Assembly (NCBI GenBank): GCA_035539175.1
Contig: DATLIY010000007.1
Coordinates: 1,245,759-1,309,758 of the forward strand
DNA length: 64,000 bases
Source of the DNA: Acidisarcina sp.
GTDB lineage: Bacteria > Acidobacteriota > Terriglobia > Terriglobales > Acidobacteriaceae
Direction of reading: 5' to 3'
The notes beneath the pieces were generated by a model, which saw nothing but the letters and a program-made list of their open reading frames with translations, was not told where the DNA came from and did not search any database. Of this stretch, positions 1 through 64,000 are shown piece after piece (positions within the stretch are counted from its first letter, which is position 1; the number at the start of each line of letters is the position of its first letter). The position numbers were made by a program, and so were the translations under genes.

Positions 1-1
1 A

Positions 2-457
2 CGCTTTCTGCGCTACGGACAGATTCATCGCAACACCTACATCAACTCCCCGCGCGTGCTGGCGGAGACGCTGAACCTGCGCGAGCACCCGTCGGTGCTG
101 TTTGCGGGGCAGATCTCGGGCGTCGAAGGCTATACGGAGTCCATCGCCACCGGCATGCTGGCCGGCATCTACGCGGCAGCAATGGCACTGGGCAGGCAGC
201 CGGTTCCCGTGCCCCGGCAGACGGCGCTCGGTTCGCTGGCGCACTACATTACGCACGCCGACCCGGAACACTTTCAGCCGGCCAACATCACGTTCGACTT
301 GCTGGTGCCACTGGCGGAGGAGGAGCGCAAGCGCATCCGCGACAAGAAAGAACGCCATCGCGTGCAGTGCCAGCGCGCACTGGCGGCATTCGAGCAGTGG
401 TGGACGCAGAGCGCATCGCAGTATGGCGAGCTGCGAGCCGCAGCCGTTCCTGAATAA
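2..457 (+). CDS. trmFO: tRNA (uracil-5-)-methyltransferase TrmFO/Gid, C-terminal part (5' end outside window)
   Basis: The frame is open from nt 2. The translation RFLRYGQIHRNTYINSP...FAGQISGVEGYTESIATGMLAGIYAA matches the conserved C-terminal half of TrmFO. The listed ORF 56..457 is only the part after the first in-frame Met. Confidence 0.85.
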   Translation, partial: RFLRYGQIHRNTYINSPRVLAETLNLREHPSVLFAGQISGVEGYTESIATGMLAGIYAAAMALGRQPVPVPRQTALGSLAHYITHADPEHFQPANITFDLLVPLAEEERKRIRDKKERHRVQCQRALAAFEQWWTQSASQYGELRAAAVPE

Positions 458-587
458 AATCCCTTTGCAAGAGTCCACGGCAGGCTTACCCTGAGGCGCA
501 TCGCATTCTTTTCGCTGGAGATGCAACGGAGCAACACCAACCAAGCAACGGCAACACAGGGAGCAATGTGCGAGGCCATCTGAAGAT

Positions 588-1748
588 ATGAACTCGATCG
601 CAGGGTATTCCGCACCGCTGAAGCCCATCTCGGCCGTGGATGCGCTCGTTCCCGCCTTTCGGCGGACCCGCTCCATTCTGGCCGCGCCCTTTCGCCTGGG
701 GTTCTTTCTCAAAATCTGCTTCTTTGTTGCGCTGGCCGAATCCGGATTCCTCTCGGCGGCGATCTCCTACCCCGTCCGGGGAGCGAACGCCTTCCCCTAT
801 AGCAGGGCCGTCCATCTGCATCCCGCAACCAACTTTCTGGCCGATGGATGGGGCATCGTCGGGGCGCTCAGCATGGGATTGCTGCTCCTCTTCGCGGTGG
901 TTGCGATCCTGGGAATCGCGCTCCTGTGCGTCGCCCTCTACCTGCTCTGCCGCTTGCGCCTCACTGTTCTCGATCTCGCGATTTACCGGCAGGGCCTGAT
1001 TCGCAAGGCATGGAGCAGGTATAGGCAGCAGACCTGGCGCTACTTCGGCATCACCCTGCTTGCGGGACTGGCTTTTTTACTGATGTTTGCAGCGGTAATT
1101 GGACCCTTTCTTCCCGCCTTCATCCGCATCGCGCGCACAACGAACGCGTCCAGTCCCGACTCCTACGTCATGTTCCGCCTGTTGCTGCCATTCCTTGGCG
1201 CGATTTTGGCACTGTCCTTCCTGGGAGTGCTGGTGGACGCGGTGATTCGAGATTTTCTGCTGCCGCCGATGGCAATCGAGGACGCCTCCATCGAGTCGGC
1301 GCTGGCGCGTTTCTTCGGTGTGCTGAGGAGCGGCATGGGTTCCACCGTGCTCTACCTGTTTCTGCGTACCGTCATCAGCACGCTGCTCTCGGCCTGCCTT
1401 GGGATTGTCCTCGTGATCCCGGTGGCGCTGCTTGGCCTGCTGGCCTACGCCGGGGGCGCGGTGCTGTATCACTCGCTGTGGATGGGGGGCGCGCAGTTCC
1501 TGTTCCTGATCTATGTGGCTGCGGCTGCCACAGTCCTGCTGCTGCTCTATTTTTCGTCGATGGTCACGGTCTTTGGCGTGACCGGCGTCTTCAAACTCTG
1601 CTACGCAGTGATCTACTTCGGAGCACGCTATCCCGCGCTCGGGGCACTTCTGGAGAGCCAATTCGGGGCCACCCCTATTCCGCCGGAGCCGCGTCTGCCC
1701 CGTCCACCGGGCGATTTGCCGATGATCGAGCCACCGCCCGTCTGGTAA
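588..1748 (+). CDS. hypothetical polytopic membrane protein with Pro-rich C-terminal tail
   Basis: 386-aa ORF with many long hydrophobic segments and a tail PIPPEPRLPRPPGDLPMIEPPPVW. I recognise no family. Confidence 0.55.
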   Translation: MNSIAGYSAPLKPISAVDALVPAFRRTRSILAAPFRLGFFLKICFFVALAESGFLSAAISYPVRGANAFPYSRAVHLHPATNFLADGWGIVGALSMGLLLLFAVVAILGIALLCVALYLLCRLRLTVLDLAIYRQGLIRKAWSRYRQQTWRYFGITLLAGLAFLLMFAAVIGPFLPAFIRIARTTNASSPDSYVMFRLLLPFLGAILALSFLGVLVDAVIRDFLLPPMAIEDASIESALARFFGVLRSGMGSTVLYLFLRTVISTLLSACLGIVLVIPVALLGLLAYAGGAVLYHSLWMGGAQFLFLIYVAAAATVLLLLYFSSMVTVFGVTGVFKLCYAVIYFGARYPALGALLESQFGATPIPPEPRLPRPPGDLPMIEPPPVW

Positions 1749-1868
1749 AATCCGACCTGTTCTAGAAGGAAGAACACACTGCCGCAGCGATAGCGCCAGG
1801 GGGCTTATACACCGTTGGATGGGATTCCGGTATGGTGATGAGAGCACTATCACTATAGGAGAGTCGCA

Positions 1869-2096
1869 ATGGCTGAGAACCAAGTAACCATTACCCTGCG
1901 CCCCAACGGTCCCCTCCGTGTGGAAGGCCCCATCAAGCTGATCGATACCGACGGCAAGGAAATCGACCTGGCGGGAAAGCCCGCCGTATCCCTGTGCCGC
2001 TGCGGAGCGTCTATCAACAAACCGTTCTGCGATGGCACGCACTCAAAGCTCGGCTTCCAGGCAGCGGAAGCGGCAGTCGCGGCGGAGAGGAAGTAG
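1869..2096 (+). CDS. CDGSH iron-sulfur domain protein
   Basis: 75 aa carrying the signature CRCGASINKPFCDGTHS (C-x-C-x2-S-x3-P-x-C-D-G-T-H). Confidence 0.85.
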   Translation: MAENQVTITLRPNGPLRVEGPIKLIDTDGKEIDLAGKPAVSLCRCGASINKPFCDGTHSKLGFQAAEAAVAAERK

Positions 2097-2104
2097 GAGC
2101 CGCC

Positions 2105-2617
2105 ATGCAATCCACGGAGTCCCGGCGCGAGTCGCTTTTGCGCTGGGGTATCTCCGCCGCCTTCGTACTCTTCGGCGGACCCGGAATCGTCGGTTTCTAT
2201 TTTCCCTTCACAATTACGCGTTGGCATGGAGCGACCCAGTCCCTATGGCTGCGCAGCGCGGCCATTGCGCTCATCTGCCTTGGCCTGCTGCCGCTCCTTG
2301 AATCGGTGATCCGATTTGTGCGGGTGGGCCGGGGCACCCTGGTGCCGGCGATGCCCACAAAGGTGCTGGTGGTCAGCGGATTCTATCGCTACGTGCGCAA
2401 TCCTATGTACGTGGGCATGCTGACCCTGATCTCGGGCCAGGCAATTCTCTTCCGCAGCCGCAGCCTGGTGCAGTATCTCGTAGTTGTGGCGCTGCTCTTC
2501 CATCTCTTCGTCATAGGCTACGAGGAGCCGAAGCTGCGTCGCACCTATGGCGAGTCCTATGAGGAGTTCTGCCGCCACGTTCCGCGATGGATTCCCCGCC
2601 GGACGCCTTGGGGATAG
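2105..2617 (+). CDS. isoprenylcysteine carboxyl / phospholipid methyltransferase-family membrane protein
   Basis: Internal ATG (Met38 of ORF 1994..2617), 9 nt after the CDGSH stop. Hydrophobic N-terminus, then FYRYVRNPMYVG...GYEEPKLRRTYGESYEEF, typical of the ICMT/PEMT family. Confidence 0.75.
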   Translation: MQSTESRRESLLRWGISAAFVLFGGPGIVGFYFPFTITRWHGATQSLWLRSAAIALICLGLLPLLESVIRFVRVGRGTLVPAMPTKVLVVSGFYRYVRNPMYVGMLTLISGQAILFRSRSLVQYLVVVALLFHLFVIGYEEPKLRRTYGESYEEFCRHVPRWIPRRTPWG

Positions 2618-2653
2618 CACCGCGACGCGCTCCCAGCATAGCGACAGCCCTGT

Positions 2654-4168
2654 TTACTCTTTGGCATTCCGCGCCTTGATCTTGAACCAGATCGGCGAGC
2701 CCTCAAAGCCAAAGGCTTCGCGAATCTGGTTCTCAAGAAAACGCTCGAAGCTGAAGTGCAGCTTGACATCGCGATCGGTAAACAGGATGAAGGTTGGCGG
2801 TGCGACTGCGGCCTGCGTCATGTAGAGGATGCGCATGCGCTTGGAGAGCGGCACGGGCGCACGCTGGAAGTCGATCTTCTCCAGAAAGCGATTCATCTGC
2901 CCTGTGGTGACGCGCTTGCGCCGCTCGATGGAGACCTGTTTGACCAGTTCGAGGACGCGCTTGATGTTTTTGCCTTGCGCGGCAGAGATGAAGACCACCG
3001 GAGCATAGGCCAGATACTTCAGCACATTGCGAAGCTGCTGCTCAAAAATCTCGCGGTCGGCGGGTGGCTTGCCGTCGGTGCGGCCAGTGGTGACCAGGTC
3101 CCACTTGTTGACGACGAGAATGATGGAGCGGCCGCTCTCGTGGGCGTATCCGCCAATAGTTGCGTCGGAGGAGGTGACGCCCTCGGTCGCATCGATCACC
3201 AGTAAGGCCACGTCCGCAGCCTCCAGATGTCGCCGCGCCATCACGACAGACAGCTTCTCCGCCATTTCGGTCGTCTTGCCCTTGCGCCGGATGCCGGCAG
3301 TATCGACGAAGCGGAACTTGCTGCCGTCGTACTCCATCAACTCATCGACGGCGTCGCGGGTGGTTCCTGCCACCGGCGAAACGATGGCTCGCGAGGAGCC
3401 TGTGAGCGCGTTCAGCAGCGTGCTTTTGCCGACGTTGGGGCGGCCGATGATGGCAACCTTGGTCTCGTGCTGTTCAAATTCGCCATGCGTGCGATGCAGC
3501 GGCTCGCCGTTTGCATCCTCACCCTGCGCGGCTTCATCCTCGGGCGCGGCTGCGCTGGCAGCCTCTGGCTCGGGCGTCGCCGCTGGGGGCAGCGCGGCAA
3601 ACACCTGCTCCAGCAGGTCTCCGATGCCGAGGGCATGCTCGGCGGAGATAGCCTGAATATTCCGGAAGCCGAGCCTGCGGAAGTTCTCCGCGGAGGCCTC
3701 CATTTTTTCGGCGTCAATCTTGTTGACGGCAAGGAAGACGGGTTTGCCGCTGCGCAGAAGGATGCGCGCCAGATCCAGGTCCGGCGCCGCCAGCTCGGTG
3801 CGGCCATCGACGACCATCACCAGCACGTCCGCCTCCTCGAGGGCCACCTGCGCCTGCTCGAAGATTGCCGCGGGTATCAGGTCATCGTCGTCCGGCAGAA
3901 CGCCGCCGGTATCCACCAGGCGCGCAGTGCGGCCTTGCCATTGGACCTCGCCATAGATGCGGTCGCGCGTGATGCCAGGCTCGTCGCCCACAATGGAGCG
4001 GCGAGAGCCTGTCAGGCGGTTGAAGAGGGTCGACTTGCCGACGTTCGGCCTGCCGACGATGGCGATGAGCGGAAGCCCCTCGGTGATGGTTGGACTTCCC
4101 CTGCGCGACACTCGTGTTGTTTTTCGCAAAATCCTGCTCCGCTGCTTCTGGACGCGCGTATGCCGCAC
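2654..4168 (-). CDS. der: ribosome-biogenesis GTPase Der (EngA)
   Basis: Two tandem G domains, each with GRPNVGKSTL, plus DTAG and NKxD motifs and a KH-like C-terminus. A long Ala/Glu/Pro-rich linker joins the G domains. Confidence 0.9.
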   Translation of the reverse strand: MRHTRVQKQRSRILRKTTRVSRRGSPTITEGLPLIAIVGRPNVGKSTLFNRLTGSRRSIVGDEPGITRDRIYGEVQWQGRTARLVDTGGVLPDDDDLIPAAIFEQAQVALEEADVLVMVVDGRTELAAPDLDLARILLRSGKPVFLAVNKIDAEKMEASAENFRRLGFRNIQAISAEHALGIGDLLEQVFAALPPAATPEPEAASAAAPEDEAAQGEDANGEPLHRTHGEFEQHETKVAIIGRPNVGKSTLLNALTGSSRAIVSPVAGTTRDAVDELMEYDGSKFRFVDTAGIRRKGKTTEMAEKLSVVMARRHLEAADVALLVIDATEGVTSSDATIGGYAHESGRSIILVVNKWDLVTTGRTDGKPPADREIFEQQLRNVLKYLAYAPVVFISAAQGKNIKRVLELVKQVSIERRKRVTTGQMNRFLEKIDFQRAPVPLSKRMRILYMTQAAVAPPTFILFTDRDVKLHFSFERFLENQIREAFGFEGSPIWFKIKARNAKE

Positions 4169-4324
4169 TCATCCGGCCTGACACAGATTACTGGCCAACC
4201 TTGATCCTACCCTGCCGGCGGTACAAATGCTGCTTTCGGGCACTCCCCGTTCCTCGCGGGGGCGTCTGGCTATTCCCGCGGGCGGGCATCTGGCTATTAT
4301 AGAAAGAAGCACCTCCGGAACCCC

Positions 4325-6310
4325 GTGGCCACATCTGCCCCCACCAGCTCTTCGCTGCCGTCCCTCCACGACTTCTTCTCTCCAGGAGGCGTACTGTCGC
4401 GTTCCAACCTGCCCTATGAATTCCGGCGCGGGCAGTTGGAGATGGCCAAGGCGGTGGAGCGAGCGCTCGAGGAGCATCACCACCTGATCGTCGAGGCTGG
4501 AACGGGCACCGGCAAGACGCTTGCCTACCTGCTGCCTGCCCTGCGTACAGGGCGCCGCGTCATTATCTCCACCGGCACCAAGAATTTGCAGGAGCAGCTC
4601 TTCTTCAAGGATGTTCCCTTTCTGGAGTCGATGCTGGGGCCGCTGCGGGTGTGCTACATGAAGGGGCGCGGCAATTATCTCTGCCGCCACAAGCTGTATG
4701 CCCTGCGCGATCAGCCGATTCTGAATGGCCTGGAGGAGATCGACCAGTTCCACCAGATTGCGCAATGGGAGAAGACGACCGAGACCGGGGATCGCGCGGA
4801 GATCGATGCCCTGCCGGAGAACAGCCCGCTGTGGACCAAGCTCGATGCCCGCAGCGAAGCCTGCCTGGGCACCACCTGTCCCGACTACGAGCGATGCTTC
4901 ATTACGGAGATGCGGCGCAAGGCTCTCGAAAGCGACGTGATTATTGTCAATCACCACCTCTTCTTCGCCGATCTCGCCATCAAGCTGCAGGCAAAGGCCG
5001 CGCCCGATGCAGGCGTACTGCCCGAGGCCGCGGCCGTCGTCTTTGACGAGGCGCATGAGCTGGAAGATGTGGCCTCCAGCTATTTCGGCATCAGCCTGAG
5101 CAACGTCCGCTTTGAGGAGATGGCGCGCGACGTCGAGACGATGCTGCGCAAGAAGAAGGCGTTCTCCAGCGGCATACAGAACGCGGTAGAACTGCTGCGT
5201 GAGCGCTCCCGCATGCTCTTTGCCGTGTTGCCGCAGGGGCCGGATGGCCGCATGGCCTTCACCGGCCGCGAGGATTTTCTTGAGGTGCATGGCGACATCT
5301 ATCTTGGCGCAACGAATGCGCTGCATCGCCTGGAGGGCGAACTGGACCGCGTGCGCGGGGTGGACGAAGCTCCGGGATTGAAAAAGAGAGTTGGAGATAT
5401 TCGCGAGCACCTGCGCTTTCTGCTTGAGGCCGATGATCACAACACCGTCTTCTGGATCGAGCGGCGATCGGCTGGCGGGATGCGGGCAGCCTCACGCAAC
5501 ACGTATCTGCAGGCCACGCCGATCGATGTCTCAGAGATGCTCAGCGAACTGCTGTTCGAGAACTACCCGAGCGTAGTCCTCACCTCGGCGACGCTCACCG
5601 TGCAATCGGGTTTTGCGCATATCCGCAAGCGTCTGGGCATGCGCAATGCGCGGGAGCTGGTGGTGCCGTCGCACTTTCGCTATCAGCAGCAGGCACTGCT
5701 CTACCTGCCGCCGGAGATGCCCGACCCGCGCGATCCCAATTACCAGGTAGAGGCCGCCCGGCGGATTCGTCGAGTGCTTTCCATTACCCGGGGCCGGGCC
5801 TTCTGCCTCTTCACCAGCTACCAGCAGATGCGGGATCTGCATGACCGCCTGCGATCGGAGCTGGACTATCCCTTTCTCCTCCAGGGAACGGCGCCTCGCA
5901 AGGCGCTGCTGGAGGAGTTTCGCAATACTCCGAATGGCGTGCTGTTTGGCACCTCCAGCTTCTGGCAGGGCGTGGATGTGCAGGGCGAGGCGTTAAGCTG
6001 CGTGATTGTCGATCGCCTGCCCTTTGCTGTGCCAACGGATCCGGTGGTGGCCGCGCGCATGCGTGCGGTCGAAGATGGCGGCGGCAGCCCGTTTTTCGAG
6101 TATCAGGTGCCGTCGGCCGTCATCACGCTCAAGCAGGGATTTGGCCGGCTCATCCGCTCGCTGGAAGACCGCGGGGTGCTGATGCTGCTCGATCCAAGAA
6201 TCCAGCGCCAGCGCTACGGCAAGGTCTTTCTGGAGTCGCTGCCGCCCTACCGCGTGACCCAGGATATTGGCGAGGTAGAGAGCTTTTTTGCGGTGGATGC
6301 AAGCAAGTAG
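4325..6310 (+). CDS. dinG: DinG/XPD-like ATP-dependent DNA helicase
   Basis: Walker A EAGTGTGKTLAYLLPA, DEAH box VFDEAHELED, Cys cluster (CRHK..., EACLGTTCPDYERCF) consistent with an Fe-S domain, and a C-terminal helicase lobe (FWQGVDV...LPF). Confidence 0.85.
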   Translation: MATSAPTSSSLPSLHDFFSPGGVLSRSNLPYEFRRGQLEMAKAVERALEEHHHLIVEAGTGTGKTLAYLLPALRTGRRVIISTGTKNLQEQLFFKDVPFLESMLGPLRVCYMKGRGNYLCRHKLYALRDQPILNGLEEIDQFHQIAQWEKTTETGDRAEIDALPENSPLWTKLDARSEACLGTTCPDYERCFITEMRRKALESDVIIVNHHLFFADLAIKLQAKAAPDAGVLPEAAAVVFDEAHELEDVASSYFGISLSNVRFEEMARDVETMLRKKKAFSSGIQNAVELLRERSRMLFAVLPQGPDGRMAFTGREDFLEVHGDIYLGATNALHRLEGELDRVRGVDEAPGLKKRVGDIREHLRFLLEADDHNTVFWIERRSAGGMRAASRNTYLQATPIDVSEMLSELLFENYPSVVLTSATLTVQSGFAHIRKRLGMRNARELVVPSHFRYQQQALLYLPPEMPDPRDPNYQVEAARRIRRVLSITRGRAFCLFTSYQQMRDLHDRLRSELDYPFLLQGTAPRKALLEEFRNTPNGVLFGTSSFWQGVDVQGEALSCVIVDRLPFAVPTDPVVAARMRAVEDGGGSPFFEYQVPSAVITLKQGFGRLIRSLEDRGVLMLLDPRIQRQRYGKVFLESLPPYRVTQDIGEVESFFAVDASK

Positions 6311-6375
6311 CACGGAGATTTCTACTCCTCCCCCTGTGCGCTGCTAGCATAGGAGAGTCAGGTCGCCGCTCGATT

Positions 6376-6627
6376 ATGTCTCGTAATCTCTATATCTTGG
6401 CTGGAACGCTGTTGGTGTTTGCTCTGGTCTCCTGTGCGATGACGCTCACTTCAAGCGCCTACCAGCCGGGCTTGCCGGGGAATGGCTCCCTTTGGAAGAC
6501 CACTGGCCTGATGCTCGCTGTTGCCGGCCTGATCACGGCGCTGGCCGGCACATTTACGGCGATGTTCGAACAGGTGGACCGCCGCAACGAGGAGCGTCGG
6601 CGCAGGGAGCGCGAGCGCGGACACTGA
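6376..6627 (+). CDS. small two-TM membrane protein, hypothetical
   Basis: 83 aa with two hydrophobic helices and a charged tail RRNEERRRRERERGH. Support is ORF plus composition only. Confidence 0.4.
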   Translation: MSRNLYILAGTLLVFALVSCAMTLTSSAYQPGLPGNGSLWKTTGLMLAVAGLITALAGTFTAMFEQVDRRNEERRRRERERGH

Positions 6628-6752
6628 GCAGAGTTCAACCGGCTGCGTTCCGGCGACCCCGTCCCCAGCCTGCACTCGAGGCGGTGATTTCGTGACTGCA
6701 GCTTTACAATGGTAGATGGGGCATATTGGCCCCGGACAGGACGAGAAACAGA

Positions 6753-7130
6753 ATGTACGAAGTAACAGTCGAGGCAGGATTCTCCTCCGGCCACTTCCTG
6801 AGGAATTATCGCGGCAAGTGCGAGAATCCGCATGGACATAACTACAAGGTTCAAGTCACGCTTCGCGGCCCGGCGCTGGATGAAGCGGGGCTGTTGCTGG
6901 ACTTCAAGCTGCTGAAACAGGTCATGCGCCCGGTGATTGACTACCTCGATCACCAGATGATCAACGACCTTCCCCCGTTTACCGAGATCAATCCCTCGGC
7001 GGAAAATCTGGCGCGCTACTTTTACGACGAGACGAACAAGCAGCTCCACGAAATGACCTCGGGCCGCGTCACCGTGAAGGACTGCACCATCTACGAAACC
7101 GACACCACCACTGCCACGTATTACGAGTAA
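6753..7130 (+). CDS. queD: 6-carboxy-5,6,7,8-tetrahydropterin synthase QueD
   Basis: MYEVTVEAGFSSGHFLRNYRGKCENPHGHNYKV... is the typical QueD/PTPS N-terminus with a His triad. Start set at Met10 of ORF 6726..7130. Confidence 0.9.
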   Translation: MYEVTVEAGFSSGHFLRNYRGKCENPHGHNYKVQVTLRGPALDEAGLLLDFKLLKQVMRPVIDYLDHQMINDLPPFTEINPSAENLARYFYDETNKQLHEMTSGRVTVKDCTIYETDTTTATYYE

Positions 7131-7135
7131 GCCGC

Positions 7136-7816
7136 GTGTATCTCATTGAGCTTTACAAGTCGGTTCAGGGCGAATCGAGCTTCGCCGGCCTGCCGTGCAT
7201 TTTTGTGCGGCTGGCGGGGTGCAACCTGCGCTGTAACTGGTGCGACTCCGAGTACACCTTTACCGGCGGCCACAAGATGGACGCCGACCAGGTCATCGCC
7301 GAGATTGAGAAACTGGCCCCGGTAAAGTTAATTGAGTTCACCGGCGGCGAGCCCATGCTGCAGGAGAAGGAGTTGCTGCCGCTGATGCAGCGACTGCTGG
7401 AGCAGGGCTACACCTTGATGATCGAAACCAGCGGCGAGCGGCCTTTGGCCGATGTCCCCAAATCGGTGCACAAGATCGTCGATGTCAAGTGTCCGGGCTC
7501 GGGCGAGTGCGGCAGCTTCCACCTGCCCAACCTTGAGGCCCTGACCAAACGCGACGAGGTGAAATTTGTCATCAGTAACCGCAAGGATTACGAATTTGCG
7601 CGCAGCTTTCTGGCGGAACATGACTTGGCCGCCAAGGTGGGAGCGGTGCTGCTCTCCCCCGCCTTCAGCAAGACTCCCACTCCGGAGAGAACCGCCGAGA
7701 ATTGCCTGCTGAATCCGCGCGAACTGGTGGAGTGGATGCTGGCCGACGGCCTGGAGGCGCGCCTCAGCCTGCAGATTCACAAGTTCATCTGGGAGCCGCT
7801 GAAAAAGGGCGTCTGA
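7136..7816 (+). CDS. queE: 7-carboxy-7-deazaguanine synthase QueE (radical SAM)
   Basis: GTG start 5 nt after the queD stop. QGESSFAGLPCIFVRLAGCNLRCNWCDSEYTF contains the CX3CX2C radical-SAM cluster motif in QueE context. Confidence 0.9.
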   Translation: MYLIELYKSVQGESSFAGLPCIFVRLAGCNLRCNWCDSEYTFTGGHKMDADQVIAEIEKLAPVKLIEFTGGEPMLQEKELLPLMQRLLEQGYTLMIETSGERPLADVPKSVHKIVDVKCPGSGECGSFHLPNLEALTKRDEVKFVISNRKDYEFARSFLAEHDLAAKVGAVLLSPAFSKTPTPERTAENCLLNPRELVEWMLADGLEARLSLQIHKFIWEPLKKGV

Positions 7817-7888
7817 TCCCGCCAGAAAACTCCATATACCTGCTGTGCCGTGGTGCGCTGGCGCCTCGATCTGTCTACAATCGGAGCC

Positions 7889-9166
7889 ATGCCATCGGAT
7901 TCGGCACCCTCGCTTGTTTTGAGCTTCGCGGAAGCCTCCAGCGTGATCCGCGAACACGCCGCGCAATGGGCCGCCGGACGCGCTATTGCCGAAGAAGTCG
8001 TTCCCCTGACATCGGCTGCAGGCCGGGTACTTGCCGAGCCGGTTTTTGCCGATCGCGACCAGCCCCCCTTTGACCGCTCCACACGCGATGGCTTTGCCTG
8101 CCGCGCAGCCGAGTTGATGACGCAGCCATTGCGGGTAACAGGCATGGTCAGGGCAGGAGAAATCTGGGCAGACCCGCTCGAACCCGGGGCAGCGGTTGAG
8201 ATCATGACCGGTGCGCCGCTGCCATCCGGCGCCGATTGCGTGGTGATGATCGAGCATACGCAGCGGGATGGATCGAGCCTGCGGCTGGCAGGCGGGCGAA
8301 GGCTTCTCCACGGGGAAAACGTGGTTCCCGCCGCCAGCGAAGCGGCAAAAGGAGAGCTGCTGCTGCCGCCCGGCACACGCATCGGCGCGCGACACATCGC
8401 AATAGCCGCATCCTGCGGATATGCAACCCTGAAAGTCTTCCGCAAGCCGCTGGTTGCGATTCAGGCCACGGGGGATGAGCTCGTCGAAATCGGCGAGACT
8501 CCGCGGCCATTCCAGATTCGTAACTCTAACAGTTACTCATTGGCCGCACAGGTTAGGCAGAGCGGAGCAGAGGCCCTCATCCAACCCATCCTGCGCGACA
8601 ACTGCGAGGCAACCCAGGCGGCCATCGCGCACGCCATCCATGATTGCGGAGCCGATCTACTGATACTCTCCGGCGGCGTCTCGATGGGCCGATTCGATTT
8701 TGTCGAAGAGGCGCTGAAGAACCTTGGCGCGGAGTTCTTCTTCACCGGCGCGAAGATCCAGCCCGGCAAGCCCATCGTCTTCGGACGCCTGCCGCAGACC
8801 GGCTCGCATAGCCCTACGTACTTTTTCGGACTCCCCGGCAATCCTGTCTCGACGATGGTCACCTTCACGCTCTTTGTCCACCCGCTGTTGAACGCGCTGG
8901 CGGGGGAAACCGGCGGAGCCCCGCGCTTTGCCCTGGCTCATCTGGACGGCGAGTTGACCCTCAAACCAGGACTCACCCGCTTCCTACCTGCAACGCTGGA
9001 AACGCAGAATCTCTCGCCCAGCGTGCGGCCAATCCGCTGGCAGGGCTCCGGTGATCTTGCGGGGAATGCCAAGGCAAATTGCTATGTTGTCGTTCCCGGC
9101 GATCTCGACGAAGGCCGGGAAACGATGCAGACGGGCGAAATGGTGAGCGTTCTGCTGATAGGCTGA
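7889..9166 (+). CDS. moeA: molybdopterin molybdenumtransferase MoeA
   Basis: MoeA N, MoCF-binding and C domains: LILSGGVSMGRFDF, AKIQPGKPIVFG, LPGNPVST. Start taken at Met14 of ORF 7850..9166; 7850 is the alternative. Confidence 0.85.
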   Translation: MPSDSAPSLVLSFAEASSVIREHAAQWAAGRAIAEEVVPLTSAAGRVLAEPVFADRDQPPFDRSTRDGFACRAAELMTQPLRVTGMVRAGEIWADPLEPGAAVEIMTGAPLPSGADCVVMIEHTQRDGSSLRLAGGRRLLHGENVVPAASEAAKGELLLPPGTRIGARHIAIAASCGYATLKVFRKPLVAIQATGDELVEIGETPRPFQIRNSNSYSLAAQVRQSGAEALIQPILRDNCEATQAAIAHAIHDCGADLLILSGGVSMGRFDFVEEALKNLGAEFFFTGAKIQPGKPIVFGRLPQTGSHSPTYFFGLPGNPVSTMVTFTLFVHPLLNALAGETGGAPRFALAHLDGELTLKPGLTRFLPATLETQNLSPSVRPIRWQGSGDLAGNAKANCYVVVPGDLDEGRETMQTGEMVSVLLIG

Positions 9167-9170
9167 TGCC

Positions 9171-9650
9171 ATGGAAAAGCTCTCGCACTACACCGATTCC
9201 GGCAGCGCTCACATGGTGGACGTAAGCGCCAAGGCCGAGACACGGCGCGAGGCGGTGGCATCCGCCTTTGTTGCGCTCTCGCCTGCGGTATTGGAAGCGC
9301 TTCCCAGCAACGCCAAGGGCAATCCGCTGGAGGTTGCTCGTTTTGCCGGCATCCAGGCAGCCAAGAAGACCGCGGATCTCATCCCCATGTGTCACCCGCT
9401 GCCCCTCACGTTCCTCGATGTGGAAGCGACTGTCGTGCAGGGCGGCATTGCCATCCGAACTACCGCTGCTACCACTGCCGCTACGGGAGTGGAGATGGAG
9501 GCCCTTACCGCCGCCGCGGTCGCCGCCCTGACGGTCTACGACATGTGCAAGGCGCTCGACAAGGGGATCGAAATCCAGAGCATCGTGCTCGAAAAGAAAT
9601 CCGGGGGAAAGAGCGGCGACTACCTGCGCAGCAGCAAAGAACGCCGCTGA
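9171..9650 (+). CDS. moaC: cyclic pyranopterin monophosphate synthase MoaC
   Basis: SHYTDSGSAHMVDVSAKAETRREA...MCHPLPL...VYDMCKALDK are classic MoaC motifs. The gene starts 4 nt after the moeA stop. Confidence 0.9.
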   Translation: MEKLSHYTDSGSAHMVDVSAKAETRREAVASAFVALSPAVLEALPSNAKGNPLEVARFAGIQAAKKTADLIPMCHPLPLTFLDVEATVVQGGIAIRTTAATTAATGVEMEALTAAAVAALTVYDMCKALDKGIEIQSIVLEKKSGGKSGDYLRSSKERR

Positions 9651-9766
9651 CTCCAGTCCCGGAGCGGACCCTGCGGACCAATTTGGGGCCCTCACTTCTG
9701 CAAATACCTTTGACGTGTCTGATTTCCCCGCTTAGAGTGGCATGGAATCGTTTTCAAGGAGAGCTT

Positions 9767-10954
9767 GTGCGACGACTTTGCAGCCTGCTTGCCACCGTCC
9801 TTTTGACACCACTCATGCTGTCAGCTCAGACCACCAGGATTGCGGCCACTCCGCCCATGGGATGGAATAGCTGGAACTACTTCGCCGACAAAGTCGATGA
9901 CAAGTCAGTCCGCGATGCCGCCGATGCACTCGTCTCCACCGGCTTGCGGGACGCCGGCTATATCTATGTGAACATCGATGACACCTGGGAGGGAGAGCGC
10001 GACGCCCAGGGCATACTTCATACCAACAGCAAGTTTCCGGACATGAAGGCCCTGGCCGACTATGTCCACTCAAAGGGGCTGAAGATCGGCATCTACTCCT
10101 CCCCTGGACCGAAGACCTGCGCCGGGTATGCGGGCAGCTACAACCACGAAGACCAGGATGCGAAGATGTACGCCGAATGGGGCATCGACTATCTCAAGTA
10201 CGATCTCTGCAGCTACATCCCCGACGTCATGCAGAAGCAGGCCCCGGGCGACTTTGAGAAGCAGATGGCCCTGATGCATGAAGCGTATGCAAAGATGCAG
10301 CAGGCCCTTGCCAAGTCCGGCCGGCCTATTGTCTACAGCCTTTGCCAGTATGGCTGGGACGCGGTGTGGGAATGGGGACCGAAGGTGGGCGCCAACCTGT
10401 GGCGCACGACGGGAGACATCTCCCCTGACTTCGACCGCATGTCCGTCATCGGATTCGCGCAGGCCGGCCTGTCGAAGTTTGCCGCGCCCGGACACTGGAA
10501 CGATCCTGACATGCTCGAAGTGGGCAACGGCAAGATGAATCTGAACGAAAACCGAACCCACATGACGCTATGGGCCATGCTGGCGGCTCCCTTGCTGGCA
10601 GGCAACGATCTCTCGCATATGAAGCCGGAGATTCTTGAGATTCTGAAGAAAAAGGAAGTCCTTGCCATCGATCAGGATGCGCTCGGCGTGCAGGGAGATC
10701 GAGTCTATGCTGAAGGCCCCATCGAGATCTGGACGAAGCCGCTGAAGGACGGATCGAAGGCCGTGGCCATCTTCAACCGCGGAGATGTTCGCAGCAACGA
10801 ATACCCTGTCACCCTTCACTTCAAGGATATTGGCGTCTCCGGCCCGGTGAAGGCTCGCGACGTATGGGCAGACAAGGATCTGGGAAGGCTCACCGATGGC
10901 TCCAAATTCAAACCGGAGACCCACGGCGTCATCCTGCTCCTCGTCAGCAAATAG
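9767..10954 (+). CDS. secreted alpha-galactosidase, GH27 family
   Basis: GTG start preceded by AAGGAGAG. Signal-peptide-like VRRLCSLLATVLLTPLMLSAQ, then PPMGWNSWNYF...YIYVNIDDTWEG...GIDYLKYDLC, typical of GH27. The upstream part of ORF 9389.. overlaps moaC and is not credible. Confidence 0.85.
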   Translation: MRRLCSLLATVLLTPLMLSAQTTRIAATPPMGWNSWNYFADKVDDKSVRDAADALVSTGLRDAGYIYVNIDDTWEGERDAQGILHTNSKFPDMKALADYVHSKGLKIGIYSSPGPKTCAGYAGSYNHEDQDAKMYAEWGIDYLKYDLCSYIPDVMQKQAPGDFEKQMALMHEAYAKMQQALAKSGRPIVYSLCQYGWDAVWEWGPKVGANLWRTTGDISPDFDRMSVIGFAQAGLSKFAAPGHWNDPDMLEVGNGKMNLNENRTHMTLWAMLAAPLLAGNDLSHMKPEILEILKKKEVLAIDQDALGVQGDRVYAEGPIEIWTKPLKDGSKAVAIFNRGDVRSNEYPVTLHFKDIGVSGPVKARDVWADKDLGRLTDGSKFKPETHGVILLLVSK

Positions 10955-11040
10955 GTTCTCTGGCGCGAGTCTGCCGGAACCTTAGATAGATCCTGGATCT
11001 TTTCAAAGAGCCCACTTCCAGAGTTTTGGAGGCGGGCTCT

Positions 11041-12285
11041 TTATGCAAGCTGCAGGAACCGCTCTGTCCCCAGGTGCGCGCCGGGAAAGACCAGCTCCAG
11101 ATTGGTTGCTCCCAGAGATTTCGCGGCAAGTTCGCCGAGCACCTGGCGAAAGTCCGTGGTGAGAGCCAGATCGCGGCCTTCGTAGAGTTGCTCTTTTTCG
11201 AGTCCGGGCCAGCGTCCGTAGACCTTACCGCCTTTCACTTTGCCGCCCAGCACAAACATCGCATTGGCATGGCCGTGGTCGGTGCCGCTGGTGCCGTTTT
11301 CGCGGGCGGTGCGGCCAAACTCCGACATCGTAACCAGAGTGACATTTTCGGCATCGTCGCCCAGATCGTGCCAAAAGGCAGCGATACTTGCGGAGAAATC
11401 TCGAAGGCGATCGGAGAGCTGCCCGTTGACGCTGCCCTGATTCTGATGCGTGTCCCAACCGCTCACATCGGTGAAGGCTGCCTCCACCCCCAGGTTGGCC
11501 TTGAGCAGTTGGGCAACCTGCCGCATATTGCGGCCGAACTCTGTTGCGGGATATTCGACGCCGGAGCTGGGCTTATATTGCGCAGGATTGGTGGCGCGCA
11601 GCATCTTGACCGCTTCAAAGGTCTCTTCGCCCGCGGTATGGAAGATGCGATCGCCGCTATCGCTATACATCGACTCAAAGGCGCTGGCTGCGCGAGAAGG
11701 AGCGGGCCCGCGCCCAGCAACGGTGAAGTTGTTCACATTGCTGAGAGCAATGGCAGGAATCCTGCCAGCGAGGGTCCGGGGAACCTCAGCCCCAAGGGCG
11801 AGGGCTCGAAAGGCGGTGTGCTGCTGAGGGTGGCGCAGGTCTTCCGTTTGCAGGGCCCGGTTGAGCCAGCCGCTCTCCATGCTTTTGACGCCCGGTGTGC
11901 CCGACTCCATGTAATCCTGGGCATCGAAGTGGGAGCGCGTGCTATCGGGAGAACCCGCCGCGTGCACAATGGCCAGGTGCCCCTCGTCATAGAGAGGCTT
12001 GAAAGCTGCCAGCGAGGGATGGAAACCGAAGAAGCCATCCAGGTCGAGAACCTGATTCTGCGGAATCGCTATGCTGGGGCGCATGGCATAGTAATTCTTT
12101 TCTCCGTAGGGCACGACGATGTTGAGGCCGTCGGCCGCGCCGCGCTGGAAGATGACCACCAGTCGCCTGCGGGGCGCGCTTGCGGACTCCGCCATTACGG
12201 AACGGACCAGGAAGCCTGGAATGGCTGTGGTGCCCGCGATGGCCAGAGCGCCGTGGTGCAGGAAGAATCGCCGGGTCGTCTGCAT
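11041..12285 (-). CDS. DUF1501 (sulfatase-like) protein with twin-arginine signal
   Basis: MQTTRRFFLHHGALAIAG is a Tat-type leader. Conserved GGWDTH-like VSGWDTHQNQ and TMSEFGRT...GTDHG blocks are typical of DUF1501. It lies directly downstream of a DUF1800 gene, the usual pairing. Confidence 0.8.
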   Translation of the reverse strand: MQTTRRFFLHHGALAIAGTTAIPGFLVRSVMAESASAPRRRLVVIFQRGAADGLNIVVPYGEKNYYAMRPSIAIPQNQVLDLDGFFGFHPSLAAFKPLYDEGHLAIVHAAGSPDSTRSHFDAQDYMESGTPGVKSMESGWLNRALQTEDLRHPQQHTAFRALALGAEVPRTLAGRIPAIALSNVNNFTVAGRGPAPSRAASAFESMYSDSGDRIFHTAGEETFEAVKMLRATNPAQYKPSSGVEYPATEFGRNMRQVAQLLKANLGVEAAFTDVSGWDTHQNQGSVNGQLSDRLRDFSASIAAFWHDLGDDAENVTLVTMSEFGRTARENGTSGTDHGHANAMFVLGGKVKGGKVYGRWPGLEKEQLYEGRDLALTTDFRQVLGELAAKSLGATNLELVFPGAHLGTERFLQLA

Positions 12286-12309
12286 GATGGTCTCCTTAGC
12301 AATGCATGT

Positions 12310-14469
12310 TTAGCGACGCTGGAACTCCGGAGAGCCGAGCAACAATCCGCCCAGCAGTTGGTCTTGCCTCTCCAGCGCGGAGGCTGCCGGTGGGTGATAG
12401 ACAGACCTGACTGCCGAGGCTGGCTTGACCGGGACCGGGTTCGGCGCACTCTGCGCCTCAAATTCATGGAGTACAGCGGATCGCGTCGAATCACTCACCC
12501 CGCCTGCAACCAGAAGCGACTCAAGACGCGGCTCCTCAACTTCGGGGCTGGGGATGGGGCCGGCGCCTGGGCCGTCACCCAGGTTGCCAGTTTGTTGCGG
12601 GGTCCATATTACGGTTGTGCCCGGTAAGCGGTTGGCCGCCAGCGCCAGTGCAAAGTTCATACGGTTCACCAGCGCGCCTGTGCTCACCCAGGTGGGAGAC
12701 TGCCAGTTGTACCCGGTGGGAGGAATCGCTCCGTAGAGCGGCATCCCCATCTCGCGGAGGGCATTCTCCAATGGCTGAAGATTGCCGATGGCTGCGTTGC
12801 TGGCCCGCGCGGCGGAAACCACGTACTCGAGGGGCGTCTTCACCTTGCCGCGGTATACGCTTGCAGACCAGAACTCGGGAGAGCGGAAGAGGGTCTTCAA
12901 CACTACGGCGATGTCGCCTCCGCTTGCCAGGTAGGAGCGAGCCAGGCGATCCACAAGACTCTGCGGCGGGTCATCGCTGACGAAGCGTATCGCCAGCTTA
13001 CGAGAGAGAAACCGAGCTGTGGCAGGCCGCGTGGCCAGCATGTGCAGCAGCTCGCGGCCCTCCAACTCTCCGCCTTCCTTGAACTTTTTGCCGAGAACTT
13101 TTTTTGTACCGGGCTCGTGGCGATTCGGGTCGAATTTGAATCCGCCACCAAGCTGCGGGCGATCGATGGTCCAGCCGGTCAAGATGCGCGCCACTTCGGT
13201 TACGTCCGCCTGGGTGTAGCCGCCATTCACGCCCAGCGTGTGCAACTCCATCAGTTCGCGGGCATAATTTTCATTCAACCCCTGGCGTGCATTCTGCTTG
13301 TTGCCGGGGTTACGCGCAGCGTTGGTCCTGGCCCTTTCCGCAGCCATGGAATCCGGACCGATGCTGCTCCACTGATCCAGATAGAGCAGCATGGCAGGGC
13401 TGTGCGCCGTGGCTTCCAACAGGTCCTCGAATTTGCCCAGTGCCCGCGGACGAATGACATCCCGCTCATAGCTGACCAGATAGTAGGGAGTCTGTTCGTC
13501 CTTATGCAGAAAGACGTTGAAGTGATTGAGCCAGAAGTCGGTCATCACCTCCTGCAACTGGGCGGGGGAGTAAATGTCGCGGGTGAGACGCTGGTCGATG
13601 AGCTCTTCGGTCACCATCCCCTGCGGATTTTCCAGCGCGGCCACGATCTCTTTTTGGGCCGGGCTGAGACCAGCGCGGAGTGCCTCCCGCTGTACTGGCT
13701 TGAGCGCCTTGAAAAAGCTGTCGAACTCCGGCGCCTGCATCGTTGCCAACCGGGTTACGCGCTGCTCGGGTGGGAGCGCGAGGACATTGGGAATCAATGC
13801 TTCATCGGCGAGTGGCTGCGCAGGCGGATTCGCAACCGGCATCATCCCGGCTGAACTGGATGAGTTCCTATTTGCCAGTACCTGGACGGTTTGTGGCGGC
13901 TCTGGAGCCATCGCTGCCCCGGTTCCAGCCATTTCTGCCGATCCGCGCCCTGTCGCACTGGCGGAAGGTGGAACTTGCTTCATGCGCTCCGGATCCATCG
14001 CGGTCTTCCGGTCCTGCTCCTGCCTCTTCATGTTGAGGCGGAAGACTTGATCTTCATAGATTGCGTGCAGGACTCCGCGTTCGGGGATAGGTCGCTTCCC
14101 ATTGATCGTCTGGCGGATGACTCCGTTGCTGGGGAAGCGAAAGAGCAGGTCCGGGATGCTCCACTGCATGGCGGGGTATTGGGCAAGCCGGGCATTGAGG
14201 TCCGTCAGATCGAGATTTTCGGGATGCAATTGCTGGTCAAACCATTGCTCCAGCCCCATCGCCCGGACGGCTTCCAGATCTCCCGGACGCGGTCCGAAGG
14301 TGAAGCGGTTCAAGGCGTGCAGAATGCGCGTATCTCCACGCAACGGGCCATTCGACTGGCTTGGAGCGGGGTGGTTTGCGACTGGTGGAGGAGATTGGCA
14401 GAGTATGTACGGGCTCGCAAGAAAACTAAGGCTCAAAAGGGCGGCGAATCGTCCTCCAAAGTGCTTCAT
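12310..14469 (-). CDS. DUF1800 domain protein (secreted)
   Basis: Signal-like MKHFGGRFAALLSLSFLASP. The DFWLNHFNVF and ARELMELHTLGV blocks are characteristic of DUF1800. Start taken at Met21 of ORF 12310..14529. Confidence 0.8.
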   Translation of the reverse strand: MKHFGGRFAALLSLSFLASPYILCQSPPPVANHPAPSQSNGPLRGDTRILHALNRFTFGPRPGDLEAVRAMGLEQWFDQQLHPENLDLTDLNARLAQYPAMQWSIPDLLFRFPSNGVIRQTINGKRPIPERGVLHAIYEDQVFRLNMKRQEQDRKTAMDPERMKQVPPSASATGRGSAEMAGTGAAMAPEPPQTVQVLANRNSSSSAGMMPVANPPAQPLADEALIPNVLALPPEQRVTRLATMQAPEFDSFFKALKPVQREALRAGLSPAQKEIVAALENPQGMVTEELIDQRLTRDIYSPAQLQEVMTDFWLNHFNVFLHKDEQTPYYLVSYERDVIRPRALGKFEDLLEATAHSPAMLLYLDQWSSIGPDSMAAERARTNAARNPGNKQNARQGLNENYARELMELHTLGVNGGYTQADVTEVARILTGWTIDRPQLGGGFKFDPNRHEPGTKKVLGKKFKEGGELEGRELLHMLATRPATARFLSRKLAIRFVSDDPPQSLVDRLARSYLASGGDIAVVLKTLFRSPEFWSASVYRGKVKTPLEYVVSAARASNAAIGNLQPLENALREMGMPLYGAIPPTGYNWQSPTWVSTGALVNRMNFALALAANRLPGTTVIWTPQQTGNLGDGPGAGPIPSPEVEEPRLESLLVAGGVSDSTRSAVLHEFEAQSAPNPVPVKPASAVRSVYHPPAASALERQDQLLGGLLLGSPEFQRR

Positions 14470-14684
14470 CAGGGCTCTCCTGCCAAGGGGTGACCGGCAA
14501 TAGCTTATCTGCTGAAACACAGCTCGCAAGAAGAAGTTACGCGAGAAAACCTCTTAGTAGCAAAACGGGAAAAACAAAACGGAAAACAATGGCGGGTGAA
14601 GATTCCAGCGAGAGAAGTCCGGGTGCGGGATCGACGCAACGAGCCTTTTGGTAGACCGCGGTGCGATATACAATTTCGGCGGTG

Positions 14685-15755
14685 ATGAGCCTGCGAAAAA
14701 TCGTCCATATCGACATGGATGCTTTCTATGCTTCCGTCGAGCAGCGGGACGATCCCAAGCTGCGCGGCAAACCTGTGATCGTCGCCTGGCGAGGAAAGCG
14801 CTCTGTAGTCTGCGCCGCCTCGTACGAAGCCAGACGCTTTGGTGTGCGCTCGGCAATGCCTGCTCTCCGCGCAGAGCACCTGTGTCCTGAGGCTGTATTT
14901 CTTCCGCCGGATTTCGCACGCTATCGCGCTGTCTCGCGCGCGGTACACGAGATATTCAAGCGACACACGGATCTCATCGAGCCACTGTCTCTGGATGAAG
15001 CGTATCTCGACGTTACCGAGAACAAGACAGGCTTACCGACCGCGACACGCGTAGCACGGACCATCCGCGAACAAATCCGCGAAGAGCTGCACCTGACGGC
15101 CTCTGCGGGCATTGCCCCAAACAAATTTCTGGCGAAGATCGCATCCGACTGGCGCAAGCCGGATGGAATCTTCACCATCCAGCCTGAGGATGTGGATACA
15201 TTCCTTCCGCCGCTCTTGGTTGGGCGTCTCCCTGGCGTGGGCAAAGTTACAGAAAAGAAGCTGGGGGAGCTTGGCGTTCAGACGGTGGGAGAGTTGCAGG
15301 GCCTGGAGCCAGCGCTGCTCGAAAGTCACTTTGGCCGATATGGGCTGCGTCTCTACCAACTGGCGAGAGGTCTCGACAATAGCGCTGTTGTGTCGGACAG
15401 GCCTACGAAATCCATCTCTGCCGAAGACACCTTTGAGCAAGACATTCCATTGGAAGATACCGGGCCTGTGATTCGCCATCTCGCAGAAAAGGTCTGGACC
15501 GCCTCGCGCAAGGAGGCGCGGGTTGCGCGCACCGTGGTTCTCAAGCTGAAGACTCGCGAGTTCCACATTCTCACCCGCAGCCATACGCCGGACGCTCCTC
15601 CTTCTACCTGTGAGGAGTTAACCGAGATTGCCCTCCTGCTACGGGAGCGGGTTTGCCTTGGTCCGAAACAGCTGTTTCGCCTGGTGGGAGTTGGCCTGAG
15701 CAACTTTCACCAGGCCGATGACGAACACTTACAGCCGGCTCTCTTTGAAGAATGA
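14685..15755 (+). CDS. dinB: DNA polymerase IV (Y-family)
   Basis: MSLRKIVHIDMDAFYASVEQRDDPKLRGKPVIV... followed by SLDEAYLDVT and little-finger regions. Start at Met9 of the listed ORF. Confidence 0.9.
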   Translation: MSLRKIVHIDMDAFYASVEQRDDPKLRGKPVIVAWRGKRSVVCAASYEARRFGVRSAMPALRAEHLCPEAVFLPPDFARYRAVSRAVHEIFKRHTDLIEPLSLDEAYLDVTENKTGLPTATRVARTIREQIREELHLTASAGIAPNKFLAKIASDWRKPDGIFTIQPEDVDTFLPPLLVGRLPGVGKVTEKKLGELGVQTVGELQGLEPALLESHFGRYGLRLYQLARGLDNSAVVSDRPTKSISAEDTFEQDIPLEDTGPVIRHLAEKVWTASRKEARVARTVVLKLKTREFHILTRSHTPDAPPSTCEELTEIALLLRERVCLGPKQLFRLVGVGLSNFHQADDEHLQPALFEE

Positions 15756-15920
15756 GAAAGAACTGATTCGAGAGCCGCTTGACGCGAGCCGATTCAGGCC
15801 CAGAACTTTTCAGGATAGCGATGCGTATTTAGATTTGCCGGGACGCATCTACCGGTGTGCTGGCCGTTGCGGTGTTGGATGAAATTGCGCCCGTACACGA
15901 GCCGGCAGGAGTGAAGTCCA

Positions 15921-16112
15921 ATGCTGAAATTCCTGATCTGGTGTGTTCTGCTGGTGGTGTGTTGGCCGCTGGCGCTGTTGGCCATCGTGTTGTATCCAAT
16001 CGTCTGGTTAATCCTGCTGCCGTTCCGATTGTTGGGAATAGCGGTAGAGGGTGCGCTGGCGCTGGTGGTGGCGCTCATCTTCCTTCCAGTACGCCTGTTG
16101 CGCTCTGTGTAG
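15921..16112 (+). CDS. small hydrophobic protein, hypothetical
   Basis: 63 aa, almost entirely hydrophobic (two predicted TM helices). ORF-level evidence only. Confidence 0.35.
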   Translation: MLKFLIWCVLLVVCWPLALLAIVLYPIVWLILLPFRLLGIAVEGALALVVALIFLPVRLLRSV

Positions 16113-16204
16113 CGGACTCGCCGGGCCGAAGCCATTGCCGATCTTTTCCGGCCCGGACCCCATCGCTGGAGATGTCTCCCCGCAAACCTGTTTTTGCGAA
16201 TACG

Positions 16205-16834
16205 CTAGAATCCGCCTTTGCCGATGTCCATGCCCGCTGGTAGAGGATTGCTTTCATCGATGTATCGCTCGATGGACTCCTCTAACTGCCCTTTCGACTT
16301 CAGAATGAATTCGATGGCATCGCGTCCTGCTCCATCGCCGCCGCGATTCTCCGTGACGAAATGGGCTGCGGCTTTAACCTGTTCGCGAGCATTGGCCACG
16401 GCGATTGCCAGTCCGCACTCACGCATCACGGGCAGATCGATCACGTCGTCGCCGACGTAGGCAATCTCCTCTAAAGTCGCGCCTTCCTTGTCGAGGATCT
16501 CGCGGACAGCCCGCATCTTATAGGCCTGGCCCATGTAGACGAACTCCAGCTTGAGATCGCGCGCGCGTAGAGCCACCGTGTCCGAGATGCGCTTGGTAAT
16601 GACTCCGCACTTCATCCCCGCGATGCGGGCGAGCGAGATGGCGGTTCCATCATGCGCGCTGAAACCCTTTGCCTCCACCATGCGGGCGGAGGAGATGTTG
16701 TGACTGTCTTCGCTTGCTGATGGGCTGGCGCCGGAAACGGGGACCATCCAGATGCTGCCGTCGGTGAGAACTCCGTCAACGTCGAAAAGAATGATTTTGA
16801 TGCGCCGGGCGCGGTCTTCCGCAGATATTTGCAT
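16205..16834 (-). CDS. kdsC: KDO 8-phosphate phosphatase KdsC-like HAD hydrolase
   Basis: HAD motif I ILFDVDGVLTDG, motif III/IV YVGDDVIDLPVM and GGDGAGRD. Carries an approximately 18-aa insertion after motif I and a C-terminal extension relative to E. coli KdsC as I remember it. Confidence 0.8.
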   Translation of the reverse strand: MQISAEDRARRIKIILFDVDGVLTDGSIWMVPVSGASPSASEDSHNISSARMVEAKGFSAHDGTAISLARIAGMKCGVITKRISDTVALRARDLKLEFVYMGQAYKMRAVREILDKEGATLEEIAYVGDDVIDLPVMRECGLAIAVANAREQVKAAAHFVTENRGGDGAGRDAIEFILKSKGQLEESIERYIDESNPLPAGMDIGKGGF

Positions 16835-16928
16835 ATTTTCATTTTAACGTGCGGGGCATATCGGTAAGCGTTGCAATGAGATAGGTACGAGGCGAACAGA
16901 AAACGAAGTTCCGCGTTAAAATACCGCA

Positions 16929-19900
16929 ATGCCCTCGCCGGTTCCTTCCCCTTCCGACGACCTTGGCACCCTTGCAGGCGACGACCTGGCATGGGCGCAC
17001 CCCGTTGTGCGCGAGTGGTTTGTGCGGCGCTTCGGCTCTGCCACGGAGCCGCAGCAGCAGGGCTGGCCGCAGATTCTCGCCGGCAAACCGACGCTGATCT
17101 CCGCACCCACCGGCTCAGGCAAAACGCTGGCGGCCTTTCTCATCTGCATTGATGCGCTGCTACGCAAGGCGATGGACGGGCGTCTCGATGCGGAGACGGA
17201 GGTAGTCTACGTTTCACCGCTGAAGGCTCTCTCCAACGACATACAGAAAAATCTGCAGCAGCCACTGGGAGAGATCCAGCAGCTTGCGCTGGAGATGGGC
17301 TGCCTCTGCCCGGAGATTCGCACTGCGGTGCGGACCGGCGATACATCCGCTGCCGAACGGCGCGCAATGTTAAAGCGGCCGCCGCATATCCTGGTCACCA
17401 CTCCGGAGTCGCTCTACATCCTGCTGACAGCAGAGAAATCGCGCCAGAATCTGCGCCGCGTGCGCACGGTGATCGTCGACGAGATTCATGCGCTGGCCGA
17501 CGATAAGCGCGGCACGCATCTGGCGTTGACGCTGGAGCGACTGGATGCGCTGGTGTGCGGAGAGAACACGCTGTCGCCTGGCGCATCGATCACCGGACTT
17601 GCTACGCCGCCTTTGCGCATCGGACTTTCGGCTACGCAGAATCCCATTGAGCTGGTTGCAGAATTCCTCACCGGCAAACCCGCTAACGAAGTTGCCATCG
17701 TGCAGGTAGGGCACAGGCGCACGCTGGACCTTGCGATCGAAGTGCCCGACGACGAGCTGGGTTGCGTTGCCACCAACGCCATCTGGGATTCGATCTACAC
17801 GCGGCTTGCTGAGCTGGCGCAGGAGCATCGCTCGACCCTGGTGTTTGTGAATACGCGACGCATGGTAGAGCGGCTGGCGTTTGCATTGAGCGAGCGAATC
17901 GGCGCGGAGAATGTGGCCGCGCATCACGGCAGTCTGTCGCGCAGGATGCGGCATGAGGCCGAACAAAGGTTGAAGGCCGGAGAGATTCGCCTTCTGGTGG
18001 CGACAGCTTCGCTGGAGCTTGGCATCGACATCGGTAGTATCGATCTCGTATGCCAGATCAACTCGCCGCGCGCGATCGGGGTTGGCGTGCAACGCGTGGG
18101 CCGCGCTGGACACTGGCGGGGAGCCATTCCAAAAGGAAGATTTTTTGTTACCACGCGCGATGATCTGGTGGAGACGGCGGCCCTGTTGCGCGCCATGCAG
18201 AGTGGCGCGCTCGACCGGCTGGAGATTCCCGAGAAGCCTCTCGATGTGCTGATGCAGCAGATTGTGGCGGCATGCGCAGCTGAGCCATGGCATGAGGATG
18301 TCCTGTTCCACGTCCTCCGGCGAGCGTATCCCTATCGCGACCTGACGCGGGACGAGTTTGAAGAATTGCTTTGCCTGCTGGCGGATGGCGTTGAAGTGAC
18401 TCGCGGACGATACGGGGCATACCTGCTCCGCGACCGTGTGCATGGGCATCTGCAGGCGCGGCGAGGTGCGCGAACCGTGGCTGTTTCGAATGGTGGCACG
18501 ATACCGGATACCGCGCTCTTCTCTGTGATTGTGCAGCCTGACGGTGTGCAGATTGCGACTCTCGATGAGGACTTCGCGGTGGAGTCATCAGCGGGCGACA
18601 TTATTCTGCTTGGGAATACGAGCTGGCGGATTCAGCGGGTGGAGAGCGCGGGGCGAGTGTTTGTAGAGGATGCGCACGGGCTGCCGCCGAGTGTTCCTTT
18701 CTGGCGCGGCGAGGCCCCGCAGCGCACGCTGGAGTTGTGTAGCTTTGTTTCGGACCTGCGCGATGAGATTGGATGTCGCGTACCCAATGCGTTGCCGGGC
18801 TACGTAAGCCAGACCCATCCCGAGGTAGCAACGGCCGTGGCGTGGTTAAAGCAGGAGGGCTGTCTGACGGACTCCGGCGCTGAACAGCTGATCGGCTATG
18901 TGATCGCAGGACGAGCTGCGCTGGGCGCGGTGCCAACGCTGAGGACAATCGTCGCCGAGCGCTTTTTCGATGAGGGAGGCGGCATGCAGCTCATCCTGCA
19001 TGCTCCGTTTGGCGGACGCATCAACAAGGCCTGGGGTCTGGCGTTGCGCAAGCGTTTTTGCCGGGGATTCAACTTCGAACTGCAGGCAGCGGCTACCGAC
19101 AACGGGCTGAACATCTCTCTTGCCGAGCAACACAGCTTCCCGCTCAGCGACGTCTTCCAGTTCCTGACAGAAGAGACGGTGACCGAGCTGCTGGAGCAGG
19201 CCTCGTTGGCCTCGCCGATCTTCAAGTCGCGCTGGCGCTGGGATGCGGGTAGGAGTTTGCAACTGTTACGGTTTCACAAAGGCAAGAGGATTCCGCCGCA
19301 GATTCAGCGTACGCGTTCCGAAGATCTGCTGGCGAGCGTCTTCCCCCAGGCCGCAGCATGTTTTGAGAATATCGAGGGAGATATCCAGATTCCGGATCAC
19401 CCTCTCATCCGCGAAGTGATGAAGGATGTGCTGGGCGAAGCCATGGATCTGGATGGCCTTCGGCAGGTCCTGCGAGCTATTCGCGACGGGTCTATTCGCT
19501 GCCTGGCCGTGGATACCACGACCCCATCACAGTTCGCGCACGAGATTCTCCATGCGAATCCTTATGCCTTTCTCGACGATGCGCCGTTGGAGGAGCGCCG
19601 CGCCCGCGCGGTCCATATGCGCGGAACGGTTCCGGACAGCGCGCTGGGAGAGGCCGGAAGACTAGACCCGGCGGCGATTGCCGAGGTACGCGAGGAGATT
19701 CGCCCGGACCTTCGCGATGAACATGAATTTCACGATCTGCTGTGCTCTCTCGTAATTGTTCCCGTGTCTGTTACGGAAGGATCGACTGCGCGGGACTGGA
19801 CGATATTTCTGTCGCGGCTGGAGCGCGTTGGGCGTGCGACCGTGGCAGCGGTGGAAACTCCGACTGGGTTGCGGGAGTATATTGTCGCTGCCGAACGCGT

Positions 19901-21446
19901 CGATTCCTTGCGCCTGCTGTGGCCAGAGGCTCGCTTCGCAAAAGAACTTGCAGCAAGGCCGACGACCGATATTCCGGCTGTGAGCGAAGTCGTTCGCAAG
20001 GCGGTGCAGGGATGGATGGGAATCCTGGGGCCGGTAACGGCTGGCAATCTAGCATCGGCGCTGGGCCTTGATACTGCATCGGTGCTGGGCGCAATGCTGC
20101 AGATGGAGATGGCGGGTACAGTGCTACGCGGCACCTTTGAGGATGCAGCAAACGAAGCGGAGCGCGATTCTGTAACCACGGCGGATGCGGAAATACAGTG
20201 GTGCGAGCGCCGCCTGCTCCAGCGCATTCACAAGCGCACGCTCTCCAGCTTGCGCAAGCAAATCGAGCCTGTTGCACCTGCGGCCTACATGCACTGGCTG
20301 CTGCATTGGCAGCATTTGGCACCGCAGGCCCTGCTATCAGGGGAGCAGGGAGTCCTGGACGCACTGCGTGGCCTGGAGGGCTTTGAGGCTCCGGCGATCG
20401 AGTGGGAGCGCTCATTATTGCCGCAGCGAGTGGCGAATTACGATCCACGCTGGCTCGACGCTCTGTGCCTGATGGGCGTTGTGGGCTGGGGCCGCATCTC
20501 GCCTCATCCGGCGTTCTACTCTGCGGAATCCGGTGGGCCGCGCCGCGTGGTACCGACGAGCATGGCGCCGATCACGTTTTTTATTCGCGAGGAAGCGCAG
20601 TGGATGGATCTGTGCATGGAAGGGCGGCAGGTACCTGAGGAGGCGCTGATTGCGAGCCTGAGCGATCTGGCTCTGCGGGTGCGCAGCAGCCTGGCACAAA
20701 ACGGAGCCTGTTTTGCGGGCGATCTGGTTCGCCAACTTGCTGCTCCAGCTGCGGAGGTGAGTCGTGCGTTGTGGGAACTGGTAGCGGCGGGACTGGCCAC
20801 GGCAGATGGCTTCGATTCCTTGCGAGCGCTTATCGATCCGCGCCGAAAGGTGATTGCGCTGCAATCCTCGCGAAGCAGATCGGCACACCCGTCGCGGAAT
20901 TTAACCGGGAGGTGGTGCCTGTTGAGTCCACCCGAGGGTGACGGAAGCGACGCGCAACGCATGGCGGAGATCCGCGAGATGCGTATCGACTCCGCGTGCC
21001 GCATGCTGCTGCGCCGCTATGGCGTGGTGTTTCGCGATCTACTGGAGCGGGAGACCACGGTTCCCCGATGGCGTGACCTGCTGGGAATCTTTCGCAGAAT
21101 GGAGATGCGGGGCGAGGTTCGCGGAGGACGGTTTCTCTCTGGTTTTGGTGGTGAGCAGTTCGCGCTGCCGGAGGCTCTGGAATCGCTGCGCGCAACGCGC
21201 CGGAATGCTGTCATCAACGAAGAGATCGTTGTGGCTGCGGCTGATCCGATGAATCTTGCCGGCATTGTTGTTCCCGGGGAGCGCGTGGCAGCGATTCCGG
21301 GCCGCAAGGTATCCTTCTTCAACGGTGCGTGTGCACAAGAGACTTCGGCAGAATCGTTGGGGGATGTAATGGTTTTGCCTGCGGGTCCACTACCATCTCA
21401 GTTGCACCTGGAAGACACAGACAATGACCGCGCCCTCCACTCCTAG
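16929..21446 (+). CDS. lhr: Lhr-family large ATP-dependent helicase
   Basis: 1505 aa. Walker A SAPTGSGKTLAAF, DEIH box VIVDEIHALADDKRGTHL and helicase C lobe (VATASLELGIDIG...QRVGRAGH), followed by the long Lhr-type C-terminal region. Confidence 0.9.
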   Translation: MPSPVPSPSDDLGTLAGDDLAWAHPVVREWFVRRFGSATEPQQQGWPQILAGKPTLISAPTGSGKTLAAFLICIDALLRKAMDGRLDAETEVVYVSPLKALSNDIQKNLQQPLGEIQQLALEMGCLCPEIRTAVRTGDTSAAERRAMLKRPPHILVTTPESLYILLTAEKSRQNLRRVRTVIVDEIHALADDKRGTHLALTLERLDALVCGENTLSPGASITGLATPPLRIGLSATQNPIELVAEFLTGKPANEVAIVQVGHRRTLDLAIEVPDDELGCVATNAIWDSIYTRLAELAQEHRSTLVFVNTRRMVERLAFALSERIGAENVAAHHGSLSRRMRHEAEQRLKAGEIRLLVATASLELGIDIGSIDLVCQINSPRAIGVGVQRVGRAGHWRGAIPKGRFFVTTRDDLVETAALLRAMQSGALDRLEIPEKPLDVLMQQIVAACAAEPWHEDVLFHVLRRAYPYRDLTRDEFEELLCLLADGVEVTRGRYGAYLLRDRVHGHLQARRGARTVAVSNGGTIPDTALFSVIVQPDGVQIATLDEDFAVESSAGDIILLGNTSWRIQRVESAGRVFVEDAHGLPPSVPFWRGEAPQRTLELCSFVSDLRDEIGCRVPNALPGYVSQTHPEVATAVAWLKQEGCLTDSGAEQLIGYVIAGRAALGAVPTLRTIVAERFFDEGGGMQLILHAPFGGRINKAWGLALRKRFCRGFNFELQAAATDNGLNISLAEQHSFPLSDVFQFLTEETVTELLEQASLASPIFKSRWRWDAGRSLQLLRFHKGKRIPPQIQRTRSEDLLASVFPQAAACFENIEGDIQIPDHPLIREVMKDVLGEAMDLDGLRQVLRAIRDGSIRCLAVDTTTPSQFAHEILHANPYAFLDDAPLEERRARAVHMRGTVPDSALGEAGRLDPAAIAEVREEIRPDLRDEHEFHDLLCSLVIVPVSVTEGSTARDWTIFLSRLERVGRATVAAVETPTGLREYIVAAERVDSLRLLWPEARFAKELAARPTTDIPAVSEVVRKAVQGWMGILGPVTAGNLASALGLDTASVLGAMLQMEMAGTVLRGTFEDAANEAERDSVTTADAEIQWCERRLLQRIHKRTLSSLRKQIEPVAPAAYMHWLLHWQHLAPQALLSGEQGVLDALRGLEGFEAPAIEWERSLLPQRVANYDPRWLDALCLMGVVGWGRISPHPAFYSAESGGPRRVVPTSMAPITFFIREEAQWMDLCMEGRQVPEEALIASLSDLALRVRSSLAQNGACFAGDLVRQLAAPAAEVSRALWELVAAGLATADGFDSLRALIDPRRKVIALQSSRSRSAHPSRNLTGRWCLLSPPEGDGSDAQRMAEIREMRIDSACRMLLRRYGVVFRDLLERETTVPRWRDLLGIFRRMEMRGEVRGGRFLSGFGGEQFALPEALESLRATRRNAVINEEIVVAAADPMNLAGIVVPGERVAAIPGRKVSFFNGACAQETSAESLGDVMVLPAGPLPSQLHLEDTDNDRALHS

Positions 21447-21627
21447 ATTGAGTTGCGATTCGAAGCTCTCCGCCGCACCGGCGCAGACCTCGCTGGAGGA
21501 GGGTGTGGATTTTTACCTCGACGGCCCATATATGGTTTTTACCGAGGCATACCATCTTCGCCGGGGAAAATGCTGCAACTCAGGATGCAGGCACTGCCCT
21601 TTCCAGAAGAACGAAGATGGGAAGTAA
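21424..21627 (+). CDS. small Cys-rich protein, DUF5522-like
   Basis: EGVDFYLDGPYMVFTEAYHLRRGKCCNSGCRHCPF fits the ...RG.CC..GCRHCP[YF] signature I associate with DUF5522. The start overlaps the last 23 nt of lhr. Confidence 0.6.
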   Translation: MTAPSTPRLSCDSKLSAAPAQTSLEEGVDFYLDGPYMVFTEAYHLRRGKCCNSGCRHCPFQKNEDGK

Positions 21628-21678
21628 CTCCTATTAAGTAGCAGCGGATCTGCAGGCTCATAGGGTAAACTGCCGGAG

Positions 21679-22392
21679 ATGTCTACTCCACACACCCACA
21701 CTCACGCTCATACTGAAACGCATTTCGAATCCAGTGAAACCGTTCGCGACGTTGTCATTGGCATGGCCGACGGGTTGACGGTTCCTTTTGCTCTGGCTGC
21801 CGGACTTTCCGGTGCGGTGAACTCGACCCACGTAGTGGTGCTCGCGGGCCTGGCAGAGATTGCCGCGGGTTCGATCGCCATGGGGCTGGGGGGATATCTG
21901 GCTGCGCGCGGCGACGCCGAACATTATGCGAGCGAGCGAGTGAGGGAACAGCGCGAAGTCGTCGAGCGGGTCCATGATGAAGAGGAAGAGACCCATGCCA
22001 TCTTCCAGCGCTATGGAGTGGAGCGCACGGAGAGCGAACCTGTGCTGCAGGCGCTGAAGCGCAACCCCGAGGCATGGGTGGACTTTATGATGCGCTTCGA
22101 ACTGGGCCTGGAGGAGCCGGAGAAAAACCGCGCCAGCCAGAGCGCCCTAACGATTGCAATCTCCTACATTCTCGGCGGCCTGATTCCCCTGCTGCCCTAC
22201 ATGCTTGGGGCCAACGCGTCGCAGGCGTTGCTGATCTCTGTTGCCATTACACTCTGCGCATTGCTGGTGTTTGGCGCTGTAAAGGGTCGGATGACCGGCG
22301 CGGGAACCATGCGGAGCGGCCTGCAGACGATGATGATTGGCGGATTGGCCGCGGGCGTAGCGTATGCACTGGCGCGGGCGTTGAATCGTTAG
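21679..22392 (+). CDS. VIT1/CCC1-family iron/manganese transporter
   Basis: DVVIGMADGLTVPFALAAG..., a cytosolic acidic helical insert (EQREVVERVHDEEEETH) and C-terminal TM bundle, as in the VIT family. The N-terminus is His/Thr-rich (HTHTHAHTETH). Confidence 0.85.
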   Translation: MSTPHTHTHAHTETHFESSETVRDVVIGMADGLTVPFALAAGLSGAVNSTHVVVLAGLAEIAAGSIAMGLGGYLAARGDAEHYASERVREQREVVERVHDEEEETHAIFQRYGVERTESEPVLQALKRNPEAWVDFMMRFELGLEEPEKNRASQSALTIAISYILGGLIPLLPYMLGANASQALLISVAITLCALLVFGAVKGRMTGAGTMRSGLQTMMIGGLAAGVAYALARALNR

Positions 22393-22507
22393 CAGTCGAT
22401 TGCCGTCAATCGATTACCCGGCGTGCTTTTTCAATTTGCGCGTCGGGTGGTAGTCTTTTCGGACAACATGTAGCTGTGGCTGACCTCTAACCAGGGGAGG
22501 ATCATTT

Positions 22508-23791
22508 TTGATGAATCCAGTTGTCGGCTCTTCTTTCGCCCTCGCAAGCCAATTTTCAGCGGTTCGCAAACAGACAGAAGACCTTTGCGCGCCACTCTCC
22601 GCAGAAGACATGATGGTCCAATCCTGCCCGGAGGCCAGCCCCGCGAAGTGGCATCTGGCGCATACCACCTGGTTCTTCGAAGTATTTGTGTTGCGGGAGT
22701 TTCTCGCCGGATACCACGAGTTTCATCCCGACTTCGGCTGGCTCTTCAATAGCTATTACAAATCGCTCGGGGAGCATCCGGAGAAAAAGCTGCGCGCCTC
22801 ATTTTCGCGCCCCGGCCTGGCCACCATACTTGACTATCGATGTCATGTGGAAGGCGCAATCCACAAGCTGATTGAGGCTGGCATGCCGGCAGAGGCCGAG
22901 AAACGGATCATCCTGGGCCTGAACCACGAGCAGCAGCACCAGGAGTTGATCGCGACCGACATCAAGAACGCGTTGTGGGTGGACCCGCTGCATCCGGCCT
23001 ATCTGAGCGATCCGCTGGTTCGCGACAATGAGGCGGCATCGGAGCTTCATTGGATCGATTATCCCGAGGGGATCTGCGAAATCGGCTGGGGTGGCGCCGG
23101 TTTCTGCTTTGACAATGAGCTGCCGAGACATCGTGAGTTTATCGAGTCCTTCCGCATTGCAAGCCGAGCTGTGACGTGTTCCGAATATCTGCAGTTCATG
23201 AACGACGGTGGCTATCGGCGTCCTGAACTGTGGCTTTCCGAGGGATGGGACACGGTGCTACGGGAGGGCTGGGAGGCTCCTCTCTATTGGTGGAGACAAG
23301 GCGGGCAGAGCGAGAGTTGGAGCGTATTTACGCTGCGCGGAAATGTTCCGCTTGTGGAACTGGCCGATACCCCGGTTTGCCACGTCAGCTACTTTGAGGC
23401 GGAGGCATATGCGCGATGGGCCGGCAAGAGGCTCCCCACAGAAGCCGAGTGGGAGATTGCAGCGACGCCCTTGCCGATCACAGGCAACCTGCTCGAGGAA
23501 GCGCGTTTCCATCCTCGCATGGCTATCGCATCATCTGCCACGGCGCCGTCGCAGATGTTCGGCGATGTGTGGGAGTGGACGCGCAGTCCGTATATTGGCT
23601 ATCCCGGATATCAGCCCTTGCCCGGAGCCCTTGGAGAATATAACGGAAAATTCATGTGCAACCAGATGGTGCTTCGAGGGGGATCGGTAGTGTCGCCTGC
23701 GTCGCACCTGCGCGCTACCTATAGAAATTTCTTCGCTCCGCCCACGCGGTGGCAATTTTCCGGAATTCGATTGGCCGATGTTGCACCGTAA
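22508..23791 (+). CDS. egtB: ergothioneine biosynthesis sulfoxide synthase EgtB
   Basis: DinB_2-like N-domain (PAKWHLAHTTWFFE, HEQQHQEL) fused to an FGE-sulfatase-type C-domain (GDVWEWT...RGGS). Sits immediately upstream of egtD. Confidence 0.85.
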   Translation: MMNPVVGSSFALASQFSAVRKQTEDLCAPLSAEDMMVQSCPEASPAKWHLAHTTWFFEVFVLREFLAGYHEFHPDFGWLFNSYYKSLGEHPEKKLRASFSRPGLATILDYRCHVEGAIHKLIEAGMPAEAEKRIILGLNHEQQHQELIATDIKNALWVDPLHPAYLSDPLVRDNEAASELHWIDYPEGICEIGWGGAGFCFDNELPRHREFIESFRIASRAVTCSEYLQFMNDGGYRRPELWLSEGWDTVLREGWEAPLYWWRQGGQSESWSVFTLRGNVPLVELADTPVCHVSYFEAEAYARWAGKRLPTEAEWEIAATPLPITGNLLEEARFHPRMAIASSATAPSQMFGDVWEWTRSPYIGYPGYQPLPGALGEYNGKFMCNQMVLRGGSVVSPASHLRATYRNFFAPPTRWQFSGIRLADVAP

Positions 23792-23819
23792 TCCGATCCG
23801 CCGCATCCAACCCAACACG

Positions 23820-24803
23820 ATGAATGCTTTATCCTCGCTCTCCCGACTGCCGGAAGCCATCCAGACTCCCCTTGGAGCGGAGGTCTATCGCGGGCTGACC
23901 AAAGATCGCAAGTCGCTATCTCCGTGGCTCTTCTATGACGAAGAGGGTTCGAATCTGTTCGAGAGGATCACGGAGTTGGAAGAGTATTACCCCACGCGGA
24001 CCGAGCGCGCCATTTTCTCCCAGCATGGAGATGCGATTGTGGCGGCCGCGGCTGGAGAGCACCGCCTGCACATAATGGAACTGGGGGCGGGGACCGCGAG
24101 CAAGACTGGAATTTTGCTGGAAGCAGCGGTCCGCCGCCAGGGGAGCGTTCTCTACGAGCCGATCGATGTCTCCGCCAGCGCGCTGGAGGAGGCGACACTC
24201 CGCATCGAAGACAGGCTGCCGGACGTGACCGTACTGCCCCGCGTCGCCGACTATACCGAGGGTCTGCGCGCGAGCGCGCAAGAGGACGGACATCGGCGAC
24301 TGGTGCTTTACATCGGCTCCAGCATTGGCAACTTTGAGCCGGCAGGCAGATTAGATCTCTTGAAGAGAGTGTGCGAGCAACTTTCCGAGGGTGATACGTT
24401 GCTGTTGGGCGTTGATCTCGTGAAGCCGGAGTCGGTGCTGATTCCCGCATACGACGATGCTTTGGGGGTCACGGCGGAGTTTAACCTGAATGTCCTGCGG
24501 CGCATGAACCGCGAACTGGGTGCGAACTTCGACCTCGATCTTTTTCTTCACCGTGCCGTGTGGAATCGCGCGGAGTCACGAATCGAGATGCACCTGGAAA
24601 GCACCGCGGATCAGCAGGTATCCATTCCTGGACTGGGACTTGAGGTGGACTTCCGGCGCGGAGAGACGATTCATACCGAAAACAGTTACAAATTCACCCC
24701 CGCGGAGGTCGTAGATCTGCTTACCTGCAGCGGCTTCTATATCGAGAAGAGCTGGTTTGATCCGCGGAGGTGGTTTGGTGTCTTTTTGGCGGCCGTGCCA
24801 TAG
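23820..24803 (+). CDS. egtD: L-histidine N-alpha-methyltransferase EgtD
   Basis: SLSPWLFYDEEGSNLFERITELEEYYPTRTERAIF is the EgtD signature. Start at Met15. The alternative start at 23778 would overlap the egtB stop by 14 nt. Confidence 0.85.
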   Translation: MNALSSLSRLPEAIQTPLGAEVYRGLTKDRKSLSPWLFYDEEGSNLFERITELEEYYPTRTERAIFSQHGDAIVAAAAGEHRLHIMELGAGTASKTGILLEAAVRRQGSVLYEPIDVSASALEEATLRIEDRLPDVTVLPRVADYTEGLRASAQEDGHRRLVLYIGSSIGNFEPAGRLDLLKRVCEQLSEGDTLLLGVDLVKPESVLIPAYDDALGVTAEFNLNVLRRMNRELGANFDLDLFLHRAVWNRAESRIEMHLESTADQQVSIPGLGLEVDFRRGETIHTENSYKFTPAEVVDLLTCSGFYIEKSWFDPRRWFGVFLAAVP

Positions 24804-24819
24804 AATTTCAGATCGCAGC

Positions 24820-25857
24820 CTAATCCACTTTGAAAACAAGAATCTTGGCCAGCGTGTCTCCAAGATGGGGAACCGCTACGAAGAACCGGTGTAACTCCGG
24901 CACGTACAGCGCCGTCTTTGCCATCACTGCGGTATCGGTCAATCCCACTTCTTTAAAGGTGTCGCCGGAGACGCGCTGATAGGTATAGACCTCGCCCACG
25001 CCGCAAGAAGCGTAGATCAAGCCGCGCTGGCCGTCATAAAACATGGAGTCGACCCAACCGCCAATCGGCAAACGATCCAGTTCCCTTCCGGTATCGGTAT
25101 CAACAATCACGATGCTTCCGCGCACGTCCGTATCCCTGCAGCCAACGTATAGGCGATGGCGCGTGGCATCCAGAGCAAATGCCATGTTGTTCTTGCCCTT
25201 TGTAAGTGGCCAGGTAGCAACAACGTGTCTCTTCGCCAGATCGACGACGGCGATTGCGCTCTGATCGGGCAGGTTGATATACAGCCTTCCCTGATCGCTA
25301 TCGATGGCCATAGCCTCCAGGCCATCCGCATCGATCTGGATGTCGCCAATCTTTTCAGCCTTCGCGATGTCGATGATCGAGATAAGCGAATATTTCTTGC
25401 CGGCTGCTTCTCCGCCGTTGCTCACGTAGAGGTATCCAGAGCGCGGATCGTAACCGATACCATCGGCATCCAACTCGACCTTGATCGACTTCATTTCCTT
25501 ATACGTGGTGGCGTCAAACACCTTGACGGCACCCACTCCGCCATCGGTGACGAATAGCTGATTTCTCTTCTCGTCATAGAAGATGGCGTGTGGATTGCCA
25601 AATCCTGTTATGGTGTGGAGCACTTTGCCAGCCTTCAGGTCCAGCACATCCACGGACTTATTAGCCTGTGGAGTTGTAAACAATCTTTGATTGCGAAGAT
25701 CGATGGCCATGTGGTCGGCATACGGCCCGGATGGCACCTCTGGCATATCGATGGATTGCACCAGTGCCATGGGCTGCTGCGCAAATGCATGCCCGGCTAG
25801 CGGCACCAGACTGAGGAAGAACAGGAAATAGACGCCACGCTTCAAAGTAAGCTCCAC
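24820..25857 (-). CDS. secreted beta-propeller repeat protein (YncE/YVTN-like), paralogue P1
   Basis: GTG start giving the signal peptide VELTLKRGVYFLFFLSLVPLAGHAFAQQ. Repeated ...VFD / ...YDP...Y / ...VVD blades. Clear paralogue of 41602..42621. Confidence 0.7.
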   Translation of the reverse strand: MELTLKRGVYFLFFLSLVPLAGHAFAQQPMALVQSIDMPEVPSGPYADHMAIDLRNQRLFTTPQANKSVDVLDLKAGKVLHTITGFGNPHAIFYDEKRNQLFVTDGGVGAVKVFDATTYKEMKSIKVELDADGIGYDPRSGYLYVSNGGEAAGKKYSLISIIDIAKAEKIGDIQIDADGLEAMAIDSDQGRLYINLPDQSAIAVVDLAKRHVVATWPLTKGKNNMAFALDATRHRLYVGCRDTDVRGSIVIVDTDTGRELDRLPIGGWVDSMFYDGQRGLIYASCGVGEVYTYQRVSGDTFKEVGLTDTAVMAKTALYVPELHRFFVAVPHLGDTLAKILVFKVD

Positions 25858-25941
25858 CAGAGCGCGGCGCGGAGATTCCGCGCCGCGCCCTGCGTTCGAT
25901 GCAACTGCTGTGAGGACGATTGCAGATGGACTCTGCCTCAA

Positions 25942-26436
25942 CTAAAAGGGCGTATAGAGCGAAGGATGATTTTCAATATCCACTTCGTTCCAGCTCTCAT
26001 CCCAATGTTCCAGCGTCATGGACCAACGCTGTTTTTCTCCCTCAACGTAGTCATCGATATCGGGAAAGAGTTTACGGATGAGTTGGCTGCGGTTGTACTC
26101 CGGCTTGGGCCGCTTGTCGGCCGGAGGGGCGATAATCACAATTGCAAAATCCCACGAGGGGCTGAGTTGGTGAATCGCGCGAGTATAGACGGTCTCGCTG
26201 ATCACCTGGCCATGCTGCTTTTGATACTGCATGATCGGATAGTGGTACTTCTTGTAGAGAGCCAGCCATTCATCCTGCTTACCCGGTGGCACCTTGTAGA
26301 AATCGACAGAGACTGTATTCTTGCCATCTCCCGCGCCAATCGTTGCCTGTGCGTTCATCACCGGAGCCCCAAACGACAGAAGGCCGGCCACAAGCGCCAC
26401 GAGTAAGAGTACTGGCTGCCACATTTTTCTATGCAT
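25942..26436 (-). CDS. hypothetical secreted protein (164 aa)
   Basis: Signal peptide MHRKMWQPVLLLVALVAGLLSFGAPVMNAQA. Wedged between the TonB receptor and the beta-propeller on the same strand. No family recognised. Confidence 0.55.
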   Translation of the reverse strand: MHRKMWQPVLLLVALVAGLLSFGAPVMNAQATIGAGDGKNTVSVDFYKVPPGKQDEWLALYKKYHYPIMQYQKQHGQVISETVYTRAIHQLSPSWDFAIVIIAPPADKRPKPEYNRSQLIRKLFPDIDDYVEGEKQRWSMTLEHWDESWNEVDIENHPSLYTPF

Positions 26437-26509
26437 TCTTGCGTCTCCTAAAGTTGAAAGGTCAAGTTACCCCGCACCGCTGAAAATGCGGCACCCACTC
26501 TTGCTCTGC

Positions 26510-29500
26510 CTAGAACAGAATTTTTAAACCGAACTGAATCTGCCTTGAAGTTGTCTGCGTCTGATCGACGACGCCAGCTCCATCCGCCGGCGTGCCGTCC
26601 TGATTGAAGATCGTGTAGTTATCAAGCGGCGCTGCAAAGTTGCTCTTATTCAGGATATTGAATGCCTCTACTCTGAACTGCACAGTGGTGCCGCCCAGAC
26701 GCTCGATTTTCGAATTCTTGACGATCGAGAAGTCAAGCTCTGACAGTCCCGGCCCCACCAGTTCATTGCGGCCAGCATTCCCAAGCCGCACGATCTGCTG
26801 CTGCGGCCCACTCGATGTCTGGATAGTTTGCACCGGCGCTGAGAAGCACTGCAACTTGATGTAGTTGTCAGGTTTTCCCGGGTTCACCAGCGAGCCGCAT
26901 CCAGAACTCTTCAGCCTGTCGGGATACGCCCAGGGGTCCGTGCTGTTCATGCCGAGCGGGTCTCCTGCGATAAACACCGAGAACGGGGAGCCGCTGCTTG
27001 CCTGGAAGATGGCACCGGTTTGCCAGCCGTTCGCGGCCCACTTCAGCACAGGAGACTGAACTGTGACCTCAGGTGTATCCCAAAGGATACTGATCACTCC
27101 GTTGTGGCTGAGATTGAAATCCGAAAGACCGCGTCGGGTCTTTGGATCGAACCATAGAGGTACGCTGGATGGTGAATTGGAGAACTGATCGCCGGCGATC
27201 GAAGAGGATCCCGAATCGATGCTCCGGCCCCAGGTGTACGCCCCCGTAAGCTGCAGAGCGTGCCTGATACGGCCCTGGAAGCCTATCTGCAGGCTGTGGT
27301 AGTAGGAGTCGGCATCGTAGGTCGTTCGATTGATATCCCCTACATTCGGGTTCAATACATTTCCATTGAGATACGCATCTCCCGATGGCCACACCCAGCC
27401 ATTGGCCGTGTGTGTCGGCATCACGATGTTTGCGTCGTCTGTGTGATACGGAAGGTGTACGCCGCGCGAGCCGACATATGCCACCGTCACAGTTCTATTT
27501 GCCCCGAGCTCCTGCTGCACGTTCAGATTCCAGTTGTACGTCAGGCTACGCCGCGGGTGCGGATCGAAATAAGAGACGCGCTCTCCGGCCAGCGGGCTTT
27601 GCGCAACGGTGTCCGTGGCCATGCTGTAAGCCTTATTGGGGAAGGTCCCCACGCCAGGATGCACCACTGTAGGATCCACGGTAAACGGTGCGGATCCAGC
27701 CGCACTGATTAGAAAGAGATATGGCAAAGGCAGGACATCGTAGATGCCCATTCCACCTCGCACCGCGGTCTTGCCGTTGCCCACTGGGTCCCAGGCAAAG
27801 CCGACACGCGGGGAGAAATCCTTCAACGTCGGATTCGAGAAGTATGGATCGCCGATATGCACGTTGGCATCCGTCATCTGTCGCAGCGTGGAAAGGCGGT
27901 TGTGCACCTCGGTAGGTACGGTTGTGACCTCATAGCGAAGTCCGTAGTTGATGGTGAGGTTGTGACGCGCGCGCCAGCTATCCTGGGCATAGCCACCGGC
28001 CAATGTCTCGCGGATACCGCGCTCCGATTCTCCGCTCGGCAGTTGCACCCCATAGACCAGCGGATTATTTTTAAGGAAATCTGAAAAGCTCCCAAAGACG
28101 AAGCGCCCATTCTGGGTAAAGCGCATGTAGTTATTGGACTGCATGCGCTCGACGGCCAGACCGAACTTAAAGCTATGCGCGCCATGCGTGATAAATGCGT
28201 CGTCATAGAACTGGAAGGAATTCCAGCCAATGACAAAATTCGGGAAGCCTCCGACACCGCCGAAGAACACGGTCCACCCTGGCACGATGAGGAAGGGCGC
28301 AGGCCTGCCGGGTACCGATGCCAGCGCAGGATCGCCTGCCAGCGGGTTGATAGGATTCGCGGTGTTGGAAATCGCATGATTCCTGCTGAACCCGAAGCGT
28401 ACGGTATTGATCACATTTGGGTTGAAGATATGCGTCTCTTCAAGGCTGACAAATGTGCGTGCATCCTTATTGACGAAGTGCAGATTATTCAGGGAATCAG
28501 GTTGATTCAGGTCCGTAGAGTCGTATTGAAAAGAGCCACTCAGCGAGTCGTTTAGCGAGAGATGATGATCGACTTTGGCGGTGTAAAAGTTCTCGTTGCC
28601 GATCTGGCTGGTGGCGACGCGGTAATATCCAATGTCTCCCGTGGAATCCAGACCAGCATTAGGCAGAGGCCAGAATGCAAGATACGGCTTCACCGCGGAA
28701 TCCACCGTCACGTTGCCGCCGTTCGCATTAGAGATGATGCCGTTTCGCGCGTTCTGCGACGGCACTCGATCCACCTGCGAGACTCCCAGCGATTGCCGCA
28801 ACCCTTCATAGTTCGCGAAGAAAAATGTCTTGTCGCGAAGCACCGGGCCGCCGATAGATCCGCCGAACTGATTGCGGCGGAAGGGTGCGATGGTAGGGCC
28901 ATCGAAGTAGTTCCGCGCGTCTAAAGCACTGTTCCGAAGAAAGTCGTAGGCACTGCCGTGAAACGCATTGGTGCCGGAACGCGTGATCGCGTTGACTACG
29001 CCACCAGAGGTCTTGCCGTACTCCGCAGAATAGTTCGTGGTGATGACGGAAAACTCCTGAACCGCATCGACGCCAGTAATGGTGCCCAGGACACCACCGG
29101 GCGCTCCATTGGTGTAGTCGTTGAAGCTGACGCCATCAAGACGATAGTTGTTCTGCTGCGGTCGTGTACCGGCGATGCTCATCTGGCTTCCGAAGCCCCG
29201 GAGTACGCGATTGACATCCGACGTTCCAGCGCTGCCGATCGCCGACTGGTTCCGTACCTGGTCGGCGCCTGGCTGCAACGTAATCAACTGCGACCAGTCA
29301 CGTCCATTCAAAGGAAGCTCGCGAACCGTCTCGCTATCCACTACCTCGCTAATGCTGGAGCTCGTCAGATCCGTGGTTGCACTTACGTCCTGCACTTCGA
29401 TCTGCTGCGTCGAAGCTCCAACCTTCAGACTCAGATTCACCGTCAAACTGGCACCAACGGTCAGCGTGATTCCGTTCGCCACTTCCTTCGCAAATCCAGC

Positions 29501-29776
29501 AGCTCCGGCAGATACGGAGTAGATCGAAGGCTGAAGGTTGGGCAACGAATAGAAACCAGCAGAGTTGGCGAGCGCGCTTCGGCTTACCCCGGTGGAGGTT
29601 TGCGTCACTGTAACTTCGGCACCCGGCAGAACGGCTCCCGTGGGGTCGGTAATCTGGCCTTGAATCGTGCCTCCAGCTACCTGTGCCAACAGCGTGCCTG
29701 CCAAGGCGAATCCGAGGAATAGAACGCCCGCCAAATGGAGAAGAGTACTTCTCACGAAAATTCGTATATGCATCAT
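26510..29776 (-). CDS. TonB-dependent outer-membrane receptor with CarboxypepD_reg-like N-domain
   Basis: Signal peptide, then AQVAGGTIQGQITDPTGAVLPGAEVTVTQTSTGVSRSALANSAGFYSLPNL (carboxypeptidase-regulatory fold), a plug region and a long beta-barrel ending ...QIQFGLKILF. Confidence 0.85.
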   Translation of the reverse strand: MMHIRIFVRSTLLHLAGVLFLGFALAGTLLAQVAGGTIQGQITDPTGAVLPGAEVTVTQTSTGVSRSALANSAGFYSLPNLQPSIYSVSAGAAGFAKEVANGITLTVGASLTVNLSLKVGASTQQIEVQDVSATTDLTSSSISEVVDSETVRELPLNGRDWSQLITLQPGADQVRNQSAIGSAGTSDVNRVLRGFGSQMSIAGTRPQQNNYRLDGVSFNDYTNGAPGGVLGTITGVDAVQEFSVITTNYSAEYGKTSGGVVNAITRSGTNAFHGSAYDFLRNSALDARNYFDGPTIAPFRRNQFGGSIGGPVLRDKTFFFANYEGLRQSLGVSQVDRVPSQNARNGIISNANGGNVTVDSAVKPYLAFWPLPNAGLDSTGDIGYYRVATSQIGNENFYTAKVDHHLSLNDSLSGSFQYDSTDLNQPDSLNNLHFVNKDARTFVSLEETHIFNPNVINTVRFGFSRNHAISNTANPINPLAGDPALASVPGRPAPFLIVPGWTVFFGGVGGFPNFVIGWNSFQFYDDAFITHGAHSFKFGLAVERMQSNNYMRFTQNGRFVFGSFSDFLKNNPLVYGVQLPSGESERGIRETLAGGYAQDSWRARHNLTINYGLRYEVTTVPTEVHNRLSTLRQMTDANVHIGDPYFSNPTLKDFSPRVGFAWDPVGNGKTAVRGGMGIYDVLPLPYLFLISAAGSAPFTVDPTVVHPGVGTFPNKAYSMATDTVAQSPLAGERVSYFDPHPRRSLTYNWNLNVQQELGANRTVTVAYVGSRGVHLPYHTDDANIVMPTHTANGWVWPSGDAYLNGNVLNPNVGDINRTTYDADSYYHSLQIGFQGRIRHALQLTGAYTWGRSIDSGSSSIAGDQFSNSPSSVPLWFDPKTRRGLSDFNLSHNGVISILWDTPEVTVQSPVLKWAANGWQTGAIFQASSGSPFSVFIAGDPLGMNSTDPWAYPDRLKSSGCGSLVNPGKPDNYIKLQCFSAPVQTIQTSSGPQQQIVRLGNAGRNELVGPGLSELDFSIVKNSKIERLGGTTVQFRVEAFNILNKSNFAAPLDNYTIFNQDGTPADGAGVVDQTQTTSRQIQFGLKILF

Positions 29777-30255
29777 GGCCTACCTGTGTTTGAAGTGGTT
29801 CTGAACGACAACCCTTCCTCGCAACGAAAAAATGCGTATCGTAAACGGGGGTTATTCGCAGCAAAAATTTAAAAAAGGAATGGTTCCTGCACCAGGAGGT
29901 CGGTTACAGAAACACGGACGAAGTCAAGCCAGCAGGCTGCGTGGCCTTTATGCGAATGAGGGACAACAACACTCGCCGGCCAACCCAACCTGGATCCGAT
30001 CGCGGAGCTTGGTTTGAGTGGCTTCATACTGAAATGTGCCGGAGCTCATCAGTGTGTCCATGTTCCCCCCCATCATACCTTCAACTATTTCTGAAGACAA
30101 ACAGTTCTTGTGACATATGCGGCCTTATGACCACCAGTCCTATGCAGCAAAAGGAGGTGCGCTTCTCCCTGCCGCAGCGTAGCCTCTTGAAAGAATTTAA
30201 AAAAAGATTCGGGAATTCAGCACTTCTTCAGGTTTGCTCTCCTATCGTTACTATC

Positions 30256-31638
30256 GTGATACGCCGTCTACGAGTTATCCCATCACGATCCCTGGCGAGC
30301 CTTCTGGGTAGTGTCTGGCTGGGCCTTGCCATGCCCTTAGCCGCACAGCAGCAGCCGGTAGCCCTGCAGCCCGCTGTCGATGCCGTAACCCCGGTTTCCC
30401 TTACACTGGAAGAGGTTCTGGCCCGCGCCAAGGCAAATGAGCCGACCTTTGCGGCAGCCGCAGCAGCCAGTCGGGTCGCGGCCCTGGACCACTCCATTGC
30501 CCGCGCGGCACTGCTTCCGAGCGTCATGTACCACAACCAGTTCCTCTATACGCAGCCGAGCCTCACAGCCAATCAAGCCGGCTCCAACGGAACGCAGGGC
30601 GCACCGCGCTTCATCGCGAACAATGCGGTTCATGAGTACGCCAGCCAGGCCCAGGTCAATGAGACCGTAGGCCTTCAGCAGTTCAACGCTGTATCCCGCG
30701 CATCCGCCGCCGCTGCTGTTGCTTCGGCGGAATTGGAGATCGCGCGCCGCGGCCTCACCTCCACCACGGTCGGGCTATTCTACGCATTGCTGGCAGCCGA
30801 CAAAAAACTGGCTGTAGCCGAACGGGCCGCCACCGAAGCAGCCAGCTTTACTACGCTGACACAGCAACGGGAGGCAGCCCGCGAGGTGGCCCATGCTGAC
30901 GTGGTAAAAGCGCAACTCCAGCAGCAACAGCGAGAGCGAGATCTCGCCGATGCGCGCCTGCTAAGTCAGAAATCCCGCCTGGATCTGGCTGTGCTTCTCT
31001 TCCCCGATCCGCGCGCGCCATACTCGCTCGCCGTCCCTGCGGTTCCACCTCCTCTCGCCACACGGGCAGAAGTTGAAGCAGCCGCTGCGCGCTCGAACCC
31101 GGAGCTGCAGAGTGCTCTTTCCTCGCTGCGCGTCAGCAATCTCGATGTCACCGCAGCGCGAGCCGCTTACCTTCCGGATCTCGCGCTCAACTTTTCTTAC
31201 GGTATTGATGCACCTCAGTTCGCAACCCGTGGCCCTGACGGCGTACACAATCTCGGCTACTCCGCCAGCGCCACGCTGGATATACCGGTCTGGGACTGGC
31301 TCTCCACCCAGCGCAGGGTTCGCCAAAGTAAGATCCGGCGCGATGCCGCCCGCGTAGTCCTGAGTGCAACTCAGAGGCGTCTGATCGCCCAGTTGGAGGA
31401 GTTCTACGCCGCAGCCGTCGTCGCGCGCGACCAACTCCAGGCGCTCGACCTGAGTGCCCAAACCGCAGCGGAGAGCCTTCGCCTTACCCGGCTTCGCTAC
31501 ACCGCCGGAGAAGCGACGGTCCTTGAAGTCGTCGACGCGCAAACCTCACTCACGACTGCCGAATTAGCTCGTGAAGACGGTATGATCCGGTATCAGACAT
31601 CCCTCGCTGATCTACAGCTTCTGACAGGAACGCTCTAA
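30256..31638 (+). CDS. TolC-family outer-membrane efflux protein
   Basis: The GTG start gives a signal peptide (M)IRRLRVIPSRSLASLLGSVWLGLAMPLAAQQ. Two OEP repeats follow. The earlier in-frame ATGs (30127, 30142) encode non-signal sequence, so the start is uncertain. Confidence 0.75.
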   Translation: MIRRLRVIPSRSLASLLGSVWLGLAMPLAAQQQPVALQPAVDAVTPVSLTLEEVLARAKANEPTFAAAAAASRVAALDHSIARAALLPSVMYHNQFLYTQPSLTANQAGSNGTQGAPRFIANNAVHEYASQAQVNETVGLQQFNAVSRASAAAAVASAELEIARRGLTSTTVGLFYALLAADKKLAVAERAATEAASFTTLTQQREAAREVAHADVVKAQLQQQQRERDLADARLLSQKSRLDLAVLLFPDPRAPYSLAVPAVPPPLATRAEVEAAAARSNPELQSALSSLRVSNLDVTAARAAYLPDLALNFSYGIDAPQFATRGPDGVHNLGYSASATLDIPVWDWLSTQRRVRQSKIRRDAARVVLSATQRRLIAQLEEFYAAAVVARDQLQALDLSAQTAAESLRLTRLRYTAGEATVLEVVDAQTSLTTAELAREDGMIRYQTSLADLQLLTGTL

Positions 31639-31639
31639 T

Positions 31640-32986
31640 ATGACCCATTCCGACCCTATCCGCGCAGCTTCCCCCGCATCAAAGCACCTGTATCTGCATG
31701 GCTTCCTGCTGTGTGCTGCTCTCCTCCCGCTGGGGTGCAACAAGCCAGAGGCGGCCCCCACGCCGGAGGTGTATGTGCAGGCGGTTCATCCGGAACAGGG
31801 AACCATCTCCGAGCAGATCGTCGCCGATGCCACGCTGGCGCCCCTGGCACAGGCTGCCATCTCCCCCAAGATCACGGCCCCGGTCCACAAGTTCTTCGTG
31901 CAGCGCGGCTCGCACGTCAAAGCAGGTCAACTACTTGCCACGCTGGAAAACAGAGACCTGCAGGCTGCCGCACTCGACAACCAGGGCAGCTACAAAGCAG
32001 CTCAGGGAGCCTTTGAGACCGCTACCCGTGCACAGGTTCCCGAAGACACGACCAAGGCGCAGACCGATCTTCTCCAGGCGAAGACAAACCTCGACCTCAA
32101 TCAAAGCATCGTCCGTGCACGCACACAACTCTTCAACGAGGGAGCCTTGCCGGGGCGGGACCTCGACACGGCCAAGGCCGCACTGGTTCAAGCTCAAGCA
32201 GCATACGACATAGCCAAACAACACCTCGACTCAGTACAGCAGGTCAGCCGCAAAGCCGCACTGCAGAGCGCGCAGGGCCAGCTCACCTCTGCCCAGGGGA
32301 AGTATCTTGGCGCTGAAGCCCAGTTAAGCTACTCCGAGATACGCAGTCCTATCAACGGAGTCGTAACCGACCGGCCACTGTTCGCAGGGGAGACCGCGGC
32401 CACCGGCACTCCGCTCATCACGGTGATGGATACTTCTGCATTGCTGGCCAAGCTCCACCTGGCGCAGACGCAGGCACAGCAGTTGGCCATGGGAGCAACT
32501 GCCACCGTTACGATTCCTGGAGTTCCTGATGCGGTGCCGGCCAAAGTCTCCTTCATCAGTCCGGCGCTTGATCCTGGCAGCACTACGGTCGAGATCTGGC
32601 TTCGCGTCGAGAACCCCAAAGGGATCTTCAAGGCCGGAACCCCGGTACGCGTCTCCATCACCGGACGCACCGCACCCAATGCACTGATCATGCCGGCGGA
32701 GGCCGTCCAGACCGCTACGGATGGCGTCAGCAAATCGGTCATGGTGATCGCCGCGGATTCTACGGCGCACAAGAAGCCGGTCACCGTCGGCATCCAGACC
32801 GCGGAATCGGTCCAGATCCTGAGCGGGCTGACCACCGCCGATATGGTGATCACCACGGGCGGCTACGGCCTGGACGATAACACCAAGGTCAAGATTGGCA
32901 CCGACCCGAATGCCAAACCCGACGCAGACGATAAATCCACGGCTGACGCAAAGCCCGAAGCCGGAAAGGACGCCGCAGGCAAATGA
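31640..32986 (+). CDS. RND efflux periplasmic adaptor (MFP/HlyD family) lipoprotein
   Basis: Lipobox LLPLGC. Barrel-sandwich, coiled-coil and beta-barrel pattern (ISPKITAPV..., IRSPINGVV...). Starts 1 nt after the tolC-like stop. Confidence 0.85.
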   Translation: MTHSDPIRAASPASKHLYLHGFLLCAALLPLGCNKPEAAPTPEVYVQAVHPEQGTISEQIVADATLAPLAQAAISPKITAPVHKFFVQRGSHVKAGQLLATLENRDLQAAALDNQGSYKAAQGAFETATRAQVPEDTTKAQTDLLQAKTNLDLNQSIVRARTQLFNEGALPGRDLDTAKAALVQAQAAYDIAKQHLDSVQQVSRKAALQSAQGQLTSAQGKYLGAEAQLSYSEIRSPINGVVTDRPLFAGETAATGTPLITVMDTSALLAKLHLAQTQAQQLAMGATATVTIPGVPDAVPAKVSFISPALDPGSTTVEIWLRVENPKGIFKAGTPVRVSITGRTAPNALIMPAEAVQTATDGVSKSVMVIAADSTAHKKPVTVGIQTAESVQILSGLTTADMVITTGGYGLDDNTKVKIGTDPNAKPDADDKSTADAKPEAGKDAAGK

Positions 32987-35900
32987 GCCAGACTGCCACT
33001 CCGATCTATACCGCTGATTCGAAGGAAGAATCGTTCTGGCTCTCTACTGCGTCCAAAACCATCTTCTTCTTCCTCCTGGTTCTCACCCTCGCCGGCATTT
33101 ATGGGGCTATGCAAGTCCCCATCTCTGTCTTTCCGGTGACTAACTTTCCGCGCGTCGTCATCGGCGTGGACAACGGGGTGCAGCCCGTCGAACAGATGCA
33201 GGTGACGGTCACCAAACCTATCGAGGAAGCAGTCAACAGCGTCCCGGGACTCCTCACCGTGCGCAGCACCACCAGCCGCGGCTCCGCGGAGGTCAGCCTC
33301 TTCTTCGACTGGACGGTCGATATGAACCTGACGCTGCAACTGGTTGATGCAGCACTCGCGAGAGTCGAGCAGACGCTGCCCCCCACTGCGCGCGTGACGA
33401 GCCATCGTCTTACCTTCGCTACGTTTCCAATTCTCGGCTATTCGCTCTCGTCCAACACGCTCTCCCAGACACAGCTTTGGGAGATCGCTACCTACGACCT
33501 GAAGCCGCCGCTCAACCGTGTCAACGGAGTCAGTACGGTAACCGTTCAAGGCGGACAGGTCCCGGAGTTCCACATCATTCCGGACCCAGCGCGGCTGCAG
33601 ACCACCGGCGTAACCTTGCTCGACATTGTCAATGCGGTCCAGAACTCCAACATCATCGATTCTCCCGGCCTCTATGAAGCGAATCATCAACTCATCCTCG
33701 GACTCGTCGGAGCCCAGGCACACGATGCCGCACATCTGGGGGATCTGTTAATCAAGACCACGACAGCAGGCGCGCCGGTCCGAGTCTCGGACATCGCCAC
33801 TGTCCGTCCCGACACAATGCCGGTCTACACCACCGTCACGGCAAATGGCCATCCCGCGGTTCTCCTAAACATCGCCCGTCAACCCTCCAGCAATACCGTA
33901 GAAGTAGCGGACGCAGTCGCCCGCGAAGTTGACCAACTCAAGACCAAGCTACCGGCGGGTGTTCAACTGACTCCGTTCTACGACCAGTCGGAGCTTGTCC
34001 GGGAAGCAATCGCCAGTGTCCGGGATGCAATCCTTATCGGCTTGCTACTCGCCTGCGTCATCCTCTTTCTCTTTCTGCGCGATTGGAGCTCTTCCCTCAT
34101 CGCAGGCCTCGTCATCCCCGTCACTGTCGCGATCACCGTGCTGTTTCTCTGGCTCATCGGCCAAAGCTTTAACCTGATGACCCTGGGTGGACTTGCAGCA
34201 GCAATCGGCCTGGTGATCGATGATGCCATCGTGGTCGTAGAGAATATCGTTGTCCATCGCGACGCTGGGCAGACGCGTGTCGTAGCCGTTCGCAAGGCCC
34301 TCCGCGAAATCACCACGCCGCTGGTCTTCTCCACTCTGACCCCGGTCGTTGTCTTCCTTCCCCTGATCTCAGTCACGGGAGTTACTGGCAGCTTCTTCCG
34401 CGCCCTTGCCATCACGATGACGGCTGCGCTGCTCACGTCGCTTGCTCTCGCGCTCACCTTCACTCCTGCGTTGAGCCTCTTCCTGCTCAGCCACTCCCGC
34501 AAAGCCAAAGCAGCAGCCGAAACGGAGACGCGGGGTACAACGTTGCAGATGCTCGAGGGAGACGCGACCGCCCAGCCTCATAGCGAACACGACAGCGGCC
34601 CCATCATGCGGCGTGTTCTCCATGTGCACGCTCGCGTCCTCAACGCAGCCCTCACGCGGCCACTCGCTCTCGCAGCGGCGTGCGTAGTGGTCGTGATTAT
34701 CGGATACTTCAGCTACACCGGCCTCGGCTCCGACCTGCTTCCAGCGATGGACGAAGGAGCGTTTATCCTCGACTACCTGACGCCAGCCGGAACATCGCTC
34801 ACCGAGACCAATCGCATTCTTCAGCATGTAGAGCAGATTCTCCGCAACACTCCCGAAGTGGCCATCACCTCACGCCGGACGGGTCTGCAGATGGGCCTTG
34901 CGGCGGTTACAGAAGCCAACACAGGCGATTTTACCGTTCGCCTCAAGACCAAGCGCTCCCGCTCCATCGACGAAATCATTGCAGACGTCCGGCAGCAGAT
35001 TAAGGCCACCGAGCCCGCCCTCGATGTGGAGTTCGTTCAGGTCCTCCAGGACATGATCGGCGATCTCTCCAACTCGCCCGAACCCATTCAGGTCAAGCTC
35101 TTCTCTCACGATGCCGCGCTCCTGACAGATCTCGGTCCCCGGGTGCAGGCCGCCATCGCCAAGATCCCCGGAGTCGTCGATACCCAGAACGGAATCGACA
35201 ACACCATCAGCGGTCCCGCAACCAGCTTCCAGATTGAACCGGTAGTCGCAGGCCGTCTCGGCTTCACTCCGACCGAAGTCGCCGAAGATGCCACATCCAT
35301 TCTGGATGGCCTCCCGACCAACGATCCAATGGTCGTCAATGGCCGCCCCTACACCATTCGCGTGCGTTTGCCTCAGGAAAATCGTGCGTCGCTCGACGCC
35401 ATCCAGAACACCGTTTTCAACTCAAGTACCGGTCACACCGCCACTCTCGGTTCGCTCGCCCAGGTAATTCAACTTCCGCCGCAGAATGAGATTCGCAAAG
35501 AGAATCTTCAGCAACTGGTTGTCGTCTCCGGCCGTCTTGAAGGCTCAGACCTGGGCACCGCCATGGCCAAGGTCCGCACCACCGTCGATGGGCTCCACCT
35601 GCCATCCAGCGTGCGCGTCGAATATGGCGGCACCTACCAGGAGCAGCAGAAGTCCTTCGCCGATCTCGCCCGCGTTCTTCTTCTCGCACTGGCCCTGGTC
35701 TTCGGCGTGCTGCTGGCGGAGTTCCGCAACTTCTCCGCGCCTCTGGCCATCCTCACCAGCTCCGTCCTCTCCATCACCGGCGTGGTTCTGGCTTTGCTCA
35801 TCACTCATACAGACTTCAATGTTGCCTCTTTCATGGGCCTTATCATGGTGATCGGCATCGTCGCCAAGAACGGAATCCTGTTACTCGATGCCGACAGAAA

Positions 35901-36189
35901 ATTCCGTACAGAAGCGGAACAGAACGAAGACGGCGATCCGGACACGCGGCGCGACCTTGCCAAGGAAGCCATGCTCCACGCAGCGCAGCGCCGACTCCGT
36001 CCGATTGTGATGACGGCCATTGCCGCGGTCTGCGGAATGCTTCCCCTGGCTTTCGCGCTCGGCGCCGGCTCCCAGATGCTGCAACCACTTGCCATCGCGG
36101 TCATCGGGGGCCTCTTCATCTCGATCGTCCTCAGCCTGGTGGTCACTCCGGTCATCTACTACAGCCTCACCCGCAACCACCCAGCCTGA
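32983..36189 (+). CDS. RND efflux permease (AcrB/CzcA superfamily)
   Basis: 1068 aa with a 12-TM RND layout and two large periplasmic loops. The ATGA overlap with the adaptor gene suggests translational coupling. Confidence 0.9.
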   Translation: MSQTATPIYTADSKEESFWLSTASKTIFFFLLVLTLAGIYGAMQVPISVFPVTNFPRVVIGVDNGVQPVEQMQVTVTKPIEEAVNSVPGLLTVRSTTSRGSAEVSLFFDWTVDMNLTLQLVDAALARVEQTLPPTARVTSHRLTFATFPILGYSLSSNTLSQTQLWEIATYDLKPPLNRVNGVSTVTVQGGQVPEFHIIPDPARLQTTGVTLLDIVNAVQNSNIIDSPGLYEANHQLILGLVGAQAHDAAHLGDLLIKTTTAGAPVRVSDIATVRPDTMPVYTTVTANGHPAVLLNIARQPSSNTVEVADAVAREVDQLKTKLPAGVQLTPFYDQSELVREAIASVRDAILIGLLLACVILFLFLRDWSSSLIAGLVIPVTVAITVLFLWLIGQSFNLMTLGGLAAAIGLVIDDAIVVVENIVVHRDAGQTRVVAVRKALREITTPLVFSTLTPVVVFLPLISVTGVTGSFFRALAITMTAALLTSLALALTFTPALSLFLLSHSRKAKAAAETETRGTTLQMLEGDATAQPHSEHDSGPIMRRVLHVHARVLNAALTRPLALAAACVVVVIIGYFSYTGLGSDLLPAMDEGAFILDYLTPAGTSLTETNRILQHVEQILRNTPEVAITSRRTGLQMGLAAVTEANTGDFTVRLKTKRSRSIDEIIADVRQQIKATEPALDVEFVQVLQDMIGDLSNSPEPIQVKLFSHDAALLTDLGPRVQAAIAKIPGVVDTQNGIDNTISGPATSFQIEPVVAGRLGFTPTEVAEDATSILDGLPTNDPMVVNGRPYTIRVRLPQENRASLDAIQNTVFNSSTGHTATLGSLAQVIQLPPQNEIRKENLQQLVVVSGRLEGSDLGTAMAKVRTTVDGLHLPSSVRVEYGGTYQEQQKSFADLARVLLLALALVFGVLLAEFRNFSAPLAILTSSVLSITGVVLALLITHTDFNVASFMGLIMVIGIVAKNGILLLDADRKFRTEAEQNEDGDPDTRRDLAKEAMLHAAQRRLRPIVMTAIAAVCGMLPLAFALGAGSQMLQPLAIAVIGGLFISIVLSLVVTPVIYYSLTRNHPA

Positions 36190-36268
36190 GGCGTAAGACG
36201 CTGTGTGCACCCCAAACAAAAGCGGCCGGCAACGCTCTCGCGTAACCAGCCGCAGCCTTCCGAACTAC

Positions 36269-37312
36269 TTACTTCCGCCCAACAGCAATTACGGTGAAAC
36301 TCCCGGGGACAGGCGTTGCACGCGGCCTGGGGTTTGCCGCCGTGGCCGCAGGCTTCGGTCCAAACTCCGCTGTCACCAGGTAGACGCGGTCCCTGCCGGC
36401 ATCAAGAGCCATTGTTCGCGCTCCCTTCTGCGTGGCAAGCGTCTGGATCACCTTGTGAGCCTTCGCATCCACCACACTCAGAGTGCCATCGCCGTTGGAG
36501 CTGAACGCCAGTTGATTCTTCTCCTCGAAGGCAGCAGCATCCGAACCATCTCCAATGGCCACTTTAGCAAGTTGTTTACCGGAACTGGCATCCGTCACCG
36601 TCATCACCTTGCCGTCACAAACGGAGAACAGCTGCTGACCCGCCACATCCATCGCCAGGCCCGAAGGAGACTCGCACCCTGGCAGCGGCCACTCCGCCGT
36701 CACCGCCTTCGACTTTGCATCCAGGCGCACGATGGAGTTCTTCGTCTCAATGTTCACGAATATTGTTCCCTTGCCATCGGATACGGAAAACTCCGGCCTG
36801 CCGGATAGCTTGATCGTCGCAACTACCTTCTGTGTGTCCCCATCGATCACGGACGCATCGTTGCTCTTCCCATTGAACGCCCAAATGGTCTTCGTTACCG
36901 GCTCAAACAGAATCGCATCAGGGTTGGTGCCCACCGGAATCGAGTTAACTTTTTCATACGTCTGCCTGTCGAATACGACGACAGCATTTCCGGCGCCCTC
37001 GCTGATGTATCCCTTCTTCCCATCCGCATCCAGAGCCACGCCGTGGGTTCCCTTCAACTCCTGGATAGCGCCCACCACCTTCCCGGTATCGGTATCCACT
37101 ACTTCCACGCGCGTCCCATGCGTCAGGTACAGCGTGTGTTTGGCGGAATCTGTTACCAGGTAATCCCAGCCGCCCTCTCCGCCAATCTTCCAGTGGTCCA
37201 CAATCGAGTAGGGTCCTGTCGCATCGGCCGCGAACGCGGCAACCGTTGAGCTCATCGGCAGCAGCGCAGACGCCACCACCGGAAGGGAATACAGCAAACT
37301 CCTGAGTCGCAT
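36269..37312 (-). CDS. YncE-family secreted seven-bladed beta-propeller, paralogue P2
   Basis: Start at Met45 of the listed ORF, giving the signal peptide MRLRSLLYSLPVVASALLPMSSTVAAFA. The repeated blade pattern (VVDTDTGKV, VVFDRQTYE, SVIDGDTQK, VRLDAKSK...) resembles E. coli YncE. Confidence 0.8.
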   Translation of the reverse strand: MRLRSLLYSLPVVASALLPMSSTVAAFAADATGPYSIVDHWKIGGEGGWDYLVTDSAKHTLYLTHGTRVEVVDTDTGKVVGAIQELKGTHGVALDADGKKGYISEGAGNAVVVFDRQTYEKVNSIPVGTNPDAILFEPVTKTIWAFNGKSNDASVIDGDTQKVVATIKLSGRPEFSVSDGKGTIFVNIETKNSIVRLDAKSKAVTAEWPLPGCESPSGLAMDVAGQQLFSVCDGKVMTVTDASSGKQLAKVAIGDGSDAAAFEEKNQLAFSSNGDGTLSVVDAKAHKVIQTLATQKGARTMALDAGRDRVYLVTAEFGPKPAATAANPRPRATPVPGSFTVIAVGRK

Positions 37313-37444
37313 ATCAGCTATCTCCTTTGGGTTCTTCCAAGACAGCGCCCGTGACGCAGGCGCACATAGCCAGTCTCCACTTACTTCCTGAAGACCACCT
37401 GAAGACCGCAAAGAAGTGCTGAAAAAGCAGGAAGAACTTTCCAA

Positions 37445-38875
37445 TCAGGAAACGGTGACGCCTTCACGAGGGAGAGCCATCGCCGCTGCCAGCGGAAGCT
37501 CGATCTTCACCCGCGTTCCACCAAGTGCGATGTTCTCTATTGAGATCTTTCCGGCTGCGCGATCGAGGATCGCCTTGCAGATTGCCAGTCCCAGGCCGGT
37601 GCCTCCGGTACGCCGCGAGCGCGACGGATCCCCGCGATAGAAGCGGTCAAAGATATACGGCAGCGCAGACGCCGGGACTCCTTCCCCTTCATCTTCGACG
37701 ACACACAGCACAACATCTCCGCGCCGCGATGCCGTCATTCTCACAACACCATAAGAGGGACTATGTTGCACGGCATTCAAGAGCACATTGACGCATACAC
37801 TGCGCCACATCTCCGGCGCAATCGCGGCGGTCAGATCCCGCTGCCCATCACTGCGTAATTCCACCTTCCGCAACTCGGCTATCGGAGCAAGCTCCACCAT
37901 CGCCGACCGTATGCCGTCCATGATCTCAGTGCGCTCCGACGCCTGTGCAGGAGCGAATTCCTCCACGCGCGCCAGCAGCAGCATCTTGTGAGCGAGGTCT
38001 TCCATCCTCGCGCAGTCTGCGTTGCAGCGCTCCAGCCCTTCGGCATACTCCTGCGCTGTTCTGGCCCTCAGCCCCAGAAGCTGTACCGACGACTTCACTA
38101 CGGAAACTGCTGTCTTCAACTCGTGTGCCCCATCGCTGACAAACTGACGCTGTTGCGCGAACGATCTCTCCAGACGTCCGATGACTCCCTCCAGCGCCTC
38201 CACCAGCGGGCGCAGTTCCTCCACGCTTCGGATCTCTTCCGCCGGTTGAAACCGCCAGCGCTCCGGAGAGATGCGGCCAGCCTCGGCGGCCAGCATCGTC
38301 AGCGGCCCAATGCTCCGTCGAACCAGCATCGGCACCAGCACAGCCGTCAGCAGCAGAAGAACCACGTTCGCCAGCGCAAACATCCGGACTGCGCCGAACA
38401 CCTCCTGCCAGACCCACCGTGTCGGCGCTGCCACGAGCACCACCATGGAGTGCCTCACATTTGCAACTCCCGGATCGACGATTCGCAAACCGTGCATGCG
38501 TATCGCGCGGTACTCTCTGCCCGCGACCCGAAGATTCACAAAGCCGTCCGCACCCTTCCACAAATCTTCATCCAGATCTATCCAATTCCTGGAGCGACCC
38601 AGCTCCTGCCCATTCTCTTCGCGCACGGCGAAGAGCGCCTCTTTCGGCAGCGACAGGTCCGCCATGTCCAGGGTCACTGCCTCGGTTCCCTCATCGGGAC
38701 TCTCGGTGACCGAGCCCATCACCGTATCCGCCCGCCCTTGCAATGCAATGTCGAACGAATGGAAGTGCGTGTGTCGCTCATAAAAGAACGCGAATGCAGT
38801 GACACACACGGCCGACACCAACTCCACCGCCAGCACCAGGGAAACGATCCTCCGCGTAATCGAATAGCGCCTCAT
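37445..38875 (-). CDS. sensor histidine kinase (two TM, HAMP, HisKA, HATPase_c)
   Basis: H-box FVSDGAHELKTAV, N-box LLNAVQHS and G-boxes EDEGEGV / GTGLGLAICKAI. A 4-nt overlap with the upstream response regulator. Confidence 0.85.
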   Translation of the reverse strand: MRRYSITRRIVSLVLAVELVSAVCVTAFAFFYERHTHFHSFDIALQGRADTVMGSVTESPDEGTEAVTLDMADLSLPKEALFAVREENGQELGRSRNWIDLDEDLWKGADGFVNLRVAGREYRAIRMHGLRIVDPGVANVRHSMVVLVAAPTRWVWQEVFGAVRMFALANVVLLLLTAVLVPMLVRRSIGPLTMLAAEAGRISPERWRFQPAEEIRSVEELRPLVEALEGVIGRLERSFAQQRQFVSDGAHELKTAVSVVKSSVQLLGLRARTAQEYAEGLERCNADCARMEDLAHKMLLLARVEEFAPAQASERTEIMDGIRSAMVELAPIAELRKVELRSDGQRDLTAAIAPEMWRSVCVNVLLNAVQHSPSYGVVRMTASRRGDVVLCVVEDEGEGVPASALPYIFDRFYRGDPSRSRRTGGTGLGLAICKAILDRAAGKISIENIALGGTRVKIELPLAAAMALPREGVTVS

Positions 38876-39558
38876 TTCCCCTCCGCCTCCGCTTGTAACC
38901 GATAGCCACGGCCGCGTAACGTCTCGATGTACGACCGGCCCTCTCCATCGTCCAGCTTTCTTCGCAGATTGGACACGTGGGCTTCAATCACGTTCGAGTG
39001 CCGCTCCCATGCGTAGTCGTAGAGGTGTTCCAATAGCTCCTGCTTTGACACCACGACCCGCGGCTTGTGAAACAGATACTCCAGAATGCGGTATTCCGCG
39101 GGAGACAGCTCCAGCAAGCCTCCGCCGCGCTTGACGGTCTGCTCCAGCGTATTCAACTCCAGATCCTGCATCCGCAGCACTGGAGCCGCCACACCTTTGC
39201 CGCGGCGCACAAGGGCCTTGACCCGCGCCAGCAGTTCACCCAGATCAAAGGGTTTCGGCAGGTAGTCGTCGGCGCCGAGGTTCAGCATCTCAATGATGCT
39301 CTCTTTGCCCTGACGCGCCGTCAGCACAAGCACCGGAGTTTTGTTCCCCCGCGTCCGCACCTTCTTCAGCAGAGATGGCCCGTCGATCTTCGGCAGCATC
39401 AGATCCAGAACAATCAAGTCATAATGGCCGTATCCCGCTAACTGCAGCCCGGCCTCGCCATCTTCCGCTACATCGACAGCGAATCCTGCCCCTTCGCGAA
39501 TCGCCGTCGCAACATTTTCCGCGAGCCGCTTTTCATCTTCGACTACAAGTACACGCAT
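38872..39558 (-). CDS. OmpR-family response regulator
   Basis: Receiver domain MRVLVVEDE...LIVLDLMLPKIDG...DDYLPKPF plus a winged-helix C-terminus (LSPAEYRILEYL...ETLRGRGYRL). Confidence 0.9.
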   Translation of the reverse strand: MRVLVVEDEKRLAENVATAIREGAGFAVDVAEDGEAGLQLAGYGHYDLIVLDLMLPKIDGPSLLKKVRTRGNKTPVLVLTARQGKESIIEMLNLGADDYLPKPFDLGELLARVKALVRRGKGVAAPVLRMQDLELNTLEQTVKRGGGLLELSPAEYRILEYLFHKPRVVVSKQELLEHLYDYAWERHSNVIEAHVSNLRRKLDDGEGRSYIETLRGRGYRLQAEAEGK

Positions 39559-39672
39559 CCCTGCGCCTCGTCTGAAACTTCAGTGCCTCTGCCGCAGTTG
39601 GAAGCGGCGGCAGCGATCCTGGCAGGAATCCTCGAAGCAATCCCAGGGGCGCAAGCTCCTGCCGCCCGAGGA

Positions 39673-41571
39673 TCAAAGCCTGCAGATAAGCAATTCTCGC
39701 TCATAAATCATCTCGGGCGGCAAGTGATCGTGTAGGGAGAGGAAGAGTTCTTCGTGGCCCATCACCTCTCGCTTCCACTGCTTGCGGTCCACCGTCTGGA
39801 GGACTTCGAAGGTTTCGCGGGGGAAGTCCAGGCCCTCCCAGTTCATGTCCTCAAAGTAGGGCGTCCACCCGATAGGAGTCTCTCTACTGAGGGCGCGACC
39901 GCGAACGCGATCGACGATCCACTTCAGAACACGCATGTTTTCGCTGTAGCCTGGCCAGAGGAATCTTCCCTCCTCGTCCTTGCGAAACCAGTTGACATGG
40001 AAGATGCGCGGCGTCGCCGACAGGTTTCGTTGCATGCGGAGCCAGTGCCGGAAGTAGTCGCCCATGTGGTAGCCACAGAATGGAAGCATCGCCATCGGGT
40101 CGCGGCGGACATGGCCCGTGGGACCACCGGCAGCAGCCGTCGTCTCCGAACCCATGGTGGCGCCGATGTATACGCCAGCAGACCAGTTGAAAGCCTGATA
40201 GACCAGCGGCATGGTGGTCGGTCGCCTCCCTCCGAAGATAAAAGCGGAGATAGGCACGCCTTCCGGCGCCTCCCATGCGGGATCGATGGTGGGACACTGT
40301 GATGCAGGCGCGGTAAATCGGCCGTTGGGGTGTGCGGCGGGAGCCCCGGTGGCCTTACCTATCTCCGGCGTCCATCGGTTGCCGCGCCAGTCAATCAGCT
40401 CCGGCGGTGGAGTATCGGTCATCCCCTCCCACCAGACACCACCTTCCGGAGTGAGAGCTACGTTGGTGAAGATGCTGTTGCGGGCCAGCGTAGCCATCGC
40501 AGTGGGGTTCGTCCGCGCTGAGGTGCCGGGCGCGACGCCAAAGAAGCCCGCCTCCGGATTAATAGCGCGAAGCTGACCGGTGGCATCGGGTTTAATCCAT
40601 GCAATATCGTCGCCGACCGTCCAGATCTTCCAGCCCTCGAAGCCCTTCGGCGGGATCATCATCGCGAAGTTGGTCTTGCCGCACGCGCTGGGGAAGGCCG
40701 CCGCAACGTAGGTCTTTTCGTGGGTCGGAGACTCTACGCCAAGGATCAGCATGTGCTCGGCCATCCAGCCCTCGTCACGGGCGATGTTGGAGGCGATGCG
40801 CAGAGCAAAGCATTTTTTGCCCAGCAATGCGTTGCCGCCATAGCCGGAGCCGTAGGACCAGATCTCGCGTGTCTCAGGAAAATGGACAATGTACTTTGTG
40901 CCGTTGCAGGGCCAGGGAACATCCTCTTCCCCCGGAGCAAGCGGCGCGCCGACGGTGTGCATGCAGGGGACTACGCGCTTCACATCCTTATCGATCTCTG
41001 CAAAGACAGGCGCGCCGATGCGGGCCATGATGCGCATGCTGACGACGACATATGCCGAATCCGTGAGCTGAACCCCGATCTGCGACATGGGCGAACCGAC
41101 CGGCCCCATGCTGAATGGCAGCACATACATGGTGCGGCCGCGCATGCTGCCTCGAAAGAGCTGCTTGAGCTTGCGCCGCATCTTGAACGGGTCTTCCCAA
41201 TTGTTGGTGGGCCCGGCATTGTCCTTGGAGAGCGAGCAGATGAAGGTGCGATCTTCCACGCGAGCCACGTCGTTGGGTGCGGAACGCGCATAAAAACAGC
41301 CCGGCCACAGTTCCTGGTTCAGCCTGGTAAAAGTGCCGGCCTTGATGAGCTGATCGCAGAGAAAATCGTATTCTGCCTTCGAGCCATCCACCCAGTGGAT
41401 ATGGTCTGGACGCGTAAGATCGGCCATTTTTTCCACCCAGCGGATCAGGTGTTTGTTGGTGCTGAGAGGCGGAGAGTCCAACGTGACCTTCTCCATTCGG
41501 CCGGTCGAAGCAAGCATATCGCTCTCGCTGTCTCCCTCGTCATAGGACCGCGGGCTAACTTGTCTCTGCAT
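39673..41571 (-). CDS. pckG: phosphoenolpyruvate carboxykinase (GTP)
   Basis: [15 protein letters not shown] kinase motif, [10 protein letters not shown] and GRPTTMPLV blocks, typical of GTP-PEPCK. The true start may be Met19 (41517) or Met26 (41496). Confidence 0.9.
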
Positions 41572-41601
41572 ATCTTTGGCTCCCCCATCGATCTGCTCGA
41601 T

Positions 41602-42621
41602 CTACTTTACGGCGAAAACCAATACCTCGGCTCGCCGTGCCCCTTGAGCCGGGACAAACGTAACGTATTCGCCAAGTTCGGGAATGAGACGCCCGGTTGC
41701 GGCTCCAGGAGCGGTAGAAACTCGCCCCAGCGCCTCATAGTGGTCCGCGTCCTTTTCCAGATAGACGTCGATGGCGCCCTTCCCTGCTCCGCCCGATACA
41801 TAAATACGCTTTGTCGCCGGATCAAAAGAAATATCATCCGCGCCTCCGCCGATAGGAAGGGTCTGTAACTCCTTGCCGCTGTTCAGATCCATCACAACCA
41901 GCTGCCCCTCATGGCACGCCACAAACATACGATGCGTCGCTTCATCGAGCGCCATGACGGTATTTTTCTTAGCTGTCACCGGCCAGGTTGCCAGGCTCGT
42001 AAGCTTCACGCGATCAAAGACATCAATTTCATTCTTGTCGCGATTGTTGGCGAACAGCCGTGGTCCCCCTTTCTCCACCGCCATCCCCTCGGTCTCGATC
42101 CCGTCATGCCGGATATCGCCGATCTGGGCCTCGGTCGTCGTATCGAAAACGGTGATGTCGGAATAGGTATGCTTTGCCTTTTCGCCGCCGTTGACCACAA
42201 ACAGATGCTTGGTGGCAGGGTCGTACGCCACAGGATCAGCATCGACCAGAACCTTCAACGTCTTGAGAGGCTGGAACGTGTTGGAGTCGAAGATGTGTAC
42301 CGCGCCTTCTCCGTCCGACACATACAGCCTGCTTACATCTGGCCGATACACAACACCTCGTGGCTCCTCGATTCCCCGGACAGCACGGGTCATCTCGCCT
42401 TTGTTCAAATCGAAGACCACCAGGGTCTTGGCTTCCACTGCTGTCCCGAAGACCCGCTTCCCTGCAGCATCGACCGCGAAATGATCGAAGTGTCCATTGA
42501 TGGAAGCCGGAAGCTGATACCGGTGAATCAGGCTAAGCGGCGCCGCAGTCTTGGTTTGCGCATCCGCGGCCAGCGTCAGGCACAGTGCGGGGATAGAGAG
42601 AAATGTCAGCAGATTTCGCAT
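41602..42621 (-). CDS. secreted beta-propeller repeat protein (YncE/YVTN-like), paralogue P3
   Basis: Start at Met27, giving the signal peptide MRNLLTFLSIPALCLTLAADAQ. Colinear similarity to 24820..25857 (DAD..YDP, NGGE, IGDI, ATWP, LPIGG, PEL, LVF.V columns). The stop lies 30 nt upstream of the pckG ORF start. Confidence 0.7.
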   Translation of the reverse strand: MRNLLTFLSIPALCLTLAADAQTKTAAPLSLIHRYQLPASINGHFDHFAVDAAGKRVFGTAVEAKTLVVFDLNKGEMTRAVRGIEEPRGVVYRPDVSRLYVSDGEGAVHIFDSNTFQPLKTLKVLVDADPVAYDPATKHLFVVNGGEKAKHTYSDITVFDTTTEAQIGDIRHDGIETEGMAVEKGGPRLFANNRDKNEIDVFDRVKLTSLATWPVTAKKNTVMALDEATHRMFVACHEGQLVVMDLNSGKELQTLPIGGGADDISFDPATKRIYVSGGAGKGAIDVYLEKDADHYEALGRVSTAPGAATGRLIPELGEYVTFVPAQGARRAEVLVFAVK

Positions 42622-42747
42622 CCGATCCTTCCATGGGAGCGTTTCACGCTCCGGGGGGTATGGTGCCCATGACAGGCTGAAGATAAGCAACAGGCGCATC
42701 GCGGAAGCAACGCCGGAAAACCATCGAGCTCGCGCACATGCTACCAG

Positions 42748-44328
42748 TTAGGACTGCTCAATTTTCGTATCGCGTATACGGGGTATCTTCAATGGATTGC
42801 TGTCCTGGAGCGACTCCGGCAGAAGAGCCGAAGGCACGCCCTGATAGCAAACCGGCCTTAGAAATCTTTCAATAGCTCTGCCACCGACTGAAGTCGTCCG
42901 GCTATCCGACGTTGCAGGGAAAGGTCCGCCATGGACCATGGACCAGCAGACTTCGACTCCCGTGGGATATCCGTTAAAGATAATCCGCCCTGCCTTGCGC
43001 TCCAGCACAGGCATTAACTGGCGAGCCATCTCAAGGTCTTCCTCTTCCGTAAAGAGGGAGACCGTCAGTTGCCCTTCCAGCCACTCGGCGATGGCGCGCA
43101 TCTCTTCCGCCGTTGTGCACGAAATCACGATCGAGGAAGGGCCAAACACCTCGGCGGCCAGTTCAGGACGGGACAAGATATGCTTTGCCGCAACGGAGAA
43201 CAGCGCTGGCGACCCAAGACAATTTCCCTCGCCAGGTTCAACCTTCGCCAGCGTTTCCACGCTTTCCGCCGAGGCCAGGCGTTCCACCCCTCGCTGGTAC
43301 GCCGTATGAATTGCCGGCGACAGCATGGTGGCGGATGCGCGAGCAGCTACCTCCCTTTCCGCTGCGTGGCGGAACCGGTCGAAGCCGCTGCTCTCTATGC
43401 CGATAACAATCCCCGGATTCGTACAAAACTGTCCCACCCCCAGCGTCATGGAGTCGACAAACCCCTTGGCTATCGACTCGGCGTTCTTCTCCAGTGCCGA
43501 TGGGAACAGAAAGAGGGGATTGATGCTGCTCATCTCCGCGTAAACCGGGATGGGTTCCGGACGGCTTGCAGCCGTTTTCATCAGGCTAACGCCGCCCTGC
43601 CGCGAACCGGTGAAGCCCACCGCCTTGATCGCCGGATGGCTGACCAGCGCCTGGCCAATAACATTTCCCTTACCCAGCACAAGCGAAAAGACACCCTCAG
43701 GCAAACCGCATTCGGCGACCGCCTGCTGAATCACGCGTCCCACAAGTTCGGATGTGCCCAGATGCGAGGAATGGGATTTCACAATAACCGGGCATCCCGC
43801 CGCCAGTGCAGATGCAGTGTCCCCTCCTGCCACCGAGAAGGCTAAGGGGAAGTTGCTCGCCGCGAACACGGCCACTGGGCCGAGAGGGACCTTTCGCTGC
43901 CTCAGGTCAGGGCGCGGCTGAGGCTTGCGCTCCGGCAATTCCGAATCCAGGACCGCGCCAATCCACAGCCCCTTCTCGACGATAGAAGCAAACATCTCCA
44001 ACTGCCCGACCGTCCGGCCACGCTCTCCCTCGATGCGTCCCTTCGGGAGGCCTGTCTCCGCCTGCGCCCGCTCGATCAAGGTATCCCCAAGGTCCAGAAT
44101 TCCCTGGCCGATGCGGCGGAGAAAGCGTGCTCGATCAGCAAGACTCGTCTCACGAAACGAATCGAAGGCCTGTTTCGCCAGCGTACACGCACGGTCGATC
44201 TCCGCCTCGCTGCCCACGCCAAAGGCTGGTTCCAGCTCGGCAGCGGCGGCAGGATTGAACGCATGAATGGTTCCCTGCGTACCGACTACCTCCGACTTAC
44301 CAATCAGCATTGCTCCTTTGATTTTCAT
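42748..44328 (-). CDS. NAD(P)+ aldehyde dehydrogenase, 2,5-dioxovalerate (alpha-ketoglutarate semialdehyde) dehydrogenase-like
   Basis: 526-aa ALDH. The N-terminus MKIKGAMLIGKSEVVGTQGTIHAFNPAAAAELEPAF... and overall length fit the long KGSADH-type subfamily as I remember it. Catalytic-region blocks FTGS, GQFCTNPG. Confidence 0.75.
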   Translation of the reverse strand: MKIKGAMLIGKSEVVGTQGTIHAFNPAAAAELEPAFGVGSEAEIDRACTLAKQAFDSFRETSLADRARFLRRIGQGILDLGDTLIERAQAETGLPKGRIEGERGRTVGQLEMFASIVEKGLWIGAVLDSELPERKPQPRPDLRQRKVPLGPVAVFAASNFPLAFSVAGGDTASALAAGCPVIVKSHSSHLGTSELVGRVIQQAVAECGLPEGVFSLVLGKGNVIGQALVSHPAIKAVGFTGSRQGGVSLMKTAASRPEPIPVYAEMSSINPLFLFPSALEKNAESIAKGFVDSMTLGVGQFCTNPGIVIGIESSGFDRFRHAAEREVAARASATMLSPAIHTAYQRGVERLASAESVETLAKVEPGEGNCLGSPALFSVAAKHILSRPELAAEVFGPSSIVISCTTAEEMRAIAEWLEGQLTVSLFTEEEDLEMARQLMPVLERKAGRIIFNGYPTGVEVCWSMVHGGPFPATSDSRTTSVGGRAIERFLRPVCYQGVPSALLPESLQDSNPLKIPRIRDTKIEQS

Positions 44329-44517
44329 CCCTTATGTCCTCATCCAATTGCGGCGCAAATAAACTCAAAATTTCGAAGGGCTCGGCCCTTCCGAAAGGGG
44401 CCTTCGGGCCGAGGAAGCTCGTGCGTTTTCACGGTCGATGGAAGCCTTGATGGAGCGCGCCCGGTTCCTGGCAACCGTGGCGCACTCAGGCCGGCTGTCT
44501 CCCGCAAAATCCGCTGG

Positions 44518-45246
44518 TCACCATGCAGGCACGTTCTCACGACGCCAGGCAGCATAAGCCTCCTTCGTCGCGCTATCGGGAGGATATGTCCCGCGCAGCG
44601 GAGCGCCCGCCTCGATGCGTTCAAAGATGTATGCTTCCATCCGCTCCTGTTCCGCGGCATCGAGGGCAACTTCCTCCGCCAGATGCTGTGGGATAACAAC
44701 GATCCCATCGATATCCCCGACAATGATGTCCCCGGGAAACACAGCCACGCCTCCGCAGCCGATCGGCAGGTTCAGGTCCACGGAGTGATGCTTGATGAGA
44801 TTCGTCGGCGCGCTTGCACCTGCACAGAAGACAGGCAGGCCACAGGCCGCGATCACTCCACTGTCGCGCACGGGGCCATCGGACACCATTCCCGCAGCTC
44901 CGCGCACCTTTAGCCGGGTCGTCAGAATCGCACCACACGATGCGGCGGTCTTGTCTCCGCGGCAGTCCTGCACGAGAACATGGCCGGGCGGAACGGTCTC
45001 GACGCCCTTCCGCTGCGCGTTTTCGGGGTCGAGAAATATATCCAGAACATCGATGTCCTCACGAGCTGGAATATTCCGCAGAGTGAAGGCGGGTCCTACC
45101 ATATTGCCGTCCTCAAGCTTGCCGAGAGGTGCAACACCCTGCATGAACACATTGCGAAAACCGCGTCGGAAGAGTTGGGTTGTTAAGGTCGCCGTGCTCA
45201 CGTGCTTAAGTAGGTTGCGCGCCTGATCACTGAGTTGGTTCACCAT
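44518..45246 (-). CDS. RraA / HMG-CHA aldolase-family protein
   Basis: CGAILTTRLKVRGAAGMVSDGPVRD and GDIIVGDIDGIVVIP blocks are characteristic of the RraA-like (class II aldolase / oxaloacetate decarboxylase) fold, with an approximately 60-aa C-terminal extension. Confidence 0.75.
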   Translation of the reverse strand: MVNQLSDQARNLLKHVSTATLTTQLFRRGFRNVFMQGVAPLGKLEDGNMVGPAFTLRNIPAREDIDVLDIFLDPENAQRKGVETVPPGHVLVQDCRGDKTAASCGAILTTRLKVRGAAGMVSDGPVRDSGVIAACGLPVFCAGASAPTNLIKHHSVDLNLPIGCGGVAVFPGDIIVGDIDGIVVIPQHLAEEVALDAAEQERMEAYIFERIEAGAPLRGTYPPDSATKEAYAAWRRENVPAW

Positions 45247-45275
45247 GTGCTCCTTGGGTAGACAGCAGTCAAGTT

Positions 45276-47030
45276 CTAATGAATTTCAGGGTCGACCATA
45301 CCTGTGTTGTGCGCCCTCACAGGCTCCTCTAAAAAGTCGAAGTCACAACCCTTGTCAGCCTGCGTGACATGAAGCTGATTGAGCACTCCATAGCCACGGT
45401 CAAATCTCGGTTTCGGCTCAACCCACGCAGCCTTACGCCGCGCCATTTCTTCGTCGGAGATAAGTAGGTTCAGTTTGCGCGCTGGAATATCCAACTCGAT
45501 CTGATCGCCATCCTGCACCAGGGCCAGCGGACCGCCTACGAACGACTCCGGACTCACATGCAACACGCAGGCTCCATAACTGGTCCCGCTCATTCGCGCA
45601 TCGGAGATGCGGACCATATCCCGGACGCCTGCCTTCAACAACTTTTCAGGAATGGGGAGCTGTCCCCACTCAGGCATTCCCGGAGCCCCTATCGGCCCTG
45701 CATTCTGGAGAACGATTACTGAATCGGCAGTCACGTTCAACGCCGGGTCATCAATGCGTTTCGCCATATCGTTGTAGTCGTGGAATACCACCGCGGGTCC
45801 AGTGTGCCGCTGCAGGCGAGCCTCCATGGCCGGGGGCTTGATCACTGCCCCTCCCGGCGCGAGATTGCCATGCAGCACCGCCAGACCATCGCTCTTCACC
45901 AGCGGATTCGTACGACGTCGAATGACGATGTCGTTATAGATCTTTGCTCCCTGGACGTTTTCTCCGATGGTCGAGCCATTCACCGTCATCTGCTCGCCGT
46001 CGATCAATTCGCCCAACTCTGCAAGCATGGCGCGCAGGCCACCGGCGTAAAAGAAATCCTCCATCAGGAACTCACCGGCTGGCCGGATGTTTGCCAGCAC
46101 CGGCGTAATGCGCGCAAGCTCGTCAAACCTGTCCAGGGTCAGATTGATTCCGGCGCGGCGCGCCAAGGCAATCAAGTGCACCATCGCGTTCGTTGAGCCA
46201 GCCAGAGCCAGCACGGTAGTAATGGCGTTGTCAAAAGACCCAGCCGTAAGAAAGTCGGACGGCTTCATGTCTTCCCAGACCATCTCCACGATCCGCCTGC
46301 CAGTAAGGGACGCATGCTGGGCGTGGCGCGAATCCGCTGCCGGAATAGAGGAAAATCCAGGCAGAGTCATGCCGAGCGCTTCCGCTGCACTCGTCATCGT
46401 CGATGCGGTACCCATCGTCATGCAGTGGCCTGGGGAGCGGGCGATGCCCGTCTCGATCCCCTTCCACTCGGCTTCGGTAATTTTGCCTGCCTTCAGCTCC
46501 GCTGCGTACTTCCATGTATCCGTGCCGCTGCCCAGCACCACGCCTTGCCAGTTCCCACGAAGCATTGGTCCGGCCGGCATATAGATTGTCGGGAGATCCA
46601 TGCTGAACGCACCCATTAATAATCCGGGAGTCGTCTTATCGCAGCCGCCCATCAGCACGGAACCATCGAAGGGATAGGAGCGCAGAAGCTCCTCAACCTC
46701 CATCGCAAGGAAGTTCCGATACAGCATGGTCGTCGGCTTCTGGAAGGGCTCCGACAAAGTCATCGCAGGCATTTCGACGGGGAAACCGCCCGCCTGCCAG
46801 ATCCCGCGCTTCACCTCTTCCACTCTGTCCTTGAAGTGAGTGTGGCAGGGATTGATGTCGCTCCACGTATTCACGATGGCAATTACCGGCTTGCCCGCAT
46901 AATCCGCGGATGTATAACCCATCTGCGCAGTGCGCGACCTGTGCCCGAAGGAGCGGAGATCGTTGACTCCGTACCAGCGATGGCTTCGCAGTTGTTCAGG
47001 AGATTTACGTTTCTTTGAAAGCTCTTTCAT
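45276..47030 (-). CDS. IlvD/Edd-family sugar-acid (aldonate) dehydratase
   Basis: 584 aa. RSHRWYG..., [28 protein letters not shown] and [11 protein letters not shown] blocks. The size and N-terminus fit the arabinonate/xylonate dehydratase branch rather than the branched-chain IlvD. Confidence 0.85.
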
Positions 47031-47082
47031 TGGCAGATATCCCCGGGATCATCCTTTGGCTGCTGTTTCGTGGTCCCAACCG

Positions 47083-47823
47083 TCAGGACGGTTCCGTGCT
47101 GTCGTCGAGAGCTCGATTGCGGGCGTTGGAAATGTGTGCACGCATCGCCGTACGGGCCTTTTCCGGGTCAGGATCACGAATCGCTTCCAGAATGCGGGAG
47201 TGCTCTTCCTGAACCAGGGCCAGTCTGCTTCTGTTGCGGGCAAGCGAGAGATGGCGCGTCAGGTTGACGCCGTTGAAGACGTGAAGCGCGAGAGCTTCCA
47301 GCGTCTGAATGAAGAGCTGATTGCGGCTCGCAGCGGCAATGGCGGCATGAAATTGGATATCCTCTTCCACGCCCAGCTCCCCCGCCGCATTGACCTGATT
47401 CAATCGCTCAAAGGCATCCTCAATCAACTTCAGATCTTCATCGCTTCTGCGCTGAGCAGCCAGCGATGCCGCCTCGCCCTCCAGCGCCACGCGGAATTCA
47501 AAGCAGCGCATCAGATCGGCAATGCCTCCAATGGGAGACAATCGCAGGAACTCGCGGCCCGGCTGGCGCTGTACATAGGTTCCCGCACCGCGGCGGCTTA
47601 CCGTAACTCCGTCTGCGTGGAGACGCGCCAAAGCCTCTCGTACCACTGCCCGCGAAACCCCGTACTCCGTACCCAACTGGCTCTCCGATGGCAGACGGTC
47701 GCCAACGTGAAAATCCCCTCGAACGATCTGCTCGATAACCCGCTCATAGATTCGATCTGCCAATCGTCCGGATGCCTCCTCGGTGGAAGTGGACTCTCTA
47801 AGAGAGGTCGAGTTCGTAATCAT
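47083..47823 (-). CDS. GntR/FadR-family transcriptional regulator
   Basis: wHTH LPSESQLGTEYGVSRAVVREALARL followed by an all-helical FCD-type effector domain. First gene of the dehydratase operon. Confidence 0.85.
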   Translation of the reverse strand: MITNSTSLRESTSTEEASGRLADRIYERVIEQIVRGDFHVGDRLPSESQLGTEYGVSRAVVREALARLHADGVTVSRRGAGTYVQRQPGREFLRLSPIGGIADLMRCFEFRVALEGEAASLAAQRRSDEDLKLIEDAFERLNQVNAAGELGVEEDIQFHAAIAAASRNQLFIQTLEALALHVFNGVNLTRHLSLARNRSRLALVQEEHSRILEAIRDPDPEKARTAMRAHISNARNRALDDSTEPS

Positions 47824-47931
47824 TTGCTGCCTCCTGGCGCCTCGGTCGGCTGATGGATCCGCAGATGCGTGGCATTCATCGAGCGAGTTGGAAAACGAAT
47901 GAGCCGCGTTTCCATCTTTGTCGTTAGCAAA

Positions 47932-47960
47932 AAATTTGTCAATACATGTCAGACAAATTT
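47932..47960. promoter_or_regulatory. inverted repeat AAATTTGTC-N11-GACAAATTT containing TGTCAGACA; candidate GntR-family operator
   Basis: Lies about 110 nt upstream of the GntR gene start (47823). The outer arms are perfect 9-nt inverted repeats. The inner ACATGTCAGACAAA recurs upstream of the TonB receptor gene. Confidence 0.45.
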
Positions 47961-48059
47961 ACGGCTCTAACCACGCACGAGCAGGCGGCAACCGTTGCAT
48001 CACTCAACATGATTGGCCAGACAACCTGTCCGTCCAGCATTTGTCCATGGCGTAGCGAG

Positions 48060-48100
48060 TGTCGCGGCTAGCCGAGCCAGTGTTTCGGCTAGCCGCGACA
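48060..48100 (-). terminator. 16-bp perfect hairpin immediately downstream of the TonB receptor gene
   Basis: tGTCGCGGCTAGCCGA-gccagtgtt-TCGGCTAGCCGCGACa, 16 nt beyond the stop at 48116. No clear U-tract, so it could be a terminator or a stabilising hairpin. Confidence 0.5.
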
Positions 48101-48115
48101 ACTGTCTTCCGTGAC

Positions 48116-51100
48116 CTACCAGATCACCTTGAAGGCAAGTTGGATCTCCCGCGAGTCGGTTGTCGTTTGGTCAATGACGCCAGCACCATCCTGCCGGGGA
48201 TAGGCAAGAGATCCATCAGCGTTGGCTCCTGGGGCGAACAGCGTGTTGTTATCCAGTGGAGACTGGAAGTTTGTATGGTTCAGGACATTGAAGAACTCCA
48301 CCCGTACCTGCGTAGAAAAGCTCTCGGAGATACGCCGGAATGGGGTGTTCTTGTAGACGGAGAAGTCCAGATTCCGTAACGCGGGGCCAGACAGTATGTT
48401 CCGTCTCGCGTTTCCGAGCTTGTTAATGCAGGTGGGAAACGGCAGCACCGGATTGCAGTACTGGCTATAGAAGGAGGCCGATGGAGCCGTCGGCATGGAG
48501 AAGCACTCTGTCTTGATGTAATTGTTGATGTGGCCGGGATTCACCAGCGACTTGCACCCGGGAGTCGAGAGCCTGTCAGGAAACGAGAATGGGTCGCTAC
48601 TGTTCTGTCCCACTGCGTCGCCTCCAACCAGGACCGTAAACGGCTGTCCATCCTGCGCGCTGAAGATGCCTCCCAGCTCCCATCCTCCCAGGAGCTTCTG
48701 CCCCAGAAGCCGGTTGATGTGTGGACTCGGCACATCCCATGTCGTGCTCAGGCTAAGCACTCTTGGGGTGTTAAAGTCCGAGACGGACTTGGTGAGGCGC
48801 AGGTCATACCAGTGCAGACTGCTGAGAGAGTTGCCGTAGGAGTCTGCTCCCGAACCCGTGGAGTTGTTGTCCATACTCTTGGACCAGGTATAGGAGCCCT
48901 GGAACTGGAAGCCCTTGCCCATGCGCTTTGTAACGCCGATGTCCAGCGCGTGATAGGAGGAGCTGCCATTCCACCACAGCGAGCGAATCGCGCCAAAGTT
49001 GGGGTTTAAGGTGGGAAGAGTCGCTGTGGGATCGGCCGAGTAAGGAAATACATAGCCGGCCGGCGTCAGGGTCGGTAGCGTCATGTCCGCGTCATCCACC
49101 TTGAATTGCTGATGCAGTCCACGGGAGCCGACGTAGCCGACAATTACCCCCAGGTTCGGAGTGATTTCGCGTTGGATGTTCAGTCCCCATGTCATCACGT
49201 AATTCCGATGCGGCTTCTGCTGTATATAAGTGGATGCGAGCGAGTTGACGCCCAACATGGGATACGCACCCTTAAAGAATGTGCCATCCAGACCAGAGCT
49301 GACGGTTCCTACTTTATAGAAAGGAGCGGGGCGCACCTCCAGCAAAGCGACTACGTAAGGAAGCGGGAGAACGTCGAACATTCCAAAGGCGCCATGCACA
49401 ACCGTTTTGGAGTTTCCAACCGGATCCCAGGCAAAACCCAGACGAGGCTCGAAGTCGTGTAACGTGGGGTTGGCAAAGAGTTGTCCTCCAATCTTTGGAG
49501 TCGCATCCGCGATGTTCCGCAAGCTTACAAACTTGCCGTGAGCCTCACTGGGCACGGTGGTAATTTCATACCGCAGACCAAGATCGAGTGTGAGATTTTT
49601 GTGAAGCCTCCATGTGTCCTGCACGTAGACACCGAATATCGTCTGACGAATGTTGCGAGGTGTTGCCCCGCCAAGGGCTGAATCGAAGCTGTCAGGCTTG
49701 TTGGTAAGAAAGGCCTCGAGCGAACCAAAGGCCCAGTTACCTGCGGCATCCGCATAAGCGGTAGAGTTACTGCGAATATTTTCGTAAGCAGCGCCGAACT
49801 TCAGGCTGTGATTGCCGCGCGTCCAGAAGACGTCGTCATATGCCTGATAGGAGTTGTACCCGTGGGTGAAATGGTCGACCGCGCCCAATCCTCCCGGCAG
49901 GCTTGTTAGTCCACCGACGTTCACGCGGCTGGCAAACTGGCCCGGAGTCGAAGCGAGCGTCGTGTCCTTCGCCAGAGGACTGATTGGGGCTACGCCGACG
50001 TTGTTCAGTGCCGCGACTCGATTGAATCCGGCATGGAAGGCATTCAGCACGGCCGGGCTGAAGAGATGCGACTCCGATGCAGTGATGACCTGCCGCCGCA
50101 CGTGGTGTCCCTGGAGAGAAATATTCAACCCATCGGGAGCGGAATACGGTGTGTTGTCGAACATGTAGGAGCCCGACATGCTGTCGTTAGTAGTAAACGT
50201 GTGATCCACCTTCACGGTGAAGTAATTCTCGGTGAGGATCTGTTGTCCGGTGAACGAATAGATTCCCGTATCGCTCGGGCCTGAGCTCGGCGTATTCGGA
50301 AGATGCCAGAGCGGGAGGTAGGCCGCGGCTGACGGATCCACATCCACGTGACCCGTGGTCAGATTTCCCTTTCGAGCCTCTGCCGATGGCACAACGGCTG
50401 TGGTGGCAATACCCTTGCTCTGCCGAATGGATTCGTAGTCGCCAAAGACAAAAGTTTTATTCTTGTGCAGCGGACCGCCCGCAGACGCTCCGAACTGATT
50501 CCGGTTGAAAGGTGCCTTGTAGGGGTTGCCATTGGCGTCGTAATCGAAGTAGTTCCTTGCATCCAGAGCGCTATTGCGGAAGAACTCATATGCGCTGCCG
50601 TGAAAGGTATTTGTTCCCGACTTCGTAATTGCGTTGATAACTCCCCCGGAGGTCCGCCCATACTGCGCGGAGTAATTGCTGGTGACTACGGAAAATTCCT
50701 GAATGGCATCGACACCCAGCGATACGCCAAGCACGCTGCCTGGAGCACCGTTCGCGTAATCATTCACGCTGATGCCTTCCATTCGGTAGTTGTTCTGCAC
50801 CGGCTTGCCGCCACCGATCGAGAGTTGCGTGCCAAATCCGTGCTCACCGCGGTCGGCGCCGTGTGCAGGATTGGATGAGGTCTTCAGCAGCGTGACCCCT
50901 GGTTGGAGTGTGGCCAGATCGGTCCAGCTGCGGCCGTTCAGAGGAAGCTCGCGTACTGCAGTCGAATCCACAACCGAGGTGAGCTCTGAGGATCCGAGTT
51001 GAAGCAGCGGAGCCAGTTCGTCCACTTCCACCTGCTCGCTGATTTGGCCCACCTTCATCTGGACGTCGATGACCTGGCTGCCGCCCACGTTCAGCGTGAT

Positions 51101-51406
51101 TCCCTTGCGGGACGCGGTAGCAAAGCCCTGAGAAGTGACGGTGACCTCATAGCTGCCGGGACGAAGATTCGGCGCGCTGTAGAAACCGCTCTTATCACTC
51201 ACCGTTGTGCGCGTGGTCTCCGTATTGCGGTTTTCGATGACAACTTGCGCATTCGGCAATGCGGCACCGGAGGCATCGGTGATCGTTCCAGAGAGCGTGG
51301 CTCCCGTCACCTGGGCGAAGAGTTGAACATCTGTAGAAAACACCACTACCAGAGTCACCAGCAGCGCCATAGCCAGGCGCACTCCCTTGAATGTGAAAAT
51401 TGTCAT
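48116..51406 (-). CDS. TonB-dependent outer-membrane receptor with CarboxypepD_reg-like N-domain
   Basis: Start at Met30, giving the signal MTIFTFKGVRLAMALLVTLVVVFSTDVQLFAQ. Then VTGATLSGTITDASGAALPNAQVVIENRNTETTRTTVSDKSGFYSAPNL, a plug and a barrel ending ...QLAFKVIW. Same architecture as 26510..29776. Confidence 0.85.
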   Translation of the reverse strand: MTIFTFKGVRLAMALLVTLVVVFSTDVQLFAQVTGATLSGTITDASGAALPNAQVVIENRNTETTRTTVSDKSGFYSAPNLRPGSYEVTVTSQGFATASRKGITLNVGGSQVIDVQMKVGQISEQVEVDELAPLLQLGSSELTSVVDSTAVRELPLNGRSWTDLATLQPGVTLLKTSSNPAHGADRGEHGFGTQLSIGGGKPVQNNYRMEGISVNDYANGAPGSVLGVSLGVDAIQEFSVVTSNYSAQYGRTSGGVINAITKSGTNTFHGSAYEFFRNSALDARNYFDYDANGNPYKAPFNRNQFGASAGGPLHKNKTFVFGDYESIRQSKGIATTAVVPSAEARKGNLTTGHVDVDPSAAAYLPLWHLPNTPSSGPSDTGIYSFTGQQILTENYFTVKVDHTFTTNDSMSGSYMFDNTPYSAPDGLNISLQGHHVRRQVITASESHLFSPAVLNAFHAGFNRVAALNNVGVAPISPLAKDTTLASTPGQFASRVNVGGLTSLPGGLGAVDHFTHGYNSYQAYDDVFWTRGNHSLKFGAAYENIRSNSTAYADAAGNWAFGSLEAFLTNKPDSFDSALGGATPRNIRQTIFGVYVQDTWRLHKNLTLDLGLRYEITTVPSEAHGKFVSLRNIADATPKIGGQLFANPTLHDFEPRLGFAWDPVGNSKTVVHGAFGMFDVLPLPYVVALLEVRPAPFYKVGTVSSGLDGTFFKGAYPMLGVNSLASTYIQQKPHRNYVMTWGLNIQREITPNLGVIVGYVGSRGLHQQFKVDDADMTLPTLTPAGYVFPYSADPTATLPTLNPNFGAIRSLWWNGSSSYHALDIGVTKRMGKGFQFQGSYTWSKSMDNNSTGSGADSYGNSLSSLHWYDLRLTKSVSDFNTPRVLSLSTTWDVPSPHINRLLGQKLLGGWELGGIFSAQDGQPFTVLVGGDAVGQNSSDPFSFPDRLSTPGCKSLVNPGHINNYIKTECFSMPTAPSASFYSQYCNPVLPFPTCINKLGNARRNILSGPALRNLDFSVYKNTPFRRISESFSTQVRVEFFNVLNHTNFQSPLDNNTLFAPGANADGSLAYPRQDGAGVIDQTTTDSREIQLAFKVIW

Positions 51407-51490
51407 AGTTGAACCCCTTATGTTGTCGCATCGACGATCAAGATGTAAGACAACTTCTGTTCCACAGCCGAGATTGATATTACTGTCGCT

Positions 51491-51529
51491 CAATACCTGT
51501 CAAGCATTTTCTTTAACATGACAGACAAA
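51491..51529. promoter_or_regulatory. two boxes (CAATACCTGTCA and ACATGACAGACAAA) related to the 47932..47960 site
   Basis: CAATAC[A/C]TGTCA is shared with 47940..47951, and ACATG[T/A]CAGACAAA is shared 13/14 with 47944..47957. Both lie about 85-125 nt upstream of the receptor ATG at 51406. Confidence 0.4.
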
Positions 51530-51624
51530 AAATGAGGCTCTTATTCCAACATGCTCATTTCATTCGGAATCCATGGGCGCCCAATCATGGAAATCGTGAA
51601 AACCGCTGGCTGCGAGCACTCGTT

Positions 51625-52974
51625 TTATGAGGTTTTGGAGTCCGCTTTTGCGTCCAGTGCGGTTACAAATTGCGGGAGAGCGGGGTCCTGACTCCGCCCG
51701 GTTGTCACCTTGGGCAATAGAAAAGTGAGAAGAGTGCCCACCACGAGCGCCAGGACCAGGGCATAGTTGCCATACTCCATTCGCCCGCTGTAAGTGACGG
51801 ACCGGCCAACCAGGATCGGACCGATAAAGCCACCCAGGTTCCCAACCGCGTTGATCACGCCCCGGGCACCTCCGCAGATTCCCGGGGGAAACAACAGCGA
51901 CGGCATAGCCCAGAACGGGCTTTGCATACACTTTAGGAAGAGCCCGGTGAAGACCAGGAAGCCATAGGAAACCCACACCCACCGGGACGACATGGTCGCA
52001 GCCAACAGCGCCACCGCAAACCCCGCCAGCGAGAGCGCCGTCCAAAGCCGCCGGTTGCCGTCCCTGTCCGACAGGAAGCCGAAGAGATACAGGCCGCCAA
52101 GGGCCGCGACGAACGGAAGCGACGTCAGCCAACCGACCTTCCCCAGGCTCATCTTCGTCAGGTTGGCGAGCAAGGTGGGCAGCCAGAGCGTGTAGCCATA
52201 CTGTCCCGTGGTGTAGCAGATGATGATCAGAACCATGAGCCACAGATTCTTGTCAGACAGTAGCTGCTTATAGGACCCATGAACGCGGCCAGCCGCCTGG
52301 AAGGCGCGCTCGCGCTCTAAACGCTCTGCCCCCAGTGTCCCTTCCAGATACTCCCGTTCTTCGCGGGAAATCCACTTTGCTTCGCTGGGCTTATCGCTGA
52401 TCATGGGTACCCAGACGAGGATCAGCAGCAGGGATATCCCGCCCTCCAGGAAGAACAGCCACCGCCATTCATATCTCGATACGATCCAGCCGGAGACAGG
52501 ATTGGTCAGAATTGTGGAGAGCGGCAGGCTCATCAAAAACAGGGCGTTTGCCCTTCCTATCTCCTTCGCAGGAAACCACTTGCCCACCAGAACCAGGAGC
52601 GCCGGATAGACTCCCCCCTCCGCTACGCCCAGCAGAAATCGCATCACCATCAACTCCGGCGCATTGCGGACCAGCCCGGTGAGAAACGAGACCAACCCCC
52701 ACGCCAGAATCGCCCAGAATATATAGACCTTGGCGCTGAAATGCTCGGCGATATGCCCCGCCGGCACTTGCAGCAACATGTATCCGATAAAGAACATTCC
52801 GGCAGCGAGGCCCGCTCCAGCCATGGAGAGGTGCAATTCCTTGTTCATCCCGCCCGCAATCGCAAAGCTGATGTTCATCCGGTCCATGTAGGCAACGATG
52901 TAGATCAGGATGGTGGCCGGTATGATGCGCACCCATCTCGCCTTGGGGATCCCCTCGTGGCTGTCCGCTGTCAT
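51625..52974 (-). CDS. MFS transporter, anion:cation symporter (hexuronate/aldonate-type) family
   Basis: Start at Met41. 12-TM MFS with YMDRMNISFA...GYMLLQVPAG, typical of ACS-family sugar-acid transporters. Confidence 0.8.
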   Translation of the reverse strand: MTADSHEGIPKARWVRIIPATILIYIVAYMDRMNISFAIAGGMNKELHLSMAGAGLAAGMFFIGYMLLQVPAGHIAEHFSAKVYIFWAILAWGLVSFLTGLVRNAPELMVMRFLLGVAEGGVYPALLVLVGKWFPAKEIGRANALFLMSLPLSTILTNPVSGWIVSRYEWRWLFFLEGGISLLLILVWVPMISDKPSEAKWISREEREYLEGTLGAERLERERAFQAAGRVHGSYKQLLSDKNLWLMVLIIICYTTGQYGYTLWLPTLLANLTKMSLGKVGWLTSLPFVAALGGLYLFGFLSDRDGNRRLWTALSLAGFAVALLAATMSSRWVWVSYGFLVFTGLFLKCMQSPFWAMPSLLFPPGICGGARGVINAVGNLGGFIGPILVGRSVTYSGRMEYGNYALVLALVVGTLLTFLLPKVTTGRSQDPALPQFVTALDAKADSKTS

Positions 52975-53137
52975 CTCTCTCCCGTGAAACTCTGCCTCAT
53001 CCGTGAAGCAACAGCCGTGATTCGGAGCCCGATTCTCTCTACCAACGGCTTCCACGCATAGGGGAACGTAATGCTCGCAAAGAGAGGTTGTCAACTAAAT
53101 AGCTACACTTGTCTTACATTAGGGGGCCGGATTGGTC

Positions 53138-53151
53138 GTGATCGAGATCAC
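53138..53151. promoter_or_regulatory. GTGA-N6-TCAC palindrome (Rex/CRP-type box) upstream of rex
   Basis: cGTGATCGAGATCACAg lies about 48-61 nt upstream of the rex ATG. It matches the TGTGA-N6-TCACA core contained in the canonical Rex operator TTGTGAA-N4-TTCACAA. Confidence 0.5.
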
Positions 53152-53191
53152 AGTCTCCTGAAATATCCCGCCCTATATTCAGATAGATTGG

Positions 53192-53213
53192 TATCGATAT
53201 GACTTTATCGAAT
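53192..53213. promoter_or_regulatory. 22-nt palindromic element TATCGATATGACTTTATCGAAT spanning the rex start codon
   Basis: Core inverted repeat TCGATA-N6-TATCGA. 21 of 22 nt are identical to the element at 56855..56876 when that is read in the adhE direction. Confidence 0.55.
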
Positions 53214-53882
53214 GTATCGCCTGCAAAGGCGGCGGAGGCGCCATCCATCCCACAGGCTAGCCTGAAAAGGCTGCCCCAGTACCACCATTACCTGGTGGAT
53301 CTTGAGGCAAAGGGAGTACACCAGGTCTCCTGCAGCCTCATTGGCCGGGACCTGAATTGCGTCCCCGTACAAGTCCGCAAGGATTTGCAGTATACGGGCA
53401 TCATCGGCAAGCCGAAGACTGGCTATTCGGTCCCCGCACTCATCCAGGCCATTGAAACATTTCTCGGCTGGAACAATGTAAACGAGGCATTTCTTGTGGG
53501 AGTGGGAAACCTGGGCACGGCGCTTCTCGGCCATCAACGATTCTCGAAGTTTGGCCTGCGCATCGTGGCTGCTTTCGATACCGATCCTGAAAAAATCGGC
53601 CAACGGATCCACGAGAAGAAGGTATTGCCGCTCAAGAAGCTGGGCGAGCTTGCACAGCGGAAGAGTATCCATCTGGGAATCATTACGGCTCCTGCCACAG
53701 CGGCGCAGGCGGTGGCAGATGTGATGGTGAACGCAGGCATCCAGGCCATCTGGAACTTCGCCCCAGTGAAGCTGAAAGTTCCAGAACACATCTTCGTGCA
53801 TAACGAAGATCTCTACTCTTCGCTGGCGTCGCTCTCCTGGAAGTTGTCGAGACGATTCCGGAATCCCATTCAAGGAAACTGA
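53199..53882 (+). CDS. rex: redox-sensing transcriptional repressor Rex
   Basis: LKRLPQYHHYL...VSCSLIGRDLNCVPVQVRKDLQYTG wHTH plus the Rossmann motif LVGVGNLGTALL, matching Rex. Convergent with adhE. Confidence 0.9.
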   Translation: MTLSNVSPAKAAEAPSIPQASLKRLPQYHHYLVDLEAKGVHQVSCSLIGRDLNCVPVQVRKDLQYTGIIGKPKTGYSVPALIQAIETFLGWNNVNEAFLVGVGNLGTALLGHQRFSKFGLRIVAAFDTDPEKIGQRIHEKKVLPLKKLGELAQRKSIHLGIITAPATAAQAVADVMVNAGIQAIWNFAPVKLKVPEHIFVHNEDLYSSLASLSWKLSRRFRNPIQGN

Positions 53883-53913
53883 CCGGCAACCGTTGCGCGG
53901 ATTCCCGCCAGAG

Positions 53914-53946
53914 GAGTAGCGGACCTAATGGGTAGGTCCGCTACTC
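53914..53946. terminator. bidirectional terminator-like hairpin between convergent rex and adhE
   Basis: GAGTAGCGGACCT-aatgggt-AGGTCCGCTACTC is a 13-14-bp perfect stem centred in the 79-nt rex/adhE gap. Confidence 0.55.
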
Positions 53947-53961
53947 GCTCACCACAAAGGC

Positions 53962-56730
53962 TTAGTTGAGATTCGAAGCAAGCGCCTCCGCCTCCTCTAC
54001 CCTGGCGGTTAGCTTGCCATTCCCTCGCTTCGCTTTACGGGCGGGATTCGCCGTTGCAACAGCGGTCTCCTCGACCTCAAGATCCGCCTGCTCGCAGAAG
54101 GGCCGGCCATAGAAGCTGTCGAGCAGGATGGTCCGAAACTCGCGGATCAGCGGGTAGCGAGGGTTGGCGCCGGTGCACTGGTCGTCGAAGGCGTCTACCG
54201 CGAGAGCATCCAGCCTGGCCAGAAATTCGGACTCCGATACGCCGGCATCCTGGATGCTGGCCGGGATCTCGAGTTCGCGTTTCAAGCCCTCAACCCATTG
54301 AATGAGGTTCTCAACCTGATCGTCCTTCGTGGCTCCGCCCAGGCCGAGGAACTGTGCGATCTCAGCGTAACGGCACTTCGCCTTGGGACGGTCGTATTGC
54401 GAGAAGGCTGCCTGCTTGGTCGGATTGTCATTGGCGTTATAGCGGATGACATTGCAGATCAGCAGAGCATTCGCTAATCCATGGGGCAGGTGGAAGGCTG
54501 CGCCGATCTTGTGCGCCATGGAGTGGCACGCGCCCAGGAAGGCGTTCGCAAAGGCGATGCCGGCCAGTGTTGCTGCGTTGTGCACCTTCTCCCGCGCCAC
54601 CGGATCCTTGGCCCCGTTCTTATACGACGAGGGCAGATACTCCTTGAGCAGCCTGAGAGCCTGCAGAGCCTGTCCATCGGAGTACTCATTGGCCATGATC
54701 GAGACATAGGCTTCCAATGCATGGGTCACAGCGTCGATGCCGCCAAAGGCGGTCAGCGATTTGGGAAGGTTCATCACCAGGTTCGGATCGATGATGGCCA
54801 TGTTCGGCGTCAGCTCATAGTCGGCGATCGGATACTTTTTGCCCGTCGCGTCGTCCGTCACCACGGCGAACGGAGTCACCTCCGAGCCTGTGCCTGAAGT
54901 CGTCGGTATGGCGATGAGCTTGGCCTTGAGACCCATCTTTGGAAATTTATAGATGCGCTTGCGGATGTCCATAAAGCGCAGAGCCAGGTCTTCGAAATCG
55001 ACCTCCGGATGCTCGTACATGACCCACGCGATCTTGGCCGCATCCATCGGCGAGCCACCGCCGAGAGCCACAATCACATCGGGCTGAAAAGTATTTGCTG
55101 CCTCCACGCACTTACGCACCGTGGAGAGGTTCGGGTCCGCCTCCACTTGGTAGAAGGTCTCCACCTCAAGGCCCAGCTTCTTTAGTTGCGCAATCAGGTC
55201 GTCGGCATAACCATTGCGGAAGAGGAAGTTGTCAGTCACCACCAGCGCCCGTTTTTTACCGGCGATCTCCTTCAGTGCCTCGGGCACGCAGCCGCGACGA
55301 AAGTAGATGGATCCCGGCAACTTGTGCCACAACATATTTTCTGCACGCATGGCGACCAATTTCTTGTTCAGTAGATGCTTCGGTCCCAGGTTCTCCGAGA
55401 TCGAATTGCCGCCCCAGCTTCCACACCCAAGCGTCAGGCTGGGCGACAGGCTGAAGTTGTAGAGATCGCCTATGCCGCCGTGAGACGAGGGCGTGTTGAT
55501 CAGGATGCGCGCCGTCTTCATCTGCTCGCCAAAGTAGGCAACACGATCCTTCCGCTGGTCCTGATCCGTGTAGAGCACCGAGGTGTGGCCGATGCCGCCA
55601 AGAGCCACCAACCTCGCCGCAATCGCAACCGCATCCTTAAAGTCTGCAGCACGATAGAGAGCGAGGATCGTCGATAGCTTCTCATGTGCGAACGGCTCCG
55701 CCGTAGTTGCATCGCTGACTTCGCCAATCAGCACTTTGGTCGTCGCGGGCACGCGGATCCCAGCCAGCGCAGCGATTTTGGTGGCAGCCTGCCCTACAAT
55801 CTTGCCGTTCACCGCGCCGTCTACAAGAATGATGTCGCGGACCGCGTCCAGTTCCCCACCCTGCAGAATATAACCACCGTGACGGGAGAAACGGCTGCGG
55901 ATCGATTCATAGATCGAGTCGACGGCGATCACCGCCTGCTCGGAGGCGCAGATCACGCCATTGTCGAAGGTCTTCGACATGAGGATCGATGCAATAGCGC
56001 GCTTCTGATCCGCCGTCTCGTCAATGACAACCGGAGTGTTGCCGGCGCCGACGCCAATAGCCGGGGTGCCCGAGGAGTAGGCGGCATGCACCATACCGGG
56101 GCCTCCCGTGGCGAGGATGAGCTTGATCTCCGGGTGGCGCATCAGCTGGTTGCTCAGTTCAACCGTCGGCTCGTCAATCCAGCCAATAATATCTTCCGGG
56201 GCTCCGGCTTCGACAGCAGCCTCAAGCACAAGCCGGGCAGCAATGCAGGTGCACTTTCGCGCTCGCGGATGGGGACTGATGATAATTCCATTGCGAGTCT
56301 TAAGGCTGATCAGCGTTTTGAAAATTGCTGTCGAGGTCGGATTCGTAGTTGGAATGATGCCGCAAAGAAGGCCCATCGACTCCGCCATGGTGATCGTGCC
56401 AGCCTCGTCGTCCTGGCTTAGAATGCCGCAGGTCTTCTCATCCTTGTACTTGTTGTAGATGTACTCGGAGGCAAAGTGATTTTTGATAACCTTGTCCTCG
56501 ACTACCCCCATCCCCGTCTCTTCTACCGCCAGTTCAGCAAGAGGAATGCGGGCATTGGCAGCAGCCAGAGCAGCGTTCCGAAAGATCTGGTCAACCTGCT
56601 TCTGCGAGAAGCCGGCAAACTTCTGTTGCGCGGCTTTGACGCGGAGGATAAGGGCATCCAGCTCCTCACTTGTGGTGACACGGTTTTCCTGCTTCTGGGT
56701 TGCTACTAGAAATGCCTCGAAATTTGTCAT
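53962..56730 (-). CDS. adhE: bifunctional acetaldehyde-CoA / alcohol dehydrogenase AdhE
   Basis: N-terminal acylating ALDH domain and C-terminal Fe-ADH domain (ALGGGSPMDAAK, HSMAHKIG). Start at Met25, preceded by GAGGAGAG. Confidence 0.9.
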   Translation of the reverse strand: MTNFEAFLVATQKQENRVTTSEELDALILRVKAAQQKFAGFSQKQVDQIFRNAALAAANARIPLAELAVEETGMGVVEDKVIKNHFASEYIYNKYKDEKTCGILSQDDEAGTITMAESMGLLCGIIPTTNPTSTAIFKTLISLKTRNGIIISPHPRARKCTCIAARLVLEAAVEAGAPEDIIGWIDEPTVELSNQLMRHPEIKLILATGGPGMVHAAYSSGTPAIGVGAGNTPVVIDETADQKRAIASILMSKTFDNGVICASEQAVIAVDSIYESIRSRFSRHGGYILQGGELDAVRDIILVDGAVNGKIVGQAATKIAALAGIRVPATTKVLIGEVSDATTAEPFAHEKLSTILALYRAADFKDAVAIAARLVALGGIGHTSVLYTDQDQRKDRVAYFGEQMKTARILINTPSSHGGIGDLYNFSLSPSLTLGCGSWGGNSISENLGPKHLLNKKLVAMRAENMLWHKLPGSIYFRRGCVPEALKEIAGKKRALVVTDNFLFRNGYADDLIAQLKKLGLEVETFYQVEADPNLSTVRKCVEAANTFQPDVIVALGGGSPMDAAKIAWVMYEHPEVDFEDLALRFMDIRKRIYKFPKMGLKAKLIAIPTTSGTGSEVTPFAVVTDDATGKKYPIADYELTPNMAIIDPNLVMNLPKSLTAFGGIDAVTHALEAYVSIMANEYSDGQALQALRLLKEYLPSSYKNGAKDPVAREKVHNAATLAGIAFANAFLGACHSMAHKIGAAFHLPHGLANALLICNVIRYNANDNPTKQAAFSQYDRPKAKCRYAEIAQFLGLGGATKDDQVENLIQWVEGLKRELEIPASIQDAGVSESEFLARLDALAVDAFDDQCTGANPRYPLIREFRTILLDSFYGRPFCEQADLEVEETAVATANPARKAKRGNGKLTARVEEAEALASNLN

Positions 56731-56854
56731 GCTCTCCTCTAATCTCTTGCCTGCTTTCGTTAGCAGTTGAAGGGTTGAAAGGGTGATAGGCGGGACAGCC
56801 ATCTCAGGCCGGCCGGTGGAGGGATGGTGTTGCCGTTCCTTTGGCAGCTCATCT

Positions 56855-56876
56855 ATTCGATAAAGTTATATCGATA
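56855..56876. promoter_or_regulatory. 22-nt palindromic element (plus strand ATTCGATAAAGTTATATCGATA) upstream of adhE
   Basis: Lies about 125-146 nt upstream of the adhE ATG (56730). Its reverse complement TATCGATATAACTTTATCGAAT differs at one position from the rex copy. Confidence 0.55.
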
Positions 56877-56916
56877 TCCACAGGACTGATGGTACCGGCA
56901 AGCGGCTGGAGAGACA

Positions 56917-56930
56917 GTGACAGCTATCAC
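56917..56930. promoter_or_regulatory. GTGA-N6-TCAC palindrome (Rex/CRP-type box) upstream of adhE
   Basis: In the adhE direction it reads tGTGATAGCTGTCACt. By my count it is 40 nt from the 22-nt element, the same spacing as at rex. Confidence 0.5.
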
Positions 56931-57074
56931 AGCCCGTCGAGTCTCTGACCTTGCGGCGCTTTTCTTGAGGTGTCTTTGCTCGAATTTGCTGGATTGGCTA
57001 ATATCGGATGCTGTCGGAATTTCGACTGGCGGCTTTCGAGCAATTCCAAATTTGTTCCACTAGACGGAGATGAA

Positions 57075-57305
57075 ATGGCTATCAGCTTTGCTACAGATAT
57101 CCGCCCGCTATTTCGTGATGGCGACGTTCAATGCATGGGAAACGCGGGAGTTCATCTCGATGACCATGCCTGGATGCGTGTGCCCGCCAATGCGCAAAGC
57201 GTCTATGAACAAGTATCCGCAGGTACGATGCCGCCTGATGCACCCTGGCCAACGGATCAAGTTTCGCTTTTCAAGAAGTGGATGGATGCGGGCTATCCGG
57301 CCTGA
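57075..57305 (+). CDS. small hypothetical protein (76 aa)
   Basis: ATG preceded by GGAG. Sequence MAISFATDIRPLFRDGDVQCM...GTMPPDAPWPTDQVSLFKKWMDAGYP looks like a conserved small soluble protein, but I cannot name a family. Confidence 0.45.
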   Translation: MAISFATDIRPLFRDGDVQCMGNAGVHLDDHAWMRVPANAQSVYEQVSAGTMPPDAPWPTDQVSLFKKWMDAGYPA

Positions 57306-57358
57306 ACAAGGCGGATACGGCTTCTAAAATCTCCTGGCTCGCGAGTATCGAACCGACT

Positions 57359-58291
57359 TTACCGCTTACTCCGAACTTTGCCCGTCACACGCGGTACGAG
57401 TTCGGGCGAAGAAGACAGGATAAAGCGGCGAAACGCTCCTGCATTGCCTATAGGCACTGGGCCGGCAGGATAGGCTAGCGAGAACATGCGGGACAATTGA
57501 ATCCCATGTACGCGCGCCAGCCGAAGCGTGCCTAAAGCGAGCTGGTTGCGTACTGCCCAGCGAGATACGAACGTTACGCCAAGCCCAGCCTCGACGGCGC
57601 TGAGCAGACCTTCCGTCGAGTCGAGTTCCATGATGGTTCTAAGTTCCTTCTTCCGGAGTCCGGCTTTTGCCAATGCCGCCTCAATCACGCGACGCGATCC
57701 CGAACCGAACTCCCGCATGAGCAAGGGCGCGCCTTTCAGCGCATCGATCTGGATTGTGTGCTCGGCCCATTCATGGCTGGCGGGTACAACCAGCACGATC
57801 TGGTCTTCCATAAAAGGTTCGATGTGAATATCCTTGCGTAACGCGGGACCCTCGATCATCGCCAATTGAATGCGGCGTGCAACCAGGGCGTCCAGCATTT
57901 CGTCTGTATTCCCGCTCACCGCAGAGATTGCGACACGCGGATGCTCGCGAAGAAATGCCGCAACGAGATTCGGCAAGACGTATTGTCCGATGGTTTGCGA
58001 TGCCCCGAGAGCTAACTTCCCAGCATGATTCCCGGCCGCACTGGTCACGGCTTCGTATGCTTCGTTCGAGATTGTTTTTAGATGCTCCGCATAAGGCTGC
58101 AGGCGCTCGCCAGCGGGTGTGAGCGTGATGCGCCCACCACTGCGATCGAACAGAGGTACGCCGAATTCGTCTTCGAGAGCTTTGATCTGCTGGGTAACGG
58201 CAGGTTGTGTCAAAAGTAGTTCTTCAGCAGCTCGACTGAAGTTGAGATGTCGCGCAACTGCCCGAAAAACTGTGATCCGGAAATTTTCCAT
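57359..58291 (-). CDS. LysR-family transcriptional regulator
   Basis: Start at Met27. MENFRITVFRAVARHLNFSRAAEELLLTQPAVTQQIKALEDEFGVPLFDR is a canonical LysR HTH. Divergent from the yeiH-like gene, as with the E. coli yeiE/yeiH pair. Confidence 0.85.
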   Translation of the reverse strand: MENFRITVFRAVARHLNFSRAAEELLLTQPAVTQQIKALEDEFGVPLFDRSGGRITLTPAGERLQPYAEHLKTISNEAYEAVTSAAGNHAGKLALGASQTIGQYVLPNLVAAFLREHPRVAISAVSGNTDEMLDALVARRIQLAMIEGPALRKDIHIEPFMEDQIVLVVPASHEWAEHTIQIDALKGAPLLMREFGSGSRRVIEAALAKAGLRKKELRTIMELDSTEGLLSAVEAGLGVTFVSRWAVRNQLALGTLRLARVHGIQLSRMFSLAYPAGPVPIGNAGAFRRFILSSSPELVPRVTGKVRSKR

Positions 58292-58453
58292 CTTCGCTCC
58301 AACCTTAGCCTCATGATTGTCGCAGAATATCCGGGCCGAAGCTGCACGCTTTAGCCACTGCAGCCGCAACTATAAGAAAGACGAATCCTCTATAAGAATT
58401 TCCGCTTGGACTGCGCCTGTCCTTCGCAAAGATACTGGCCGCAGGAGTGAGGA

Positions 58454-59377
58454 TTGAATCCGAAGACAGTCTTTTTTATTGGAATCATTTTGACCGCAAG
58501 CGGCATGATCTCTCCATCGATTGCCCTGCTGGCAGGCATCGTATATGGCTTTGCTTTCGCTCATCCCTATCACCTGGAGAGCAGAAACCTCTCCCGCTTT
58601 CTTTTGCAGGCGGCTGTCGTCGGACTTGGCTTCGGGATGAACCTGCATCAAGTAGTACGCGTCGGCAAAGCAGGAGTTCTTTACACTGCGATCAGCATCT
58701 CCGCCGCCATGCTGCTTGGCTGGCTTCTGGGACGAGTGTTGCATGTTAGCCGAAAAGCAGCATTTCTGATCACGGTGGGAACCGCTATTTGCGGAGGAAG
58801 CGCAATTGCCGCGATTGCGCCCATCACCAATCCGGATGAGGAAGAGATGGCGATGTCACTCGGCACCGTATTCATCCTGAACGCAGTGGCATTACTGCTC
58901 TTCCCCATGATTGGCCTTGCATTGCACATGAGCCAGGTCCAGTTCGGACTCTGGTCTGCGTTAGCCATTCACGACACAAGTTCTGTCGTGGGTGCCGCCG
59001 CCAGGTACGGACCACAAGCATTGCAGATCGGAACAACTGTCAAGCTGGCAAGAGCTCTTTGGATTGTTCCATTGGCCATGCTCACCGCATTCGCGAGGAA
59101 GAGCAACGCACGGATTCGGTGGCCCTGGTTTATTCTGCTTTTCTGTCTCGCTGCCGTGGCTAACACATACCTTCCGGAGGCGGACAGGCTCTACCTAATC
59201 CTCAATCGCCTTGGGGGTCGTGGATTGACGGTCGTTCTTTTCCTGATTGGAACCGGACTATCGAAAGATACTCTCCGCCGTGTTGGCATCCGGCCATTTC
59301 TGCAAGGTATTGGCCTGTGGGCAATCATTGCGATCGCATCACTGCTTGCGATTCGTGCCGGATGGATCACTCTATAA
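58454..59377 (+). CDS. yeiH: YeiH/UPF0324-family membrane protein (putative sulfate-exporter family)
   Basis: TTG start 6 nt after AGGAG. 307-aa polytopic protein with TVGTAICGGSAIAA and TVKLARALWIVP blocks, typical of UPF0324. Confidence 0.75.
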   Translation: MNPKTVFFIGIILTASGMISPSIALLAGIVYGFAFAHPYHLESRNLSRFLLQAAVVGLGFGMNLHQVVRVGKAGVLYTAISISAAMLLGWLLGRVLHVSRKAAFLITVGTAICGGSAIAAIAPITNPDEEEMAMSLGTVFILNAVALLLFPMIGLALHMSQVQFGLWSALAIHDTSSVVGAAARYGPQALQIGTTVKLARALWIVPLAMLTAFARKSNARIRWPWFILLFCLAAVANTYLPEADRLYLILNRLGGRGLTVVLFLIGTGLSKDTLRRVGIRPFLQGIGLWAIIAIASLLAIRAGWITL

Positions 59378-59601
59378 ACGACACAAATGATGTTTCTTTG
59401 TTCACGGCTACGTCTGGAGCGAAAGAAAATACCTGCTGTACATAAGGCCTATACCTCCATTGCGACGATGGAGACATGGATGACGGCATTTGACTGCGTC
59501 CTCAACGCAAGGCGGAGTGTGGCAGGATTCGTACAGATGGCGTCCCGCCGATTCGACTGCCTCTCTTTATGAGCAGGAATCCGAAGAGTGAGGAATTCTA
59601 A

Positions 59602-60302
59602 ATGTTCGTTGGCCACTACGGACCAAGCTTTGCCGGCAAGGCACTCAAACAAGCAATTCCTCTGTGGGTACTGTTTGTCGCGGTGCAATTTCTGGACGTC
59701 CTCGGTCAATCTTTGTACTTCTCGGTATTGAAAAGGTTCGTATCGTGCCGGGAATCACCAAGTCGAGTCCGCTGGATCTTTACTACATGCCGTATACCCA
59801 CAGCCTGGACGGAGCTATTCTTTGGTCGCTGGCTGCGGGAATTGTATATTGGTTGTTCCGCAGGACAGATGGTTGGCGTGCCGCTGCCGTCGTATCAGCC
59901 GCTGTCTTCTCTCACTGGGTCCTTGATTTGCTTGTTCACCGACCTGACCTCCCGATATACAACAACAGCCTGAAACTTGGTCTTGGCCTCTGGAATCACC
60001 CGGTAGCGGCATTGGCACTTGAATTTGCGGTCCTGTTCGGTGGCATGTACCTCTACTTGCGCACGACGGAAGCCATTACCCGAGGCGGCCGTTACGGGAT
60101 GGTCGTCTTTGGGCTAGCGATGGCTTGCCTTCATGTTGCTGTATTTTTCGGCCCTCCCCCAAGCTCAGATCGAGCCGCGGCCATTATGGCGCTCGCAGGC
60201 TACGCCGTCTTTGCCGCAGCTGCGTACTGGCTTGAGAGGATGCGCGCTCCCAGGACAGCGCCGAGATCCATGCGAACACACTCCGCAATACCTGCAAGGT
60301 GA
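59602..60302 (+). pseudogene. membrane-bound metal-dependent-hydrolase-like protein, disrupted by a 1-nt frameshift near 59703/59704
   Basis: ORF 59602..59973 encodes MFVGHYGPSFAGKALKQAIPLWVLFVAVQFLDVL, then nonsense. ORF 59664..60302, in another frame, continues SIFVLLGIEKVRIVPG...YYMPYTHSLDGAILWS...FSHWVLDLLVHRPD. Inserting one T (ctc-Tgg-tca) restores ...FLDVLWSIFVLLGIEK... as a single approximately 233-aa protein. Confidence 0.6.
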
Positions 60303-60428
60303 AATCTTAAGAATTCTGGTATTGGGCAAGGGTGAAACTGGGTCGCGGGTACAGAACGGACCCCCAATGGAAATACGAAAGCGGGCTTTGTGCCTGCCGG
60401 TAAGCTATTTATTTTCTTTGATTTATTT

Positions 60429-60475
60429 TGGTGGACCTGGTCGGGATCGAACCGACGACCTCTTCCATGCCATGG
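60429..60475 (-). other. 3' fragment (anticodon loop to CCA) of a tRNA-Ala(GGC)-like gene; putative att repeat
   Basis: The minus strand reads CC-ATGGCAT-GGAAG-AGGTC-GTCGG-TTCGATC-CCGAC-CAGGTCC-A-CCA. The T arm, acceptor 3' strand and CCA are perfect, but no matching 5' acceptor strand (GGACCTG), D arm or 5' anticodon-stem strand lies upstream. Coordinates cross-checked against the ORF 60133..60603 translation. Confidence 0.7.
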
Positions 60476-60596
60476 TGAGCATTGGGCCGCAAGTTATAGA
60501 CGGTACAGCACTTACTAACCGGTATAACCGGCAAAAACGGCACAATTGGCACTATTTGCTGCCAAAATGCTGCCAAATTTTGCCCAGCGGGCCAAT

Positions 60597-60619
60597 GGGC
60601 TGACTGTGTGGGTCAGCCC
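60597..60619 (-). terminator. hairpin just downstream of the DUF3883-like gene
   Basis: GGGCTGAC-tgtgtgg-GTCAGCCC, 8 nt after the stop at 60628. The T-run lies on the plus-strand side only, so its function is uncertain. Confidence 0.4.
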
Positions 60620-60627
60620 GATTTTCT

Positions 60628-61464
60628 TCAGTCGGATAAACGTCGTAGGGTGATCTTAGTGGTCTGCCATTCGCCAGAAGCTTGATCTTGCGGAATGTGC
60701 ATTCTCAGCTCGTCTGGTGTGATCTCAATCAGTTCCTCCTCCGGCAAAAGCCAGATATGGAAAAAATAGTGCGGTACGCGCTCGATGGCAGTATTCCATT
60801 CATTGCGTGTCAGAAATATCTCGCGTGAGTCGCGTGCTGAGGACTTGACCTCAATAAGCTTGGCGATAGGCTCCACGACGCCGATGTCGTAGGACTGCAC
60901 ATCGTAGCCAGCGGAGTTATCATCAAGTGCGACCCAGCGCACAGTATTGGTTATCCCCAAACCCGAGAGTCGCCGATTTTCGTAGTCGATGGTGAGCTGC
61001 TCCGCCCGACGTCCTTGCTGCTGCTTTCTGTCATCGTCTGCCCGGCGCGCTTTGCGTGAGAGTTCGTCCCACCATTCCCTTATGACAGTGGAAGGGGTTC
61101 TGGCAAATAATCCAGCAGCCTCAAAACATTGTTCTTCGTTGGTACTCAAAGCAGTCCGAATACGCTCCCGCCCCCACGGGGAGAGCCTTACCCACCAGGG
61201 TCGTGCTTCCTCGATAAAACTCCAGATGGCATCTCGGAAGAGAGCTGTCGCGTCTTGAAGATGCTCATCCCGTGCGCTCGTCAAGCCACTCAACACCACG
61301 GCCATTTCATAGTCGTGATAGGCATCATCGGGAGAGATGCGCTTTAGCGTGGAAATAATCTCCGTGAGCGGTACCTGACTGTGGAGTGCAGCATACCGGC
61401 GGATAGCGAGCAGCCCATTGAGCGCGCTCATCGACAGTATGCGTTCTCGTTCGAGAACTGACAC
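60628..61464 (-). CDS. two-domain protein: unknown helical N-domain + DUF3883-like PD-(D/E)xK nuclease C-domain
   Basis: The C-terminal 120 aa read GRRAEQLTIDYENRRL...WVALDDNSAGYDVQSYD...LIEVKSS...FLTRNEWNTA...YFFHIW, which is the DUF3883 pattern (GYD ... IEVK ... NE ... Y.F..V). Starts 5 nt after the SNF2 gene stop. Confidence 0.7.
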   Translation of the reverse strand: MSVLERERILSMSALNGLLAIRRYAALHSQVPLTEIISTLKRISPDDAYHDYEMAVVLSGLTSARDEHLQDATALFRDAIWSFIEEARPWWVRLSPWGRERIRTALSTNEEQCFEAAGLFARTPSTVIREWWDELSRKARRADDDRKQQQGRRAEQLTIDYENRRLSGLGITNTVRWVALDDNSAGYDVQSYDIGVVEPIAKLIEVKSSARDSREIFLTRNEWNTAIERVPHYFFHIWLLPEEELIEITPDELRMHIPQDQASGEWQTTKITLRRLSD

Positions 61465-61469
61465 AGCTA

Positions 61470-63371
61470 TTATTCCTCCACACCGCTGTCAGGTGAGAAT
61501 TCCTTGCCCTCTAGCTCCTCAATGAGATCAATGAGATCGGCCAACTCAATCCCATAATCCGTTGGATCCGCCGCATTCTCTTCATCGAGCGCGATTTCAT
61601 GGAGGTCTGGATCATCAAGTAACTGCTGCAAGCCGCGGAGTTTAACTGCCAATCGTCGGTTGACCGAGCGGTCAATGCTACCGATCCCCTGTGGAGCTAC
61701 CGATTGAAAGATGTGAATATTCGTTTCGGTTCCTGGTGCTAGACCAAGGCGGTGAATACGATCTATGGATTGCAGATAATGCGTGGTGTTGTAGCTACGG
61801 TCGAGATAGATCGCCTCATGGCAGACTTCATGCAGGCTGATACCTTCGCCAGCAGCGGCAGGATTGGCGATCATCACTGAGCAGGCGGAATCTTCGTGAA
61901 AGCGCCGGATACGACTTTCACGTGTGTCAGCGCCTTCCTGTTCGCCGGTAGGAATGGCACCGTAAAGCGTCACTGGATTTAACTCTGAAAGCAGCCGTTC
62001 CATTTCGAGGATTGTATTGGTAAAGATCGTCCAGATAACGCATTTACGGTTATTGCGCGCCAATTGGCGTGCCAGCGCCGCTACCGCCTGCATCTTTTGC
62101 GATGGGCCTTCTTCCATCACCTTGTCGATAATCCCCGAACCTATCGAAGAAATATCGGAGAATTCTGCCATTGATCGCAAAGCCGCAATAGGGTTGACCG
62201 ATAGTTGCAGAAGCGTCATCACGGAGCGTCGCGCACCATAAATATCCACGCGCCGGTCGTGCTTAAGAGAGCTGAGCTGCTTCAATGCTTCGCTGCGGAC
62301 AATGGAGTAAAGTGCAAGTTGGCTGGGACTCATCTCGACATGCTTGAATTCACGATGTGGCTTCGGAAGACCAAGCTCACTCTTGGTTGTTCTCACATAA
62401 AGATTGCCCAGTACCTGCCTGGGTGCGGTCCCCTGAGCTATCCTTCCACCCAGCCCTGCACCTGGCCAGAGGAAGTCCAACTGAGATTGCAAATCCGATG
62501 GGGATTGAGGCATCGGAGTTCCACTCAGAATATCCCGCCGTATCGGCAAAGTGCAGATGCCAAGCAATACAGATCCCCGCTGAGACGAATAGCCTGCTTT
62601 CATGCGGTGCGATTCGTCAAGCACCAAATGAACGGGATGGCGTGCGAGATAGGTCGCAATAACGCTCGGAATCCGAATTAGCTGGTCATAGGTAATCAAA
62701 AAACGTGTCGCACCAGAATCCAATGTGCGAATGATCGCGTCCTCACCACCCGTCAAGGTCGTGAACGGCTCCGCGCTACCGTCTGTTGCACCTTCATCAA
62801 TGCAGTCGCGGACGGCGTCCTGCCAAGCCATAAATGCGTTTTTAGGAGCAACAACGAGCAGGTGTTGTCCCGGTTTCCGGGTAAGGATATCTAACGCAAG
62901 CGTAACGGTCGTCTTGCCAGATCCGGGTACTGAGAAATTCGCGCCGTTGGCGACTGAGAGCAGGTACCCGATATCTCGATTTTGGAATGGCTTGAGGGCG
63001 CGTTTAGTGAAGGAGAGGGCGCGTAGGCGGGTGTCGATCTCATCTCCGCCGAGCGTCGCGGTCAACGTGCCGCGTGCTTCTCTTACTGCCTTGTAGTTCC
63101 GTACAAACTCATTGATCTTCTCTTTCGCGAGCCCGATGGGCCGTAAGACGAACCCTTGTTGGCGCTGAAGCGGAGCAAACTCACGCACGAGCGAAAGCGC
63201 CGTTACCCAGGGCACATTCAATTTATTCAAGGCCAGCTCGTAATCATTCTCGATAGCCATCGCACGCTGAACGACGCGCTCCCAAATGGCATCTTCGCTT
63301 ACGGCCTTCAGTTCGAAACTACCTCGCAGGGTCGAAGCACTGTACGTGATTTCGATCTCAGCCATAGCCAA
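61470..63371 (-). CDS. SNF2/Rad54-family helicase-like ATPase
   Basis: Walker A SVPGSGKTT, motif II HLVLDESHRMK, motif III LSGTPMPQSPSDL, helicase-C lobe VMIANPAAAGEGISL and motif VI YLQSIDRIHRLG. The N-terminal approximately 125 aa and the acidic C-tail are unassigned. Confidence 0.8.
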   Translation of the reverse strand: MAMAEIEITYSASTLRGSFELKAVSEDAIWERVVQRAMAIENDYELALNKLNVPWVTALSLVREFAPLQRQQGFVLRPIGLAKEKINEFVRNYKAVREARGTLTATLGGDEIDTRLRALSFTKRALKPFQNRDIGYLLSVANGANFSVPGSGKTTVTLALDILTRKPGQHLLVVAPKNAFMAWQDAVRDCIDEGATDGSAEPFTTLTGGEDAIIRTLDSGATRFLITYDQLIRIPSVIATYLARHPVHLVLDESHRMKAGYSSQRGSVLLGICTLPIRRDILSGTPMPQSPSDLQSQLDFLWPGAGLGGRIAQGTAPRQVLGNLYVRTTKSELGLPKPHREFKHVEMSPSQLALYSIVRSEALKQLSSLKHDRRVDIYGARRSVMTLLQLSVNPIAALRSMAEFSDISSIGSGIIDKVMEEGPSQKMQAVAALARQLARNNRKCVIWTIFTNTILEMERLLSELNPVTLYGAIPTGEQEGADTRESRIRRFHEDSACSVMIANPAAAGEGISLHEVCHEAIYLDRSYNTTHYLQSIDRIHRLGLAPGTETNIHIFQSVAPQGIGSIDRSVNRRLAVKLRGLQQLLDDPDLHEIALDEENAADPTDYGIELADLIDLIEELEGKEFSPDSGVEE

Positions 63372-63386
63372 CTCTCTTTTCCGGTT

Positions 63387-64000
63387 TTACGCCGTCGGAT
63401 TCGCTTTAGCTGGGTCAGGCAACTCACTCTTTAGTTTTTGCGCTCGTGCTATCACGCTATCGAGCTGCGCGGCAATGGCGGCATGGGTGGACGGGTCTGC
63501 TGTGGAAATGTCGATCTCAAGTAGCTTGGTATTGGCATCGCGCGCTGCTTTAAGAGCGGCCTGACCGCGTTTCTCGTCCTGTTCGGCTGAGCGGATGCTC
63601 TCGCAAACTGAGATTAGTTCCGACGCGGTCTCGTCCCGGCGGGACGGATCGTCGAACACCTCTATAAGAGGTTTGTAGCTTGTGCCTTCGTTCTCTTCAT
63701 CGAGATCGATGTCCAGCGAACCAGTATCTTCCTGCTTGTCGGTCGGTGGTGCTGTCATGTCAACACCGAGCCGCGCGGCAAGTGCCTCCGCTACATCCCC
63801 TGATTTCTTGCCGAAGCTGAAATTGAACGCATACGCGCGAACCCCTAGTGATTTAGAGTTGTCCTGGATCGTAAAAGCGATGCGACGGCTCAGTTCGAGC
63901 TCCTCACCGGTCTTATCTTTCAGAAGCCGAGCCATATCTCCGAAAAGTTGCTGGGCTCCGCTTTCAACCTGCTGGTAATCTTCCGGTGTGCGCTTCCAAT
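63387..64000 (-). CDS. hypothetical protein, C-terminal part only (frame open to the window edge)
   Basis: The listed ORF starts at Met 63935, but the frame upstream (WKRTPEDYQQVESGAQQLFGD-M...) has no stop up to nt 64000. Contains an acidic linker (DIDLDEENEG) and a coiled-coil-like tail. The stop lies 15 nt before the SNF2 gene start. Confidence 0.6.
   Translation of the reverse strand, partial: WKRTPEDYQQVESGAQQLFGDMARLLKDKTGEELELSRRIAFTIQDNSKSLGVRAYAFNFSFGKKSGDVAEALAARLGVDMTAPPTDKQEDTGSLDIDLDEENEGTSYKPLIEVFDDPSRRDETASELISVCESIRSAEQDEKRGQAALKAARDANTKLLEIDISTADPSTHAAIAAQLDSVIARAQKLKSELPDPAKANPTA

What the first reader, a model, noticed from the sequence alone, without database searches (positions are those of the whole stretch)
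60429..60475. Orphan 47-nt 3' end of a tRNA-Ala(GGC)-like gene coinciding with a GC drop: probable att repeat and island junction
Seen: read on the minus strand, the stretch gives the anticodon loop (A-U-GGC-A-U), the 3' anticodon-stem strand GGAAG, the variable loop AGGTC, a perfect T arm GTCGG/TTCGATC/CCGAC, the acceptor 3' strand CAGGTCC, discriminator A and CCA. The next approximately 35 nt on the 5' side (…GCGGCCCAATGCTCACC) contain neither the complementary anticodon-stem strand (CTTCC needed, TCACC present), nor a D arm, nor GGACCTG. It therefore cannot fold into a full tRNA. Lines I counted to the right of this point are about 48-53% GC, against about 60% or more in the core. Established knowledge: tyrosine-recombinase islands and prophages insert into tRNA 3' portions, often at the anticodon loop, and leave a partial direct repeat at the distal end. 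Inference: the island lies to the right, on the fragment's 5' side. An intact tRNA-Ala plus an integrase should sit at its far end, outside this window.
Basis: partly seen in the sequence, partly recalled or inferred. Interest (0 to 1): 0.6.

Follow-up and report, generated by a model that had tools for sequence, protein, structure and literature searches.

The report
attR end of an acidobacterial ICE

Summary
The 47-nt fragment (window 60429-60475, minus strand) is real. No tRNA finder or covariance model calls a tRNA there. It matches 46 of 48 nt of the 3' part of the genome's single intact tRNA-Ala(GGC) gene, which lies on another contig (C10 28541-28616).

Beside that gene, on its 3' side, sit a 437-aa tyrosine integrase and an HTH_17 excisionase-like gene.

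The DNA between the two repeats is an integrative conjugative element (ICE), at least 41.7 kb. It carries a VirB-type type IV secretion system, a coupling protein, a TrwC relaxase, RepB primase, ParB and ArdC. Its cargo includes restriction-modification, AbiE and a ubiquitin-like E1/E2/JAB set.

The element crosses an assembly gap inside virB10. Its N-terminal part ends the window's contig and its last 53 codons open C10. A single-contig relative has the same gene order from fragment to tRNA.

Both arms carry the same tandem motif, TTGGCAGCA x2. This motif changes in concert in related elements, so these are likely integrase arm sites. In five other genomes, homology to the island-side arm stops exactly after CCACCAA.

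The GC drop is weak and begins about 2.4 kb before the fragment. No empty site was found. Verdict: a known kind, a new member, low interest.

The parts
60429..60475 (-). Displaced 3' fragment of tRNA-Ala(GGC), tRNA positions 30-76. This is the core of attR. The identity block with the intact gene runs one base further, to 60428.
   Evidence: ARAGORN and Rfam find no tRNA here.
60476..60632 (-). P arm of the element (the island-side arm of attR). It is conserved non-coding DNA that starts at the stop codon of the last cargo gene.
   Evidence: It is 75-96% identical to attR arms in genomes G171, G172, G173 (two copies), G175 and G177. Homology ends right after CCACCAA and the flanks beyond are unrelated. 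It is also similar to the G010 element.
60557..60576 (-). Tandem motif TTGGCAGCA-TT-TTGGCAGCA, a candidate pair of integrase arm-type binding sites.
   Evidence: The 18-mer GGCAGCATTTTGGCAGCA occurs only twice in the 3.9-Mb genome: here, and between the integrase stop and the intact tRNA at C10 28483. In 60 related loci the pair at the same position changes in concert. The same concerted change is seen in attR arms.
60628..61464 (-). Cargo gene: 278-aa protein with a NOV_C/DUF3883 domain. It is the last gene of the element.
   Evidence: Pfam PF13020, E 4e-13; PADLOC PDC-S36, PD-T4-1 and TmtA C-terminal regions.
61470..63371 (-). Cargo gene: 633-aa SNF2-family helicase.
   Evidence: Pfam SNF2-rel_dom and Helicase_C; weak ZorD and DrmD matches in PADLOC.
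63387..64000 (-). C-terminal part of a 439-aa cargo protein with no family match. The gene runs on to C7 1310464. A BglII-like endonuclease and a type II methyltransferase follow outside the window.
59664..60302 (+). First gene outside the element on the chromosomal side, a YdjM-like membrane protein. It marks the flank and is not part of the element.
   Evidence: Weak Pfam YdjM match. No homology to any attR flank in other genomes.

Best explanation
The fragment is the attR core of an integrative conjugative element of about 42 kb. The element entered the chromosome by tyrosine-integrase recombination between its attP and the single tRNA-Ala(GGC) gene.

**How the scar arose.** attP carries a copy of tRNA positions about 30-76. 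After integration the gene is therefore restored at one end (attL: 5' part from the chromosome, 3' part from the element). The original 3' part is pushed about 42 kb away, and that displaced piece is the fragment in the window.

**Order of the element**, reading from the fragment on the plus strand:
- P arm with two arm-type sites;
- defence cargo: NOV_C protein, SNF2 helicase, an unknown 439-aa protein, a BglII-like endonuclease, a type II methylase, and AbiEi/AbiEii;
- VirB4, VirB9, VirB10 (assembly gap of about 0.65 kb here), VirB6, VirB8, VirB11;
- RepB primase, a NikA-like protein, the TrwB-type coupling protein and the TrwC relaxase;
- a JAB/E1/E2 set, ArdC and ParB;
- small-molecule cargo: SnoaL x2, MFS, SDR, TetR, LysR;
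- an HTH_17 excisionase-like gene, the integrase, the P' arm with the same two arm-type sites, and intact tRNA-Ala.

**What is shown:** the repeat, the integrase, the gene content, conservation of both arms, and the exact end of homology.

**What is inferred:**
- the contig join;
- a crossover in the anticodon-loop region, inferred from where the identity block begins;
- integrase binding to the TTGGCAGCA pairs;
- that the element can still excise and transfer.
For: **Repeat and intact gene**
- The 48-nt direct repeat has 2 compensatory mismatches. Its second copy is the 3' part of the only tRNA-Ala(GGC) gene.

**Recombination genes**
- The integrase matches PF00589 at 1.3e-15. It converges on the tRNA's 3' end and stops 63 nt from it.
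- It has R217, a Lys in the GKTKG stretch at 251-255 that aligns beside XerD's GKGNK, Q333-x-x-R336, H358 and Y368. The Q is conserved in 79 of 80 relatives.
- An HTH_17 gene lies just upstream of the integrase.

**Conjugation set**
- A full conjugation set is present: VirB4, B6, B8, B9, B10, B11, coupling protein and TrwC.

**Contig join**
- Both contig ends are dead ends in the assembly.
- The virB10 homologue of G010 aligns at residues 41-200 to the C7 end (74%) and residues 416-468 to the C10 start (94%), in the same orientation.
- G177 carries a related element on a single contig. It has the same order from fragment to tRNA, including the same P arm.

**Arm sites**
- The 18-mer containing the arm motif is found only at the two ends of the element.
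- Of 80 related integrase loci, 53 have tRNA-Ala(GGC) and 7 have tRNA-Val(GAC) in the same geometry. Each has a motif pair at about +36 to +60 whose two copies change together.

**Boundaries**
- Homology of attR arms in five other genomes ends right after CCACCAA.
- The tRNA's 5' flank (a 250-aa protein, sigma factor, anti-sigma factor and a 637-aa protein) is syntenic across the genus, whereas the 3' side differs in every genome.

**General rule**
- Islands in tRNA genes are bounded by the regenerated gene and its displaced fragment (PMC4383910, abstract).
Against: - No read-level proof joins C7's right end to C10's left end.
- No empty site was found in any relative or metagenome.
- The composition is only about 1 sd below the genome mean, and the left flank is equally low.
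- The T-stem polymorphism does not settle which repeat copy came from the element. The closest integrase relatives (96% identical) sit next to a GTC-type tRNA, whereas here the tRNA is ATC-type.
- Excision and transfer are untested.
Confidence: 0.92

Rival explanations
1. There are two separate events. The fragment and the 13 kb to its right are a relic of an older element whose integrase end is lost or lies elsewhere. The integrase-bearing DNA next to tRNA-Ala on C10 would then be a different element, and the two contigs are not adjacent.
For: The ends lie on different contigs with no overlap. Tandem arrays of islands at tRNA-Ala do exist in relatives, for example G173 and G177.
Against: - The two halves of one virB10 gene sit at the two contig ends in matching orientation.
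- Neither part alone has a full conjugation set, but together they have exactly one.
- G177 shows the same order on one contig.
- The identical 18-mer arm motif occurs only at these two places.
- No third tRNA-Ala fragment exists on C7 or C10, allowing up to 5 mismatches in 25 nt.
Confidence: 0.05
2. The fragment is a decayed tRNA pseudogene left by a local duplication or deletion and is unrelated to site-specific recombination.
For: It lacks the 5' half and no program calls it a tRNA.
Against: - It is uninterrupted to CCA.
- Its 5' boundary is the same position (tRNA position 28-30) as in fragments of other genomes.
- The DNA on its 5' side is a conserved element arm, and homology stops exactly at the fragment's 3' end.
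Confidence: 0.02
3. The element is an immobile remnant. The att sites and genes are present, but it no longer excises or transfers.
For: - The state of virB10 is unknown because of the gap.
- A related element in G177 shows many broken frames.
- Activity was not tested.
Against: - Every other backbone gene is an intact open frame.
- The integrase keeps its catalytic residues.
- The attL and attR cores differ at only 2 of 48 nt.
- A 96%-identical integrase with a near-identical arm occurs in other genomes, which suggests recent spread.
Confidence: 0.25

Closest known systems
Genomic islands and ICEs integrated into tRNA genes by tyrosine integrases, as catalogued by Islander (PMC4383910). From my own knowledge, examples are ICEclc in tRNA-Gly and ICEMlSymR7A in tRNA-Phe.
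   Same: An intact regenerated tRNA gene with an adjacent integrase at one end. A displaced 3' fragment in the same orientation at the other end. A conjugation module and accessory cargo in between.
   Different: The host is an Acidobacteriaceae bacterium and the target is tRNA-Ala(GGC). The integrase matches no named subfamily and has Q in place of the first His of HxxR. Mobility is untested.
Lambda-type attP architecture with arm-type integrase sites. This rests on my own knowledge of lambda Int P1/P2/P'1-3 and Tn916 Int.
   Same: Short direct-repeat motifs lie in both arms, away from the core: about 80-100 nt on the P side and about 40-60 nt on the P' side. They are separate from the crossover region and co-vary with the integrase lineage.
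   Different: Only two adjacent copies per arm were seen. Binding, bending factors and the role of the HTH_17 protein are all untested.
VirB/Trw-type (MPF-T class) conjugation systems with a MOB-F relaxase (TrwC), as surveyed in PMC3158045 and PMC3548315.
   Same: VirB4, B6, B8, B9, B10, B11, a TrwB-type coupling protein and a TrwC relaxase-helicase are present.
   Different: The system is integrated rather than plasmid-borne. The small pilus genes (VirB2, B3, B5) were not identified here.
ICEs reported in Acidobacteria (Goncalves and Santana 2021, Gene 777:145476). I know this paper only as reference 16 of PMC9373382 and did not read it.
   Same: Same phylum and same kind of element.
   Different: I could not check whether this family or this tRNA-Ala site is described there.

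Membership tests
Functional tRNA gene | A complete cloverleaf recognised by a tRNA finder or covariance model. | tested here: not met
   ARAGORN finds 0 genes in the window. Rfam gives no tRNA match at E<=10. The 5' half is absent.
tRNA-gene-integrated genomic island (Islander-type) | An intact target tRNA gene plus a displaced 3' fragment of it in the same orientation. | tested here: met
   C10 c[28541-28616] and C7 c[1306187-1306233] match at 46 of 48 nt.
tRNA-gene-integrated genomic island (Islander-type) | A tyrosine integrase gene inside the island, next to the intact tRNA. | tested here: met
   PF00589 at 1.3e-15. The gene ends 63 nt from the tRNA 3' end, and the catalytic residues are present.
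tRNA-gene-integrated genomic island (Islander-type) | Both ends lie on one continuous DNA molecule. | tested here: inconclusive
   The ends are on two contigs. The join is inferred from the split virB10 and the single-contig relative in G177.
Integrative conjugative element | Relaxase, coupling protein, VirB4-type ATPase and mating-pore genes within the att-bounded segment. | tested here: met
   TrwC 1.3e-89, TrwB 7e-75, VirB4/TraG P-loop, CagX/VirB9, VirB8, VirB6/TrbL and VirB11; VirB10 by homology.
Integrative conjugative element | Excision to a circular form and transfer by conjugation. | not testable with these tools
   This needs PCR for attP and attB, or mating assays. No reads were available.
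Lambda-type attP with arm-type sites | The same short motif is repeated in both arms, outside the core. | tested here: met
   TTGGCAGCA x2 lies at +38/+49 of P' and at about -101/-90 of P. The 18-mer is unique to these two places in the genome.
Lambda-type attP with arm-type sites | The motif co-varies with the integrase lineage. | tested here: met
   The pairs TTGGCAGCA, TTGGTAGCA, TTGTCGCA, TTGGTGTCA and TTGCCCGCA each change in both copies, in P' arms and in P arms.
Lambda-type attP with arm-type sites | The integrase N-terminal domain binds the motif. | not testable with these tools
   This needs a gel-shift or footprinting experiment.

The most novel reading that the evidence does not exclude
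This integrase family is widespread in Acidobacteriaceae and has a QxxR active site. Its elements may offer a natural read-out of arm-site specificity. Both copies of the arm motif, in both arms, switch together between at least five variants. One sub-branch has moved from tRNA-Ala(GGC) to tRNA-Val(GAC). The conjugation backbone also occurs in both orientations relative to the integrase. If the motifs really are integrase arm sites, the family could serve as a comparative system for how tyrosine integrases re-target and re-code their arm recognition.
Probability: 0.45. Interest if true: 0.35.

Novelty: new member of a known kind. Interest (0 to 1): 0.22.

Why it matters
The result fixes both boundaries of a roughly 42-kb mobile element in an acidobacterial genome. 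The defence genes at the right end of the window are therefore mobile cargo rather than core genes. It also links two contigs of the assembly, C7's right end to C10's left end. In addition, tRNA-Ala(GGC) emerges as a recurrent integration hot spot across Acidobacteriaceae. The mechanism itself is textbook, so the value lies in annotation and context, not discovery.

Tried and rejected
- **Empty-site search.**
  - A joined-flank DNA query against 40 relatives found the tRNA and its 5' flank but never the 3' flank.
  - Protein synteny in four same-genus genomes showed different DNA 3' of tRNA-Ala in each.
  - The YeiH-like flank gene is never next to a tRNA-Ala in the 29 best-matching loci fetched from other genomes of the family.
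  - An exact scan of metagenome contigs for the fragment-flank junction gave 0 hits.
- **GC break as a boundary marker.** Rejected, because the left flank is as low in GC as the adjacent cargo.
- **T-stem A-T versus G-C pair as a marker of the crossover side.** Inconclusive, because int-adjacent tRNAs of the closest relatives carry either type.
- **The 117-aa frame upstream of the integrase.** Rejected as spurious. It is Arg/Gly-rich and its length is not preserved in relatives. The overlapping 83-aa HTH_17 frame is preferred.
- **Contig C2 (1.5 kb) as filler of the gap.** No similarity to virB10 and no family match.
- **A second, older fragment further left.** None on C7 or C10 at up to 5 mismatches in 25 nt.

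Full report
**Observation.** On the minus strand, window 60429-60475 reads CCATGGCATGGAAGAGGTCGTCGGTTCGATCCCGACCAGGTCCACCA. This is a tRNA from the last two bases of the 5' anticodon-stem strand through the loop AUGGCAU, the 3' stem strand, the variable loop, a perfect T arm, the acceptor 3' strand, the discriminator A and CCA. Nothing upstream can supply a D arm or the acceptor 5' strand.

ARAGORN finds no tRNA in the whole window. Rfam at E<=10 over 58-64 kb gives no tRNA match. The last 22 nt with up to 3 mismatches occur once, against 0 expected from shuffles.

**The second copy.** The window is C7:1245759-1309758 of a 13-contig, 3.92-Mb genome. The genome has one tRNA-Ala(GGC) gene, at C10 c[28541-28616]. 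The fragment matches its positions 30-76, plus one base after CCA, at 46 of 48 nt. The two differences are a compensatory T-stem pair: G49-C65 in the fragment and A49-T65 in the gene. Both copies are on the minus strand of their contigs.

**Recombination genes.** A 437-aa tyrosine recombinase (PF00589, 1.3e-15) lies at C10 27164-28477. It converges on the tRNA's 3' end. Aligned to XerD, it has R217, a Lys in its GKTKG stretch (251-255) opposite XerD's GKGNK, Q333-x-x-R336, H358 and Y368. The Gln in place of the first His is a family trait, present in 79 of 80 relatives.

The longest frame just upstream (117 aa) looks spurious. An overlapping 83-aa frame at C10 26865-27116 matches HTH_17, the excisionase-type helix-turn-helix, at 30.9 bits against a cutoff of 27.

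**What lies between the repeats.**

To the right of the fragment on C7:
- a NOV_C/DUF3883 protein and an SNF2 helicase;
- a 439-aa protein of unknown family;
- a BglII-like endonuclease with a type II methylase;
- AbiEi/AbiEii;
- VirB4, VirB9 and an open frame that runs off the contig.

C10 1-28540 holds:
- VirB6/TrbL, VirB8 and VirB11;
- RepB primase and a NikA-like protein;
- a TrwB-type coupling protein and a TrwC relaxase;
- a JAB/ThiF-E1/E2 set, ArdC and ParB;
- two SnoaL proteins, an MFS transporter, an SDR, TetR and LysR;
- the recombination genes.

Together this is one complete integrative conjugative element.

**Joining the contigs.** C7's right end and C10's left end are dead ends with no overlap to any other contig. 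A relative from another genus, G010, carries a homologous element next to its tRNA-Ala(GGC). Its VirB10-like protein aligns at residues 41-200 to the last 480 nt of C7 (74% identity). Residues 416-468 align to nt 2-160 of C10 (94% identity). Both alignments are on the plus strand. About 215 codons (about 0.65 kb) are missing from the assembly.

Genome G177 has a related element on one contig. It has the same order as inferred here:
- fragment and P arm;
- cargo;
- the 202-aa protein, VirB4, B9, B10;
- the 158-aa protein (reverse strand), B6, B8, B11;
- RepB, NikA, coupling protein, TrwC;
- ArdC and ParB;
- LysR (reverse strand), the small gene, integrase and tRNA-Ala.

The element is therefore 41,657 bp plus the gap.

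**The arms.** Forty to sixty nt beyond the intact tRNA, the sequence reads TTGGCAGCATTTTGGCAGCAAAT. The same sequence lies 80-100 nt on the island side of the fragment, at window 60557-60576. The 18-mer core occurs nowhere else in the genome.

Among 80 loci with related integrases (59-96% identity, nearly all titled Acidobacteriaceae, Terracidiphilus, Granulicella and similar), 53 have tRNA-Ala(GGC) and 7 have tRNA-Val(GAC) in the same convergent position. Every one of these 60 shows a motif pair at the same distance. The two copies always change together: TTGGCAGCA, TTGGTAGCA, TTGTCGCA, TTGGTGTCA or TTGCCCGCA. G010 shows the TTGGTAGCA variant in both of its arms.

This concerted change is what is expected of protein-binding sites that co-evolve with their protein. 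I read them as integrase arm-type sites. Binding itself is an inference.

**The exact boundary.** The 157 nt on the island side of the fragment (window 60476-60632) begin at the stop codon of the last cargo gene. They are 75-96% identical to the corresponding DNA in G171, G172, G173 (two copies), G175 and G177. In the four ungapped matches the similarity stops at CCACCA+A, and in the other two a few AT-rich bases later. After that point the sequences are unrelated. This places the element's end at the 3' end of the fragment.

On the other side, the tRNA's 5' flank (a 250-aa protein, an ECF-type sigma factor, an anti-sigma factor and a 637-aa protein) is syntenic in same-genus genomes and in G010. 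The 3' side differs in every genome.

**Crossover position.** The identity block starts at tRNA position 30 here and at position 28 in G010 and G011. In the published scheme for tRNA-targeting integrases, which I cite from my own knowledge of Williams 2002, a block starting in the anticodon stem points to strand exchange in the anticodon loop.

I tried to use the T-stem polymorphism to confirm this. In G000, G004 and G010 the int-adjacent gene is A-T type while the fragment is G-C or C-G type. However, the closest integrase relatives sit beside G-C type genes, so the test is not decisive.

**Composition.** The element is 55.9% GC against 58.35% for the genome, where the sd of 5-kb windows is 2.4 points. 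Its conjugation genes are at the genome level (58%) and its cargo is at 53-54%. The 2.5 kb of chromosome to the left of the fragment is 53.5%. The claimed GC drop is therefore real as a regional trend, but it does not mark the junction.

**Empty site.** None was found. Same-genus genomes have other DNA after tRNA-Ala. In G003 that DNA leads within 16 kb to orthologues of window 16214-19160. This gives coarse support that C7 and the C10 tRNA flank are neighbours. The flank's YeiH-like gene is never next to a tRNA-Ala in the 29 best-matching loci from other genomes of the family. An exact scan of metagenome contigs gave nothing.

**Comparison with the known.** This is the standard picture of an island in a tRNA gene, bounded by the regenerated gene and its displaced fragment (PMC4383910). 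It carries a VirB/TrwC-type conjugation system (PMC3158045, PMC3548315). ICEs in Acidobacteria have been reported (Goncalves and Santana 2021, seen only as a citation in PMC9373382).

**Verdict.** This is a new member of a known kind, of low interest apart from the tidy arm-site covariation.

Noticed in passing
G000 C7:~718,200-752,906 (outside the window): The same genome holds a second, related conjugative element next to tRNA-Asn(GTT) at c[752832-752906]. It has its own integrase (30% identical) and a collinear backbone of VirB4, B9, B10, B6, B8, B11, RepB, coupling protein, TrwC, ArdC and ParB (63-83% identical proteins). Its backbone runs in the opposite orientation relative to the integrase, as it does in G010.
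   Followed up: partly
G000 C10:13807-16486 (inside the element, outside the window): A JAB-domain protein (306 aa), a ThiF-type E1 (314 aa), a 78-aa open frame and an E2-like protein (124 aa) lie in a row. This resembles the bacterial ubiquitin-like conjugation defence sets (Bil or 6A-type). I did not test it against PADLOC.
   Followed up: no
window 60380-60428 and 57359-60302: The DNA just 3' of the fragment (AAATAAATAGCTTACCGG) resembles the start of the integrase-side arm of a different element in G027 (AAATCAATAGCTTACGAG). The left flank is low in GC (53.5%), has no synteny in relatives, and holds a possibly frameshifted YdjM-like gene. The flank may be the remnant of an older island, but no further tRNA-Ala fragment was found.
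   Followed up: partly
relatives G004, G006, G010, G011, G023, G173, G177: Many Acidobacteriaceae genomes have tRNA-Ala(GGC) plus one or more same-orientation 3' fragments 2 to 74 kb away. Some are in tandem arrays: G177 has fragments at 56.6 kb and about 86 kb. This tRNA gene is a recurrent integration hot spot.
   Followed up: partly
loci L047, L050, L051, L052, L057, L058, L059: Seven integrases of the same family (66-73% identical) sit beside tRNA-Val(GAC) instead of tRNA-Ala(GGC). They have the same arm-motif pairs, which indicates a target switch within the family.
   Followed up: no
G000 contig ends: C13 (149 kb) begins and ends with the same sequence in inverted orientation. C1's right end, C12's right end and both ends of C2 are further dead ends of the assembly.
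   Followed up: no
window 60604-60626 (minus strand): A hairpin, GGGCTGA-CCCACAC-AGTCAGCCC, lies right after the NOV_C gene stop. It is conserved in all six related attR arms. It could be a terminator or a site for a host bending factor.
   Followed up: no

What the first reader, a model, noticed from the sequence alone, without database searches (positions are those of the whole stretch)
60628..63371. SNF2-family helicase plus DUF3883-like PD-(D/E)xK nuclease in a tight operon on a low-GC island: candidate uncharacterised defence-type module
Seen in sequence: three co-directional minus-strand ORFs are separated by only 15 nt (63387/63371) and 5 nt (61470/61464). The 633-aa product carries the SNF2/Rad54 motif set: Walker A SVPGSGKTT, motif II LVLDESHRMK, motif III LSGTPMPQSPSDL, C-lobe ANPAAAGEGISL and QSIDRIHRLG. 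Its first approximately 125 aa and its acidic tail match nothing I recognise. The 278-aa product ends in GRRAEQLTIDYENRRL...GYDVQSYD...LIEVKSS...FLTRNEWNTA...YFFHIW, the pattern of the DUF3883 restriction-endonuclease-fold domain (D ... E-x-K). Its approximately 150-aa helical N-half is also unrecognisable to me. Established knowledge: translocase/helicase plus PD-(D/E)xK nuclease pairs on tRNA-linked islands are the typical make-up of anti-phage and anti-plasmid systems. SNF2 proteins occur, for example, in class 1 DISARM. Inference: none of the partner genes that define named systems are present inside the window (no methyltransferase, DUF1998, PLD or PglZ). This is therefore either an undescribed combination or the tail of a larger system whose first genes lie beyond nt 64000.
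Basis: partly seen in the sequence, partly recalled or inferred. Interest (0 to 1): 0.75.

Follow-up and report, generated by a model that had tools for sequence, protein, structure and literature searches.

The report
Five-gene restriction system, window shows tail
The helicase and nuclease genes are real, but they are the last two genes of a widespread, apparently undescribed five-gene DNA-methylation-based defence operon, and its nuclease carries the only nearby mutation in a classic restriction-deficient laboratory strain of Paracoccus denitrificans.

Summary
Window 61470-63371(-) encodes an intact SNF2 ATPase. Window 60628-61464(-) encodes a DUF3883/NOV_C PD-(D/E)xK nuclease. They are not a two-gene module. 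The third ORF runs off the window. The same genome, found on a longer public contig, shows one tight operon: RHH regulator, SPPY-type DNA methyltransferase, 154-aa BglII-fold protein, 439-aa ParB/KorB-like protein, SNF2, NOV_C.

The five core genes keep this order in 41 of 44 informative species genomes. In metagenome contigs anchored on the BglII-like gene, the neighbours are present in 67/67, 69/69, 55/55 and 44/47 loci. Flanks vary: conjugative elements, a prophage, defence islands, tRNA edges. The BglII-like protein always has Q-x-Q where BstYI and BamHI have the catalytic Glu. A second subtype on plasmids uses an unrelated REase-fold protein that has also lost its Glu, with a Dcm methylase nearby.

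Paracoccus denitrificans carries the cassette. PD1222, selected in 1989 for lost restriction, differs from wild type by one base in 16.8 kb: Ser207Phe beside the nuclease's E-V-K. No PADLOC or NCBIfam model, and no paper I could search, covers the ParB-like component or the cassette.

Best reading: a new multi-subunit restriction-modification system.

The parts
60429..60480 (-). tRNA 3'-end remnant (T-arm GTCGG/TTCGATC/CCGAC, acceptor strand, CCA). Probable att repeat marking the edge of the integrated element.
   Evidence: Read directly from the sequence. ARAGORN and Rfam find no intact tRNA. The 25-mer occurs once, at L001 11012-11036. In seven related loci the cassette abuts an intact tRNA gene.
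60596..60620 (.). 10-bp G+C-rich hairpin just past the NOV_C stop codon. Possible operon end.
   Evidence: Consensus scan. The T-run is on the + strand only, and hit counts are near shuffle expectation, so this is weak evidence.
60628..61464 (-). Gene 5: 278-aa protein with a helical N-domain (about aa 1-170, unassigned) and a C-terminal NOV_C/DUF3883 PD-(D/E)xK nuclease (D188, E205-V-K207, S208).
   Evidence: Pfam NOV_C E 4e-13. D, E-x-K and G151/R152/E155 are invariant in 28 homologues. IEVKS is present in 48/48 loci. The AF2 model with Foldseek matches Hjc, D212 and SPARDA nucleases. The Paracoccus orthologue carries S207F in strain PD1222.
61470..63371 (-). Gene 4: 633-aa SNF2-family ATPase/translocase with an unassigned N-terminal region of about 125 aa and a conserved acidic C-terminal tail.
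   Evidence: Pfam SNF2-rel_dom and Helicase_C. Walker A G[AS]GKT, DE[SA]H and QSIDRxHRLG are each present in 46/46 homologues. The best PDB sequence matches are Swr1, DDM1 and BRG1 ATPase lobes.
63387..64000 (-). 3' part (last 204 codons) of gene 3: a 439-aa ParB/KorB-like protein. The window holds part of its helical middle domain, an acidic disordered linker and the C-terminal coiled coil. The N-terminal ParB/Srx domain with the NGNRRLAA box lies beyond nt 64000.
   Evidence: No stop upstream in frame. The full gene is L001 6759-8078. The window's last 4 kb are identical to L001. AF2 pLDDT is 86.8, and the top Foldseek hits are KorB, Spo0J, ParB and Noc at prob 1.0.

Best explanation
The two genes are the effector end of a five-gene, methylation-based restriction system carried as cargo by mobile elements. 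An optional small regulator sits in front.

Shown:
- The operon is methyltransferase (beta-class, SPPY motif), a BglII/BstYI-fold protein, a ParB/KorB-like protein, an SNF2 ATPase and a DUF3883 nuclease.
- The genes are tightly packed and mostly overlap by 4 nt.
- The set is inherited as a unit across phyla.

Inferred mechanism:
1. The methyltransferase marks host DNA at a short GATC-core site, probably as N4-methylcytosine.
2. The BglII-fold protein has lost the metal-binding Glu (Q-x-Q). It acts as a non-cutting reader of unmethylated sites.
3. The ParB-like protein has an intact GxxRR nucleotide box, an HTH domain and a coiled-coil tail. It is loaded or switched at those sites as an NTP-gated clamp or adaptor.
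4. The SNF2 motor, together with the DUF3883 nuclease, translocates on the marked DNA and nicks or cuts it. This pair is the split equivalent of the fused helicase-nuclease HmaA.

The restriction phenotype depends on the DUF3883 nuclease. This is suggested by the single S207F change in the restriction-deficient Paracoccus denitrificans PD1222.
For: Linkage:
- All five genes are in the same order in 41 of 44 genome loci with enough flank. These span Terriglobia, Alpha-, Beta- and Gammaproteobacteria and Planctomycetota.
- In 80 metagenome loci anchored on the BglII-like gene, the methylase is upstream in 67/67, ParB-like is next in 69/69, SNF2 in 55/55 and NOV_C in 44/47.
- One variant has the methylase moved to the 3' end and keeps all five genes.
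- No flanking gene family is shared by more than 3 of about 42 loci, so the cassette boundaries are the unit.

Active sites:
- SNF2, NOV_C, methylase and ParB-box motifs are intact in all copies.
- The BglII-like protein has Q-x-Q in 43/43 loci and in 119/120 database homologues. In profile alignments this aligns with E128-x-Q130 of BstYI and E111-x-E113 of BamHI.

Independent replay: four alphaproteobacterial plasmids carry ParB-like, SNF2 and DUF3883 behind an unrelated type II REase-family protein. In that protein I-E-L-K has become I-I-Q-K. A Dcm/Vsr pair lies nearby in 3 of the 4. Stand-alone relatives that keep E-L-K sit in plain Dcm-REase pairs.

Context: conjugative elements, a prophage, a defence island and tRNA edges.

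Genetics:
- PD1222 differs from DSM 413 (9,433 nt compared) and from HAMBI_2443 (16,837 nt compared) by exactly one base: NOV_C TCC to TTC, S207F, next to E-V-K.
- A 50,000-nt control region has 0 differences.
- PD1222 was selected for raised conjugation frequency and lost an nGATCn modification (PMC11473606, PMC3907716, PMC10878069).

Precedents: the HmaA NOV_C nickase is needed for defence (PMC11232893). The ParB-like ATPase DpdB works in the Dpd modification-restriction system (PMC10164549).
Against: - No experiment on this cassette exists. The roles of reader, clamp and motor are inferred from folds and motifs.
- The ParB assignment rests on structure prediction (Foldseek E about 3e-3, prob 1.0), one motif and distant annotated relatives. 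Pfam gives only ddrB-ParB at E 0.027, and a PDB sequence search finds no ParB.
- The methylase's closest solved relative is the N6-adenine enzyme M.RsrI, so the N4C call rests on the SPPY motif alone.
- PD1222 is reported to have lost modification too, yet its methylase gene is unchanged. Either methylation needs the whole complex, or another locus is responsible.
- The genome-wide list of PD1222 mutations was not available.
- A distant trio-only locus (L063) and a variant without the BglII-like gene (L051) show that the last three genes can exist without this front end.
- No avoidance of BglII or BamHI sites is seen in the host window.
Confidence: 0.62

Rival explanations
1. Two separate systems travel together. 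One is an ordinary, active type II restriction-modification pair (methylase plus BglII-like enzyme). The other is an independent ParB-like/SNF2/DUF3883 helicase-nuclease defence of the HmaA or Zorya-ZorD kind that senses something other than methylation.
For: The trio occurs without the BglII-like gene in L063 and L051. On plasmids the trio sits behind a different REase family. HmaA alone defends without its methylase (PMC11232893). NCBI names the small protein 'BglII/BstYI family type II restriction endonuclease'.
Against: The Q-x-Q BglII-like gene was never found without the trio: 69/69, 55/55 and 44/47. Gene junctions overlap by 4 nt. The catalytic Glu is missing in both unrelated REase-fold partners, while stand-alone relatives keep it. 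A permuted locus still keeps all five genes. If S207F in NOV_C is causal, a separate active REase should have kept PD1222 restricting.
Confidence: 0.15
2. The cassette serves the mobile element rather than defending the host. It could be an establishment or anti-restriction set (methylase plus SNF2 plus ParB, as in polyvalent proteins of phages and conjugative elements). It could also be a maintenance or addiction module in which the ParB-like protein handles element DNA.
For: The cassette sits on conjugative elements, plasmids and a prophage. In two loci it lies beside ArdC-N/MPTase and KlcB-type leading-region genes. The methylase/SNF2/ParB combination is typical of injected polyvalent proteins (PMC5512222). 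The ParB-like fold resembles partition and KorB proteins.
Against: No ParA partner is called in the neighbourhoods annotated with Pfam. The position within elements is not fixed, and flanks are unrelated. Copies also occur in a defence island next to AIPR, HipA and AAA_14 genes. A dedicated nuclease with an intact active site is always present. In Paracoccus the locus behaves as a barrier to incoming plasmids, if the SNP is causal (PMC11473606).
Confidence: 0.1
3. The BglII-like protein is still the cutting enzyme and uses other residues. The ParB-like/SNF2/DUF3883 trio is an accessory that processes, amplifies or regulates cleavage. Examples would be degrading cut DNA or controlling methylation, in the way DpdB assists DpdA.
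For: BglII and BstYI already tolerate Gln at the second position (alignment). The ParB-like ATPase DpdB is needed for modification, not restriction, in Dpd (PMC10164549). The reported loss of modification in PD1222 with an intact methylase gene hints at cross-talk.
Against: No conserved Asp lies upstream of Q-x-Q, and the first Glu is never present in about 160 sequences. The second subtype shows the same loss. In permuted and plasmid variants the ParB-like gene stays with the REase-fold, SNF2 and nuclease genes, while the methylase moves away.
Confidence: 0.1

Closest known systems
Hma / type-1 BREX-related system (HmaA = SNF2 helicase fused to a NOV_C/DUF3883 nuclease)
   Same: The effector chemistry is the same: an SNF2-family ATPase combined with a NOV_C PD-(D/E)xK nuclease. 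The nickase activity of that nuclease is required for anti-phage defence (PMC11232893). A methyltransferase gene is associated.
   Different: Here the helicase and nuclease are separate genes and match the HmaA profile only weakly (E 2e-6 and 5e-3). The partners are a beta-class N4/N6 methylase, a BglII-fold protein and a ParB-like protein, not a DUF1156 methylase and a DUF499 ATPase (PMC12839542).
Type II restriction-modification of the BglII/BstYI/BamHI family
   Same: There is an adjacent methylase plus a small BglII-fold protein (Pfam Endonuc-BglII 31.3 bits, above the cut-off; BstYI E 1.4e-3 by profile). A GATC-core specificity is plausible, because wild-type Paracoccus DNA resists BamHI, Sau3A and MboI (PMC11473606).
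   Different: The protein is 154 aa, against 203-223 aa. The catalytic Glu is invariably Gln and there is no conserved upstream Asp. The gene is never found without three further genes.
Class 1 DISARM and Dpd (multi-gene modification-restriction systems with SNF2-type helicases)
   Same: The logic is the same: modification enzyme plus SNF2-like motor plus nuclease. Dpd also contains a ParB-like NTPase, DpdB (PMC10164549).
   Different: No DrmA, DrmB (DUF1998), PLD nuclease, DpdA transglycosylase or deazaguanine genes are present. Scores against DrmD and DpdE are far below the family cut-offs: 31 against 610 bits and 18 against 500 bits.
ParB/KorB/Noc CTP-dependent DNA clamps
   Same: The predicted N-terminal ParB/Srx domain plus HTH domain superposes on KorB, Spo0J, ParB and Noc. 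The G-x-R-R-x-x-A box is invariant. There is a C-terminal dimerisation-like coiled coil.
   Different: There is no ParA partner and no known loading site. No Pfam ParB model passes threshold. The gene is embedded in a restriction operon. Nucleotide specificity and clamp behaviour are untested.
Type I and type III restriction enzymes
   Same: The division of labour is the same: a separate site reader, methylase, ATP motor and PD-(D/E)xK nuclease acting away from the recognition site. This is a functional analogy, by inference.
   Different: The motor is SNF2 rather than HsdR or Res. There is an extra ParB-like subunit.

Membership tests
Hma (HmaABC) | Single protein of about 1150 aa with the SNF2 helicase fused to a C-terminal NOV_C nuclease | tested here: not met
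   There are two genes, 633 aa and 278 aa. PADLOC HmaA hits are partial only: E 2e-6 and 5e-3.
Hma (HmaABC) | DUF1156 methylase (HmaB) and DUF499 ATPase (HmaC) in the locus | tested here: not met
   The methylase is Pfam N6_N4_Mtase. No DUF499 or DUF1156 gene lies within 10 kb in L001.
Class 1 DISARM | DrmD equivalog score, plus DrmA, DrmB (DUF1998) and DrmC (PLD) | tested here: not met
   NCBIfam DISARM_DrmD scores 31 bits against a cut-off of 610. No DUF1998 or PLD gene is in the neighbourhood.
Type II R-M, BglII/BstYI family | BglII-fold protein passing the Pfam threshold, next to a DNA methyltransferase | tested here: met
   Endonuc-BglII scores 31.3 bits (cut-off 26). N6_N4_Mtase has E 1e-53, and the genes overlap by 4 nt.
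Type II R-M, BglII/BstYI family | Catalytic Asp ... Glu-x-Gln/Glu metal site | tested here: not met
   Q82-x-Q84 aligns with BstYI E128-x-Q130 and BamHI E111-x-E113. The motif is Q-x-Q in 43/43 loci and 119/120 database proteins, with no conserved Asp upstream.
ParB/KorB/Noc clamps | ParB/Srx N-domain followed by an HTH DNA-binding domain | tested here: met
   Foldseek hits are 8qa9 KorB, 1vz0 Spo0J, 6t1f ParB and 7ng0 Noc. For the KorB, Spo0J and ParB hits prob is 1.0, the target-normalised TM-score is 0.51-0.59 and 199-277 columns align; the Noc hit is weaker (prob 0.98, TM 0.37). The model pLDDT is 86.8.
ParB/KorB/Noc clamps | GxxRxxA nucleotide-binding box | tested here: met
   N-G-N-R-R-L-[AS]-A is present in 44/44 loci and 112/120 database homologues.
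ParB/KorB/Noc clamps | CTP binding and hydrolysis, loading at a specific site, sliding | not testable with these tools
   Biochemistry is needed. The sequence-level match to ParB models is sub-threshold.
BREX / Zorya / Dpd | PglZ plus BrxC; ZorA/ZorB; DpdA transglycosylase | tested here: not met
   None is present among the called genes of L001, L055, L059, L065 or L066. ZorD and DpdE hits cover only the shared helicase lobe.

The most novel reading that the evidence does not exclude
This is a new class of restriction-modification enzyme. It licenses a ParB-family NTP-gated clamp, which recruits an SNF2 motor carrying a DUF3883 nuclease. In vivo methylation itself depends on the assembled complex, which would explain the 'pleiotropic' loss of restriction and nGATCn modification in P. 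denitrificans PD1222 from one S207F change. It would be the first link between ParB-type clamps and innate immunity. The same engine has been coupled at least twice to different methylase and dead-REase front ends.
Probability: 0.3. Interest if true: 0.85.

Novelty: new variant of a known kind. Interest (0 to 1): 0.7.

Why it matters
It would add a widespread multi-subunit restriction system to the known repertoire. The BglII-like component forms about 1000 protein clusters at 90% identity. The ParB-like component has 466 representatives at 50% identity with E <= 1e-30. It is carried by conjugative elements, plasmids and prophages in soil and marine bacteria.

It shows dead type II endonucleases recruited twice, independently, as specificity subunits. 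It also puts a ParB/KorB-like protein inside an immune operon.

It gives a concrete, testable answer to a question from 1989: which genes form the restriction barrier of Paracoccus denitrificans, and what was mutated in the standard laboratory strain PD1222. A 2024 paper still calls the key enzymes 'unclear' (PMC11473606).

On the practical side, current pipelines label the cassette as a simple type II pair plus 'hypothetical', 'DEAD/DEAH helicase' and 'DUF3883' proteins.

Tried and rejected
1. An apparent methylase-BglII-like fusion protein (L067) looked like Rosetta-stone evidence. The methylase C-terminus is in another frame and SNF2 is in four pieces, so this is a frameshifted or decayed locus or a noisy assembly. 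I did not use it.
2. Palindrome avoidance in the host window: AGATCT, GGATCC and GATC are not notably depleted. Uninformative at 60 kb.
3. Promoter and terminator scans: counts are near shuffle expectation. Only a hairpin after NOV_C is worth noting.
4. Sequence-level PDB search with the ParB-like profile returned only coiled-coil noise. The assignment rests on fold.
5. Phage collections: no NOV_C relative in GenBank phages, and one cassette in IMG/VR. It is not typically phage-borne.
6. tRNA and Rfam searches of the window found nothing intact.
7. A conserved sixth gene was sought in the flanks and not found. Upstream regulators differ: RHH in Terriglobia, HTH_3 in Paracoccus.
8. Literature searches for the gene combination found only Hma, BREX-related, Dpd and polyvalent-protein papers. 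de Vries 1989 and the 1998 Paracoccus review are not held.
9. The DYTN-1 paper's pre-methylation test included methylase M2. It has the same length and chromosome position as the cassette methylase, but all 13 methylases helped, so the result is not discriminating.
Full report
CHECK OF THE OBSERVATION

- The NOV_C gene is 60628-61464(-), 278 aa.
- The SNF2 gene is 61470-63371(-), 633 aa.
- A third co-directional ORF ends at 63387.
- The gaps are 5 nt and 15 nt.

Every quoted motif is in the translations. Pfam supports both assignments above its curated cut-offs:
- SNF2-rel_dom, E 9e-11.
- Helicase_C, E 6e-7.
- NOV_C (PF13020, the former DUF3883), E 4e-13 over aa 154-239.

An AlphaFold2 model of the 278-aa protein has pLDDT 90.8. 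Its C-terminal domain matches archaeal Hjc resolvases, nuclease D212 and the SPARDA nucleases. Its N-half (about aa 1-170) is all-helical and has no PDB match. In 28 homologues D188 and E205-V-K207 are invariant.

Three points need correcting.
- The third ORF has no in-frame stop before the window end, so it is a fragment.
- ARAGORN and Rfam find no tRNA in the window. Only a tRNA 3'-end remnant lies about 150 nt below the NOV_C stop.
- The GC drop is modest. It is 0.536 against 0.588, though lower than every other 3.5-kb window.

WHAT LIES BEYOND THE WINDOW

The exact 278-aa protein is encoded on a 1.32-Mb public contig, ENA ERZ27250357 k141_58691. Its sequence (locus L001) is identical to the last 4 kb of the window. 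There the operon reads as follows.

| Gene | L001 coordinates | Size | Assignment |
|---|---|---|---|
| RHH regulator | 5186-5389 | 67 aa | ribbon-helix-helix |
| Methyltransferase | 5386-6291 | 301 aa | N6_N4_Mtase, E 1e-53 |
| BglII-fold protein | 6288-6752 | 154 aa | Endonuc-BglII, 31.3 bits |
| Unannotated protein | 6759-8078 | 439 aa | ParB-like (see below) |
| SNF2 | 8100-9995 | 631 aa from the ATG at 8100; 633 aa from the TTG at 8094 | SNF2 ATPase |
| NOV_C | 10001-10837 | 278 aa | DUF3883 nuclease |

Window position 64000 corresponds to L001 7465, so the window holds the last 204 codons of the 439-aa gene. Upstream on the other strand lie an AbiEii/AbiEi pair and VirB3/VirB4 type IV secretion genes. 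Downstream is the tRNA remnant and then core genes. The cassette therefore sits at the edge of an integrative conjugative element.

THE 439-AA PROTEIN

It has no Pfam, PADLOC or NCBIfam hit above threshold. The only Pfam hit is ddrB-ParB at E 0.027.

A model built from 41 homologues has pLDDT 86.8. By Foldseek it superposes on KorB, Thermus Spo0J, Caulobacter ParB and Noc. For the KorB, Spo0J and ParB hits the match has prob 1.0 over 199-277 columns and covers both the ParB/Srx N-domain and the HTH domain; the Noc hit is weaker (prob 0.98).

The box V-N-G-N-R-R-L-[AS]-A matches the GxxRxxA nucleotide box of ParB proteins (my knowledge of that family). It is invariant. The C-terminus is a long coiled coil behind a disordered acidic linker.

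Distant relatives on plasmids are annotated 'ParB/RepB/Spo0J family partition protein'. UniRef calls close relatives 'ParB/Sulfiredoxin domain-containing protein'. A profile search of 1.8 billion representatives finds 466 at E <= 1e-30 and 1700 at E <= 1e-3, mostly full length.

THE UNIT IS FIVE GENES

A scan of one genome per species with the NOV_C family returned 51 loci. Of the 44 with enough upstream sequence, 41 carry all five genes in the same order: methylase, BglII-like, ParB-like, SNF2, NOV_C. Most junctions overlap by 4 nt. The hosts are Terriglobia, many Alphaproteobacteria, Beta- and Gammaproteobacteria and a planctomycete. The three exceptions are an isolated truncated NOV_C gene (L045), an insertion-disrupted copy (L047) and a variant (L051).

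I made an independent sample anchored on the BglII-like gene in metagenome contigs. Where contig ends allowed a view:
- the methylase was immediately upstream in 67/67;
- ParB-like was downstream in 69/69;
- SNF2 was present in 55/55;
- NOV_C was present in 44/47, and the three misses have truncated SNF2 genes.

Even NOV_C homologues at about 25-37% identity sit in the same cassette. One locus has the methylase moved to the 3' end and keeps all five genes.

Flanks are unrelated between loci. No flank family is shared by more than 3 of about 42 loci. Among 149 flanking ORFs the recurrent Pfam families are integrases, transposases, AAA_21, HipA, AbiEii, resolvase and relaxase.

Annotated examples of context:
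- a defence island with AIPR, HipA and AAA_14 genes;
- a conjugative element with ArdC, KlcB, Fic and RES genes;
- a P2-like prophage of Bradyrhizobium ottawaense;
- an integrative element of Brevundimonas vesicularis.

Seven loci abut tRNA genes. Only one cassette was found in IMG/VR and none in GenBank phages.

STATE OF THE ACTIVE SITES

The following are intact.

| Component | Motif | Count |
|---|---|---|
| SNF2 | Walker A G[AS]GKT | 46/46 |
| SNF2 | DE[SA]H | 46/46 |
| SNF2 | QSIDRxHRLG | 46/46 |
| NOV_C | GYDV ... IEVKS | 48/48 for IEVKS |
| Methylase | SPPY | 44/44 |
| ParB-like | NGNRR | 44/44 |

The BglII-like protein is the exception. A profile of 20 members aligns K-D-D-L-A-F-Q-L-Q-T-G-N with three solved enzymes:
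- BstYI K-D-R-V-A-I-E-V-Q-F-G-K;
- BamHI V-G-M-E-F-E-T-G-N;
- OkrAI A-L-E-W-E-T-G-N.

By the chain numbering in that output, Q82 and Q84 lie under BstYI E128/Q130 and BamHI E111/E113. From the structural literature (my knowledge) these are the catalytic residues.

The motif is Q-x-Q in 43/43 loci and in 119/120 database homologues. It is never E-x-Q or E-x-E. No acidic residue is conserved 9-17 positions upstream. I infer that this protein binds DNA but cannot cut it.

The methylase's closest solved relative is the N6-adenine enzyme M.RsrI (E 7e-35). The invariant SPPY, where M.RsrI has DPPY, is the signature usually associated with N4-cytosine methylases (my knowledge). The target base therefore remains uncertain.

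A SECOND SUBTYPE REPEATS THE PATTERN

The ParB-like query also hit four alphaproteobacterial plasmids at 31-34% identity: Rhizobium pRL11, Azospirillum TSH58_p07, Kozakia pKB14400_4 and a Mesorhizobium plasmid. In each, the gene is followed by a 'DEAD/DEAH box helicase' (SNF2 by Pfam) and a 'DUF3883 domain-containing protein'. It is preceded by an unrelated 280-288-aa protein.

That protein matches a PADLOC type II restriction-enzyme profile (E 3e-19). A Dcm C5-methylase with Vsr lies 1-5 kb away in three of the four plasmids.

Stand-alone relatives of this protein (28-31% identity) sit in ordinary Dcm-REase(-Vsr) pairs on other plasmids. In the alignment the stand-alone proteins have I-E-L-K-G-C, while the cassette versions have I-I-Q-K-G-C. 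If E-L-K is the (D/E)xK motif of that family, which is an inference, the Glu has again been lost.

So two non-homologous methylase plus REase-fold front ends are coupled to the same three-gene engine. Both have the REase-fold partner stripped of its Glu. This argues that the REase-fold protein is the specificity subunit of a larger enzyme.

A still more distant locus (L063) has only ParB-like, SNF2 and NOV_C behind an unknown 409-aa protein.

A GENETIC CLUE FROM A LABORATORY STRAIN

Paracoccus denitrificans carries the cassette on chromosome 2 (DSM 413, L017; HAMBI_2443, L054).

Strain PD1222 is the derivative of DSM 413 isolated by de Vries et al. [quoted passage not shown] The title is cited in PMC3907716 and PMC10878069. 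[quoted passage not shown]

A cluster look-up gave the following.
- The ParB-like protein (ABL71906) and SNF2 protein (ABL71907) of PD1222 are identical to those of DSM 413.
- The NOV_C protein of PD1222 (ABL71908) is a different sequence from that of DSM 413.

The two NOV_C proteins differ at one residue, S207F.

At the DNA level PD1222 (CP000490.1 969304-986140, L155) differs by exactly one base from DSM 413 over 9,433 nt and from HAMBI_2443 over 16,837 nt. The change is C to T at codon 207 of NOV_C, TCC to TTC. It is the residue directly after the catalytic E-V-K, and it is Ser in 48/48 loci.

As a control, 50,000 nt of plasmid 1 are identical between PD1222 and HAMBI_2443. The background is therefore below about one difference per 67 kb, and a passenger mutation in this 837-nt gene is unlikely.

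The wild-type Ser form is on a 1,730,123-nt contig, the length reported for chromosome 2 of the poorly transformable strain DYTN-1.

This does not prove causality, because I could not obtain the genome-wide mutation list. One fact does not fit simply. The methylase gene and 3.3 kb upstream are unchanged in PD1222, although modification is reported lost. Either methylation in vivo needs the assembled complex, as in BREX (my knowledge), or another gene is responsible.

A GATC-core modification that blocks BamHI and Sau3A is what one would expect from a methylase paired with a BglII/BstYI/BamHI-family reader.

MECHANISM

I commit to the following, with steps marked.

Shown:
- the composition of the cassette, its linkage and its conservation;
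- which active sites are intact and which is lost;
- the mobile-element and defence-island context.

Inferred:
- The methylase marks self DNA at a GATC-core site.
- The dead BglII-fold dimer recognises unmethylated sites.
- The ParB-like protein is loaded or switched there as an NTP-gated clamp or adaptor. Precedents are ParB, KorB and Noc, and the ParB-like NTPases DpdB, DndB and SspE in modification-based defence (PMC10164549).
- The SNF2 motor with the DUF3883 nuclease then translocates and nicks or cuts the DNA. This is comparable to fused HmaA, whose NOV_C nickase is required for defence against T4 (PMC11232893).

In both the permuted variant and the plasmid subtype, the ParB-like gene stays between the REase-fold gene and SNF2 while the methylase moves. 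I therefore place the ParB-like protein in the restriction half.

COMPARISON WITH KNOWN SYSTEMS

- It works most like Hma and like type I or type III enzymes. It is not Hma: the genes are split, the profile similarity is weak, and there is no DUF1156 methylase or DUF499 ATPase (PMC12839542).
- It is not DISARM, Dpd, BREX or Zorya. The hits cover only the helicase lobe, far below family cut-offs, and the defining partners are absent.
- It contains a BglII-family fold but fails that family's catalytic-site test.
- PADLOC 2.0 and NCBIfam have no model for the ParB-like protein. For NOV_C there are only domain-level hits: PDC-S36, PD-T4-1 and TmtA.
- Full-text searches found no description of the combination.
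- I could not run DefenseFinder or consult REBASE.

VERDICT

The finding is real and more interesting than stated, but its boundaries were wrong. It is the 3' end of a five-gene restriction-modification-like system that appears to be uncharacterised. I rate it a new variant of a known kind (multi-gene, motor-driven, modification-based defence), with interest 0.7.

Noticed in passing
L155 (P. denitrificans PD1222 CP000490.1) position 8620; compare L017 and L054: The restriction-deficient laboratory strain PD1222 differs from its wild-type parent by a single C-to-T change in 16.8 kb around the cassette. The change gives S207F next to the E-V-K of the DUF3883 nuclease. A 50-kb control region shows no differences.
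   Followed up: yes
L068 (Rhizobium pRL11), L069 (Azospirillum), L070 (Kozakia), L071 (Mesorhizobium): A second cassette subtype on plasmids: an unrelated type II REase-family protein (E-L-K changed to I-Q-K), then ParB-like, SNF2 and DUF3883, with Dcm/Vsr (and a GIY-YIG nuclease) nearby in 3 of 4.
   Followed up: yes
window 60429-60480 (-): A tRNA 3'-end remnant (T-arm, acceptor, CCA) without the rest of the gene, about 150 nt from the NOV_C stop. It is probably the att repeat at the edge of an integrative conjugative element. The intact tRNA is not in the window, and the public contig ends inside the element.
   Followed up: partly
L001 1-4820 (beyond window end): VirB4/VirB3 type IV secretion genes and an AbiEii/AbiEi toxin-antitoxin pair lie directly upstream of the operon on the opposite strand.
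   Followed up: partly
L001 5186-5389; L155 2755-3000; L073 2177-2380: The small regulator in front of the methylase differs between lineages: RHH/CopG in Terriglobia, an 81-aa HTH_3/HTH_31 protein in Paracoccus, none detected in many others. This is reminiscent of controller proteins of type II systems.
   Followed up: no
all loci: The methylase is far more conserved between phyla (70-78% identity to the window genome's copy) than BglII-like (about 50%), SNF2 (about 55%), ParB-like (33-39%) or NOV_C (33-37%). This is unexplained.
   Followed up: no
L047, L071, L079, L080, L110, L067, L051: Decaying copies exist: an insertion splitting SNF2, IS481 between SNF2 and DUF3883, truncated SNF2 genes, and frameshifted loci.
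   Followed up: partly
window 53962-59377: Core genes next to the island: an AdhE-like bifunctional aldehyde/alcohol dehydrogenase (946 aa, minus strand), a LysR regulator and a PF03601 membrane protein. GC is already lower here (0.56) than in the first 50 kb.
   Followed up: no
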